A stretch of DNA of 64,000 nucleotides. Origin: Antedon mediterranea. Lineage: Eukaryota; Animalia; Echinodermata. The translations under genes and the position numbers were made by a program. The stretch is taken from the NCBI RefSeq assembly GCF_964355755.1, contig NC_092670.1, positions 9,290,201 through 9,354,200 of the forward strand, written 5' to 3'. Of this stretch, positions 1 through 64,000 are shown piece by piece (the first letter of the stretch is position 1; each line of letters opens with the position of its first letter). Under the pieces are notes generated by a model. It was not told the origin of the DNA. It did no database searches and saw only the letters and a program-made list of their open reading frames with translations.

Positions 1-1384
1 ATTTTTAGTATAAAATTTAAATTGGAAAATGGAAGGCTTGTAATGCCATAGCCACAAGAATTAAATTGGTGCTATATTCACAAAAGAATGGAACAATCCT
101 ATGTGCAAGCCATGGGATTGTCAACTGAGTACTCTTGTCAAGGCCTATGTCAAAAATTGGTCAAGTTGAATTGCCTTACCGACCGTAATGGTGGCTACGG
201 CCCTGTCTTATTTCACATGTAAACCAATATAGGCTTAATATTAGTATGTGACAAAAACATGATGCTAAAACTTAGTAGCAGACCTTTATTACATGTTAAT
301 GCATTGAAACCTGTAATATATTCACCTTAAGTATTGTTTTATGGCAAGATCTAATCATATATTGTGCTAATGGATCAGGATAGTGACTATGGATTATGTA
401 CTATACAATACATTATCAATAACGGCGTATATTTTACTATATTTGTGTTTTTGGCAAGTAAAGATCTATTTGCACATTGTGCAACGATAGATTATATAAT
501 TCAATAGAAATGGCAAATCATTTTTTGCTATTTGGTGATGTTCACATAGAGATCAATTTTAAGGAAATTACAATAATTATTTTTCTAAAATACGATTTTG
601 TTCAACTTTTAGCTTGTGTGCTGAACAACAACAACATTTTTGGCTCAGTAATTTAAGCTTAATTTTATACCAACCATGGCATTTACCTTTATGCGTTTTA
701 CTATACTTTGTTTTAATAAGAATTTTCAGAATCAACAACACATTAGAATAAAATAGAATGACATTTAGGAAAAGAATGAAATGAAAAAAATTAACATTAT
801 AACCAAAAAAAAAAAGAAAATCTTAGCCAACAATATTTTCATTTCAGATCGAAAATTTTTTTTAATGATGAATGGCTATTTTTTAACCTTTTTTTGTGGA
901 AAATATACATTTTTTATTTTTTTATTTGTGATTTTCTGAAAAGTTATTATTAATATATTTTAATTGACTTTGAAAATTGTGTTTTATTAGATACATTACA
1001 CTATTCTCTTTAATACATTTTATGATTTTTGTCACTTTTTAGTTCAGCAATTATGGTGATCTAATTTGGAGAACTTATGTGAAGTGATTTTATAATTGAT
1101 TTATTAAAAAATAATTATGCATGTCTTGTTAGAATTTGATATAAATAAATTGATTACCGGTACATGAAGAAATTAATGAAAGTAATGTATTATATCATTT
1201 AGGTCATGTTTATTAGTGTCTCTTAAGTCATCACAGCCTGGTCTGTGAAGAAGTGTAGACAGGCATTACAGGGACAAAGAATATTCAAACAGCTTAAACT
1301 GTAGAATCGTAATGACACATGTGGCAAAGATATTAATTTGTTTTTGGTTATTTATTAAAAGCTATCGGTTTGTGCGCGAGTGTT

Positions 1385-1660
1385 CTGATTGGCTGTATCA
1401 GAGCACAGCCTTTAACAGCCCCTGATTGCACAGAACTTATGAACAAAAGGCATACTATACAACATCTGCTAACTAGTTGCCATGGTAATGAATGAGAATC
1501 AACCAATGGGATGGTGTGTACCATCTGCATAATTAATTCATTCATATTGTAAGCTTTAGCTAGAAGAGAGGCCTACTGTAGGTTGAGTATAGTGATTGTC
1601 GGACACGCAGCAGGATGGAAGCAGATCGACGTGTGGGCCTCTCACGGATCCGTAGGTAGG
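1385..1660 (+). promoter_or_regulatory. Candidate internal promoter / alternative first exon
   Basis: Reverse CCAAT (ctgattggct, about 1385), near-perfect RFX X-box GTTGCCATGGTAAT at 1476-1489, CCAAT at about 1503, then a GC-richer segment ending in donor-like ag|gtaggt and ag|gtaaaa. Confidence 0.35.
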
Positions 1661-4600
1661 TAAAATCGTGAGGGTAGAGCATTTTACCAGTGTCAATTAA
1701 TAGGTAAAATGTGTTACATATACCATTTAGCTAATAACTGATATACATTTAGTTAGTAGTAATTTTTTAGAATATCAGTTTAGTATTTTTCATTCGTGAA
1801 TTGATTGTAAGTTGTAGTGTATGTTAAGTTTAATGAATATCTGTTTTTTAACTTACAAGTACTTTAGAAATGTCAAATTTAATTTAAGTTTAATTAAATT
1901 TGTTTATTTTTCTTAGACATAGCTATCATTTTGAATAATCTAGCTATCAAGAATAATAATTGGTATCTGAAAATAATGATATTTTTCTGGGATTTTTTTG
2001 TTGTTGACAATTTGAGTTTAATAATTACTGCAAAATCAAACATTATTTATTAAATTGTCAATATACATAATTAGTAGCTATTTTTTATAACGATTATTAT
2101 AATAGTGACAAAGATTTCAACTGTTAATAATTATTGTTGCATTGATTTGCTAAAATTCATGATTGACTCACTGCAGAGAATGGTTGGTCTTTGTTTGGAG
2201 CTCGTAGTAGTTCAGTCTGTGTTGTTTGACACAAACTATTGTGTTAGAGTGGCTATTGTTTCTCATTAATCTCCGTCCAAACTCTAACACATTGAAACAA
2301 AATGATAAATCAGTTCTCTTCGTGTTTTAGAATATATTCATGTACGCAGTTAAGTTCTTACAATTTACATTATTTTACCATTGTATGCATTTTTATTAAG
2401 GAAGAAGATTTTAAGCTTCTTTTATCGACTGTTGTCATTGGCTATTACATTGTCCCAGTTTTTTTTTTCTCCATAAAAGAAAAAAGATAAAAGAATATTC
2501 CATAATTGTAAATTTCAATTCTTTGTTCTCTAAAATGCATTATTATTTTTTACTATTATTGGTTAAACCTTGACTAGTAGTTTAGTATAAGGAAAAATAA
2601 TGAATATGCAAATTAAATCTAATGAATATGCAAATTTTGATTATGGCTTTATCCTACCTTTAGTTCTGTTGATTTATTGTTTCATTAAAATTGAACTTTA
2701 AACATTAAAGTAGCCGGTAATTTAAAATTACTGCTTCTTGATTTTCTTATCAATTTCGATTTCTATATGTTATGTAATTTAAAATATTATTTATAAAAAT
2801 TAATAATCAAAGAAAGATTAAATATAATTACGCTTGTGTTTAATTCATTTTTTTTTTTTTTTTATTGTTTATTACTTTACTTTCAAATAAGTTGATCCTA
2901 CCCTTAACTTACACTTTATGTAAATGATATGCAAATGATTTATAAATTTGCACAATGGGTTGATGAGTTTAACGTTCAGTAAGTATTTGTAAATTTAACA
3001 ACCATCATTTCCCAATATGTAATCAATGAAATAAAAGAACAATAGCGTTTGGAAAATTAAATAAATATATGAATCATTATATTCACATATCAATAAAAAT
3101 CGTTTATGAAATGTTTGAGATTAATCGTTGAATAAATGCATTAATTTAACAAATTAGCGTATATATTTATTGAATACTAATATTATAGGAGATGTGTCCC
3201 ACTAATTTTAATCTTCAATTAACAACCAAAAAAATAATAATATCCTGGATTTATAACATTCCTAATGTTATGATAACTCTAGAACTTTTAAAAAAAAATG
3301 AAACCAAACTGATATTTCCTTGCCGCTAACAAAGGTTTAGTCAAAATGGAACCATGGTCAACACCAGTTTTCTTGGTCATCCCCGACTCGGACGCCTCCT
3401 ACCCTTTAACAAAAAAATACTAGTGAACAGATGTCAATGAAATCAATATAACAACTTATTTGAAATACTATTTTTAATAGCTTAAGGAGTTTGTATTTAT
3501 GTTGATTAATTAGAGTTGAAAAGTTCCATATTTGTAGAGCCTTGATTTTAAAGTCCAAATTTTAATTTTTTTCTAAAAAAAAAGGTCTACCATTTATTTT
3601 ACATTTTTTATCAACCTATGTTTTTATCTTAAATTCTTACAGATTATATCAAAGCTTTTTACTGTTATTTTAACAATAATTCTTAGCGATTATTCTAACT
3701 GAATTTTTCAAGTCGTCATGAAACATTGATTATAATGTTTTAGTTGAGATTACATCCAACATCAGTAAACCCTCTGACTGCTTTATGCTTATCTCTGTAA
3801 ACATTAGCAATTTGACATTTTAGACTTTCATACTCAAACAAATATTACCTTTTCTTATTGTAAAAGTAATTATTTTTACAAGGATTGTTTATCTTGGCGT
3901 AGCGTACAAGTACATGTTCTGGTTTTTGTTTAATATATTAGATTTCCTTTGACATATATTCTCAATTTTTCTTAATGTTTCAGAAAAGAAAGATTACTTG
4001 ATTCTTTTTACTTATATATATTTTACCGTGCCAGTTCATGAATATATCAAAATTACAATTTACTCGCCTAGAAGTAATTTTTCAAATTTTAGAAATGTTA
4101 TGAAGAGTTATTGTCAAATAGTCATACTTTAATATTAAAATTAAAGAGAAGCTTTTACATCATGAAAAATATTATTTTATGTACAAAAAATATGTAAGAT
4201 AGATTGTGATAAAGTTATTCTACAAAATTTGAAAAAAAATGTGTATTTGACATTGAGAAATATTTGTTGATTTTATCATAGAGAAGAATGATTTTAACTA
4301 ACAATACAGTAGAACCTATTAGGGTGACAATTTTGGGGCCCAACAAAGTGCCTCTACCTTGAATAGGAAGTTAAACTAAATAACGAGTTTAGCCACGTGC
4401 CCTGTTTCACAGGAGAGTCTCTACTGGTTGCCATATTGTACTGTTAAAAACATACATTGCCCCTCGTTTGTTTTATTTGAAATTGCCCTATTGTTGATAG
4501 TGGGTGTCCCCAAAATAGGAGTGTTCTAAAAAAAGATTGTACTGACTGTATAGTAGGACATGCATGAAGATGAATGTAGATCAGGTTGTGGATGTGGTAC

Positions 4601-5417
4601 TCAAGACATTCAGTTCACTGATCAAGCACATCTTGGTCAAAGTCCACTGATAATGCAGTTTGCTCTAAGAGTGTATAACTGATCAAATATTGTTCATTTT
4701 GATGGATTACATAAGACCAAATAAGGAATTGTTGAGCGATATTTATTCAGAATTTTCATCTTTTTAGAAGCTTTTAAGTACAAACTGCAAGACAATGGCA
4801 TTTGCTAGTTAGTCATTAACACTGACCTTTGATCCTAATTACGGCTTAAGTTAAACTTCAAATTAACAAACGACGCTGTGATGTACTTGCAAAATGGCTT
4901 CCGCATTAACTTAGCGATGTTTACCGCATATAGTTGGCCTGTCCGTCAGTAAATGCCCGACGCCTTTAGCTTCAATTGCGGGAAGATCATTCTCCTGGGA
5001 GACACTAGATCGTTGTAAAAGTTTCTATATGTAGGGGTTTGTATCTGCTAATAGGTTTCTTACTTTAGCGAGTTCTTGATGAAGCAGTATAATGTCTGCG
5101 CTATCTTTTGATTAAGAATTTCGTCTGTTCAGAATGTGGATCTGTAGTTTAGCCAAATAAAATACATGATGCATTTTTTGTGTTGGCAGCTTCATTATAA
5201 ATTCTATCATTGCTTTTCTTATCAATTCTATTTCACAATAACTTTATTTATTGGTAACTAATGGTCACACATTTCTTTTTATATGATTAAACATACATTA
5301 TGTTTTTTTGTTTTTCTTTTGCTTTTATTTTTTAAAATTATATTTGACTGCGATGCGACAAGAAAAAGTAATCTAGATAAATAAAAGTAGAATGTAGATG
5401 GTTTATTTATTTACAAA

Positions 5418-5530
5418 TCTGTCTACACTATCAAACTTTATGTGACAAAAAATTGTGATGTGCCATCACTACCGTATTTGTGTTTATCACTACCATATTT
5501 AAGCACATCACGTTTTTTGTCAAACTAAAA
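5418..5530. mobile_element. Partial copy of MITE family A
   Basis: ctgtctacactatcaaact...gtgatgtgcc...gcacatcac...gtcaaacta, shared with the copies at 13431 and 19208. Confidence 0.65.
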
Positions 5531-8500
5531 AAACCCATTGAAACAAAAAGAACGCAATTGTATTGCATTATGTTCAGGTGATTGCTATGTAACAAATCAC
5601 AATTCTTAATCACAGAAATGACACATCAAACATTGTTCCTAGTTCTTTTGTAGTTATTACGAGTTAATCAAATTTGTTAAAAATCAATACTGATTTTGCA
5701 ATGATTATTAGCATATTTGCTATTCCACATGAGTAAACCCCAATCTAGCACCGCACTCATCCAAACTTTTATTGTAATCCGACCAGTCAGATTTTATGAG
5801 CCGTTCTTCCAGCATCAGGGGAATTCACAAGCTGTAATTTGCATATAGAATACTACGTAATATACCGTAATTTTTGAATATTGCAAATACAACGTAAGAA
5901 TTGAATTACAAAATTGCATTTGCTCTGTGAGTTCAGGCTTTCACAGGCTTTTCACTGTAAACAAATGGAATTATCTACAGTTTCAAATTTTGAATCGAAT
6001 CTAAACTATAAATCCAACCAGCTTATTTAATATTGAGTTTTAGTATACATTTCTGAATTTTATTTTATGCTATAATTACACAAATAATAGTTTCTCTTTA
6101 TGTGAAGTTGTTTTTAAGAACATTTTCTTTTTATTTAGATTTTTGAATTTATTGTGGGTTTCCACACTTCTTTTTGTTGCAGTTTTGCTTATTTCTGGGT
6201 TTTTAAAATATGTATTCTGTTAATTTATTATAGTATTCTGAGATGAGAACGCTTCATATAGTTTTCAGTCACTCATAATTTTTTTTTATTTGTTTATTTA
6301 TATTATGTTTATTTGTCCATAGTCAAGGTAACGAAATAAAAGATTGAACTGTATTGTGGAAATTATTATTATTAATAATTCTTTTAAAACATGTTTAATT
6401 AACACAATTTACATAAGAATTATTATTTACTTATTGCAAATCCTTCATTTTCCCCGGTGCATTTTTAATTCCATTCTTTTCCATATGGATAATTGACTAT
6501 ATTAAATGCCTACTCTAAGGAAATGATTGTTACAAATACATGGGCCAGGATTGACAAGCATTGATAGAAAGCCAGGCGGAATTCAATTGGGAATAGGATG
6601 TTTAATTTTGAGATTTCCTTGTGTATTATTACATGTTGCATGGACAATTACCATCGCTAAGATAGATTCGTATCTCTGAAGTCTCATCCCGGTCTCATCT
6701 TAGTGTCTTATCCGTATCAATATATCCGTTTGAGGGTCACGATGCGTTGCTATACAAGATTAGTTGGATACTTCTACTAATATAACATTTTCTTGGTGAA
6801 TCTAACAGCATCCAAAAACCAATTATAGCTTCGTAATGTTCGTATGTGTTTTTTGCTATCATGACAGAGATGATCTTAATATAATATGAGGATAAATATT
6901 CTTATACTAGATTTTATATACAGTATAAATTAAATTTATTTTTCCAATGTAATATTATAAATGATTTTTATAAACTTAAACTTTGTGAAATTAATAGCCT
7001 GAATGATACAAACAGTTTTTTTGTATATAGAAATTCATATATTATAATTTATTGAAATAAAGTAATAATTATTATTAATTATACATTTTTTTTTATATCT
7101 AAAGAGGATATATCAGAGGTAACAATTATATTACAGTTTTCTAAAGATGTAGTGTTACAACTATACACAATAAATTATAAATATTTTTAGGTATAATAAT
7201 GCATTTTTAATATGTTAATGTATTTTAATTTGTATTTTAAAAGTGAATTTATTCAATAATTGTTTGCCTTGACATTTTTCACTCATAAAAATTATATGTA
7301 ATAAGTGTAAATAAGGGTAATTAACATACATAATGAGATGGTTACAGTAGATATTATTCCTTATTTGGTAATAAAAGAACAAAAGTTTTAAATTGTTTTA
7401 GATGGAAATAGATATTGAAGTAGCATATTATACGATTTATTGTGCTTTCATTCTCTACATCAAGAACATTAACAAAAAATTCTAGATTACTTATAGTCAC
7501 AGATGGACGTACAGATTTAGCTGTCGTTTTTTGCACGGCCATTATGGTTAAATCTGAGCTATGCGTAAAAACTCATCTACCTCCTATTCATGCTGTTACC
7601 ATATATATGAAGGATTAAACGTTCTTTTAACCAGGCCATGAGATTGTTTGCGAAACATAATTGAATTATAATGACCTGCATCAGTGACCTTTGCGTATAA
7701 TGTACGAGATTAGATTTTGGATTACGCTATTTTCAATCCTGATGAATTACTCCTTTAAGCATTCTTACGTTGACGGTTGAAAGAAAAAAAAAACGACCTT
7801 GTCGTATAACCCTTCGGCAAATTGCTAGCGAGTGATATGTTCATCAGAAGCTTCTTTTGATAACTCAATTTTTAGATCATTCACGATTGGACAGTTCAAC
7901 TGAGCATACCTTGGGAAATATTACTTTGAACACGCCAATTCTCTCAGATCCCTTTGTCTCTGCTGCAGTCATAGATTTACACGCTTTTAAGATTTCGACA
8001 TGGCAAACAATACTGAAATTAAATTCTTAAATAGATTAATGTCATCTTGGTTTGTCACTGAAGTACGGTTTATATTTTACTTGCCATCAAACTCAATATT
8101 ACAATTTTTATGTTATGGTACCTTGAAGGTAAAATCTGTCTTTTTACAGTTCAATCAAGCTTGGCTCTGCATGTCAAAGATTATCTGTTGACAGAAGTTA
8201 CCCATTTTATTCTTTTAACTAAAAATCTAACATCATCATCAATATTTTATCAACAATAATGTTATCATTATCATCAACAATATCATCAATATATTATCAT
8301 TATTATCAATACATTATCAACAATTTAATTAATTAGTATCAATTTATATTATAAATATATTTTTCAACTTAACTGACATAAACTTAACTGAGATAAAAAC
8401 CTTTAACATTATCACATAAAATTATCATAAATTATCATTAATAATCAATATATTATTATCATATATAACAGTAAGTTATTTATTTTATTTCTACAAAGAT

Positions 8501-9011
8501 AACTTTATGAAAAAAAAATTGTGATTATTAAACAATTATTTAAAAACGTTATAATTTTGCTCCATAAAAAAAAAAATGTTTTCAGCTATGAATATGATAT
8601 CTGAAGAAGCAAAATTATGCCAGTAATTTGAGTGAAATGACACTTGAAATGCTTGATTTGACCATTTATGTTATCAAGATTTCACAGCGAGATTGTGCAT
8701 GATAGACCTACTTGCCACACAATGCCTTGATAGACAACAATGAATAGAGAGACAAAGAAAAGGTTGAATAATGTATACGATGGAACATAACATAGTCATT
8801 TTAAATCAATTGTGATGAGGAGAATAGACTTTATTCTTTATATACTTTTTTATTTCTTTATGTGTGTAATATCAACATTATCAATAGCATCATCAATATA
8901 TTATCATCAAAATTATCAATGTAATTATCAATTTATTAATACACTATCAATATCATATAAAAATAACGCTTAAAAAAAAACGTTTCGACTCCATCATGGG
9001 GTCATTATCAA

Positions 9012-9800
9012 GGCATATGACCGTTTCGGCCACAGACAGTTTCGGCCACAACAGATTTCTATGGCGCGCCATTCACGCATATATTAGACCGTGCTATTGT
9101 TTTTGCTATTTAGTTATCGCATCTCATGCTTTGTTGGATAGTATTTTTTAGGACCGTTTATTAGGTAAAATTTTACACGCAAAAACAACGCAGGCATTTC
9201 TATTAACATTTATTTACCAGTGTTTCATTTACATCTTACAACAAATTAATTCTTAATAATTATATACTTTCTTCAATTGTTTCTTCCGATAAAATAAATC
9301 GTATTCTTAACCACTTTGTTCTTCCGTTTCTTATTCCTTCAAAGTTATATTTATTGTACACAATAAAATTAGTATATATCCCTACGTACTTCAATTCGTT
9401 TTATATTTATAGAAAAATGTACATACAATTAGTATCACTTAGGCCTCATTCAATTCATTTCTTTTATTTGTAAAAACTATACATTTTAATTTCAACCGTA
9501 TTGTATTTTTTGTACTCTGAAATATCGGCGGTATCTACGTAATTCTTCGTTTCTTATCTCATCATGCCACCTAGCTACAAAATACGTGTTAGTATTTTAT
9601 TTTCATTATTAATTAATTAATTAATTAATTGCCAAGTTTGTCTGTGTCCGTGTTTTCCTGTGTAAAAACAAAAGTAAAACGCAATGAAATCGATAATCCT
9701 GTATTACATTGTCGTGTCTCATTGTTCCCCTATCAATGGCACTATGGGCGTTTCATAGATATGGTAGTAATATTGTCTGTGGCCGAAGTTGGCCTAATCC
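9012..9800. mobile_element. Non-autonomous DNA transposon with TIRs
   Basis: Left end ggcatatgaccgtttcggccacagaca, right end tgtctgtggccgaagttggcctaatcc; flanked by the direct duplication attatcaa (9004-9011, 9801-9808). Confidence 0.75.
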
Positions 9801-11158
9801 ATTATCAAGTCCAATGAATAAAATTTAAAACAACAACTAATTAAATAGCACAAGCCAACCGTGGTCAAAGTTTAACAATAAACGTACCCTCATTCGTAAG
9901 TATCAATATCATCGGTTAAATTATTTAATAAACATATTACTGTACTATAAAGAACATAATTAAGACTATTATTTTGTTTTATGTTAATATAATCATCAAA
10001 TAATAATGAAAATTGTATTTATATTATAATAAATATATTAACAACACTATCATTACCATATAAGCATAATATACTATCAACATTATGATAATTATAATAA
10101 ATATTTATCAACACCAAAATGTTATCAAGATGCTTATTTTGTTGGCAAATATAGAAAAATAAAATGATTTGTTATCATTTTTAGCTCTGATCACATCTGC
10201 TATTTTCTTTTCTATTTCAAAATTTATTTTCTATTTCATTTTATGGATCGCTAGGTCCATGATGAACTTTCAAACTCTCTACAACGGACGCGCTTCATGC
10301 CCGATTGAAAATCATATAAACATACGATTTTTTATTCATGATAAATACTAATATATGTTGTTGTATATTTTTGGTCTATCGATCTAATGTGAGATTTCAT
10401 TGATATACTTAGTTCACATTATTGATTGAGATGGCCGATATTTTTACCGAATTAGGATTAATGCAAGCAGGTCATAAAAGCAACGATCGTTGGTTACTCA
10501 CTTAGCGTAAAGTTAATCTGATGTGGCTCTATGAGCAAATAGATAATGCACACGTAAATTTATACTTAATCGCAGGAATTAAAACCATTAAGGACGCCGA
10601 GTGAAAAGACCGCTGATGAAGCAGTATGAGATACATCTGAAAATAATTCAGCATAAGCTAAAGATTTTTTGTTGGAATGTTAATTTTGAATTTTTCATTA
10701 GCATCGATGAGATAGATTAATTATTTATTAATGTACTAGTAAGGCCATCACACTTTGCGTTATTCTTAAGACTATAAGCAATCGTGAAAATAAACTACAT
10801 CCAATTCTGTTCTATAAAACCTTCATAATTAATTAACTATGCAACTAAAGTTATTACTTATTTTTATGTACATTTTGACTGGATTAGAAATTTTTTTTAT
10901 ATACATAATTTCTTCTCATCTTGGTTTAATTCTGAATAAATTAAATTGAATTTCCCACAAAATAGCTTGTGTACAAAATATACTACATAATACATAAACG
11001 TATAATAATCATAATTTTCAATTTCCATTTTGTTTTTATTTTATCATCATCCACTTTCAAATATGTTCTCTTGAAAAAATAAAGATGTAAATGTTGAATT
11101 CAAAAGCAATAATATTATACCGGTAATTGAAAACTTTTTTTTTTTAAATATTTTTCAG

Positions 11159-11374
11159 GTATCATCCGAGATCCATACGCCACAGGTTGAAAGAAGCGAC
11201 AACCACAATCCCACCCTGATCATTCTAACGCTTATCCTAGTTGGATGCGTCTTAGGCGTTCTTCTCGCCGTTATCGCAATATTCTGCTATCGACAAAAGA
11301 TAAAAACACGGGACAAACTTAAAAACGTCGCCACGGGTTCAGTCTCGGAGAAGGAGGCGACTGTCGACTACCAG
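11159..11374 (+). CDS. PTPRN: PTPRN-like exon: juxtamembrane + transmembrane helix
   Basis: tttttcag|GTA...TACCAG|gtaaaa; 72 codons [72 protein letters not shown]. Not in the ORF track. Confidence 0.9.
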
Positions 11375-14300
11375 GTAAAAGACAATATTTTATAAAGACG
11401 ATTTTGTAACCAATAGTGGTCTCTAGCTGATGTGGTAATTCTGTATACCTAAAATTTAAATTTTTTTTTCTTGTTTTCCCCTTCAAAATACAAATAATGT
11501 ATCCAACATTTATTTAATTAGGCATTGCAGTATCATTTTAGAGGGGGAGGAAATGGTGGTTCTATTCACTAAAATCATTGCCCAATGTGCAACCATTTCT
11601 TTTTTTAATTTCTTTTCTCTTGAACTATTTCTTTCTTTCTTTTTGAAGCCACGTATTGTAAGAGTAAAGCATTATCAGATATGAGGTCCTTAATAGGATG
11701 GAGATAAATTTTTAAGTTTCCATAAAATGATATAAATACTGCAAATATTAAAGGTAACAGCTGGTTTTATGAGGCAAGTAAACAATAGCGCAATTTACAC
11801 AGCTGCCACCATTCACTAAACAAAAGCTTTCAAAGTTCTTATTCTAATATGCAATAAAAGAGTTGTATTGTAAAATGAACATGTTGTACTTTCACATTTA
11901 ATGTGTACACTAGGTTCTAGTTTGGATTACATAATCAATAGGGAATCAATAAAAGAAATTAACAAAGAAAATACTTTGAAAAAAACAGTATATTTAATTT
12001 TTTTAATTAAGATATTTTGAGATAATTACGTTTTTAAAATACTTCTAAAAGAGTATACAGTATACTTGTATTATATAGGCCTACTGTATGTCTTTCCAAC
12101 ATCTGTAAAATCATAAATGATATATAAAATATCTCTTTAGCATAAACAAAGTACGCTTTTTTTAAATTTAAATATTTAATTAATATTGTTTCCTCAAAAT
12201 TTCACATATTCCACATAGTGTATGTATTCCGTTTTCTGTCAATTATCAATAGTTATATCAATCAATTATCATTTTTTTTACAAATTATCAAAACACATTT
12301 AAATTTAATTTCAATCTGTGTTCTATATATTTGTATACCGTAATTTGATTTTCAATCTTGTCTTCAAGGTACTCCAATTATGAAATATCTGAATTAACTA
12401 TAGTTGTTTATCTCTCTGTATGGCATACCCCTTGTTTTGACTATCTCCCCAGGCCCTAACCAAGATAAATGGCATTCTATAATTGCACAATCGCTGCGAC
12501 ATCTACGATTTTTTGTCAATCAACCTTGGTAGCATTTATCATGTTATTGTAATGAATATTATTATTGATAATTTAAAAATTTAATACAAAAATGTATGGA
12601 CATTTTTTTTTTTAAACCTGAAAGTTTAATTCCATATTGTAACAACATATATAATAATCATAACATTAGAAAGAGAATACTTAAATTTTCGTCTAACAAA
12701 AATATGAAAGCATACATCATACCATCTAAATAATTCCTCCATACTGCAAGCAGGAACGCGTACGACATCGTAGTAGAGGGCGGTACAGAAATGTAATAGT
12801 TATTTCCGAACAAAATACTGCCCATGATAAACATTCAATATTTAATTTTAGATTCAATATTCTAATTTTTTTTATTCTAATCGCTCCTTTAAATGAAAAA
12901 TAAAATGTCAACCACAACATTACAGCAACCTTCTCCTCCAATATATTTAAACATCTTTATTTTGTTTACCTAAACATAGTCATTTTTTCATTACATATGT
13001 TTGAACTTTTTCTTTTAATGATAAGTTTAAACTTTGTTTTCAAAATATGTTAAGATAATTTAGATTCTGTAGTAAAAAAAGTAGATCTTTATCATTAATA
13101 TTTTCATCTGTCTGACTACCATTCATTAGTTTCAATTAAAATCTCTACACTAGAATGTTTTTGATTATTAGAAAATTTAATAACCCAGAGATGGATATGA
13201 ATTTGCTAATGTGAGTACTTTCCCGTATGGTTTAGCAAATTGTTATAAAAAATCAATATCATTCATTTATCTGATACAAAGCAAAATTAATAAGTGATTT
13301 TGTTGACTAGGTGATTGATGCTATAGTTTACTAATCTACCTTTCATGGTATTGTATTAATTAATCATGGGTGTGGTTTTTGTGTTGTGTTTAAAAGTCCA
13401 GTTTCAACTAGGAAAATGTATTCGCGCTTTGCTCTGTCTACACAATCAAACTAATATTTTGGCATATTACTACCATATTTAGGCACATCACACGTTGTTT
13501 GTCAAACTAGTTTGATAGTGTAGATAGAGCTTAAAGGCTGGTTTCCACTAGGCAAATTTATTTGTGCCTATACTGTATATGCGATATTTTATGTTCAACT
13601 TCAATTTATTTATATAATGAATTGCGATAATAAAGTTAAGTTTAAGAAAATATTCCACCTTTGAGTCCCTTTCTGCTACTATCACATAAATCACCGACAC
13701 ACATTCTTGAAAGATGGAGGCATTCGCACTCTCGTATTTTACAATACAAAAAGAAAAAAATTACAAAAATATATTAAATTAAAATAACATATTAATTAAC
13801 ATAGTGAAAACTATTAAAAGAAAAATAATTAAAAATTAAAGATTCAACCTGAATACAGCCATGGTAGTATATGATAAAAAGTTACAGATATTGTCTGCTA
13901 AAATATGTAAATTAAAGATGAATAAAATCATGCATTGAATAGGCATTTGTAGTCTAATATAGTTATTTACTTCAACAAAAAACAAATGATTTACTTGTAA
14001 AAAAAAAACAAAATAACAGTTAAATGTACAAAAAAAACTATTGTCTGACGACAATGGACTGGTTTTCTTGAAATTGTGGGTTTCTTTTTCATGTTTATCT
14101 TTTTTTTTTTAGTCATAATGGAATATTTTATTTTGTTTTTTCAAGGGAACAATATATCTTGAAAGTAAATTTGTAATTAAAATAGATTAACATTTTTGAG
14201 GAAATGAAAAAAACAAATTACTCAAAATCACAGAACCTTTATAGATAAACGAGCTTTTATAGCAAATTTTTGTCTGCTGTTTAATTATGCATAATGCATT

Positions 14301-17300
14301 TTCATGCATTTTATTCAAGGACATTATTAATAGCACTATGGGAACAGATGGAAGTAATGGATAGATAAAAGAACGCACAATATAATTAACATTGCTAATT
14401 GCATTGTTCACAATTTCTTTGCTCTAAATATAAAATAAAAACCATATGTCAAATTAAAATTAATATTAATATTTTAGTATTATTAAGTTTAAAAAATGTT
14501 ACCACTGCCCAAACAAATTCTGGTTTTGTTTTTTTCTTTCCTTTTTTTTTTCTGGTAATTATGTGGGTGTTTTTTTGTATCCCCTCTATTTTTTAAATTT
14601 ATATTTTGGCCCAACAGTAATTTTTAGCTAGATAACATATGTAAATACCATAAAATAAAATTTAATCTTTTTAATCTGGCCAACCGTCCATGTTTGCCAA
14701 TTAAGTGTATGCTTAATACTGTAGGCAAGATAAACGTTTTTATTATTAATAGAAAAATAATAGTTCTATCTTGGTTAAGCCAAATATTACTAAAGTTACT
14801 GTTTAAATAGAGTAAAATATTTGATTACTGTTTTCATATTAAACTTGATTATTAATGCTTTGTTAGATTGAGTTACACTTTAATTTCCCCAGTCATACAG
14901 TATATATATACAGCATTATGAGCACTGTTTCTATAATTTGACAGTATGATTTATATATACAGCATTATCATCATATCAATTTGTAAAACTGCAGTACATT
15001 TTGACACAAAATATTATCATTGTTTAAGTTTATTCATGTTATTCTTCTTCTTTTCTTAGGATCTATGTCGGCAGCGCATGGCATGTAAAAATGCAGAGAA
15101 ACCAGAGCCGTTGAGTAGAATGAGTAGTGTTGGGCATAGTGATACCGCCCAGCCTAGTCCATCACGCTCTAGCAGAAGTAGTACTTCATCCTGGAGTGAA
15201 GAACCAGTTCAAACCAACATGGACATCTCAACTGGACATCTTGTGCTGGTAATTTTCATTTTGGATTCTAACAAAACTAATTAATAATATTCATTGGAAA
15301 GTGACGTACATGATTTCTAACAAATGTTTGTTGGGTAAATTTTTGAAAGCCCACGTACAGCGCCACACCAAACATGATCATTGTCAAATAGATATCAACA
15401 AAAAGTATTTTTGAAAATATTTTCTCTCTGAAAAATATGTACACATCTGTTTTGGATAAAGAAATATACTTAAAAATAAGTTAATTGGAATAAAAACCTG
15501 AAAGGCATATTGAGCATTAAACAATCTACCGTATGACCATTAGAATCTATTGTAATAGCCTCATCTTTCCATTATGTTGCAAACAAACAGTAAGCTCAAA
15601 GATGCAGTATATATTAGTTAATTTAATATTGTCGGTTGGATATGTTTACATAGCTCGCACAAGTAAAATTTTATGATGTACGTATATATGCCAATAAACA
15701 TCTATATAGTACCGTATGTTGATTGATTATACCATCGCGCCCACTATTGTTTGTTGAAAACAAGAAACTGTTTTTCAAATACTTTGGAAATTAGTAATAG
15801 CTCCATAAATTTTGTATACATCTGAGAAAATAACCAATGAATGTATCCGGATTTATTTTTCCGCGATGAAGAAAATCGTAAATGTACTGCAGGCATTTTT
15901 TGTCAATTACAAGTTCATTTTTGATGCGAACCTGTATATAAACGTAATTAATATCTGTTTACAAGTATCTTGCCAGCGTTCTGCTCTTTGTGTAAACTTG
16001 TGCCGGTCGATGTATACATGTATTAAGGAACTGTTATTGCGAATATAAATGAGTCAATTAAAATACTCGTAAATTACACTTTTACCATCCATTAATAAAA
16101 ACACAATCACGGCAACTCTCTAGTTTATCAAAGCCATTACTCAAGTCACATTTTTTGGTGAAATAATATTTTCATTGCAAAATTTCTAACCAACAAATAA
16201 GCTTAGAATAATTTCTCTATTTGGTGAAACAAACAATTATTCTGAAAATTGTAAATAAATTAATGTACTTTGACCAAAACACAAAAGTGATAAAATTACA
16301 ATTATTACTTTATTATTAATAGAAAATAATTGTGACAATCAAAGCAAAAACCCTGATTTTTTTAAATATTAAAAATAATGCTTTTTGTTGAAAATTGCAG
16401 TTAAATCGTAAATAAGGCACCACTAATTGTCCGTATACTATTTTCAATGTTTTCCATCTTAGATTACTACCATAATACTGTATGATCCTAATATTAGCAC
16501 ATGCATTGGGATAATAAATTTGACATTAACATTAACATCTTTTCTTTTTTTGTATATATTCGAAATAAAGAAATGAATGCATGAAAATGAATTATGCTCG
16601 AGTTTAATGCCACCACCTAGTTTAGACTAAATTTGAAGACATTGTTAATGCAATGGTGAGAATAATCCCAACCTATAATGTTCACCAAATTTCGTAACCA
16701 TTCACCTGTGGGATTATGCTCGGTCGTATACAGTAATATAATCTACAACAATTCCAAATCCATCTTACTTTAAACCTTGAAAACATAAATTAATGATACA
16801 GTACATGTTCCGTTGCCTCACAGAAATCCTCGCTTCATGTATTCGTTTACGCCATGCATCATGTGATATTATTAGTTGGTGGTGTTTTTTTTCATCGCCA
16901 CCTGTTTCGTAGTTGACAAGATATTCAAATTTATCTGTTATGTTACATTGCACTTACTGTATTTAAACATAGCAAAGGAAGAAATTCAAATTACAACCCA
17001 GTTCACAAGAAAAAAAAAAGATGAAAAATAGTGCATTAGCAGAGGCAACGGTAAATTAGAAATCTGCTTCTGTGTAGATTAAAAGAAATTGTTTAAATTG
17101 GAAATTTCTTTGAATTTGTAAAAAAACCTACAGATTATTTGTTAGACTTTCTTTCAATAAATTCAATAAAATACTTTCAATACAAATGTAGTAATTTCCA
17201 AAGCAGTTCTTAAAAGTATTTAGTCCCCCTGAAATTAAAAAAAATCATTACAAATATTTAAATCTATAATTGAAAGGTATAAAAATAGTCGCGAACATAT

Positions 17301-20300
17301 ATTTTCGCTATTCGTCGTTAAACATCGCTCATCTCACTTGACATTTACAAACAAATTATTCATTTCATTGCCGTTAAAATTCAAATTGATTTAAAATTAG
17401 AAGTGTACTGTATGGCACAGTATATTGTAAAAAACATTGTTCTGATATTTTCAGTATCATTTAATTTTTTTATTTTACTAATAATATTGATTTGATATGA
17501 TGGCCATTTTGATGAGTGCCGGTACAGTCGCTTCACTTGCTACCATCTATTGACTCACTAGAATATATAATACCTCAATGGGTATGCATATCCTATCGTG
17601 ATTCAACTGAAACCTTACGCATGCATTTGTATACACGGTACTTGAACTAACTCGCGTCTGTATTGATTCACTATTGACAGGATGTAAGATGCCAGGAAAT
17701 TACAGTAGCCAAAGTATAAAATATCTCAACATTAAACAATAGCTTTCAAAACAAGCAGGTGGCGCAATTATTCATAAAACCATTGAAGAAGAAATAGCTA
17801 ATGTGTATTCTATATTTTGTAGACGTACATGGAAGACCATGTGAGAAACAAGGACAGATTGACAGAGGAATGGAACGCACTGTCTGATTACGAAGCGGAA
17901 CCAAACTTCACTAATGTCGGACAACTGCCTGAGAATCTTTCCAAAAACCGATTTGAAGATGTGTTACCATGTAAGAAACGCCTTGATTATTAAAAAATAT
18001 TCATTAAATTAAAATTACCATGATCGTATTTCCTTAGCGGACTAATAGCGCCACACCCACACTTATTATTTTTACTAACACTAATCTGTGTATGTTAATA
18101 TTACAAAAATACTCTATTTTCTATTACCATATATCCTCGGGTATAATCCCGCTTCAGGGTTAATCCCACCGCCTACTTTATGTCTTATTTCACAAACAAG
18201 CATATTCCCGAATATAGTCCCAGTTTTGACTTTTGGTCTGGAGGCATCTCTCTAACCAGTTTAGATGAGATTTTACAAGAAAACTTACCAATCATTTTTT
18301 TCCTGATCCAGGGTTTCTCCGGGTATAGTCCCACCCCCAAAGTCAGCCCAATTTTGTGTTTTGGGTGGGATTTACCAGAGGATATACGGTATAATGAATG
18401 AGTATTTTATTAAAGCATAAATTAATATTGTTTTATACATTTATTATTTTAATTTTTAGATGACCATACTAGAGTTATACTCAAAGAGAGTGCTGACCCA
18501 TCTCATTCTGATTACGTCAATGCAAGTGTTATCGTAAGTATTCTTTTTTTCCAGTTTTATGAAATTTATAAAAACCAGTCTTAATTGGTTTGGTTTTGTT
18601 ATCTTTTTTATTTAAATGGTCCACAAAATGTTGGGTTTATGCCGTACTGTTGTGATACTCAATTATAAATTATCATAAACAATAGAGGGTGCTACATTAA
18701 CTCTGAAGAGCATTTCTTACAAAATAGTTTGTCAATTAGATAATTTTTTTGGGGGGTTTTGTAGTTTTTCAGAAATTGTTGTAAAAGATTGTTGTACTAG
18801 AGGGCGCTATAACTGTTTTACTTTATACTTTTATTTAAAATTAATGTTATAACAATTTCTTTCTTTTGTTATTACCAACTGATAAATTTTAAATCACTCA
18901 GTTTTCAAAGAGATCTTTATACATTATTTCAATCCATTGTGCAGTTTCTAAGTTTTATTATACCAGATCTCACTCTTCTGTTACTGTTCTATTATTGAAG
19001 GTTTTTATTTACTGAATGTTTCTTTCATTTTTGACCACAGACGGATTCTGACCCACGTGCACCTGCATACATCTGTACCCAAGCACCACTGCCAAACACC
19101 ATGTCTGATTTCTGGGAGGTACAGTACAACTTATGCATTTTACACACATAAACATGCTGTATTTAATTAGAAACAGAACCAAAGAAAAAGTTTTAAACTA
19201 ACTATTAAGCTCTGTCTATAAAAAATGTGATGTGCCCAAATAAAGACTTGATGGTGTCATACACTACCATATTTAAGCATATCACTACCATATTTAAGCA
19301 TATCATAACCATATTTGGGCACATCACTTTTTTTTTTGTCAAACTAGTTTGATAGTGCAGACAGAGCTTTAGAGGTAGCACGGGAAATTGTGTATACATA
19401 AACATTAACAGTGTTCTTTTGATGTATATTTTTATATATCATTTTACAGATGATTTGGGAACAGGGTGTTGTAGTAATAGTCAACTTGACCCGACCTGCA
19501 GAGAATGACATTGTTCAATGTGAGAAATATTGGCCAGAGGAGGAGAACAAGGCTTACAACAACTACGAGGTTCACCTGGTCTCTGAACATGTTTGGTGTG
19601 ATGACTATCTTGTCCGTAGCTTCTACCTTAAAAATCTATTGGTTAGTTTTATATTTTTGTGCCAAAGTATTTTATTTATTTATATATAATTTTTACTTGA
19701 TGACTAGATAAACAGTATACAGCACAAAACAATTAAAAAATTCATACACAACTAGAAAGAAACACCACCATCCATCAAACATTTATTAATCTTTTTAAAA
19801 TTCTATAAGGTTTAAAGAGAAAGAAAGAATATCCTATATGTTAATATCTTTATTCTTGATTGTTAAATAGACTACTGTATGATTTAAACATGTGTGTAGG
19901 CCTAATTGTAGAGACTAACGCTCTACCCTGAAGATGTAATATAGGTGTATTCAACTGGGATTTCATAGCAGAAAATCAGTAGGTCTAGCTCCTCAATTCC
20001 TCACTGTTTATCTGCAAGCAGTGGACTATCTCGCCATTAGGTGTTTGCGAGTGACAAGTTTAAATAGAAATGTGGAACAAGTGACAGTTCTTAAGAGAGA
20101 GAATTTTGACTTTAAGAATATATATAATAATAATTTTGATAATCTGAATTTTGGTGCTAAATGTAGCTTTTCTTTCTTGCAGACTAACGAAACACGAACT
20201 GTTACCCAGTTCCATTATCTGACCTGGCCTGACAACGGTATCCCGGTTTCACCACGACCTTTACTCGAATTCAGAAGGTTAGTTTCTTTAAATTTTATGA

Positions 20301-20708
20301 CAATAAATACAAATTTAATGTTTAAAAAGAGTTTTTTTCTATGAATATTGTTTGTACAAGAAATGTTATATTTAAATATTTATTGTCGTTATAATCATAT
20401 ATTTGACGCTACAATATTAATATTAAAACATAATCAGTTTAATAATCAAACGTCAATTTTTATAATGGTGCTAAGAAGACAAGTCATAACAGTAGCCTAA
20501 TTATCATTTATAATGGCGTTAAGAAGACGAATTATAACTAGTCTAATTATCTCTTATAATGGTGCTAAGAAGACGAATCATAACCAGTAGTTTAATTTTA
20601 ATGGTGTTAAGAAGAGAATTACATTTGATTGGAAAATGGAATGTTATTATTAGTTCTCCTATATTTCCATCAGTGATGAGCTCGTTATGTGCATATTCAA
20701 TAATTCAA

Positions 20709-20746
<38 letters not shown>

Positions 20747-23700
20747 TTAATAGTAGTAGTAGTAGTAGTAGTATTAATAAGATATGACTTTGTTAGTTAT
20801 TCATCTTCACATATTATAAATACCAATATAATTATATACAAATATTAATATGATATACTAATACTGAAAATGATATTGATCATTACTTATAGTTAATGAA
20901 CAACGCATTAGTTGTTTAACTTTGCAATATTTTATTTCCATAATGACCACTTACTACTAACATGTTTGCTTAAGAATGACTAATGAATGTCCATATATCA
21001 ATGTTCAAATGCTAAAGCATATAGCTCTCATTACAATCGCTTTGTTTCTTCTTGTCAAAAATTGATTTAAATGGATTTGAGTTCAAAGTTCAATGAATCA
21101 TGGCTTAATTAGCCCCTTTTTTTTATTACAATAACTTCCGCCATTCTTGTGTGTGCCACAAAAGATTTATATACCTCCTACAAATAATTAGCCAGAACAT
21201 TATATTGAACCCTCCTTTTAGTGCACATACTGTGTGCCTACCATGCCATAGTTCCTTAGATAATCAATGCTGTTTCCAACCCCTGGGCCACACTCACTTT
21301 TATAGCACAACCTGCCAGTCAAATTAAGGTAATACAGCTAATGTGTGCATTTGATAAGATATTAGCCTGGGACTGACTATAACTAACTCAGCCTCCCTCA
21401 GTTTTTAAGAATCAACAACACTGCCCTCAATTTTATGAGTAAGCCTTGATTTGTCATACGTTTGTTTATTTGTTATGATTAATATTAATATTGTGTAATA
21501 ATGCAATAGCAATATTATTAATAACAACTAATTGAAAGTCTGCCTTAATCATAATTTTTTTATGGCTAATATAAAAAGAAATATTATTCATAATAAAGAT
21601 AAGTAGATAATTGTGTTATGCGCTGCTGCTTCCGTGCCACTAGTCAAAGAAAGTCTCTATAGCCAAAGAAAGTCTCTATAGCCATAGTGAATTGTCATAG
21701 TATATTACTACACTATTGGAGTATTGGATACAAATTTATTAAAGTTGCGTAAATGGCAATCAACAAGAAGGAAAATAAATTTCCTCAATGCTTGCTTTAT
21801 ATTGTTAGACAAGAATAAATTAAACATTATTATTAATCTAGACAATAAGGTACAGTTGTGGTATTCTCAAGCAATTAACTAACATTGCCTCATCTGCTTT
21901 AACATGTTTGATGTGATATATTCAGAGATTTGAGCTGTTAACTTGTCATAAATGTTTGCACAAAATGGATCAACCAGGATACAAGAATAGTATACCGGTA
22001 CTCGAAATCCAATTTATGCAATAGCATTCGTTAACTTAATGCAATAGTAATCTCTACCGTGGTGCACTAGTATTCTCAAACTTGCACTAACTGGACGCAA
22101 CATAGTATACACTCACTATACGCAATCATACATCTTAATCTGAATCAAATTTAAATTATGCAATTATAAAGCATTCTTTACCTTGATGCAATAGCATTTC
22201 CTAACTTCATGCAATAGTAATATCTAGGATTATGCAACAGCATTCTCTAACATGGGGCAATAGTAATTTCTAACATGGTGCAATAGTTTTTTGATACAAA
22301 AGTATACACTAACTTGACGTATTTGCTAAGTTGATGCAATTATACATCCTAATCTGAAACAAATCTAATTGACGCAATAGCATTCTCTAACCTGATGCAA
22401 TAATATTACATGCCTGAACTAACTAACCCGAGAACATCTACGAAAAATGTGTTCACAATAAGTAACGATGCAAAAGAATGTACTAACAAGCTTACGCATT
22501 AATGAACGGGAATCTACACACTAACATGGCGCACTTACGTACTAACAAGTCGCACATACGTCGGAGTCATTTTTGTGCTTGTGCAACTTTCCCCTGCCAT
22601 AGTGCAGTTGCATAGTCACAAAAGTGATTCTGCCGTTATGTAATGTCATCCGCTTACAAGTGTGCTTTCGATTTTTCATCAATGATTGCTTCATCATCAT
22701 CTTTTAACAATTTTACTAACGATTTACCAATGGTTTTCAAGAGCTGCTTTGTTATCAACAGCGTATTTTTTGCAACATTTTATAGTTTTGCTTTCCAACT
22801 TTATCAACGGTTGTCTACTAATGACGTTTTTAAGTGTATTTTTCAATGCTATTTAATCACCTGTTTATTTACGATTATTTCATCAAGGAATAGCCATCCA
22901 TCGTGCCATCTGCTTCTTGTCGAACATGCGTTGCTGTTGTTGAAAAGTACACAGGTCTGTGTTGTTTATCTGTTTTCTTGTTGAAAATAAACAGTTACCC
23001 ATGAATTCATAAACAGGATCAATTTAGATAATTACTTTATTATCAATATGGGAAAGAGGACACACAGACAGTTAGAGTGGAGGTGCAGGATGCAGAAGTA
23101 TTAGGAGATTAGTTACTGACCCCCTACAAAATTAAATTGCTAAAATCAAAGAATGTAATAATTTAATTTAGAAAAAAAAAAGAAACATGTTCATTTTATT
23201 TTCTGCTACAATGATTTTAATATTTTATTCCAAGTAGAACACTAGATGAGTAGTAGTTCTAAATTGTATACGGTCGTTAAAAAACCTATTAAATTGCGAA
23301 CAATGATCTATTGTAAGGATTTTGTTTTATTCTTAATCGCTCTGGATCCAGCTTGATGGTTTCACTTCTTCATTGGATTAACTCAAACAAGATAAAGAAA
23401 TCTCATTGAAGAAGAAGTCATGTAAACAGCATCTGCAATTGAAGATCTCAATGCTCGAAAACGAAATTGTCTTATCTATGTCAAATATTCTCTTTCGTAA
23501 TGTTACATTAACAACTCTGAAATTTTGCGTGAGATATTTCCTGAATAGTCGTAAAATCAACTTGGTACTGTGTTTGACTGGCGTTTCCAACTAGTCATCA
23601 ATTTGTAGAAAGTACTGACGAAGAAGTGAATCTGTTGATCTGCATGAAATTATATTTTATATATAATAATAATCATTATAACATCATCAATGAGCTTTAA

Positions 23701-26700
23701 TAATGTTTAATATAATGCAGCTCAAATTAACAAATTTACTTAAGTTATTCAAACGTTAAAGTTGAAGAACAAAAAAAGGCTGCACGAGAGCTAGCTATGA
23801 TCCATCATCTTAATATGATTATTTGAGATGTGTGACCCATTTTATTCGACCAGGTCAATTTGATACAATAACGCGTGACATTCACTGTCCGTTACAGAAT
23901 TAGATCATTCTACATAATTAAACATCTTGCGTTATTGAAATGCACCGCAAGAATTAAGAAAAGTGCAAGACTTTTTGGATGGTTGATTTAATAATACAAT
24001 GACGCAAGTGAAATTTCTGGTTATTTTAATGGAATATTAAATGATATTAGATGCCTATTTTTATCAACCTAGATAAATCATAAACTATTTTTTAACGAAA
24101 GTTCATGAATAAATCAGGGTACTGCTTAATATTAACATTATTATGTGATCTATTTTAGCAAATTAAAATTTACTATCATTGATATTGAACAGTAGTCTCT
24201 GTTCTTTGTAGAGAGAAACGACTGTAGTAGTATTAATTTAATCTCCTTATGAAGAATTTTGATGAAATGATTTGGTCCTCAGAGTAAAATCGATTTTTGA
24301 TTTTATATATTTAATTGTTGGAATGATGAAAGTTACAAACTAAAGTAAACAACAACAAAAAATCCAAAAAATAAACAACTTAATCACTGTTAAGAGTTAA
24401 ATATTCATTTTCTTTGTTTTTCTTTTATGTTTTATTGGGGTTTTGGTTTTTTTCATTTTTTTTAACATTTCTGTTCAATATTTAATTTTATTTAAAGTTT
24501 AAAAGATATTCCTTCCATTCAATTTTAATATCTTTTTTACATCTATTAAACTTTAGTAGAAGAGATACACTGTATATAGTCATATTTATATTGTATTTTT
24601 TTTAACATTACAACAGTTACAGGTTACAGCATGATTCAGAATATAAATTTTTAAGTATCACATTTTTGGAAGGTGGCCAATTAGATATTTTTATTCTAAA
24701 ACCAAATATTGTATATACAAAAGAATAGTTGTTTTTTTCCCCACACAATGACCTCGAGGTCATTCCGAAGGACTAAGTGCATTAATCTGGAAATGAGCGT
24801 TAATTGTTTTAGCCAATTAGAACTTGCCCGTTACAATTATGCTAATGTTGTTTGATGAATCGAATGAATCATGATATGAAATGCGGTGAGAAGACTATCA
24901 AGCTGTGTTGCAATTAGCACTGACTAATACACCATGACCAACAGTCATGTCTACCCTCTAGTCATTGTTTGCTAATTTTACAATACTTGTGATTATGCAC
25001 AATTTTAAATGTCATAATGCTAAAGTAAAACTTATATAAAATTATTTTTATTGTTAGTGAAATGTTTCTGTTAATTATTTCACGCGGTTATTAGTAAATT
25101 ATACAGTATTTTCACATCAGAATAAACAGAGCCTAAAATATATGTTATAAAATGGCTCTTCAACAAACAATTTAAAAAAAAAAGATATGACTCATTTACT
25201 AACAGTTTATGGCACATATTAATAAACAAGGAAATTATGCAAAGTTAATACAAATCACTTGAGACTCGTACAATTTGCTGGTCAATTTTATAATTTTTAA
25301 AGATAAATTTTGTTTCTTACATTATAGTCATGTGTTGTTTTGTTTATTTACAGAGTATGGTTTTTTTTGTTAGCTCTGGAAAACATTTATCATGTAATCA
25401 TGGAGTTAAAATTAGATTTTAAGCTGCATGATGTAATCTTTTTTATATAACATCTAAACAAATTTCTGTGATTTTATGGGACGATTGGGGGACACACGGC
25501 GTGCAATAGTACGCACTATTTAATGATCGTTAAATAGTACTTTTTTTTCTAGGTAGTTATATTTCGCTTCGTTGAAATATAATTTTTCATCATTCACCTC
25601 ATGGTATTATTTGTACCATTCCACTCATAAACATTCATTATTTGTATAATATTTAACAATCAACTGAATCTCAATTCTTGTAAATTATTAAAAAAAATAT
25701 AGACGTATACCCACAGCTGTTACTGTAATTCTGATATGCTTGTACACACGCTTTCTAATGTCCATCAGCACACAGGGAGGTTGATAGATTTCTGGAAACG
25801 ATTCAAAAATGAATTTTCATAAAAAGTAAACTGCTAATTTGATTTATTCTAAGAAATTATACTATCACGTTTAGTATAAAATTGTATGCAAATTATATTG
25901 ATAATTGAATTTGTTTTGAGGAAATCAAGCATTAGGTGTAGAGTATCTCTAAATAACCATGCTTAAGTTTACATGTTCAGTATAATCCATTGAAAAAAAC
26001 AAATATCTTATTTCTGTGACAGAATTAGATGCATTTCAACACGCAAAAGATGGATCCCGCGATGGGTGCCATATTGTAAAGTAGTGTACACACAGCATAT
26101 ATAGCATACAGTTTACATGTGATAAATTACTCACTGGTTGAACAAGAAAAACAGGAATTTTTATATAATAATATTTAATCATTTTTACTCATTTTTTTTC
26201 AACCTTGAACTGAAAGATTAAACTTTAAAATCTATAAAAAAAAATATATATAAATAAAAAAAATAAATATCTAAAATTTGTTTACTATTATCTTTATTGG
26301 TGTATCCACTCTTTAATTTTAAATTGAATGAAAACGAGACAATTTTTACTTATAAGCCATTTCTTCGCAAGAACACATGTACCATTGAGATTATTTTTTA
26401 GAATCTGGAAGGGAAATGACAGATTGGGAACGATCTGGATAACATAACCTATCCGTGTTTTAACATACGCATAAAACGTCAAACAGATAACCTTACACAA
26501 CCACGACACACATGTGTTTTGAATTTTTAATTTCGGTAATTCGCTTCACACACAGTCATCGGGGAATGCCAGTTGGCTGAAGACTTTAAGAAAGTTTCTT
26601 ACTTAATTCTCGTTTTCCCTTACTTCCCGAAATAAAGAGCAAAATTGATGAATTCATTTTAAGTGGAGTAGTGGATAATTTAATTAAGCATTCTAGAGCA

Positions 26701-29244
26701 AGGTTTCCTTAGAGACAGGCTTTAAAAATGATTGGTTCCACCTTCGAAATAATATAAATTCAGTATAATTTACAAATGGATTTTATTTTTATTTACTTTT
26801 ACGTTAAATTCTCATATTTTTTAATTCTGACATTTTCTTGTATCTTTGTAATATAACTTTTTATACAGCAATATTTTTGGTGATAGTTTAAAATAAATAT
26901 AAATACATATAATAAATACTTGTATATAAATATATAAATATAAATATATAAATAGCACAGTACAGCACAACACAGCACAGATTCTATAAATAGCACAGCA
27001 TTGTCATTTGTTTCAGTTATTTGCCTTTGGATTTATAAATATATAGATATATACTTATATATAATAAATATAATAAAGCATATTATCAGTAATTATTTTT
27101 GTATTGTTTTGATTTTTTGTAGGAAAGTTAACAAGTCCTACAGAGGAAGATGTTGTCCCATCGTCGTTCATTGCAGGTGAGAATAATATTTTATGGTTCT
27201 TTTTTGTGGGGAAATTCGATTTTAAAGCACCATTTTGAAAATGTTTATCATGTTGGTTATCAACAGATGGCCCGCAGGCCACATCTAGTGCATTTCATAT
27301 TACTATTGAAGGTTTATTGCTAAAAATGAACATTAAGGTTTAATATGCTAATTAGCTCCCAATGAGCATGGACTTCACAGCATTGGTAAATTACAAGTAG
27401 GCCTACACAAAAACCCTTGTATAAATGCATTGTAATCATATATAACAATAATTACAATAATTAAAAATAATAACTACTACAGTAGTAATGACTATAATTT
27501 TTGTGTTTAAATTTTAAATGTAAATATGTATATGTTTGTATGATGTAGTATGTTTAAGCGGATGTTAGCCCTTGATAGCATTTGCAGCAATAAAGAAATT
27601 GAATTGAATTGAATATAACAGAGCTTTGTTATAATAGTGCAGTTATTATGTATTGTCTCACTAAAGTATAATAGTACGTATATAATGACGTTGACCGGAA
27701 TTTCATTATTATTAAAATATAAATATGATATAAATTTAATCTAAAATATTCTTATTTTGTAGTGATGGTATAGGAAGAACAGGCACCTACTGTCTCATAG
27801 ATATGACCTTGACGAGGATGATCAAAGGAGCGAAAGAGATTGACCTAGCTGCGACACTGGAACATGTACGAGACCAACGCCCTGGGATGGTTCGTACAAA
27901 GGTAAAATACCTCATGCTAAATCAGTCAATAGTGAAATTTAAATGGATTCAAAACTTGTTGCCCATTTTTATTCTTTTATATGGGCATATAGTGTTTATA
28001 ACTCTTTTTGCCAATTAAAATGGGTCCTCTCACAAAAAATATTTACCACCGCTCATTTTACTACAGTATTAGTATATTCAATAACCTAACAGTAGAACTT
28101 CTTCTATTCAGGGGACATTTATATTAAAGCGATGAACCGAACGAACTGAACCCCCAGTCGGTTCACCAGTAATAGTAGAATACCTCCTTCCTATTCAGAG
28201 AAACCCCTTATTAATGGGACACTTTGAGTTCTTAAAAAGAGTTCTACTTTAAGTGTGCTATGATGACTGCAATAATACAGTTTTGTCAAGCTCTTTCATG
28301 ATGTTTTCTTATGAGCTATTCTTAGCTAAAACATTAACTCTTGTTAAATGTAATGAAGTTTGCCTTGTTAGCAGAATTGATTTAGGATGCTGATTTTGTC
28401 TACAGTTACGTGACATTATAAAGATAGGGAAATAGGAAATAATTCATAATACCATATTTGTATTCCTGGACATAGTCATTCGTCTGCCCATAATTACCGG
28501 CGGTTTAAAATAAAAATTTAATTAAATCAATGAGGTTGCATTTAAGCTAAGTTCATCAGAATTTTCAACAAACAAGAAAACATATATCATTTTTTATTAT
28601 TCCTTTGGGACAAGCCTATTCAGTGGACATCCTTTAAGGGGGAACTTTGTTTGGTCGAGAATGTGTCCCCTCAATAGAGGTTATGTACTAGCACCAGTAT
28701 AATTCCACCTCCTTTGTACTAACAAATATCTGGGGTTGGGTCAGTCTGTATAAGTTTTGACTTAAAAATAGAATGAGGACATCAATAAAAACCTTACTTG
28801 GACAAAGTTGATGTCCTAAATGTTATGTCGAAAATGTTATAAGAGTATTTTATAAACCAATACAGTAATTAAAATGTTAAACCATTGTTAATTGTTTATT
28901 AAGAAGTTGGTAAAATAAAGAGAATATACGGTATAGAACCACTATTTTGGAAACATCTCAGAACCCAACAAAGTTTCCCATAAAGACATAACATATTTCC
29001 AATCATTTGTATCACAGTAAAGTATCCACTAAATAGAGGTGTCCACTTAATAGGGATGTTCCCCGAATATAGGGTGTCTCTCAAAGGAGGGGTTCTACTT
29101 TGGTAAATATTTAATTACATATATTTTTTTTTCTTCCCATTCTTGATGTATTTTTTTGTTGTATTCCCATAGGAGCAATTTGAATTTGTCCTGACTGCTG
29201 TAGCGGATGAAGTGAATGCCATTTTGAAAGCCATACCTCAGTAA
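11159..29244 (+). CDS. PTPRN: Receptor-type tyrosine-protein phosphatase-like N / N2 (IA-2/phogrin ortholog), 5'-partial. join(11159..11374,15060..15248,17823..17970,18460..18533,19041..19118,19450..19641,20183..20277,27123..27176,27763..27901,29173..29244)
   Basis: All introns are GT-AG and the phases match. The spliced protein has [85 protein letters not shown] and a C-terminal [11 protein letters not shown]. These are IA-2 family hallmarks. No ectodomain exons were recognised in the window. Confidence 0.96.
13431..13531. mobile_element. MITE family A copy
   Basis: TIR gctctgtctacacaatcaaacta / tagtttgatagtgtagatagagc. Confidence 0.75.
15060..15248 (+). CDS. PTPRN: PTPRN-like exon (DLCRQRMA...[10 protein letters not shown])
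   Basis: ttttcttag|GAT...CTG|gtaatt; 63 codons with the conserved IA-2 juxtamembrane motifs. Confidence 0.95.
17823..17970 (+). CDS. PTPRN: PTPRN-like exon (TYMEDH...KNRFEDVLP)
   Basis: ttttgtag|ACG...CCAT|gtaaga; phase 0-1. Confidence 0.95.
18127..18389. mobile_element. Tc1/mariner-pogo-type MITE
   Basis: ta|ccatatatcctcgggtataatccc ... gggatttaccagaggatatacgg|ta; TA flanks on both sides. Confidence 0.7.
18460..18533 (+). CDS. PTPRN: PTPRN-like exon (YDHTRV...DYVNASVI)
   Basis: tttttag|AT...ATC|gtaagt; phase 1-0. Confidence 0.95.
19041..19118 (+). CDS. PTPRN: PTPRN-like exon ([26 protein letters not shown])
   Basis: ccacag|ACG...GAG|gtacag. Confidence 0.95.
19208..19368. mobile_element. 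MITE family A copy (PIF/Harbinger-like, TTA TSD)
   Basis: tta|agctctgtct ... agacagagct|tta; internal tandem cactaccatatttaagcatat. Confidence 0.8.
19450..19641 (+). CDS. PTPRN: PTPRN-like exon (MIWEQG...RSFYLKNLL)
   Basis: tttacag|ATG...TTG|gttagt; PTP motifs including KYWP. Confidence 0.95.
20183..20277 (+). CDS. PTPRN: PTPRN-like exon with WPD loop ([19 protein letters not shown]...LLEFR)
   Basis: ttcttgcag|ACT...AGAAG|gttagt; phase 0-2. Confidence 0.95.
20460..20615. repeat. Degenerate minisatellite, about 46-48 bp, 3-4 copies
   Basis: Recurring tataatggtgctaagaagac...cataac. Confidence 0.7.
20708..20775. repeat. (TAG)n microsatellite
   Basis: Directly visible, with one interruption. 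Confidence 0.95.
22015..22405. repeat. Degenerate ~23-bp tandem repeat (tgatgcaatagcattctctaact-like)
   Basis: About 10 recurrences of a tgcaatag(c/t)a-like core. Confidence 0.65.
22562..22632 (+). ncRNA. mir-153: microRNA mir-153 precursor (mature 3p about 22608-22629)
   Basis: TTGCATAGTCACAAAAGTGAT matches the known miR-153-3p. The 5' arm GGAGTCATTTTTGTGCTTGTGCAACT pairs with it. It is sense to and intronic in PTPRN, as in vertebrates. Confidence 0.97.
27123..27176 (+). CDS. PTPRN: PTPRN-like exon ([19 protein letters not shown])
   Basis: tttttgtag|G...TGCAG|gtgaga; phase 2-2. Confidence 0.95.
27763..27901 (+). CDS. PTPRN: PTPRN-like exon (SDGIGRTG...[11 protein letters not shown])
   Basis: ttttgtag|T...AAG|gtaaaa; phase 2-0. 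Confidence 0.95.
29173..29244 (+). CDS. PTPRN: PTPRN-like last coding exon ([23 protein letters not shown])
   Basis: cccatag|GAG...CAGTAA; family C-terminus; AATAAA motifs downstream at about 29475 and 29575. Confidence 0.95.
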   Translation, partial: EQFEFVLTAVADEVNAILKAIPQ

Positions 29245-31246
29245 AAGACTTGCGTTTAAAGCCGGCCGAACGACCGATCAGGGAAACGTGACATTGTTGA
29301 ATTCTGTCATAGATATGTGTGTATACATGCTGTAGCACTGGTTTGATGTTATCAAACAGAAATGCATCCAAATATGTAAAAGATTTCAACTATAAAACCA
29401 TTGCTGAAAGAATTAATATGTTACATAGTTTGTATGTTACCTTGAATACAAACCAAAATAAGAGAAATTATCTAAATAAAATGATTCTTATTTTATGAAG
29501 ATAATTATTATTAAACGTTGTCGTATGTTAATACTTACTGATAAATACTTCCAGTTTGCCCGAGATTGACAGAAATAAACCAGTGGCGTCTGTGGTTCAC
29601 ATGCTTCTTTATCATATCCTAGTGTCTGGGTCCAAATCCTGGCTGTGGTCAGTATGGCCTATTGCCACTACCCAATGCTCATGTGAGAATTTGAATACAA
29701 AGCATTGGTGATATTGATACCTAATATAATTAGTGATCTTGAATGTGTGCTGGGAAAAAATGTCATAAATACCAAAACATATCAATTAATATATATATAA
29801 ATAAATCTAAATATAAATCATTGTTGCAACAACAAAATCATTGGAAAAAATAAAAAGCAATCATAATTATATATATTTTGATTTTTAAATTCCTAAATTG
29901 TTTTTAAAGACAAATAGACTGTAAAATATCATTTCAAAATTATATAAAATATTAATGTAAATTTATTTTAATCTGGGCACAATTAATTTAACCACCAAAA
30001 ATATAATATAAAATTATTTACAATGTTTTATTTTTTTTAAACAAAATATATTTTTTGTTTATAGTGAACTGTCTACCTAAAATATATACCAACTTTATTT
30101 TATTAATAATCTGATGTAATATATCATTTTAATAACGTATTAAAATTACATAATTAGACTTCTGCAATTACTTTTCAGCATTCCAATATTGCCTCTTTTT
30201 AACTAGGCTTAAATCACTGTGCAATAACTAAGACAAAAGATATGAATTTGTGGTATATTTTTTGTATTAATAAAAAAAAATAGTTAAATCAGTATAAATT
30301 TATTCAGAATTATATTATAATAATATAATAATATTATTATAACTATTTATCATAAATTTCACTTCAGGAATATTATACAAGCTTGTATATACTTATTTAT
30401 TGAGAAAGAATTTTATGATTGAATAATCTCTTTTTTCACGAATGAATTGTCAATTGTTTGAATTTTTTTTCAGGCAATCAACTTTATCTATAAATTCTAG
30501 ATTTGAGACTTACTTATTACATTTTAAAGTAATTAAAATCATGTAAAATGAAATCAGGAGGAGAAAAAATACAATTTTAAATTCTTGAAGTATAAGAAAA
30601 TAATTACAAACTTATTCTAATTTTAGTCTTACAATACTGTATCTAGAATATTTGTATAAAACAAATACCAGTTGAAAATTGCCTCAGAGCATTATCATAT
30701 ATTAAGACATTAATATCTTTTCATTAACAGTAAAGCTGTGGATAATGAAAGATGGGCAAGGCCTACACCTCCCATTTGTTTCTAACTTTTCCATTAATAG
30801 TTTGCTAAATGAACTTTGATTTGAAGCAAAATCTACACAATTGTAATCTAAATATGTCGTACTTCCTATTACAAGACGTCATTTTAATTTGTATGTATCA
30901 TTCAAACGAAATTACTACTACTACTACTACTATATTACTCTATTACTAGAGCAAGGACGTAGTTAATTGACCAATCACGAAGCGATGGGTCATCCAAGTC
31001 GTCGCTTGTGATTGGTCAAATTTCTTGCCCTGTGCCTACGTCGTTGCGTCAATTATTTATCCTACCCCCCCCCCCCCTCCCATACATACAGTAGATCATT
31101 ACTTTACACAAATGAATACAAAACCAAATATAGTAAAAGTGTATTCAATAAAATCACCTGAATAAACACAGGTTATTACGTAAACCCACCAACCCCCTCA
31201 CCCACCCCTTTTCAATTTACTTAATGTAGCAATGTAGATAACATAG

Positions 31247-31703
31247 TTATTGAGTCATGGAATTCAGTGAATCATTTCGAAATTTCCATGCTTGTTTTAG
31301 GTATCTTTTACAAAAACTATCCAAAATATTTTCACACTCTTCATCAATTAAATTATCTGAGTATCCCAAAATATATTTAAGTTTGTCATTTTCATGAGAA
31401 GTATAAAAAGTATCAAACATATCTTTGCTGCCATTTCTATACATATCCACATATAAATTAAATAATTCTTGATTACGTATATTATTTAAAGCTGGACAAT
31501 TAAGGATGAAATGATGGATGTCTTCGTTCGAATTTGTACTGCATAATTTACATTATTTATTATTATCAATATTCCAATTTGCAGTTCTATCATTCAAAGG
31601 TAGAGTATTTGAACGAGTTTTAAATTTTAATGCAGCAACTTCAAAATTAGTTTTATCAATTAAGTAGTTTTCAAATCCATGTTTTGATTTTAATGTTTCA
31701 TAG
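31247..31703 (-). mobile_element. Non-LTR retrotransposon 3' fragment (C-terminal CCHC region), decayed
   Basis: The minus strand reads ...KFKTRSNTLPLN...*CKLCSTNSNEDIHHFILNCPALNNIR...LKQAWKFRN, a typical LINE ORF2 C-terminal Zn-knuckle, with an in-frame stop. Confidence 0.8.
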
Positions 31704-31758
31704 ATGTGGAGACTAATAGTATTTCTCTAAGGTCTGTGTATGTTATCACAGCTTCTAT

Positions 31759-31975
31759 TACAAGTTCTTCCTATAGTAAACTAAGTTAACTTGAGATGTT
31801 AACAAAGTTCTCCTATAGTAAACTAAGTTAACTTGAGATGTTAACAAAGTTCTCCTATAGTAAACTAAGTTAACTTGAGATGTTAACAAAGTTCTTCTAT
31901 AGTAAACTAAGTTAACTTGAGATGTTAACAAAGTTCTCCTATAGTAAACTAAGTTAACTTGAGATGTTAACAAAG
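31759..31975. repeat. 42-bp minisatellite, about 5 near-perfect copies
   Basis: Unit aacaaagttctcctatagtaaactaagttaacttgagatgtt; explains the repetitive ORF 31758..32105. Confidence 0.95.
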
Positions 31976-33214
31976 ATGCATGTACATGTATATTTATAAT
32001 GTTACAATAATGTCTCTCATAAATAAACAATGCAACAATGTTAGAATAATATTCATAAACTATAATATATTTTGGAGAATATATATATATTGAATTCAAA
32101 GGCAAATTACTTAAAATATTACCACGTTGTGAGAATTAATCGATGGATCTCGAAAATTTGCTTATTTTATTTTAAATTAAACGATAAAGTAAAGCAATCT
32201 GAAAGGGATTTCAAAACATTTGAATAGCGCCAATCGTCAAGACAAAATATATTTATTTATTACGTATTGATATCCACATTTTCTAGTTTCAAATCTAAAT
32301 ATACTTCGGATCAAGTGAAGTACCTTATATCAATAACCATTACTTAAACATTTGTAATTGATAAAACTACACACACAAAATAAATCCCATTTATGTATTG
32401 TAATGAATAATAATTAAATAAATGAATAAGTAATGAACTAATTATTAAAATGGAAATATAAACTGTGCCGTAAAATCTAGAATGTGTAATACTGTGACGA
32501 TAAAACTTGTGAGTGGCATGCTAAGGTTCATTGTTCGTCCACCTAGTAAACATAGGATAATAAACATTCATGTTGTTCCTTTCCCTCCGACATAAAAGTT
32601 ACAAATTGTGTTGAATTTCGTTACGTAACAAGTGTGCTAGTTACAAGTGTACTAGCACCAAGTGTGCGATTATATATGTTTAGTTATATTTTGACTGAGA
32701 ATTATATAAATATGAAAATGTGTATTTTTTTGAATGGGAATGTGCTATACAATGGAAAGTGGTCCGAATCGTCTTAAAATCTTACTTGTTGAAAGAGTAT
32801 GATGAGATACTAACATGTAATTTAAATATGTTGTATAACGTATTGTATTTAAGACACGTGTAATTTGTTTAGATCTGTGTAATAAACGGTGTATTTGTGT
32901 TGCAAGTAACCATGGCTTATACGTTTTTTTTTTATTCTGTTTTCCCTCGTCAACCACCTCCGGTAGACCTATGCCTGCTTGTAAAATCCCTGCTCACAGT
33001 GTGTATAGCCAACTGTTCAAAAGTCTCGCTCTCGAGTTAAATGTGCTATTCAAAAGTCCCGCCCTCTCGCGTTCAATGTTCTGTTTCAAAATTCCTCCCC
33101 TCTCGCGTGTAACTGTAAAGGCCAGCCTCCACAGACGACGATCGGTAACGGTAAACGGTAAGCAGAAAATAAAATATAGAATTTATATTATTTCTTATGA
33201 CCATTACACAACCT

Positions 33215-33480
33215 GACAGACCCTTTATTTTAAAATATTGGATCCGTCACTTTCGCAATAATCTGTCTTGCTTCTGCGGCCCACCACGACATGCTCTGTG
33301 CAGCGTCTACAACGAATGACAGGGACTGAGGTGAACCAGAACACTTGTAGGGAGATATAACTGCTTACTTCTCCGAATCATGTAACGGATTCTTCAGGGC
33401 ACACGAGTCATATTATACCGGACCCAGTAAATCCTTAAATATGGTTTTCGGCGCCTACCTTAACCACACGGACACTTTAC
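33215..33480 (-). mobile_element. Decayed SINE-like element
   Basis: cttacttctccgaatcatgtaacggattcttc resembles the reverse complement of the segment at about 62100; ends ccttaaccacacggacac like a reversed A-box. Confidence 0.45.
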
Positions 33481-33930
33481 TCGACACTGTCCGCCACGTA
33501 TTTTCTTGAACTTAATATGTATTTACTGAAAAGACGACATGATTCATCAACATCGATTAGAAATAATATAAATGGTTTAATAGGGACGTGATAGATCACC
33601 ACAATTAGGATACTCTCGTTATATTTACTCTGCTCTCTTAAAGTGACCTTTTTTAATTAACGATGGTAATGAAGATCTTAGTGGTTCCGACTTATAATTT
33701 CATCACCTGGTTGGCCATAACAAGAAACACAGTGGACGGGTTTAAAAGGCCATGTCATTGAGGGGGAAACGTCCGTTAATGTGGTAAAACTGATGCGTCA
33801 TTATTTCAAAACCTTCTAGGCCTAAAGTGTTGTGATCTTTTAATTATCCGTTTCGTAAGTTAAATCAAATGCTTCACCACCTACAAACGTGACATAGCCG
33901 AAGGCGTTGTCTGTCAAAAGTTCTACCTTA

Positions 33931-34066
33931 GACCCCATTTACACTTTAGGTATTAGCTAGCCCGAGGCCGGCTCAACGCAAGTGTAAACACAAAGTTGCG
34001 GACCGAAGCCGTTTTTTTAAACACATTGCGGGCTAAAAAAATCGTCAATGAAGTGTAAATGGGGTC
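33931..34066. mobile_element. Short MITE (PIF/Harbinger-like)
   Basis: tta|gaccccatttacactt ... aagtgtaaatggggtc|tta; TIR related to the 62777 element. Confidence 0.8.
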
Positions 34067-34487
34067 TTATTTTATTCTCAGATTCACCTTGGTCTTATTT
34101 GTGCAGAAATATGAATGAACATGCCTATTAATCATGTTGTGACGTATGGTCTTTTGTGTGTGACGCAAAATGATTTATTTGCATATTAATTTTGTTCACC
34201 TGTTGATATGTTCAAATGAGATGGAATGCATTCGTAAAAGATGAGTTGCCGCTAAGCCGCAATGGATGCAACCAGTTGGATATACAGTGTAGAATAAAAG
34301 TGAACGGTACCAAAATATAACGTGTCTGGATATTTTTGGCTAATTATAACAAAGTGGTGTGTAGAAGCCAATTATAGAAGAAGCTAATTATAACGATCAC
34401 AATGCAATGCCTCCCACATAAGATGCATTTTAAACATTTTCAATCAATCGATTTTAGTATGGCCTGTTTCTAAGTTAACTCCGTAGT

Positions 34488-34640
34488 GGAGCTGTAGCTT
34501 GGTGGTTATAACATGCTTGCCTTCCAATCCCAAGGTCCGGGGTTCAATTCTGACCCAGTGCCAGGGTTGTAACTCATGACTCGCTGTTGCATGCGTATGA
34601 AATAAAAAATATCTAGGTACCCCATAACGTCCTAGTACTG
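34488..34640 (+). mobile_element. tRNA-derived SINE head
   Basis: A box (tagcttggtgg), loop cttccaa and B box (ggttcaattc); no proper acceptor stem. Confidence 0.6.
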
Positions 34641-36059
34641 TAGTAGTGGGCGTATCATTGTTACCACAGTTGCACGTACATTGATAATTATTTCGTAACA
34701 AGAAGTGACATATAATGGGGCTTTGTCTATTTTGATTTATCCTTTTTTTTCTTCTTAATTAGGCCTATATCCGGAATGCAAATAAAGTTATATTACAAAG
34801 GATATTTGCGTTAATGCAAATACATTAATTTTTTTTATCTTGCATGTTAAAAACTATCATTATTTCTTGAATTGATTTAAACATGACATGGAACCGCTTA
34901 TTTGAGGTATGTGCGTGAAAGTAAACACGTGTCTTGGACGGCTTTTAGGAATGATGTATAAACGGAAACTCGTATGATTACAAATAAATTAAAAGATCCG
35001 TTGCTTTATGAATTCCATATCCTGTTGAAGACCTCCTCAAACTGTAGCTTACCCCTGCCAAACAAGATGCCAGGCTTGTACAAACTGTCCACACAACGCC
35101 GAAAATAGCTCTGTAATAGGCCTACAGTCCCATTTTTTGTACTGTGCAAGAAAACCTGTCACCGAGATTAAGTCCTGCCAAAAAGATGCCAGGGTGTACG
35201 TAAAATTGTCCACAATGCCAAGGTTATCTCTACAACGCTGTCCGGAATTTTGTTTTCAGTACTAGTGATGAATGTCTTTCAAGTTACAAGGCCATAGACA
35301 TGGCTGCAGTCGCGTGCTCAAGTTAGTGTTTACCAACCAACCGACCAACCGACCGACATAGTGAGCTGTAGAGTTGCGTTGCACTGTTATTAGTGGATCT
35401 CGATCAGATTATGAGAACATTCTAATTTACTTCGAATTTTGGAATGAAGAGTATTAATTTAATTTACCATTTTCTTTTACGCTCTTTTAATATAATAGTT
35501 TATTGTGACAGGCATACATTTAACAGCGTTGTCGACTTACAACTTACGACTAATGAGTTTTAATGTGTTAGTTTTTATCAGAAGCTTTCTTATTTCATTA
35601 ATATTCATTGATTCAAATTTGAATTTAAATAGTCTCAACTATTTTAACCGGCATGCGCATGTGTGTTTGTCTTTGTTAGTTGAAGCAAACAATGTCGTTG
35701 ATTGAGTTGAGACTTTAACCGACTTTAATCCAGTATGCTTCGCCATCTTTTCGTTCGTTTTTATCTAATTGATTTGAATGCATATTGATGTATATAGACA
35801 ACACCGTACCTGGTAAGAGAGTGTGTAGATCGATAGAGAAAACGCATCAAGAGGCAAACTAGATTTCACTTTTATGTACAGGTAGGCTACATTTGTTACA
35901 TTTAAACTACAGAAGATAATGGTGCTTGTCAGTGTGTTTTTACTCTTGTATTGTTTTCTCTGTACGACATTTTAATACTACAGGAGATAGCTATGTTAGT
36001 TATTGTTTTTTTTTTCACTGTGCTTCTGTACAGTAAGTAGTAAGGTCTCATAAGTGGAA

Positions 36060-36295
36060 GTTTCCCCCTGTTTACTCTTCCCTGGTCAAAACACAGTCTA
36101 TCCTAGGCTATCCGGTCCCCAAAATGTACGATGTTGTACACGGGACCAACGGCTTAAACGTCTCTTCCAAAAGACGATGAGCTACTATTACTACACGTAT
36201 TCCAACCTGCCAATATGACGTCGATGGGATTCTAACCGTGGACCAAATGAAATATTTTACTGTTCAGCGCACAACACCGTGACTATACCACCAGC
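36060..36295 (-). mobile_element. tRNA-derived SINE, decayed
   Basis: cgggaccaacggcttaaacgtc...ttccaaaag central segment and a reversed B-box-like gggattctaacc. Confidence 0.5.
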
Positions 36296-36624
36296 TTTTC
36301 CGACTGCGTTATATGCCACACTTAAAAGAGTGCATAAACAAGAAAAAGATTGTGCGTAAATTGTCATTGCAGTCTGTCGGTTTTAATAACTGTCTGTATA
36401 CACTGTACTAAAAAAACTTGTATATATCACATCTCATCGCACTTTGTATAAATTTGTTCTGATTCTTCAATAAACTGACTCAATGATCACTATTTCGTTT
36501 AGAAGAAGTGTTTACGACATGTAATCTGGTGCGATAAGCATCTTTGAAGGGTCTTCTTAGCTCATCAACTTTGACATAATTGAAAGTGAAACGAAATTAA
36601 ATTAAATATGTATTTCCAGTTCGG

Positions 36625-37320
36625 AACTGTTGGTATCCCTCCGTCAATATTTATCATAACACTTATTTTGGTTATATTGATCAATATGTGTAATATTTCT
36701 AACTTATGCATAGATCTATATATATATATATATAAACACAAGAGGCAAAGAACATTAATTCTAAACCGCCCGGTGATATACTGAAATTTAATTAATTAAT
36801 TTGAAACGATAAAGATGAGGAAATCTGTGAGAATGAGAAAAAGTCGTCCCAACCGAGACTCGAACTCGGACCGCCTGCTTGATATGCAGATGTCCTAACC
36901 ATTAGACCACTCGGGCTTTCATGGTATTGTTCGAACTCGATTGGATAACGACTCTTTAACATATAACATATCCAGATCTTGTTGGCCGATTTACTGTCTG
37001 CATTAGTGCTGGTATCCCTTCGCCAAACATTTATCAATCATAACACTGATTATATATTTTAATTTTCTTTATGTAATAATTATAACTTATACTATTCGTA
37101 GGCCTATATAATGTTATATACAAATTTAACAGCATATACAAAATTCTAAACCACCCGAATAATATATTGGAAATGAATTAATAAATTTTGAAGCGGTTAA
37201 GATGAGGAAATCTGTGAGAAGGAGAAAAAGCTGGTTCAACCAAGGTTCGAACCCGGATCATCTGCTTGATATGTAGACACCTAACATTTGACCACTGGGA
37301 CGCTCATAGTTTGATTGGAT
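36625..37320. repeat. Diverged ~385-bp tandem duplication carrying the tRNA-like sequence
   Basis: gatgaggaaatctgtgagaa at about 36814 and 37201; ggtatccct...atcataacact at about 36632 and 37011. Confidence 0.8.
36846..36916 (-). pseudogene. tRNA-like sequence (ATC at anticodon position); pseudo-tRNA or SINE head
   Basis: Minus strand: TGGTCTAATGGTTAGGAC, anticodon stem TCTGC/GCAGG, T arm CCGAG-TTCGAGT-CTCGG; acceptor stem has about 2 mismatches. Confidence 0.6.
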
Positions 37321-37522
37321 ATGTATCTGTTATGCTGGATTTACATGGGTATTGTTAGAGGTCCTAAAAACATATGTTTAAGAAGTACATTTTCGAGAAA
37401 TAAAATATGTGTGTTATGGGATGTACACTAGCATCAAGGAACACCAATTCGTAACTCCGTTTCTTTCTTGATAAATTACCTTCCACACATATTGTAAATT
37501 TCTGAAGTGGTGGTGGATTAGA

Positions 37523-38347
37523 CTTTGATGTTCATGAATGGTAAAGTCATGGGGAACAAATCATTAATGGTGAATTCATGGTGAACAAGTCTTTGATGTT
37601 GAAGTCATAGTGGACAAGTCTTTGATGTTGAAGTCATGGAGGGACAAGTCTTCGATGTTGAAGTCATGGTGGACAAGTCTTTGATGTTGAAGTCATGGTG
37701 GACAAGTCTTTGATGTTGAAGTCATGGGGAACAAATCATTAATGGTGAAGTCATGGTGAACAAGTCTTTGATGTTGAAGTCATACTGGACAAGTCTTTGA
37801 TGTTGAAGTCATGGTGGACAAGTCTTTGATGTTGAAGTCATGGTGGACAAGTCTTTGATGTTGAAGTCATGGTTTAAAAGTCTTTGATGTTGAAATCATG
37901 GTGGACAAGTCTTTGATGTTGAAGTTATAGTGGACAAGTCTTTGATGTTGAAGTCATGGAGGGACAAGTCTTCGATGTTGAAATCATGGAGGGACAAGTC
38001 TTTGATGTTGAAATCATGGAGGGACAAGTATTTGATGTTGAAATCATGGAAGGACAGGTCTTTGATGTTGAAGTCATGTGGGGACAATTCTTTGATGTTG
38101 AAGTCATGTGGGGACAAGTCTTCGATGTTTGATATCATGGGGACAAATCTTGTTGAAATCACGGGGGGACAAGTCGTTGATGTTGAAGTCATGAGGGACA
38201 AGTCGTTGATGTTGAAGTCATTGTGGAAAAATCGTTAATCTTGAAGTCATGGTGGACAGGTCTTGGATAGTGTTAGTCTAGGATTTTGAGTATGTAGGTC
38301 AAGTCTTGAATTTCTGAGGTCATGGTGACCAAGTCTATGATGTTGAA
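37523..38347. repeat. 29-30-bp satellite, more than 20 copies
   Basis: Unit ggacaagtctttgatgttgaagtcatggt; explains the repetitive ORFs at 37896-38238. Confidence 0.95.
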
Positions 38348-41188
38348 TGGCTACCAATATATATGTTTGAAGCACTCATGAGAACTTATCTCTGTTATTG
38401 TATATGTTGCCATATATATACGGCATGTTCAAACTTCTATATGAACCAACTAAGCCTATTATACAATACTAATTTCAAGAGAAGTGTACCTTATCAATTG
38501 AAGTAACATTGTGAACTACATAAAACATCTTTTTTTTTAGTTTCATTTTCACGCTAAAATTGCAGTTATATTTAATTCTTGTCTAGTCAATGACCTTCAG
38601 TAATTGCATTTAGTACATCGACGGAATGACCTACATTACGTCACATTTCCAAAGGTCAGTATCTGAATTTCTAGAATTTGTACAAAAATTAATTATACAA
38701 TTATTTTAAATACAAATAGAACACAAAACTCATCACGACTATGTAAATTTCCTGTCAAATATGAAATTTAGTTTATCTCCATCTAAATCTTAACATAATG
38801 CTCAATCTGCTATATAGATCCAAATCAATAGACAAATCTTGATTTTCACACGCTTCGGTTGTTTGCGGTACCACCCTGCATGTATTCGTAAGACATTACT
38901 AAGCTATGTAATTATATAGGAGCATGTCGAGATTAGACTTACAGTTGCCTAAGATTAGCATCAATTTGATATACTTCCCATAATGAAAAGATTGAAGCAA
39001 AGATTTCAAACAATTTAGATTACCACAGTTATGAATAACAGCCCCTGGAACTCTATCTTTCTCTTTTTTTTTCAAAGATGAATATTTCTTTGTCTATCAG
39101 TACCGTAACTTAAAGTAAACTCGTTTTACATCGTTTTTACACTGCTGTACTAAAAACAAACGGGTTTCGTGTCAGGTAAACTGTACTGTTTACATCTGCT
39201 TCAGTAAAACCCGGGAATGACATTTAGAGCGTCCCTGGTATGACCCGGGTGACAAAAATCCGGAACAACTCTACATGATGTTTCTGTCAGTGTAAAGAGG
39301 TATTACTGCATGGGAATGGGCAATCGGATATGGTATTATACGGAAGGCCTGTGTATATAAGCCTGTCTATGTATATAGGCATATAATTAAATGAATAAAT
39401 AAATATAATTAAATAATTTAATAAATAGATAGAATAGAATGTAGATCCAAACGACTTTATTTTACAAAATATGAAATTGTGTTGGTCGTTGCAGAAAAAT
39501 AGCAAAAATATTAACAAATTTAAAATATAGAACAAAAAAACAAAACAACAATCTGTATCAAAATACTCAATATTAGATATCTCAGAGTGTTTTAATTGTT
39601 ATGCTCATTATGTATTTCATTGAGTTCTCGTGAGCACTACACTGCGCCTAAACATTTTAAAATGAAGGGCTAAACCTATTTTATGCATTGCAATGTTCCA
39701 TAATTGGATCCGCCTATATGTGTAGGCCTACTTTATTAAATCTAATACATTAACGAATGTATAAATGATTTATTACGCCTACGCATTATACTATACTGAT
39801 TTAAATACACAAGTGTAATTTATATAGACACAATTACGGTACAAGTGTGAAAACGTCAAGAATTAAAATGATAAATCAGAACACTAGCTTCCTGAAATAT
39901 TAAGAAAATTATGATTATGATAAGACGGATGGCAAAGGTTCTCAGCAATATTTAATGAATGAATAGTGACATAATGTCAAGGTTTATCACAAGTCGGTTA
40001 GGCCTAACACTTCTCGCAGTTACAGTTGAATATCCTTTTCTATAAAATGATGTATCTTTGTCTGTTCAAAACCATCATGCACATTATATAGGTCATACAG
40101 TGTATGATGGTTCTGCCCCTACAATTGATTAGAAACTGCAATGTTTTTTTCGCTTTTAACACGAAATGCCTTCAGCATCTTATTAAAGTGGAAATGACTA
40201 TCTGGACTAGTCTATAAGTATAAATGGCACCGGTTAAAATGATAGTATAGCTATGTAAACTACAATTAATTTCTTTAGGACTATAATTTTTACCACACAA
40301 AAAGGCTAGAAAAAGGTAAAATGAATATAGAAAAAAAATAGGATAAATTATTATGAAGGATAAGGAAAATAAAAATAATGAAATTATTAGAAGATTAGCT
40401 AGACATTGGTGTAAAGCACTATGTATTATCTGGAAAGAATAAATGTTGAACAAATAACACACACACTTGAGGCACTTGTTTGAGAACTGGGCGTGCATGA
40501 TACGCTGCATTAAACTTTTTTATGATATTTAAGAAAAACGACACACTCTATTGTCACAGCCGCCGTGTTTGTATTTTATAAGTGACATTTTAATGACACG
40601 TCAAAAATGTATCAGCGCCTGCACCGAATATATTTTCTACGTGATAGCTGCGTTGTCTAATGGCACGTTATATTAGTGCGTTGCTTGGCTGCTGTGGGTC
40701 TATTCCATTCCAATAACCACTGCAGTCGTAAGCAAATTCTCCTAAAAAATACTAACATGTTGTATACGTTATTCGTTGCAAGGACAATATAGGCCTACCC
40801 TGACGATCGAGTGAAGTAAGATAGATTTAGTATTAACTTAATTAGGATATTGTTTGAAGGAGTCGGCCTACCCTGGGCACTTTAAGTAATTTGACATGGT
40901 CAATTTGAATTGTCTGTATAACATCTGTTAATGCCTTTACTGTGCCTGACCAAAATCAACAATCATAAAACCAAAGTATACTAAACGAGACATGCATTTG
41001 GTATGCTTTTGAATTAAAATGATTCTTGCTTTAAATAACATGGCTGCATAATAGGCCTAGCTATTTTAAGTAAAAAATGTTAATCAAAATGAAATTGCTT
41101 GCTTTCTGTTTTTCCAAACATTTGCATTCTTCTTTCCATCTCATCCAATTTGTTGTGTTAGTAAAAATGATCTGACGTGCCATCCAGA

Positions 41189-41515
41189 TAATAATAATAA
41201 TAAATAATAATAATAACAATTCATTCTTCTATAGCGCATAAGCAAACTTTCAATGCACTGCACATTATTACCCCGGTCATGTTTTGGATCAAACAAGTAT
41301 GGAAATATACACCCAAAGTGCAGCTAGCTCAAAGTTGTAAATTGATCTAAGCGGTACCCATTCTCCTGTTATTGGCGAATTTCTTTTGCTGTTGGTTTGG
41401 TTTGGAAAAAAAATACACCTGGGTGGAGAGAGGACAATTTTCAAAGGGGGCGAGAGTTGGATTCGATCCAAGGTCTCACGATCAGTAATACAATGCGCCA
41501 CACGCCCTCACTTCT
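41189..41515 (-). mobile_element. tRNA-derived SINE with (TTA)n tail
   Basis: (ATA)n at the left end, central ggtacccatt...acctgggtggagagagg, reversed B-box ggattcgatcc. Confidence 0.6.
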
Positions 41516-43740
41516 GCGATGTGTCGATTACATCACTGTTTAGTGGTCTACTTCCTGGTAAATGTCGCAACTCTCGGTACGTAACGGTAGAGAGAAAACC
41601 AGTTATCGTTATTTGAAATTAAAAAAACAAACAAAAATATCCTCTCTACCCAAACATTAGCAAAAATAACTGTTTAATTGTAATAGCCTTTTAATCAATA
41701 TTATCTTGAACATTTCAAATACAAATATTGAATGTTTATAATTAGCCTATGCTATGAAAATGGAATAGTCAGGTTTACAACGAATTAAAATATTATTATT
41801 TATGTTATATAAATTAAAATTAGAGTAGTGTACAGACAGGTTGTTTTTTTTTAACGCCACAGAATTCTAAAAAAAATGTTTACATAATGGAATCGTTAAT
41901 AAAAACATTTAACTACACGTGATACGGAATTAACCATTCATATTACAGTATGTAAAGTCAACTATCATGTGTGTTTCTGTGTTATAAATACATTTACTAT
42001 CTTTACTATGTTTATTACATTTGAAGTTACGACAAATCATTAACCAAAATATAAACGCAAAATGCAAACGATTAACCGTTCATTTTTTTTTCGTTGATTT
42101 GTTAATCTATTTTCTCTGTTTAATGGCGCGGCCTAAGTAAGTTCGCTTACTCATCCTTGTCAAGATCTCTAGTTAACATGCTTGGTTTCAAAACCCAGGA
42201 AGTATGATTGACTGAAAAAAAACATAAATGATGACTTATGTTTAACCTTCCCTCACAGTGGCGTAGCCTATAAACTATCAGTTTCTATGGTTAAAAAAAA
42301 ACAAGAAAAACATAGAGATATGAAAGAGATAGCACGTAGAGCAGATGACAGAGTGGTCAGAAATTACAGAGTTTTTATAGATTGATTCTATCTCAAAAAT
42401 GGCAATGAAAAGTACTATTTTCTTGATAAATTTCTTAAATGTAGCTTGCTGGGGATGAACATGGTTTGAGAAGGAGGTGAATTGGTGGTGGGTTTGGATC
42501 AATCACAATACCTGACACCATATTAACCAAGTTTAGTATGAAGGCAACAATACATCTGAAGCAACAAGACACACAGTCAGTGTCATCACCAATTATGTTT
42601 AATCATTGTTAGACATAGCCTTCTACTATTTGTGCCATTTATTGTGTCTATCTTAAGTGGGCTAGTGTAATTTAATACTGTTTCAAGTCATTCTGTATCA
42701 TTTTTATTCATTTTTCGTCGGTTTACAAATCAGTGTATTCATTTGTTTTGCACATGTTTGTTGATGACGTAATGATATAACAATAGGTTAAGTTCAGGAC
42801 TTCATTTTGAAATGTGTTATGATACCTACCACTCACTGGACCTGAATTGCACAAACTAAAAACACTTCTGAATTTGTTGTGACTTGGAGAAATAATTATG
42901 AGCGAATTCAAGGTAGACACAACTATCGGGTTTATTCGTTTTCCAGATAAGAAGTTGGCCGAGCTATATGCCTATGTATGTTTTTCTTGCATTTTAAGTT
43001 TGTTTATTTTTCGTTTTGATCACGCGAATATTGGATTATGATTTTATGATATTAATGGCCCTTTGTTGGCTTGGAGTTAACTGTCCCTGATAATAATCTA
43101 TCAACTACATCTTTCATAGACCTTGTCTGTCGATACTATATGACACATGATGATCTACATGGTAGACCACCGCGCGCGTCTCAGACATAGCTTCATGCAT
43201 ATTATTTATTTTGATTCAATAGCACCATATGTTTTACCTTAACATGTTGAGGAAAAAAAGATCATGTCTATCAATATGTTTTTCCACTTTTTTATTTTTT
43301 CATTAAAATACAATATGTATTTTTCATGGGTGTGCAATACATAATAACATGAGATACGGTAGTTCCTTTAGTAAACTATAATTCAATCAGAGTTTTAAGT
43401 CATCGATATAATATTAAGATTACATCAGTAAAGATTAGCTTTCGCCATGTTAATAATCCCCCTGAATACATGGAAGCAAAGGTCAAGACGAACAAAGTCA
43501 TTGATCTTGCCGCGACCAGTTTTGTAATGATTTAATGTGTACCAGAATGTAATGCTCACTAAATTTATGACTCATTCTAAAGTATTTTTTTATTCTTATA
43601 TTAATATGAAAGATGCACATCTCCATAATTTAATTGTTACCTGCATGTATGGCGTTAATAAGCCTACATGTTTCCAATCTTTAATAGGCCTACCATCTCA
43701 AGTTTATGCGTTGAATGGCGAGAGTCATGAGGTCGTAGAG

Positions 43741-43832
43741 TGAATGTTCTTTTCATCAACGAGTGGACGAGATTGAATGTTCTATTCAACGAGTAGACGA
43801 GATTGCATGTTATATTCAACGATTGGACGAGA
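43741..43832. repeat. 30-bp tandem repeat, 3 copies
   Basis: tgaatgttctattcaacgagtggacgagat. Confidence 0.85.
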
Positions 43833-45529
43833 GAGGACTAGAATGAAACGTTCTTTAGGAGGGTTTCTTTTTGTCTGTGTTATGTTGTTGTCTTGATATA
43901 TATTAATTTTTACACAGCGTGTCAGTTTGTTCGTCCGTCACTTTCTTTAAGTAAAACTCTTTTGAATTGGCCAAGCTTCGAACTACACGCTTTTTGTGTA
44001 CAGTCATAGAGGTACCTCGATGGTACAGTATTGTTGAATCATAACTCATCGTATAAGTTGAATCATTGACCGGTGTAATTTATTGTTCAATTATTGAATC
44101 ATTAAGATAAACAAATTATAGAAACGTGTTTATTATTACCTGATAAAATTAATAACTATTTATCTACACACTGATTTATAAGCTGGACTAACGCCTAGTC
44201 ACGCCTTGCAGGAGTATTGATGTTTATCTACACGTAACATACAATAATAATTATGGTTAGACTTTTCTTTATTCTGAAAATTCAAAAAATAACATACAGA
44301 CACAACTGTTTCTCTTTGATTTTTTTTTAATTTCAAGTTTCAAAATCAATCAAATAAAATCAATATTTGATTGTCGTAAAATATATAATTAAATACAATT
44401 GTCTTTTGATACACGGGTACCAAATGGCTAAAACAAACACTAATAAGTGTAAAAATGTCCCCAAAACATAAAAAATGAAGATTAATCAAATAAGATTTTG
44501 AATAGGCTATTTGTAGTTTTAATAAAGTTAATCACTTTCGCAGAAAAATGTTTTCACTTATAAAAAGACAAAACAAAATTCAACCGAAAACTCATTGGCT
44601 GGTAGTATAGACAATTATACTATTTTTTGCTTTAAATTACAGTTTTTCAGGTAAAATATTATTGCTTTTCGATCCAATGTTTTGTCAAACTATTATGGAA
44701 TATCAAAGTGACATATTATAAACAAAATAGATTTTTTTTCAGGGGGACAATAATTATAACTTTAAATTAAGTACAATTTTTTACAATATGAAAAGATTCG
44801 AAGAAAAACACACAGAAATACAGTGTATTTTATCGAGGTACAATATTGATTGAGGATTAAGCGCAAGACTGATGCAGACTCCTCCTTTTCTGGTATGAAC
44901 CGTTTAAAACAAATGGAATGTAGGGAAATCATCTGTCGTGATTTCTGCCCCTACACAGTATTTGTCCAGTAAATCTTTCCCTTTACTAAATACTTTCCTA
45001 AAATGCCATTTACTAAAGTGCAATGCAATACTGTATAATTTTAAGTGGTTTGATGAAGTGCTAAATTGAACTAAAAAGGAATGAAATTATTTCTCACGGT
45101 TTTATTGTAAGTATTGTAACCACAGCAGCTGCTAGCTACTAAGGAATGTCGGTAAAAGTATGCTTGCGGCCCTGCAGTGACTACGGTCCCTTCCTTCCCG
45201 TTAAGCAATATTACTGTTGATACATACTGTATTGGACAATCAAATTTGCAAAATTATTTTGTTGAAATCATTTCATACCATAGAGGCAACCATGTGGCTT
45301 ATATTGTCATAGCAGTACATGGGAAACACAACGGTAACATTTGTTTACAGTTTTCAAGATTCGCTGGCTGCAGTGCGCATATCAAATTGTCACGTGTTTT
45401 GCAGTCCCGCATTAGCACATAATAATATACTGTAATCTATAGATAAATATGTTATCATCATGAAGGTTTATACCTTCCTTTCACATTTCTAGCATGTTGC
45501 CTGTAATATTGTTAAATACAAGTTCTTTG

Positions 45530-45965
45530 TTGCGATTCTGATTCTTATTTGTCCATCTATTATCTTTTTATGTCATCTCTCCCATTTTCTTTTTTGCTGA
45601 TTGCAATTCTGTGTCTCTTTTGTCCATTTATTATCTCTTGGTGTCATCACTCCATGTCTTGTTGTTTGTCTTCCTCGAATTTTTATATTGCTTGGTTGCC
45701 ATTCTGATTCTCTTTTATCTATCTATTACCGTATCTTTTTACGTCATCCTTCCGTTTTCTGTTTGTCATCCTTCCGTTTTCTGTTTATCTTTTTTATTAC
45801 AATTCTGTGACACTTTTGTCCATTTATTATCTCTTGATGTCATCTCTTCATCATTTTTTACTTCCACATCTTCCTTTTCTTGTTTGCCAATCTGTGACTC
45901 TTTTTGTTCGCGATTCTGTGACTCTTTTTATCCGCCATTAGTGTCTCCTTTTGTCCATCTATTAA
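45530..45965. repeat. Degenerate pyrimidine-rich repeat
   Basis: Recurring ttttgtccat(t/c)tattatct...tgtcatc and ttctgtga. Confidence 0.6.
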
Positions 45966-46973
45966 TGTCACGCAAAGTTATTTATAATGTATCGAAATAG
46001 AAGATACAAACTGTGCTCCCTTTCCTCCCAATGTATACCACTTTCCCCAGACTGACACTGATGGGAAATATTATTGTTGTTTCAATACTATTGTTATTTT
46101 ACTAATCTGCACATTGTCTGGCCTGTCAGTCAATACAGTCAGTCTAACTCAAGTATAAACAAATCCTTTACTCAGAAGTTAATCTTCAATAACATTCATA
46201 AGGATTTTTTTTTTTTTTTTTGCTTTTTCATGTTCAGCAACATCGGTGCATGATCTGTGACAAATATTAAGTGTCACAATTAAGGGTTACCGGTAGAAAG
46301 CATGACTGTGTGTGCCTAAAGAGGCAATTAAAATGAATATTTATAGTAGCTGTAATGTAATGAGACAAGTTAACACGGTAAATAAATAGAACAAGTCATC
46401 ATACAGCATATGCCTACCATAATGTACTGTTCAAAAAAACGTTGTGCCCTAAAAGTGTTTAAACTACGCGAAAGATTCAAATGATCGAGATCACACATTG
46501 CGTATAAGCTTTACGGGTTTTCCAGTTGGTGCTGTGTACCATTCGCTGTACATTCGGTTCGTTTCGCTGCCATTTTCCTATTCAACGCACACGGTAATTT
46601 CCAACAAATATTTTATGATTTATTTTAGGCATAATGAATGAGTTTAACGTTTAAGTATTGGCACATTAGCATGGAAAGGTTTATTGAAGCGTCAGTTTAG
46701 ATGTTACCACGGTTTCTTAATTTTGATCATAACACTCAATCAAAACTTATAACTTATGGTAGCCACCAAGATATACAAATCAAAATTCTATTTTGATGAT
46801 TTATAAAATATAGAAAAAACTTATCATAGCATATCATGTAATAACCTTTTTTCTGCTCATTTATTTAAAACTTACCTGTACAAACAAAGATATACTAGGA
46901 CATATATAATTGAAAGAAACGATATAAAAAGACAGTATCTATAATGTCACAAAATTCAAATTAGGCCTACTGA

Positions 46974-46974
<1 letters not shown>

Positions 46975-47013
<39 letters not shown>

Positions 47014-47083
47014 GTATTGTTATTATTATTATTATTGGTATTATTATTATTATTAGTGTTATTATTATTATTATTATTATTTA
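46975..47083. repeat. (TTA)n microsatellite
   Basis: Directly visible. Confidence 0.95.
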
Positions 47084-48287
47084 TCTTTAGTGTATTAACT
47101 TTGACATTGGCCCTGATAAATTATTCTAGAAAAGGAGTTTTTATTCATAATATTGATAATTGTGAATAAATATAATATTAAAATGAAAGTACATTTTTAA
47201 ACAATTGTTTATGTTCGCTTAAGTTTAACGAACTTCCTTTAAAACCTTTTAAATCAAGTGATGCATGTGAGAAGTAGGGAAGCACCTTTTAGAATAGGAG
47301 ACACGCTACTCTAACAGGTAATCTGATTATTTACCTTCTGGCATAGAAAAAATAAATTGTACTTAAACCACTTGGTAATTTATTTCGGTAATATACTTCT
47401 AAAATATTTCTAAAATAGAAAAAAAAACATATTATATGCATTTTACTATGAAGAGAATATGTTGATATAAAGTTACACCACGTAATATAAGTTTGTTAAG
47501 AACTGTTGAGTTTCAATATACTTTGATTGTCCTCAAGAGTGAGAATGAGGAGAGTATTTTTTAAGTAATTTAAAAGTTGTTCTTAAATTAAGCTTCATGG
47601 TTCCATTGAAAGAGGCGAATTTGAATGGAGAGTAATGGTCAGAAAGAATTGATTGTGATTAGACCACGCAAACAAGTGGACCTTTGCTGCTGGTGGACTT
47701 TTGCTGCGGATCAAAATTATAGAAGGCTCACTTTTATCTATAAGTTCGTCTTCGGCATTTTGCATTCTTCATCGGCCTATGGCGTGGCACAAACGTTTTG
47801 TCAATATGATCGTCGAGTAATGCGGTTGAATGAAATGAAACACCCAACGCCACGTGATACAAAATTAATTAACCAAAATTAATAAGAAGAATCCCATAAA
47901 AATAATATTTAATAATTAATCTCAGGCAGTAGCCCTATATCCGCCAAATTTGATTGAAAACAAAAATTTTATTGAGGAGGACTTATGGTTGAAAGATGTT
48001 ACTACCAAATGTGACATTGTCTAGGGAGTTTCTGTAGTTGAATCGCCGGTCACTGCCTTTTAATATAACGTCTGGATCATTTAAAAAAATATTAAATAAA
48101 TTGAATATAACGTGTATACAAAATACTCGAACAATGTTAATATAACTTAATTGGTTTTTCTAAAAGCCGTGAAATGTTTTCTAGTTTATTTGTATTTCAG
48201 TTTACACTGTGGTAATAGTATCGTAGGAATATTTGGTAATGTAGGCCTATCGCCTAGTATTATAAACCACTGAGCACTGAGAATCGG

Positions 48288-48750
48288 ATTCATTCATTCA
48301 TTCATTCAATCTTTTATTTCGGAAACTCTGGTCCATAGAAAGTAAATTACATATAAATGAAATAAATATAATAAACAAAATTACTACTACTCATCTCAAT
48401 ATGGCATTCCATCTGGAGAGCATCTTCGACTTAACTAACTGCTTATAATCGTTGAGATTAAAATATTTTTGCTTGCATTAAGTCTACACATCAGGCCATA
48501 TATTGATATTCTCAACAATTCATAAAAAGAGGGAATTCTACATTCCATAAACATGAGGCTGGCACTGCAATGTCGAGGTCTTTGCAACAACATTCTTAAA
48601 CCATTATTGTAGCATACCTGGAGAGATCGCAAGGTACCTTAATTATAGTTGCACCATAATGTAGCACAATACATATTTACACAATATGTTCTAAATAAAA
48701 CACATTTCACATTGATAGAACACATACTAAATTTTCTGACCAAGGAGTTG
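48288..48750 (-). mobile_element. 5'-truncated LINE (CR1/L2-group-like) 3' end
   Basis: The minus strand reads FSMCSINVKCVLFRTYC..YCATLW..YN*..LRSLQVCYNNGLRMLL..PRHCSASLMF, followed by AATAAA and a (GAAT)n tail. Confidence 0.8.
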
Positions 48751-48970
48751 GATTATAAGTCTAATTAACACTAATTCTCTTTATTGTCAAGTAATAGATA
48801 AATGTAATAGATTTTTTTTCTAATGAAAGCTTGCTTTTAATATCACCAAATTGAATTGTTACGAGATTTGGGCAAAGCACAATTAGTAAGTACTTATATT
48901 TAATTTATAACTTTCAAACTAATGAATCCATTCAGCTCACAAAATGTTGTTTTCTCAAATTGGTCATTTA

Positions 48971-49160
48971 AGCCTTGCCTACACTATAAAACTGTATGTG
49001 ACAAACAAATATGATGTGCTTATATATGGAGGACATGATGATGTATATGTTTCATATTGACAGTTTGTCTGAAATAAAGTTAAATTGAATTGAACTTCTA
49101 TATTTGGGCACACCACTACCATTATTTGGGCACATCACACTTTTTTTGTCAAACTAGTTA
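48971..49160. mobile_element. MITE family A copy, degenerate
   Basis: cctacactataaaactgtatgtgacaaa...gggcacatcacactttttttgtcaaactagtt. Confidence 0.6.
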
Positions 49161-49967
49161 ATTATTTTATTATTTACTACTATGTCCTAATTAATGTGGA
49201 ACAACAAATAGTAACTTAGTTAAGTTTTTGTTATATGTTCGGAATTGTTACGATTGATGGAAAATTCAGTTATATTAGCAAGCTCGACGCAGTAGTAGTA
49301 GTAGCGTGTTCGTAAAATACTGTAGGCCTACCATGCTGATTCGATTTTAAAATTGATGAATCATTTAGTACACGTTTTATGCTTATCTTTACCTTCTATA
49401 TTAAAGTGGTTAATTAGTACAACTCTTAAATGTCTATTAGGTGCCGTGTTTCATGACTGTCATTGTCAAAATATTTGGCTAAATATTCCCATTGTGAGTG
49501 TTGACCTCGTTCACCTCCCTTCTGACTAAGGGTGATGAAAGTGTGCCTTTCAGGGTTACAAATGTCTATATCTAGTTTTAATATTAACTTGTCAACAATT
49601 TAAAATAAAATAAGTCAATTGTATGTCGTATGCCTATTCCCGCAGTGTCAAGAAGAAATTTTGATTTGTTGTCTTCTTTCTCATTTTCGACAACCCCAAC
49701 AGATTGCCTAAACATTGTTGAAATAAACTAAAACGATTTTCTAAAGAATACGTTCATAATGAAAAATAACGAGAAAACCCACCTTCCTGAAAAAGGGCTT
49801 CGGTGCTTTTATTTCAACTAAAATGAAGTGGTAGGGTGGTTGTTTCTTTTTGTACAATCATTTTTAACAATTAAACTTAACTTAGTAAGTACAGGCCTTC
49901 TAACGTAAACTAAGAACTAAGAAGTGATAAACCTGTCCCATTCAGTATTTAACACAACTCCGACTAA

Positions 49968-50080
49968 AGCCTGTGTGTGATGTGCCCATATATAGTAGTG
50001 CTATGCTTAAATATGGTAGTAAAATGATATCATCACATCATATTTTTTTTCACATAAAGTTTGATAGTGTAGAATGAGCT
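49968..50080. mobile_element. MITE family A copy, partial
   Basis: gtgatgtgcccat...cacataaagtttgatagtgtagaatgagct. Confidence 0.6.
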
Positions 50081-50811
50081 TACAAGAACAATTACATTTC
50101 AAGAATCCAAGATTTGATTCGTTGTGAAATAGGAACAGGTATTTTTTATGGTTAACTATTATAAACAAAATTTTCAACTAATGTTTTGCAAAATATGATC
50201 CAAGGGAACATTGTTTCACACAAAAAAAACTTTACAACAACAATACATGATCTTTTAGTTTGTTACTCAAACTTTGCCTTCCTCTCGCCAACTTGTCTGG
50301 CAAACAGTTATTGCCGCTGGCAATACTTCCGTTTGATATAAAATGATATTACTTTGCCTCGATTTTTCAAACGGTTAAACAAATCATATATAAGTATTTT
50401 TACTAAATTTCTTTGTTATTATTATTACTTTGTTTTCTAATTAAAAAATGAATGACAAGATACGTGTTATACTATCAATAGGCTGTCAATGGTATGGCAC
50501 ACTTTCTTAATTTAAATGGAAAACAGGTATAAAGTTGCAGTAAACAAGATGAGTATGCCACCGCAGGATTGAGTGATATATCCGGAGTCTGATGTTTATG
50601 ATGGCATGTCACTTAAAACAACTTGTCAATATACTTACGACACGGATACTTCACTTTCGCATGTGGATACAAGCCTTGACCACAACTTCACATAAAATCA
50701 GTGACCAGTTGAGTAAGGCACGATAAATATTTTCCTTACCCTGGATGATTTTGACAGCTTCTCTAACAAGTTTTTCGTAGAACATAATAACAACCAGCAA
50801 TCAGTTGAGAA

Positions 50812-50994
50812 AGCTTGGTTCCCACTGGCGACCCAACGTAACGCAACGTAAGAAAATTCCCTTCCAATAATTGTGTTTTCCCCCGCCTTTTTGAAATCAA
50901 AGTTTGCAGCACTGTTGCATCATCGGTTCACACTTGAGATTACGCAATACAGAACTTTGCGTCGATACGTCAGCGTTCTAGTGGGAACCACGCT
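50812..50994. mobile_element. MITE family B
   Basis: TIR agcttggttcccactgg / ctagtgggaaccacgct; a relative lies at about 63720-63881. Confidence 0.75.
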
Positions 50995-51782
50995 TAAAGC
51001 ACGATGGTTGTTTTTCCTATCCTCTCAACAATATATCAGATATGAAAATAGGTTCTGTATGTGTCTTCATCGATGTATTAATGTGTTAATTGACATTGTT
51101 GGGGTAGCCATAGATGAATGTGTACAGTCGAATAGTAGAGCAATGAAAACCGTAACAAATTTCTTTGAAAGAAAGTAGAATAGTTATAGTATCCACAGTC
51201 ACGCATTTTCATAATGTGGAAACTGCCATAGGAATCATATGGTAGTTAATACTATGGCTTCCTTTCGAAAACGACAAAGACGAGGGTCATTAGTAGAGAA
51301 GAGGGTCGATAATTGTGCTCACTTGTTCATACGTTAAAAACGTAACACACTTAAGAAAGCCAGAGATATTTAAAAATGATTAAATTACCAAATTTACGGT
51401 ATCAGCTATCAAAAATAGACACTGATGTACCGATTACACTTTGGTTTATGAATCACTTAAAGAGGTCACATGCTTTGGGCCCAAAATATTCTGAATTTTG
51501 ATTTATTATAACTAAAAAGAAGTTACTATTAAGTCCCAGAAGTTCCTCTTAGGTTTTAGTTTGCCAAATATATCGAGCTGTCAGTTTCACTCACTTGTTT
51601 ACCTTTTTATGAAGTGAAGGTTAAGTAAAACTATACTACCTGTTAAGAAAACATCAGCTTGTTGTTTTATGGTTATGAGTGGGTTTTGTTTTAGGTAGGA
51701 TTTTTAGTTTTCATTGCTTTTCCAAAGTGAATAAATAACCATGGTAACAAACAAACAAAATTTTAAAAATTAATTTTTAGGA

Positions 51783-51863
51783 AGACAATACATCTTTAAC
51801 GCTAACTTAAACTTGCCTAAGTTAGACAATACATCTTTAACGCTAACTTAAACTTGCCTAAGT
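51783..51863. repeat. Perfect ~41-bp tandem duplication
   Basis: agacaatacatctttaacgctaacttaaacttgcctaagt occurs twice and contains the TIR end of the TTAA MITE family. Confidence 0.85.
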
Positions 51864-52219
51864 CTATATATTGTCTCGTCTCGAAAGATGTACTAGGTTA
51901 TTTAAAGTGCACACGAGCAATACGTTTATAGTCAGAGAAGACTCGTTCTATAACCAGGACAATGGAGCGAGTGAGCCTCGAACCTTTGCCGATGTTATGG
52001 CAATGGATTACGGTTCCACTGTCGTAACCACTCGGTCACTCACTCCCATATATTCAAAACCATAATTTCCTTCATTTCCAAATTGATACTGTAACAGCAG
52101 CTTATAATATTACACACATTTGTGGCATATTTATTCAAACCACGGAGAAATAATTTGCTTATCGAGCGCGTAAGTTGCAAACGTCAACATAAATACTACG
52201 GATTTACAAAAACAATGAA

Positions 52220-52519
52220 CGAGTCCAATAAACTGTTGACCAATCAAACGCTAAAAATCCGGTTAGAGGGAACACCCATTCACGTCCGTCAACGAATAAC
52301 AGCTTGAGATGTATAATAAGCGATAACTTATCCCGGCCCTTGTGACTAACGTTTCCTTTTTAGTTATAAAACAATTTGCTTACTGTAAAGAATGCCCATA
52401 TGTAAAAACAGTTATTGGAGGATGAACCCACACATTTGATTCTTTTATATTCTTTTATATTGATCGACGGGGCATTACTTTTTTTTTTTGGATCTATACT
52501 ATTAAGGAATAACAATCTG
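52220..52519 (+). promoter_or_regulatory. Putative promoter and non-coding first exon of the LRR-Ig gene
   Basis: Two CCAAT boxes (about 52225, 52240), TATAAAA at about 52365, strong donor ctg|gtaagt at 52519/52520, and acceptor tttgtttag at 53869 just before the ATG. Confidence 0.5.
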
Positions 52520-52740
52520 GTAAGTTTTTGTAAAATATTGTTAGGACTGTTGTTATAGCTTTATAATAATCTAAGTTAGTAGAACCACGAATCTGAATTA
52601 GACCCACATTTTTTTAGTGACTTGTAAACTTAATTTGAAGAATTATCCAAATTCTTACAAATCCTTGCTTGCCATAGACGAAATTAGTTGTGCTGCGTAT
52701 ACGACGTTAATGTGTTACATACATATTACGTTTTAGTTAA

Positions 52741-52914
52741 AGATGTATTGTCCACCTAAAAAAATTGTTTTGGTAAAAATTGACCATTTATTTTGTCATT
52801 TTATATGAGAAAACCTAAGTTTTAGATTTTTTTTAAGGAAGACATTAACTTTATTAAAACTATAAAATAACCTATTCAAAGTCTGATTTAATGTTTTTGT
52901 GGGACAATAGATCT
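52741..52914. mobile_element. MITE with TTAA TSD (Kolobok/piggyBac-like)
   Basis: ttaa|agatgtattgtcc ... ggacaatagatct|ttaa; a related decayed copy lies at about 44450-44765. Confidence 0.75.
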
Positions 52915-53369
52915 TTAAGAGTAAAGTATTAAAAACGGGGGTGATTGGTAAGAGAATATAATGCAGTCGATATCCCCCACATTCTACTTCCGCGACGGTG
53001 TAGTCTTTGAGTTACCGCCATATAATAATTCCATCTTGGAAAATAAAGTCTAGTTTCATGCGTTCTCTGTGCTGTTCTCCACATACTACAATATTAATTG
53101 CCCATTTGTCATAGGAATATTTTGTAATACAGCATGTGTCTGTGTTAGGATATTTATGATACTAGGCGATACATGTGAATCACGTTTGATGCTGTATTCC
53201 CGAATATTCCTATGATACTGGAAAAAGTACCGAGAATAAATAACATAAACGTGAGAAAACATGAAAATTAACACTATAGTACAATGATTGCGTTTTGGAT
53301 TCTAACCACAGTACTAACGAAGTACAGTATATGAATCGTCTACATTTCCTTCTGGTCACGTCATTATTT

Positions 53370-53810
53370 ACACCTCATGGAACATAGTAAAAGTAGTTAT
53401 GTTCACACATCCATTTTAGTGCTGTCATTACCTTAATGCCTACCTCATGAAACCTAGTAAAAGTGGCATGGTTCACGCTTCCTTTTTAGTGATGTTAATG
53501 CGTAGAACTATCTCATGAAACCTAGTTTAGATAGCATGGTTAAGTTCACGCTTCCTTTTTAGTGATGTTAATGCGTAGAACTATCTCATGAAACCTAGTT
53601 TAGATAGCATGGGTATGTTCTCGCTTCCATTTTTAGTGACGTTAATGTCTAGAATTATCTCATAAAACCTAGTTTAGATAGCATGGGTATGTTCTCGCTT
53701 CCATTTTTAGTGACGTTAATGCCTAGAATTATCTCATGAAACCTAGTTTAGATAGCATGGTTATGTTCACGCTTCTATTTGTACAGTAATTACCTATAGG
53801 CATACCTCAT
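53370..53810. repeat. 73-74-bp minisatellite, about 6 copies
   Basis: Unit starts (cttc) at 53478, 53551, 53624, 53698 and 53772. Confidence 0.92.
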
Positions 53811-53887
53811 AAAGCCAATGTCGAATTTTGTGAAAACAAATTAACACGTTTACATTTTTATTTGTTTAGTGCCTACCTGTTCAAAAG

Positions 53888-56251
53888 ATGTCGAAGACGC
53901 TAGCAGGGATATTCGTATTTACGTTTTCATTATCTTTATTGCCATCGCCTTGCAGTACATTATCGTGTAAAACACATTCGTGCATCTACGTTCCCGATAC
54001 ACGTAGGTTAGAATGCGCCAGTTTAACAATGAACTGTATACCAAACGTAAACAGACGGACACTTGCAATGATTGATATAAAAAATAACGTGATAACACGC
54101 TTATCACCGAGAAGTTTTATCAACTATCCAAATCTTGAACAATTGGATCTTAGTAACAATTTAATATCGGCCATTGACCATGGAGCATTTACAGGTCTGA
54201 GAAGACTTCGAACACTTTGGTTGAATTTTAATCGCATTACCACTTTGACCACTAACATGTTTCAATCGATGCCAAATCTTGAAATACTCCATCTAGAAGG
54301 TAATGCCATTGTTTCAATAGACCCAAACGCGTTTGCTGGACTAACTCGATTAAGAGAGATCAATCTTAACGCTAACCGTTTGCAGAACCTGCCAGAAAAT
54401 GTGTTTCATTCTGTACCGACCTTAGTTCGTTTGATGTTAAGTGAAAACCGTTTGAACCTCCCTTCAACGTCACGGATATTTACTGGCCTTAAATTATTGG
54501 TGGATTTAGAACTAGAAGGCAACCATTTTACAAATCTGCCAAATATTAACGGGTTAAGTTCGTTATCTGATCTTGACCTAACCGATAACCAGATTACTGA
54601 CGTTTTGAATAATAGTTTTTCAACTAACTTGGGGCTTCGTGAGTTAAAACTTGCACGTAACAGAATTGTTTCGGTTCAATCTAATGCGTTTACGGGTATC
54701 AACCGCTTACTGGAATTAGATTTAGCATTCAATCTACTAACAAATCTTCCAGATCAGTCTATTAGAAATCTAAGAAGTCTTGAAAGATTGATTTTGAACA
54801 ATAACCAACTTTCGTCTATCGGTAATGACTTCAGTTCTTTTACAAAATTACAAGTCATTAGATTTGATAATAATATGCTCCATGAAATACCAAATCTTCG
54901 GGCGAACACGGCCATGACAAACATAGGGCTACGCATGAATAAACTTACAACGTTTGACCCAGAGAACATCGCCATGATGCCACAATTGACAAGAATAGAT
55001 CTTCGTAATAATTTACTAAATTGCGATTGCCGATTGAAACGGCTTCGCCAATTTTACATAACTCAAGCAGTTCCAGGTTTTGAAATCCCTGTGTGCACAT
55101 CACCTTTGTCGTTGAATGGGCGAAAATTAACGAGTGTTTTAGATTCTCAATTTGTGTGTTACCCTCCAAAGGTTGTAGCGCCACGACGAGTTGTGACAGT
55201 TTCTCTCGGACAACCAGCTATACTCGAATGCCATGGAAGTGGTAACCCAATACCAACAATAACATGGCGACTTCACGATCGCTTAAGATCTTTAGTTACT
55301 AAGCATACACAAAGTGTAAAATATAGTGTCTCGCAGTTCGGCTCACTTCACATAGCTAAGACCGTGCCAACTGATGCTGGATATTATATGTGCCGTGGCA
55401 CAAATCCTGCAGGTGAAGCTCAAGCGGAAGTAAGACTTCAGCTTCGAGCACCACCACCAAAGGGCACGACAGCAAAACCAAGATTGATAACAGCTGCGCC
55501 TAGACCAACTAACAATAAACCGGGATTACCTACTACGCCACATGATGACGTCATCGTTACTTGGAGCGATAGAACACAAATATTGAATTTTCCAAACGGG
55601 CCATTAATTCCTAAAACAAAACGACCAGATTCCACTATCGGAAAAAATAACTCGCATCCAATGGATTCATGCCGACTAAGTTCTGTTCCTATAGTTGCTA
55701 GTGTGGTAGTAACATTTTTTGTAACTTCTTTAGTTTGTACTATTTTAATACTATTTTTCTATAAACAAATAAGGTACTTTTTACATAAATACACGCCTTT
55801 ACGTAGATATAATTCACATATAGGAGTCCGTTTCAATAGCACTGATTCCAGAGATCATAACACTAATCTGACTTCATTTGAACATGTGGAAAACAGCCAG
55901 CTCCCTGAAGGAGTGTATGTCGTTCGTCCAGGGCAAGATGAGGCCTATCATAGCGGTAGCTGTTCTAGTAGAGAAAGCATTGACAGTAAGCCAAGTAACA
56001 GGTACATATTAAGTGATACATTGCCGAGTTCTACCAGCAATAGGTACCTTAGCTATGAAGAAACTAATGCAGTTCAAACGGGCGCCCAAAGCCTAAATAG
56101 TTATTATCGCAGGCCAAATAATCATTATCAGAACTTTAGAATTGCCGAAGAGGATCCAAATTACGCTAGTCTATTTCATCCTCCGGCAGCTCAATCGGAA
56201 AGAGCTAGTCAGGCATTCAGTGGTAGAACCTACATGGATCTTTCAAGGTGA
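53888..56251 (+). CDS. Leucine-rich repeat and Ig domain-containing single-pass membrane protein (LRRN/LINGO/LRRC4-like architecture), intronless CDS, 787 aa
   Basis: Signal peptide, Cys cap, about 14 LxxLxLxxN repeats, LRRCT (NCDCRL...PVCTSP...FVC), I-set Ig (LECHGSGNPIPTITW...DAGYYMC), P/T-rich stalk, TM IVASVVVTFFVTSLVCTILILFFY and a Tyr-rich tail. Confidence 0.95.
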   Translation: MSKTLAGIFVFTFSLSLLPSPCSTLSCKTHSCIYVPDTRRLECASLTMNCIPNVNRRTLAMIDIKNNVITRLSPRSFINYPNLEQLDLSNNLISAIDHGAFTGLRRLRTLWLNFNRITTLTTNMFQSMPNLEILHLEGNAIVSIDPNAFAGLTRLREINLNANRLQNLPENVFHSVPTLVRLMLSENRLNLPSTSRIFTGLKLLVDLELEGNHFTNLPNINGLSSLSDLDLTDNQITDVLNNSFSTNLGLRELKLARNRIVSVQSNAFTGINRLLELDLAFNLLTNLPDQSIRNLRSLERLILNNNQLSSIGNDFSSFTKLQVIRFDNNMLHEIPNLRANTAMTNIGLRMNKLTTFDPENIAMMPQLTRIDLRNNLLNCDCRLKRLRQFYITQAVPGFEIPVCTSPLSLNGRKLTSVLDSQFVCYPPKVVAPRRVVTVSLGQPAILECHGSGNPIPTITWRLHDRLRSLVTKHTQSVKYSVSQFGSLHIAKTVPTDAGYYMCRGTNPAGEAQAEVRLQLRAPPPKGTTAKPRLITAAPRPTNNKPGLPTTPHDDVIVTWSDRTQILNFPNGPLIPKTKRPDSTIGKNNSHPMDSCRLSSVPIVASVVVTFFVTSLVCTILILFFYKQIRYFLHKYTPLRRYNSHIGVRFNSTDSRDHNTNLTSFEHVENSQLPEGVYVVRPGQDEAYHSGSCSSRESIDSKPSNRYILSDTLPSSTSNRYLSYEETNAVQTGAQSLNSYYRRPNNHYQNFRIAEEDPNYASLFHPPAAQSERASQAFSGRTYMDLSR

Positions 56252-56487
56252 GAACGTCAATAGAGTGAAGTTTGATCATCGTTGCACAAGTTAAGTGACG
56301 TGTAGCAATGATCATAATAGCCTAGCTTGAAACCATTCCATCTTTTCAATAGAAGTTGTTTTCCTGCCACAATGCGAGCAACCAGCTGGATTATTCCAAG
56401 AGTGGCAAAGTTACTCAAATGAACAACGTGTTGTTGAACCTTTACGGATAGTTGTCCTACATTATCTTCAGTTAGCTCTTGAAGTTT

Positions 56488-57526
56488 GGGTGTCACGAAA
56501 CCTAAGACCACGAAAGCTAAGACCCCCTAAGACCTAAGATCACGAAAGCTTAGACCCAACACCTAAGATTACAAATACTAAGATATACTACAGCTTAAAA
56601 ACAATACTTGTTTATCCATACATAATTTTAAACACAGTAGGTTTAATTTATTACCATAAATATAATTTAATACTACCGCAAAACATAGATAAACTCACAT
56701 TATTGATGTTGAGTAAATGTATATTTTTTCTTTACAACAAACAAACTTGACGGGTTGTTTGTTGGTATATATTTACTCCATTGTGTTGGTTCAGAGGATG
56801 TTTTTCTTACGCACCTGCCTTTCTTGTATTTTGACTCCAAATTTGTTGACTAACTTTATCCTGAACACCACACTTTAAAATTAGGACTTATAAGTACTTT
56901 CAGAAGGAGAAACACATATTATTATGTGTTTCTTTGTATACTGTAATGAAACTCCTCGAGCTTAGCTCCCCATGTTCAATGTTTTTGTTTCTATGGAGCG
57001 CCAAAAGAGCAACAATAATAGTACAAGTATAAAAACAGAAAGAAAACGAAACAAAAAAACTTATCATGATTTTTAAATTAAAATTTATTTTGCCAGTATT
57101 TATTTCTTCGTACTTGCATGATTATACTATTATCATTACAATTTTAATTTTACATTGTTCCATCCACACTGTAGATGGACTCCACAGAGTATTCAGCCCT
57201 CTATATAATTTTTGCTCTTTTGACGTTCCATAGAAACAAAAACATTGAACATGGGGTAGGCCTACTGTACTGTAGGCTAGTCATTTTGTGTGCGAGAAAA
57301 ACGTCTGTAAAACCATCAATTTAAAAATGTATTTGTTACTTTTTATGTGATTCTTTTTCATGAAAGTGCCAATTCTAAGGTGTGGTATTCAGAATAAATG
57401 TTTGGAGTTAAAATACAAGGCAGGTGCGAAAGATAAATATTTGTAATCTTAGGTCTGGGTCTTAGCTTTCGTAATCTTAGGTCTTAGGGGGTCTTAGCTT
57501 TCGTGGTCTTAGGTTTCGTGACACCC
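56488..57526. mobile_element. Foldback-type non-autonomous DNA transposon
   Basis: ~90-bp TIRs gggtgtcacgaaacctaagacc... with modular ctaagac subrepeats; further internal inverted blocks; cttgaag at 56478-84 and 57527-33. Confidence 0.85.
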
Positions 57527-60310
57527 CTTGAAGGGTACATCTGTTCGTTATAATGGACATAAGATTCATATTCAGTTTGTCCATCAATAGACTAACCTCA
57601 GTCGTGCAATATTGTTACCGGTAATGTTTCGTTGTTTTGTATTATACAGGTAGGCCTACTGTAACAGGGATGTTTTGTTACATCATCGGTGTAATAGGCC
57701 TACGCAGATTTTGTGTATCCAATGGATCCTTTCTAGGATTTTGTCCCATTGCTCGGTTCAATAATATAATTTGCACTTCAAAATCCTGGACCCGCCTTTG
57801 TTACGAGGCGGCTTATGAAATTGTTTGAGGTTGGCTGGTTTGTTTAATTGGAAATCGTTTAATTTGTATAACTGGTATTTATATAACGTGGCTTTATGCT
57901 TCGTTTGTACAGCAAAATAATGTAAATATTATGTACTATTTTGTGAATACAACATATACTATGGCAAGTTAAACACGCCAAAAACACATAACACACCACT
58001 CACAAATTATCCATTTGTACAACATTCAAATCATACAATCTTATATCATGCAGTTCATTCAATGAAAACATCATTTAATTGATTTGCTGTGTTTAGTTGT
58101 ACAATTTGAATGTATCAATGTTAAGATTATTACTGTATTAAAAAGACAAATTCCGTGATACCGTATCACAGAATTATGTATGATGCTTGTCAACAATGTC
58201 ATATGTATACAGATAGTACTGGAAGGTGCTAATGAACCTTCATGTGTTTGTCACCCTTCTGAGAATTTTCTTTTCCGCGTCCAAAATTGGAGCGCCGCTC
58301 TTTTTTTTTAAGTTAAGTGTAGTCTCCCGTCTAGCCTTGAAATGATTTAAGAAAGAAGAGGGCAAATAATTCATAGTTTTGTATTCATAAAATTGTGAGA
58401 ATAGTTCATGAGTTGAAATAATGAATGATATTTAATGGATTCTGTTAAATAGAGCAGTCAATCTTTCAGCTTATGTGATATTTCCCCATTTAACTCATAA
58501 ACATTAAATGTTTACGTACTTTACATACAAGGATGACAAGGTGTTTTATATTATAAAAGTAATAAAGAAGTAATTACCATATTATATTATAAAAGTAATA
58601 AAAAAGTAATTACTTTTATAATATAAAATACATTGTCAAATGTCATGTATAAAGTAGGTGTTACATAATCCGTGTGAAAAAGAAGCAAATCGGTACACTT
58701 AATCCTCTTCACACGGTGCAGTGTGCAGTGCATCCACAGCTGAACACCAGCAGTCCCCTTTCCTGGGCGCGATATTTCTTTTCGTACGTCACAAAATAAA
58801 TATGAATATTCATTAGTCATATCCATGTGTGATGTAAGAATTGAGCTAACTACAATCCGCTAATTATAATGCAAGCGCTCCGTCTGAAGTTGAATGGATT
58901 AGACTATTATATGGACTTTGCATGTTGTGTTCGAATGCCATGAGCAACTTCTTTTTACTTTATAGTGAGAGAGATTATTTAGAGGGTTAAGTTTATTTAG
59001 AAATTAGTTCGGCTATCTTTCACATCAAGAGTTCCCAACTTATGTACGAAAAAAAAAGTCGCGTCCTCGGCAAGTCTCCCTAGGCTGTTCCATGTCTGAG
59101 TAATAAGTCTCATTTCCTGATCTACTGTTCTTCGGGTTCCATTTCGTCTGCCTTTCTCTGACGTTTTGGTGTCCATCGCCTGACTATCTGTCCACGCGTA
59201 AAACGCCGTTATTACTGTATGTTATTTCATCATTATGTCGTTAAAAAAAAGTTTATTAGACCAGTCATAGAACGAGTGGTCTTATGCTAAAAAAAAGTAA
59301 AACTTACAAAAATGCCGCTCGACTTTTTTACTTAACAGTTTAAGTTTAAATTATCGTTCTTTCCTTTCCTTAATAATTCGTTTATTGATATTTTAATAAA
59401 TTAAGAAACAATGATTTATTATCAATCATGTTTGCTACTAGACGAACTGTTCGGACCACAAAACATTTACACATAGGCCTACACATACATACACATGAAC
59501 TAAAAAAAATTACCCAGCAAGGTCATATTTCATGCATCTTTTTACACTAGTAAAATCAAATTATCTTGTTGAATGTACATCATCATATGCGACCATTACA
59601 CATACTGTTTTGTAATGCTTCCGTTCTCTTCTATTATACTGTAACTGCCTAAAGACGAGGCGCGAAAAAAAAGTATTAGGCCTAAGCGATATTTTAGAAA
59701 AGCGATAGGGAAAGCTGCAAGCCTCGTAATTTAGCGTTTTTACTGAACGTCTCTCGTTTTCATTTTTCACTCGAGAACCATGCGAAGTTTCGTGTTTTGT
59801 GTTTTCTGAGCGGGGAACATAAATTAACAGTGTTTCCTGGGAATTGGAAGGGTGACACGATATTCACACATCCACATATGACTTTTGATGACATATGACT
59901 TTTGATGACATACAGTAATGCGGAACATATAATGGCTATATAAATATTGATTTCGATCACGAAAGTATCATGCCGATATAATCCGAAAACTCTTCCGATA
60001 ATGGAGAGAGTCTCCCGATATTTCGAGTCATCACCTTCTCTTCCACTTTCCCGCTAATTGCAATTTCTCGGATAAACCAAACAAATATCCCGATATGTAT
60101 ACATTTTTAAATTCTAACTCTAAAAATTTAAAGATAGAGAATAGAAAACAAACTAATTATAATATCGGTGCGTAAGATGGTTATATACAGTAATTAATTC
60201 AATTTACCATTCAAATACAAAAAGTACTCAACGAATCTGCTTGTTGACAACGAAATAAAAATTCCCATTCGGATACGACAAATGTTTACGTTACATATGC
60301 CAATATCTTT

Positions 60311-60599
60311 AGGCAGAGCCATATATTGAAAGAGTTATGACATTGCGTTCACGTATTTTAGAAAGTCACGTGGGATGCACATCGGCCATTTTTGTATCCA
60401 ACTATTCCTATGTACCTTTAAACAAATTGATTGTTTTGATATTAAATTCTATAATAAAAGCATTTTGAACGTTATACATTTTAAAAATTAAAACAAAGGA
60501 CTCAACTCCATACTCTACATAGGAATAGTTGGACACAAAAATGGCATCTGATCCATTCAAAGTCGTAACTCTTTCAATAATAATATGGCAAAGTGCCCT
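60311..60599. mobile_element. Palindromic MITE-like element
   Basis: gccatatattgaaagagttatgac / gtcgtaactctttcaataataatatggc and gccatttttgtatccaactattcctatgta / tacataggaatagttggacacaaaaatggc. Confidence 0.7.
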
Positions 60600-60935
60600 C
60601 TATGGTTTGATTGCGGGTTGTTTGAATGTTGATATTGTAAGGATGCAGGTTTTCAATTTCGCAAAAACATACAAATCAATGTCATGTGCGTTTTGAAGAT
60701 GTTTATTTCAAGAGAAACAAATAGTCAACCTTTTCAACCAAATTGAAAGTGATGGGATAAATCATAATATTTGATAAGAAAATCAATCGTCCCGCTAGCA
60801 ATTGGGATAAACAGTTTACCAACCAAACACTATAGCAGGACTAAATAGGCCTATTGTATGAAGTAAGTATATTTAAAATAATAGGCCTTATGTTATATTC
60901 ACGAATTCCTTTGATTTTTTTATAGCATTTACAAC

Positions 60936-61014
60936 AGCTAAATGAAAACAATATAGTAAAAGAGGCAGAAATAAAGAGCTTTCGGGCAAAGTTACACTTG
61001 TCCTTCTTCAGTAG
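60936..61014 (-). ncRNA. Degenerate minimal hammerhead ribozyme motif plus downstream module (Penelope-like)
   Basis: Minus strand CTGAAGA-A-GGACAA..TTGCCC-GAAA-GC-TC; stem I is broken; the downstream ~45 nt is homologous to 63460-63505. Confidence 0.6.
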
Positions 61015-61519
61015 TCCAAGCAAAGAACTTATAACACAAGAATCTCCTGTTCGTCCAAAGCTTGTAACAATTGCGAAAGGCATTGTAGGATAGAATAGAG
61101 CTAATGGGCCATGGAGTAGCGCACCCGCATCAAATTAGAAAGTCAAAATCATAGAGGGATCTGCTAATACTATAGAGGGGATAGAGTAATTGACTGAGCC
61201 CTATATGAATTAGTAGTTTTGACTTCCTTTTAACCCTGTACTTCCGATAGTGTGTTTTGAATGCAAATTGAAGAACAGGAGATTCTTGTGTTATAAGTTC
61301 TTTGGTCCATGTCAAAGTATTTAGAGAAAATACAGAATGTAAATGGGTGACGATACCTGACACGTTTCTCGGACAGGTGACGTAGAATTTTGATATTTTT
61401 CGAAGTACTCAAGGATTATATATAATGCTACAAATATTTTTAAAAAAGTAATATATTGAGGCCTCTAAATCTACAATTAATCAATAATTACGGGTTTAAC
61501 AACACTCATCAGTGCGGTT

Positions 61520-61923
61520 TTAACATGATGCACTTGGCGCAGGGACATCACAATATTCCCAACGTCTCTGAGGGTCCGTGGTGTAGCACCAAGGACCTTC
61601 TCGGTTACTGCTTTGTGACGGGTTAACAGGTGGAGCATTACCAAGCGTTCGACAATAATTATGTTCTCCAAAATGTGTAGGAAACAAAGGAGGATTTCCG
61701 TTTGCACTTACATACCCGCGATACTTCTTAACGGGTTTGTGGGGTGTCTTTTCTGACCACATCTGGCATGTATAACCACTTCTTGTAACGGATAAAGTAC
61801 CAAAGTAATCCCCGCCGTCCTCTCTCGTGTAGCATTCTGGATCCGAGTCTGCAGCTGCTGCTGTTGATTGCTCCTCTGGTGCTTGTGTTGAATCACTATT
61901 CGAGGAGTCTTCCTCGACAACGT
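61520..61923 (-). CDS. Terminal exon of a kringle-domain protein
   Basis: Acceptor ctttttgtag|AC; CY..DGGDYFGTLSVTRSGYTCQMW..TPH..HNYCR..GPWCYTTDPQRRWEYCDVP..C*, with 6 Cys. Confidence 0.88.
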
Positions 61924-62027
61924 CTACAAAAAGCAATAATGTACACGTTTAACATAAATCCCTTTTGGGAAACAATAAAGGGCGTAGATTGTAGAGAGAT
62001 CAGTTATGTTTTGATTTACTTGACAAT

Positions 62028-62180
62028 GAGGCCGACTCGCTTCTAGCTGGTGATGGAACTCTTCTCGGATAAGGATTATAAACAGTAGTGTGCATTTTAA
62101 AGAACCCAGTTCATTATTCGAGAAGAGTAGGGGTTACTCCGGTGAACTGGTTCACAAAATAGCCCCTGCTGTATCAGAGG
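62028..62180 (+). mobile_element. Decayed SINE fragment in the kringle-gene intron
   Basis: ggataagga..ataaac..taaagaaccca..tcgagaagagtagggg, a segment typical of invertebrate tRNA-SINE central domains. Confidence 0.45.
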
Positions 62181-62396
62181 GATTATCACAGGACAGTGAT
62201 TAATTTACTAATGGTAATCATTGGTGAAATTACATAAAGACATAACAAAATATAAATAAAAAATAATACTAAATATAGTTGGCTATAGGCGGTGAATGGT
62301 TTAGTTTCACCCCACGTTGATATCTAAAATGCATGGCTTGGATTGATGATGATGAATGAATGGTATACCTGGCGGACTTGGCTTGGCCATACTTAC

Positions 62397-62513
62397 TACG
62401 TTGGACTTGATCCCCAGCACCCGGCTCATCAATAGGTTCATCAATTTCATTATCCTCTTCATCACCAGTTATATCAGAATTTTGTGGTGAACATGAAATT
62501 GCTAGAGTTTCGT
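62397..62513 (-). CDS. Penultimate (acidic linker) exon of the kringle-domain gene
   Basis: attttag|AC GAA...CGT A|gtaagt; 117 bp, phase 1-1, ETLAISCSPQNSDITGDEEDNEIDEPIDEPGAGDQVQR; in frame with the kringle exon. Confidence 0.75.
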
Positions 62514-62776
62514 CTAAAATATAAAGTCCACAATATTTTAATTAAATGCATTTAAAATGAGCATATATTATGATATTGATTTGTGATATTACAAAATGGA
62601 GACAATTGAAAGCCTCGACCAAATATTTACACGCGCCTCTCACTGTATCAATCGCAGTTGAAATACAGTTATGCGTAATAAAAATGTTTAGGCTTATACT
62701 ATCATTATTATTAGTATTGTTACCGTCGTTGTTGTTGTTTTAATGTATTACTATTCTAGGTCTATAGTGTTGCTTA

Positions 62777-63180
62777 AGGCCCATTTACACTAGGGTGATA
62801 ACGATCGACGATAATAGATAGACATTGATTTTTGTTTGGATAAAACGAAAGAAATTAGAACAGTTTCTTTCTAGAACTATAGGATAATCATGTATGCTGT
62901 ATTTAATAAAAATATTATTTTTGAAAATCCAATCAAATGACGTCATGATCAATAAAAACAATAAAATCGTTGTATTGTAACAATATTATTGCTCTTACTA
63001 ATCATGACGTCATTTGATTGGACGTGTGGAAATGTTATTTTCATCAAAGGCAGCATAGATGATAATCCTACAGTTCTAAGATGAAAACTTTTAAAAATTC
63101 TTTTGTTTTATGTATGAAAAATGCATAGGCCTATTTATCTTTTTATTGTCGATCGTTATCGCCCTAGTGTAAATGGGCCT
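62777..63180. mobile_element. Fully palindromic MITE (PIF/Harbinger-like, TTA TSD)
   Basis: tta|aggcccatttacactagggtgataacgatcgac ... gtcgatcgttatcgccctagtgtaaatgggcct|tta; the internal arms are also inverted. Confidence 0.88.
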
Positions 63181-63344
63181 TTAAAGGTCTCTTGACCTTA
63201 ATTGGCTTTCTTCTGCATCATATTTTGCTAATTAATTTAATACTAATCTGTATTAATATGTTTGATGCATTGTGAAATAGAAACGTCTGCGTTCAAACAT
63301 AAACGGCTAAACAGTTTATTTGGCGCATGCTTATATATATAATT

Positions 63345-63422
63345 GGTTCTTGGTGCTACACCACGGACCCTCAGTGACGTTGGGATTATTGTGTTGTCCC
63401 TGCGCCAAGTGAATCATGTTAA
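63345..63422 (+). pseudogene. Inverted partial duplicate of the kringle C-terminus
   Basis: 63345-63436 matches the reverse complement of 61506-61597 at 87/92 nt; AGA>TGA creates an in-frame stop. Confidence 0.85.
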
Positions 63423-63426
63423 AACC

Positions 63427-63463
63427 GCACTGATGAAGGGCTAGTGTTGCCCGAAAGCTCTGC
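63427..63463 (+). ncRNA. Minimal type I hammerhead ribozyme (Penelope-like element type)
   Basis: GCA-CTGATGA-A-GGGC-tagtgtt-GCCC-GAAA-GC-TC-TGC: intact core, 4-bp stem II, palindromic AGCT stem III, stem I gca/tgc; predicted cleavage after 63460. Confidence 0.75.
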
Positions 63464-63719
63464 TAACTTTTCTGGCTGTTTACTTTATCGTTTTGATTTA
63501 GCTTTTCGCTTTTTTTTTGTATCTCCATTGAGATCCAGCCACTGCAAAAAGCAATAATGTACACGTTTAACATAAATCCAAAGGCTTAAACTCTATAACA
63601 TTATCTCGAAATAAATGAATCTGAATGCTTACTGCATGCATCTATGCACCAGGATTATACTGGGAAGGTTTTAAATTGCATTTGCAGATTTGCTGTATCT
63701 GCTGTGAGTAGCCAAAACA

Positions 63720-63881
63720 ATTGTTTCCCAATGGAAAACGTCCTGCCGCAACTCAACGACGCAACGTAAGAACGTACTGTGCTCTTCCATCACTTTGCAT
63801 TCAACCACCCACCACCGGTTCCTTCCTGTGACACAGGTATGTTCTTACAGCACATACGTTGCGTCCTAGTGGGAACATGCT
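63720..63881. mobile_element. MITE family B copy, degenerate
   Basis: tgtttcccaatgg..acgcaacgtaagaa ... cgttgcgtcctagtgggaacatgct. Confidence 0.6.
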
Positions 63882-64000
63882 TTAATGTAAAATCTTCTCT
63901 GGATTACGCAAGTCGTATTATCCACAGATTTCTTCTGTATTGCATTGTGAACTGTTATCTAGCTAAAATACGTATACGGTACATTATACAATTCTTACCA

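What the first reader, a model, noticed from the sequence alone, without database searches (positions are those of the whole stretch)
63345..63580. Chimera of inverted kringle-gene tail, intact hammerhead ribozyme and duplicated splice-acceptor region
Seen: 63345-63436 is an inverted 87/92 copy of the kringle gene's last codons, stop and first 3'UTR bases (61506-61597). It runs without a gap into a complete minimal hammerhead (63427-63463), whose CTGATGA core is the last 7 nt of the shared sequence. After the module (ending gatccagccactg), 63545-63579 is a direct copy of the intron end at 61927-61961. Established: minimal hammerheads with a palindromic stem III mark Penelope-like element pLTRs and retrozymes, and PLEs make inverted partial repeats. 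Inference: a ribozyme-bearing retroelement has captured or rearranged a host kringle exon, or the kringle ORF is cargo of a non-autonomous hammerhead-terminated element.
Basis: partly seen in the sequence, partly recalled or inferred. Interest (0 to 1): 0.85.

Follow-up and report, generated by a model that had tools for sequence, protein, structure and literature searches.

The report
One-off hammerhead repeat insertion scar
A copy of a very common short repeat with a predicted self-cutting RNA motif sits in an intron of a kringle-domain gene, flanked by two short pieces copied from that same gene; the join exists only once, so it is likely an ordinary insertion accident and not a mobile element carrying the gene.

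Summary
63345-63436 is an 87/92 inverted copy of the kringle exon end, 63427-63463 fits the published minimal-hammerhead consensus, and 63545-63579 copies the intron end 35/35. The left junction is in contigs of two samples from two studies, so it is not an assembly error. The cargo reading fails. Sequencing runs show the 118-nt module is one of thousands of dispersed copies of a repeat of about 145 nt. The kringle tail has only two copies (gene and chimera), all 5 substitutions change or stop the protein, the chimera is intronic, and the related organism B lacks it. The shared core is a 10-nt microhomology (GCACTGATGA) between the gene's 3'UTR and the repeat's head. Best reading: one complex insertion, likely during Penelope-type reverse transcription, with both ends patched from nearby DNA of the same gene. 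Such events are described for LINE-1 and for DNA repair. Penelope membership is untested (no linked ORF reachable) and cleavage is untested. The scan has noted truncated hammerhead repeats and inverted exon copies separately in other genomes.

The parts
63345..63436 (+). Inverted copy of the kringle gene's last 25 codons, stop codon and first 14 nt of 3'UTR; reading frame broken by a new stop
   Evidence: 87/92 to 61506-61597; 5 of 5 substitutions change or stop the protein; single copy by depth
63427..63436 (+). 10-nt microhomology GCACTGATGA shared by the gene's 3'UTR and the head of the repeat; likely template-switch point
   Evidence: Repeat-family contigs align from 63427, the gene contig aligns up to 63436; expected 0.0065 times in 5 kb by base composition
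63427..63463 (+). Minimal type I hammerhead motif, predicted cut after 63460; antisense to the kringle pre-mRNA
   Evidence: Fits the consensus in Fig. S3 of PMC4209133; fold; shuffle test
63427..63544 (+). Near-complete copy of a high-copy dispersed repeat of about 145 nt; lacks about 7 nt of the family's head and about 20 nt of its tail
   Evidence: Summed contig depth 2.3-4.3 million against about 300 in the flanks (X2); loose-end consensus at 63427 and 63544 in organisms A, B and C
63545..63579 (+). Direct copy of the last intron's 3' end; on the gene strand it forms a complete-looking acceptor, ...TTATTGCTTTTTG plus CAG from the repeat
   Evidence: 35/35 to 61927-61961; gene-strand view; no RNA use seen among listed joints
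61506..61597 (-). Source of the inverted copy: end of the kringle coding exon
   Evidence: Pfam Kringle E 1.4e-13
61927..61961 (-). Source of the direct copy: pyrimidine tract upstream of the last exon's acceptor
   Evidence: Spliced joint 61923/62397 with CT..AC ends in X5 and X9
61520..61923 (-). Last coding exon of the host kringle gene (intact, spliced)
62397..62514 (-). Internal exon of the host gene; the next exon upstream lies outside 62515-64000, so the chimera is intronic
60933..61012 (-). Older, diverged relative of the same repeat in the gene's 3'UTR: core kept, helix II longer, helix I lost
   Evidence: 76% over 84 columns, E 5e-10; covered in organism B and in RNA-like runs; does not fold as a hammerhead
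63331..63342 (.). TA-run just left of the chimera; possible AT-rich target
   Evidence: Sequence; role inferred

Best explanation
This is a single-copy intronic chimera of a common hammerhead-motif repeat and two short pieces of the surrounding kringle gene, likely made in one retrotransposition event whose ends were patched by copying nearby DNA of that gene. Shown: the three segments, their sources 1.6-1.9 kb away, the 10-nt overlap, the high copy number of the repeat, the single copy of the chimera, its absence from organism B contigs, its intronic position. Inferred: a break near 63344/63580 exposed the + strand of 61506-61961; one end copied 35 nt of the intron end and then primed reverse transcription on the repeat's RNA inside its AC-rich 3' part; the other end folded back and copied 92 nt of the exon end; the two ends joined through GCACTGATGA. 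A variant with the same product has the reverse transcriptase jump from the repeat RNA to the kringle sense strand (DNA or nascent RNA) at the same 10 nt. The enzyme is likely that of a Penelope-like element (inferred from the ribozyme type). The product is likely neutral: the lone hammerhead lies antisense to the gene and is predicted to cut poorly or not at all as a monomer.
For: Two copies only of each host piece in organism A, one in organism B. Repeat depth thousands of times the flanks in X1, X2, X5, X6 and X7, and present in organism C. The copy runs from about 7 nt after the family's head to about 20 nt before its tail (loose ends), which fits copying of a whole short RNA (inference). 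The 3' break is in an AC-rich stretch 84 nt past the predicted cut; the Anolis element starts reverse transcription in an AC-rich stem loop at +111-118 with its cut at +26 (PMC11167929). 10-nt overlap rare by chance. Both host pieces can be read from one stretch of the + strand and their divergence is compatible with one age: 5/92 and 0/35, P 0.14. Precedent: three LINE-1 insertions with sequence templated from DNA near the site (PMC11702581); microhomology 5' junctions and captured host spacers in Adineta Penelope (PMC3846280).
Against: No reverse transcriptase ORF could be linked to the family (no genome; four collection scans empty). No convincing target-site duplication. No empty site: organism B contigs leave the window near 63287 (X6) and X7 has no cover at 63302-63335 or beyond 63590, so the whole neighbourhood differs and loss in B is not excluded. 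No microhomology is visible at the two outer junctions and only 2 nt (CT) at the repeat/intron-copy junction. DNA-only template switching gives the same sequence. The right junction is supported only by depth arithmetic.
Confidence: 0.58

Rival explanations
1. DNA-only multi-template repair (MMBIR or polymerase-theta type): a broken end copied the exon end, jumped by the 10-nt match to one of the thousands of genomic repeat copies, then to the intron end, and rejoined. No reverse transcription took place at this locus.
For: Germline templated insertions with up to five templates and microhomology are described (PMC8421209 passages). Thousands of repeat copies make a 10-nt match easy to find. 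No target-site duplication.
Against: It does not explain why the middle piece spans nearly the whole repeat unit and stops in the AC-rich 3' part without running into donor flank. The events in that paper were called with templates within 100 bp; these lie 1.6-1.9 kb away.
Confidence: 0.24
2. Transduction from a lost donor allele: the repeat first sat at the kringle acceptor (61926/61927); an antisense read-through RNA holding exon, repeat and intron end was reverse transcribed with a twin-priming-like inversion and reinserted 1.6 kb away.
For: The order (inverted upstream piece, microhomology, repeat, downstream piece) is what such an inversion would give (inference). Penelope elements move host DNA and make inverted 5' parts (PMC3846280).
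Against: The acceptor is intact and without the repeat in the contigs of organisms A and B (X1 records 2 and 3, X6 record 18). An insertion there would disrupt splicing of an expressed gene. 329 nt would have to be lost at the inversion point, far more than the 1-10 bp reported for LINE-1.
Confidence: 0.07
3. The chimera is kept because it regulates the gene: the intronic antisense copy pairs with the exon end in the pre-mRNA, or the copied acceptor acts as a decoy or starts a poison exon.
For: The 92-nt duplex is very stable in prediction (-167.7 kcal/mol). The copied intron end plus CAG looks like a full acceptor. The chimera is in both samples of organism A, with one variant base in X2.
Against: 5.4% divergence from the source and absence from organism B fit neutral drift. 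The X5 mRNA contig has 0 differences over 61500-61923, so no majority editing. No joint at 63541 among the listed joints (123 joints were not shown; contigs drop rare forms).
Confidence: 0.05
4. One reading: kringle tail plus hammerhead is a mobile non-autonomous unit, or the kringle ORF is itself cargo ending in a decayed hammerhead.
For: Direct adjacency of stop codon and hammerhead core. A 6-7 nt match (AGTGTTG) follows the shared core in the gene after a 7-nt gap. An older relative of the repeat lies in the gene's 3'UTR.
Against: One chimera only. The gene is spliced and has an ortholog in organism B. Gene 3'UTR vs repeat beyond the 10-mer scores no better than random: 114 of 300 random 60-mers (anchored) and 360 of 500 random 120-mers (local) score as well. 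No flanking pair of pseudo-LTRs.
Confidence: 0.03
5. Assembly artefact.
For: No listed contig spans the whole chimera; the right junction is not shown directly.
Against: Left junction in X1 and X5; five fixed differences from the gene; contig breaks at 61956, 61932 and 63550 in X1 fall where a true 35-nt duplication would break a 31-letter graph, and organism B contigs run through unbroken.
Confidence: 0.03

Closest known systems
Minimal hammerheads (min-HHR) of metazoan Penelope-like element pseudo-LTRs (Cervera and De la Pena 2014, PMC4209133; parts 1-2 of 4 and supplement file 2 parts 1-2 of 3 read)
   Same: CUGANGAH core, G10.1-C11.1, GAAA, two-base palindrome, UH, 3-bp helix I; thousands of mostly solitary copies per genome; echinoderm examples are in their alignment.
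   Different: This family is not in their alignment; no ORF link shown here; helix II is 4 bp, like their Acropora Neptune entry and shorter than most; in this copy the U-rich 5' flank is replaced by kringle sequence.
Complex LINE-1 insertions with locally templated DNA, and LINE-1/mRNA chimeras (PMC11702581 and PMC13174262, passages; PMC2104539, abstract)
   Same: Retro-copy joined to host pieces from near the site or from another RNA, microhomology at the 5' junction, up to three segments.
   Different: The element is a hammerhead repeat without poly(A) tail; no target-site duplication found; both ends are patched; germline and invertebrate.
Penelope-mediated host gene capture in Adineta vaga (PMC3846280, parts 1-4 of 5) and Terminons (PMC6431247, passages)
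   Same: Penelope-type repeat next to copied host sequence that includes intron sequence; microhomology 5' junctions.
   Different: There a whole intron-containing gene lies between pseudo-LTRs with an 8-bp duplication and an empty site. Here one repeat lies between two small host fragments, the reverse arrangement, and no gene was moved.
Microhomology-mediated templated insertions, MMB-TI (PMC8421209, passages)
   Same: Inverted and direct copies of nearby sequence, several templates, neutral germline variants.
   Different: Templates here are 1.6-1.9 kb away and the middle piece is a near-complete retro-type repeat.
Metazoan non-LTR retrozymes (PMC7229834, passages)
   Same: Short non-coding hammerhead repeat in high copy; a few contigs show tandem joins of part of the unit.
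   Different: Retrozymes have canonical hammerheads and occur as tandem 150-450 bp units; this motif is minimal and solitary here.

Membership tests
Minimal type I hammerhead (PMC4209133) | CUGANGA core plus one extra base before helix II, G10.1-C11.1, GAAA, UH | tested here: met
   63430-63460: CUGAUGA A, GGGC/GCCC, GAAA, UC against the Fig. S3 consensus
Minimal type I hammerhead (PMC4209133) | Palindromic 15.2-16.2 allowing a dimer helix III | tested here: met
   AGCU is self-complementary; 4-bp duplex -3.9 kcal/mol. The unconstrained dimer fold chose another pairing
Minimal type I hammerhead (PMC4209133) | Helix I of about 3 bp or more | tested here: met
   GCA/UGC, 3 bp, in the minimum-energy fold; many published entries have 3 bp
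Minimal type I hammerhead (PMC4209133) | Belongs to a genome-wide consensus family with the core conserved | tested here: met
   No variant at 10% or more listed in 63430-63460, while 63467-63515 has several; the older relative keeps the core at 76% overall identity. Descent alone could explain the first point
Minimal type I hammerhead (PMC4209133) | Self-cleavage (as dimer or protein-assisted) | not testable with these tools
   Needs in vitro assay; contigs cannot show RNA ends
Rfam hammerhead families | Covariance-model hit | tested here: not met
   None at gathering score or E up to 10
Penelope-like element pseudo-LTR | Linked ORF with telomerase-like RT and GIY-YIG endonuclease in some copies | not testable with these tools
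   No genome held; scans of metagenome, viral and prokaryote collections gave 0 matches; none in the window's ORF list
Penelope-like element pseudo-LTR | 3' end about 85-120 nt past the hammerhead cut, in an AC-rich stretch, with an optional 30-40 nt tail | tested here: inconclusive
   This copy ends 84 nt past the cut and the family consensus about 20 nt later in AC-rich sequence; two discrete ends could not be resolved
Penelope-like element pseudo-LTR | Inverted 5'-truncated copy of the element, or target-site duplication | tested here: not met
   The inverted segment is host exon; no convincing duplication. Both features are optional in PMC3846280
Penelope-mediated gene capture (Adineta NRPS type) | Host gene between two pseudo-LTRs, with duplication and empty site | tested here: not met
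   One repeat between two host fragments; no empty site in organism B
   X2 depth 585.7 = 304.3 + 281.5; X7 50.7, gene only; X1 27.1 over 63308-63424
Metazoan non-LTR retrozyme | Canonical hammerhead in tandem 150-450 bp units | tested here: not met
   Minimal motif, single unit at this locus
Complex insertion with locally templated DNA | Inserted pieces match sequence near the site, with microhomology at junctions | tested here: met
   Sources at 1.6-1.9 kb; 10 nt at one inner junction, 2 nt at the other, none seen at the outer two

The most novel reading that the evidence does not exclude
A Penelope-type reverse transcriptase jumped from its own RNA onto the nascent pre-mRNA of the gene it was inserting into, using the hammerhead core as the pairing site. 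Such cis jumps would be a regular by-product of this family and would scatter short exon copies and new splice acceptors into introns. One substitution (63412) makes the copy match the reverse complement of the repeat's own head, as if cDNA had primed there (post hoc P 0.013).
Probability: 0.12. Interest if true: 0.5.

Novelty: new member of a known kind. Interest (0 to 1): 0.2.

Why it matters
As it stands it is a neat fossil of one insertion event. It shows that a hammerhead repeat insertion can be patched with local gene sequence, as known for LINE-1. It does not reveal a new mobile cargo system. If a genome-wide survey found many such patched copies, it would give a way to read the poorly known end-joining steps of Penelope integration from genomes, and a route for local exon-fragment duplication.

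Tried and rejected
Whole-genome BLAST: no genome held. Rfam: no hammerhead. Pattern scans for the repeat or relatives with a linked ORF: 0 matches in 2 metagenome scans, 1 viral scan, 1 prokaryote-genome scan; these collections hold little animal DNA. Sequencing-run search: no RNA holder listed on record; X5 and X9 behave as RNA only by their spliced contigs. Idea that the gene's 3'UTR is a decayed hammerhead repeat: not supported by anchored or local alignment against random controls. Target-site duplication search: only matches of 5-8 nt in wrong positions. Local templates for 63285-63350 and 63575-63660: none of 10 nt or more in 58000-64000 apart from the TA-run's self-complement. The 11-nt match to the family tail at 25707 and the 15-nt match at 32179-32193 show no further likeness by eye. 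Folding z-scores are not significant (-1.13 to 0.56). Kringle protein search: 24 relatives at 32-47% identity, one named (plasminogen-like); it does not name the gene. ORFs at 63674-63844 and 63793-63903 have no Pfam hit. Look-ups of earlier findings for this place, this sequence and the words hammerhead or Penelope in this genome returned nothing. Six paper searches listed no description of this family or of both-end local patching for a Penelope-type repeat; subscription papers are mostly not held, and supplement file 1 of PMC4209133 could not be searched.

Full report
Observation. The window is animal DNA (mir-153 hit); earlier scan notes call the genome a feather star (not checked by me). 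63345-63436 matches the reverse complement of 61506-61597 at 87 of 92 bases. 63427-63463 is GCA CUGAUGA A GGGC(UAGUGUU)GCCC GAAA GC UC UGC. 63545-63579 equals 61927-61961 at 35 of 35. My minimal-hammerhead descriptor hit once in the window and twice in 200 shuffles. Rfam has no hammerhead hit here. The motif fits every position of the consensus in Fig. S3 of PMC4209133.

Host gene. The source is a minus-strand gene with a Pfam kringle domain in its last coding exon (E 1.4e-13). Runs X5 (organism A) and X9 (organism B) have contigs spliced from 62397 to 61923, and the two exons translate in one frame. The hammerhead is on the + strand, antisense to the pre-mRNA.

The module is a common repeat. 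I laid 7 of the 10 listed runs. Over 63427-63544 the summed contig depth is 552,878 in X1 against about 30 in the flanks, 1.98 million against about 190 in X6, and 2.3-4.3 million against about 300 in X2. The tool warns that this is no copy number; I take it only as thousands of copies. Organism C (X10) holds the repeat and no kringle piece. Loose ends pile up before 63427 (100 contigs in X2) and behind 63544 (122 in X2). Their consensus is well defined for about 7 bases on the left and about 20 on the right and then turns into mixed AT-rich sequence (agreement about 0.5-0.6). I infer a unit of about 145 nt, of which this copy lacks the extreme head and tail.

The chimera is real and single. 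Contigs 63156-63455 (X1) and 63166-63455 (X5, another sample and study) cross the left junction with no differences, 19 bases beyond the shared stretch. The X2 contig ends at 63438 and has one other base at 63373. Over the kringle tail X2 shows 585.7 = 304.3 (chimera) + 281.5 (gene), and X7 of organism B shows 50.7, the gene only. No listed contig crosses the right junction. Solving the X2 depths of the two bins at 63557-63590 gives one extra contig of depth about 277 ending at 63574, as a junction contig would; the same bins in X7 fit the gene contig alone. Organism B contigs leave the window near 63287 and X7 has no cover beyond 63590, so there is no clean empty site, and loss in B cannot be excluded.

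What the junction means. The gene contig aligns up to 63436 and the repeat contigs from 63427, so GCACTGATGA belongs to both. A given 10-mer of this make-up is expected 0.0065 times in 5 kb, so the match likely guided the join. The gene's 3'UTR is not a decayed repeat: beyond the 10-mer it scores no better than random (114 of 300 and 360 of 500 controls score as well). All 5 substitutions in the copy change the protein, one to a stop. Divergence of 5/92 (95% interval 1.8-12%) and 0/35 are compatible with one event. No target-site duplication was convincing.

Mechanism. Both host pieces can be read from the + strand of one 456-nt stretch. A break with resection, one end copying the intron end and then priming on the repeat RNA, the other folding back on the exon end, and joining at the 10-nt match, gives the sequence seen. 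A jump of the reverse transcriptase from the repeat RNA to the kringle sense strand gives the same. These steps are inferred. In favour of reverse transcription: the middle piece is nearly a whole unit, and it stops in an AC-rich stretch 84 nt past the predicted cut, near the spacing of the Anolis element's internal start (PMC11167929 parts 1-2 of 4). LINE-1 experiments report three insertions with DNA templated from near the site (PMC11702581 passages). Adineta Penelope copies show microhomology 5' junctions and captured host spacers (PMC3846280). DNA-only template switching (PMC8421209 passages) is the main rival and cannot be excluded from one locus.

Function. Published single minimal hammerheads showed no detectable cleavage and multimers only low activity (PMC4209133); the Anolis one needed its protein. 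This copy is solitary and antisense to the gene. The inverted copy could pair with the exon end in pre-mRNA (-167.7 kcal/mol) and the copied intron end forms an acceptor-like site. The X5 mRNA contig shows no differences over the exon and no listed joint uses 63541, but 123 joints were not shown and contigs drop rare forms. I rate a function as unlikely.

Membership. It is a minimal hammerhead by sequence and structure; cleavage is untested. It works like a Penelope pseudo-LTR fragment, but membership is not shown: no ORF could be linked. It fails the tests for a retrozyme array, for Adineta-type gene capture and for a mobile cargo unit. Also seen: PMC8557442 passages, PMC6431247 passages, PMC7229834 passages, PMC13174262 passages, PMC2104539 abstract. 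Earlier scan notes gave me the ids of PMC11167929, PMC7229834 and PMC8421209 and report similar ordinary cases in other genomes.

Verdict. Observation confirmed; cargo interpretation not supported; retroelement-linked local rearrangement likely. New member of a known kind; interest 0.2.

Noticed in passing
60933-61012 (-): An older relative of the same hammerhead repeat lies in sense in the kringle 3'UTR, with the core intact, a longer helix II and helix I lost; covered in both organisms and by RNA-like contigs that run across it.
   Followed up: partly
63427-63544 family: Loose ends suggest that most copies start about 7 nt before helix I at an initiator-like TCACTT in AT-rich flanks, so the family may be a fixed-length element of about 145 nt and not a set of randomly truncated ends. 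A few contigs show tandem joins of the hammerhead part or of the tail.
   Followed up: partly
63405-63413: The substitution at 63412 makes the copy match the reverse complement of the repeat's head over 8-9 nt; post hoc chance 0.013.
   Followed up: partly
63386 and 63394: Two of the five copy/gene differences fall on sites where organism B's gene has a third base, so part of the divergence may be allelic.
   Followed up: no
62776-63181: Nested high-copy inverted-repeat elements: 39-nt arms (62776-62814, 63143-63181) around a 223-nt palindrome (62864-63086); MITE-like.
   Followed up: no
61021-61304: High-copy element with 35-nt inverted ends inside the kringle 3'UTR, next to the older hammerhead copy.
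   Followed up: no
22560-22634 (+): mir-153 precursor between exons that look like a tyrosine phosphatase of the IA-2/PTPRN type (19940-20344, 27740-28018; the name and the known host arrangement are recalled).
   Followed up: no
53870-56251 (+): 793-aa single-exon ORF that reads by eye as leucine-rich repeats, an Ig-like domain and a membrane segment.
   Followed up: no
36783-36916 and 37170-37277: tRNA-like hit on the minus strand within a two-copy repeat, next to 29-30 nt tandem arrays at 37467-38311; likely a tRNA-derived SINE.
   Followed up: no
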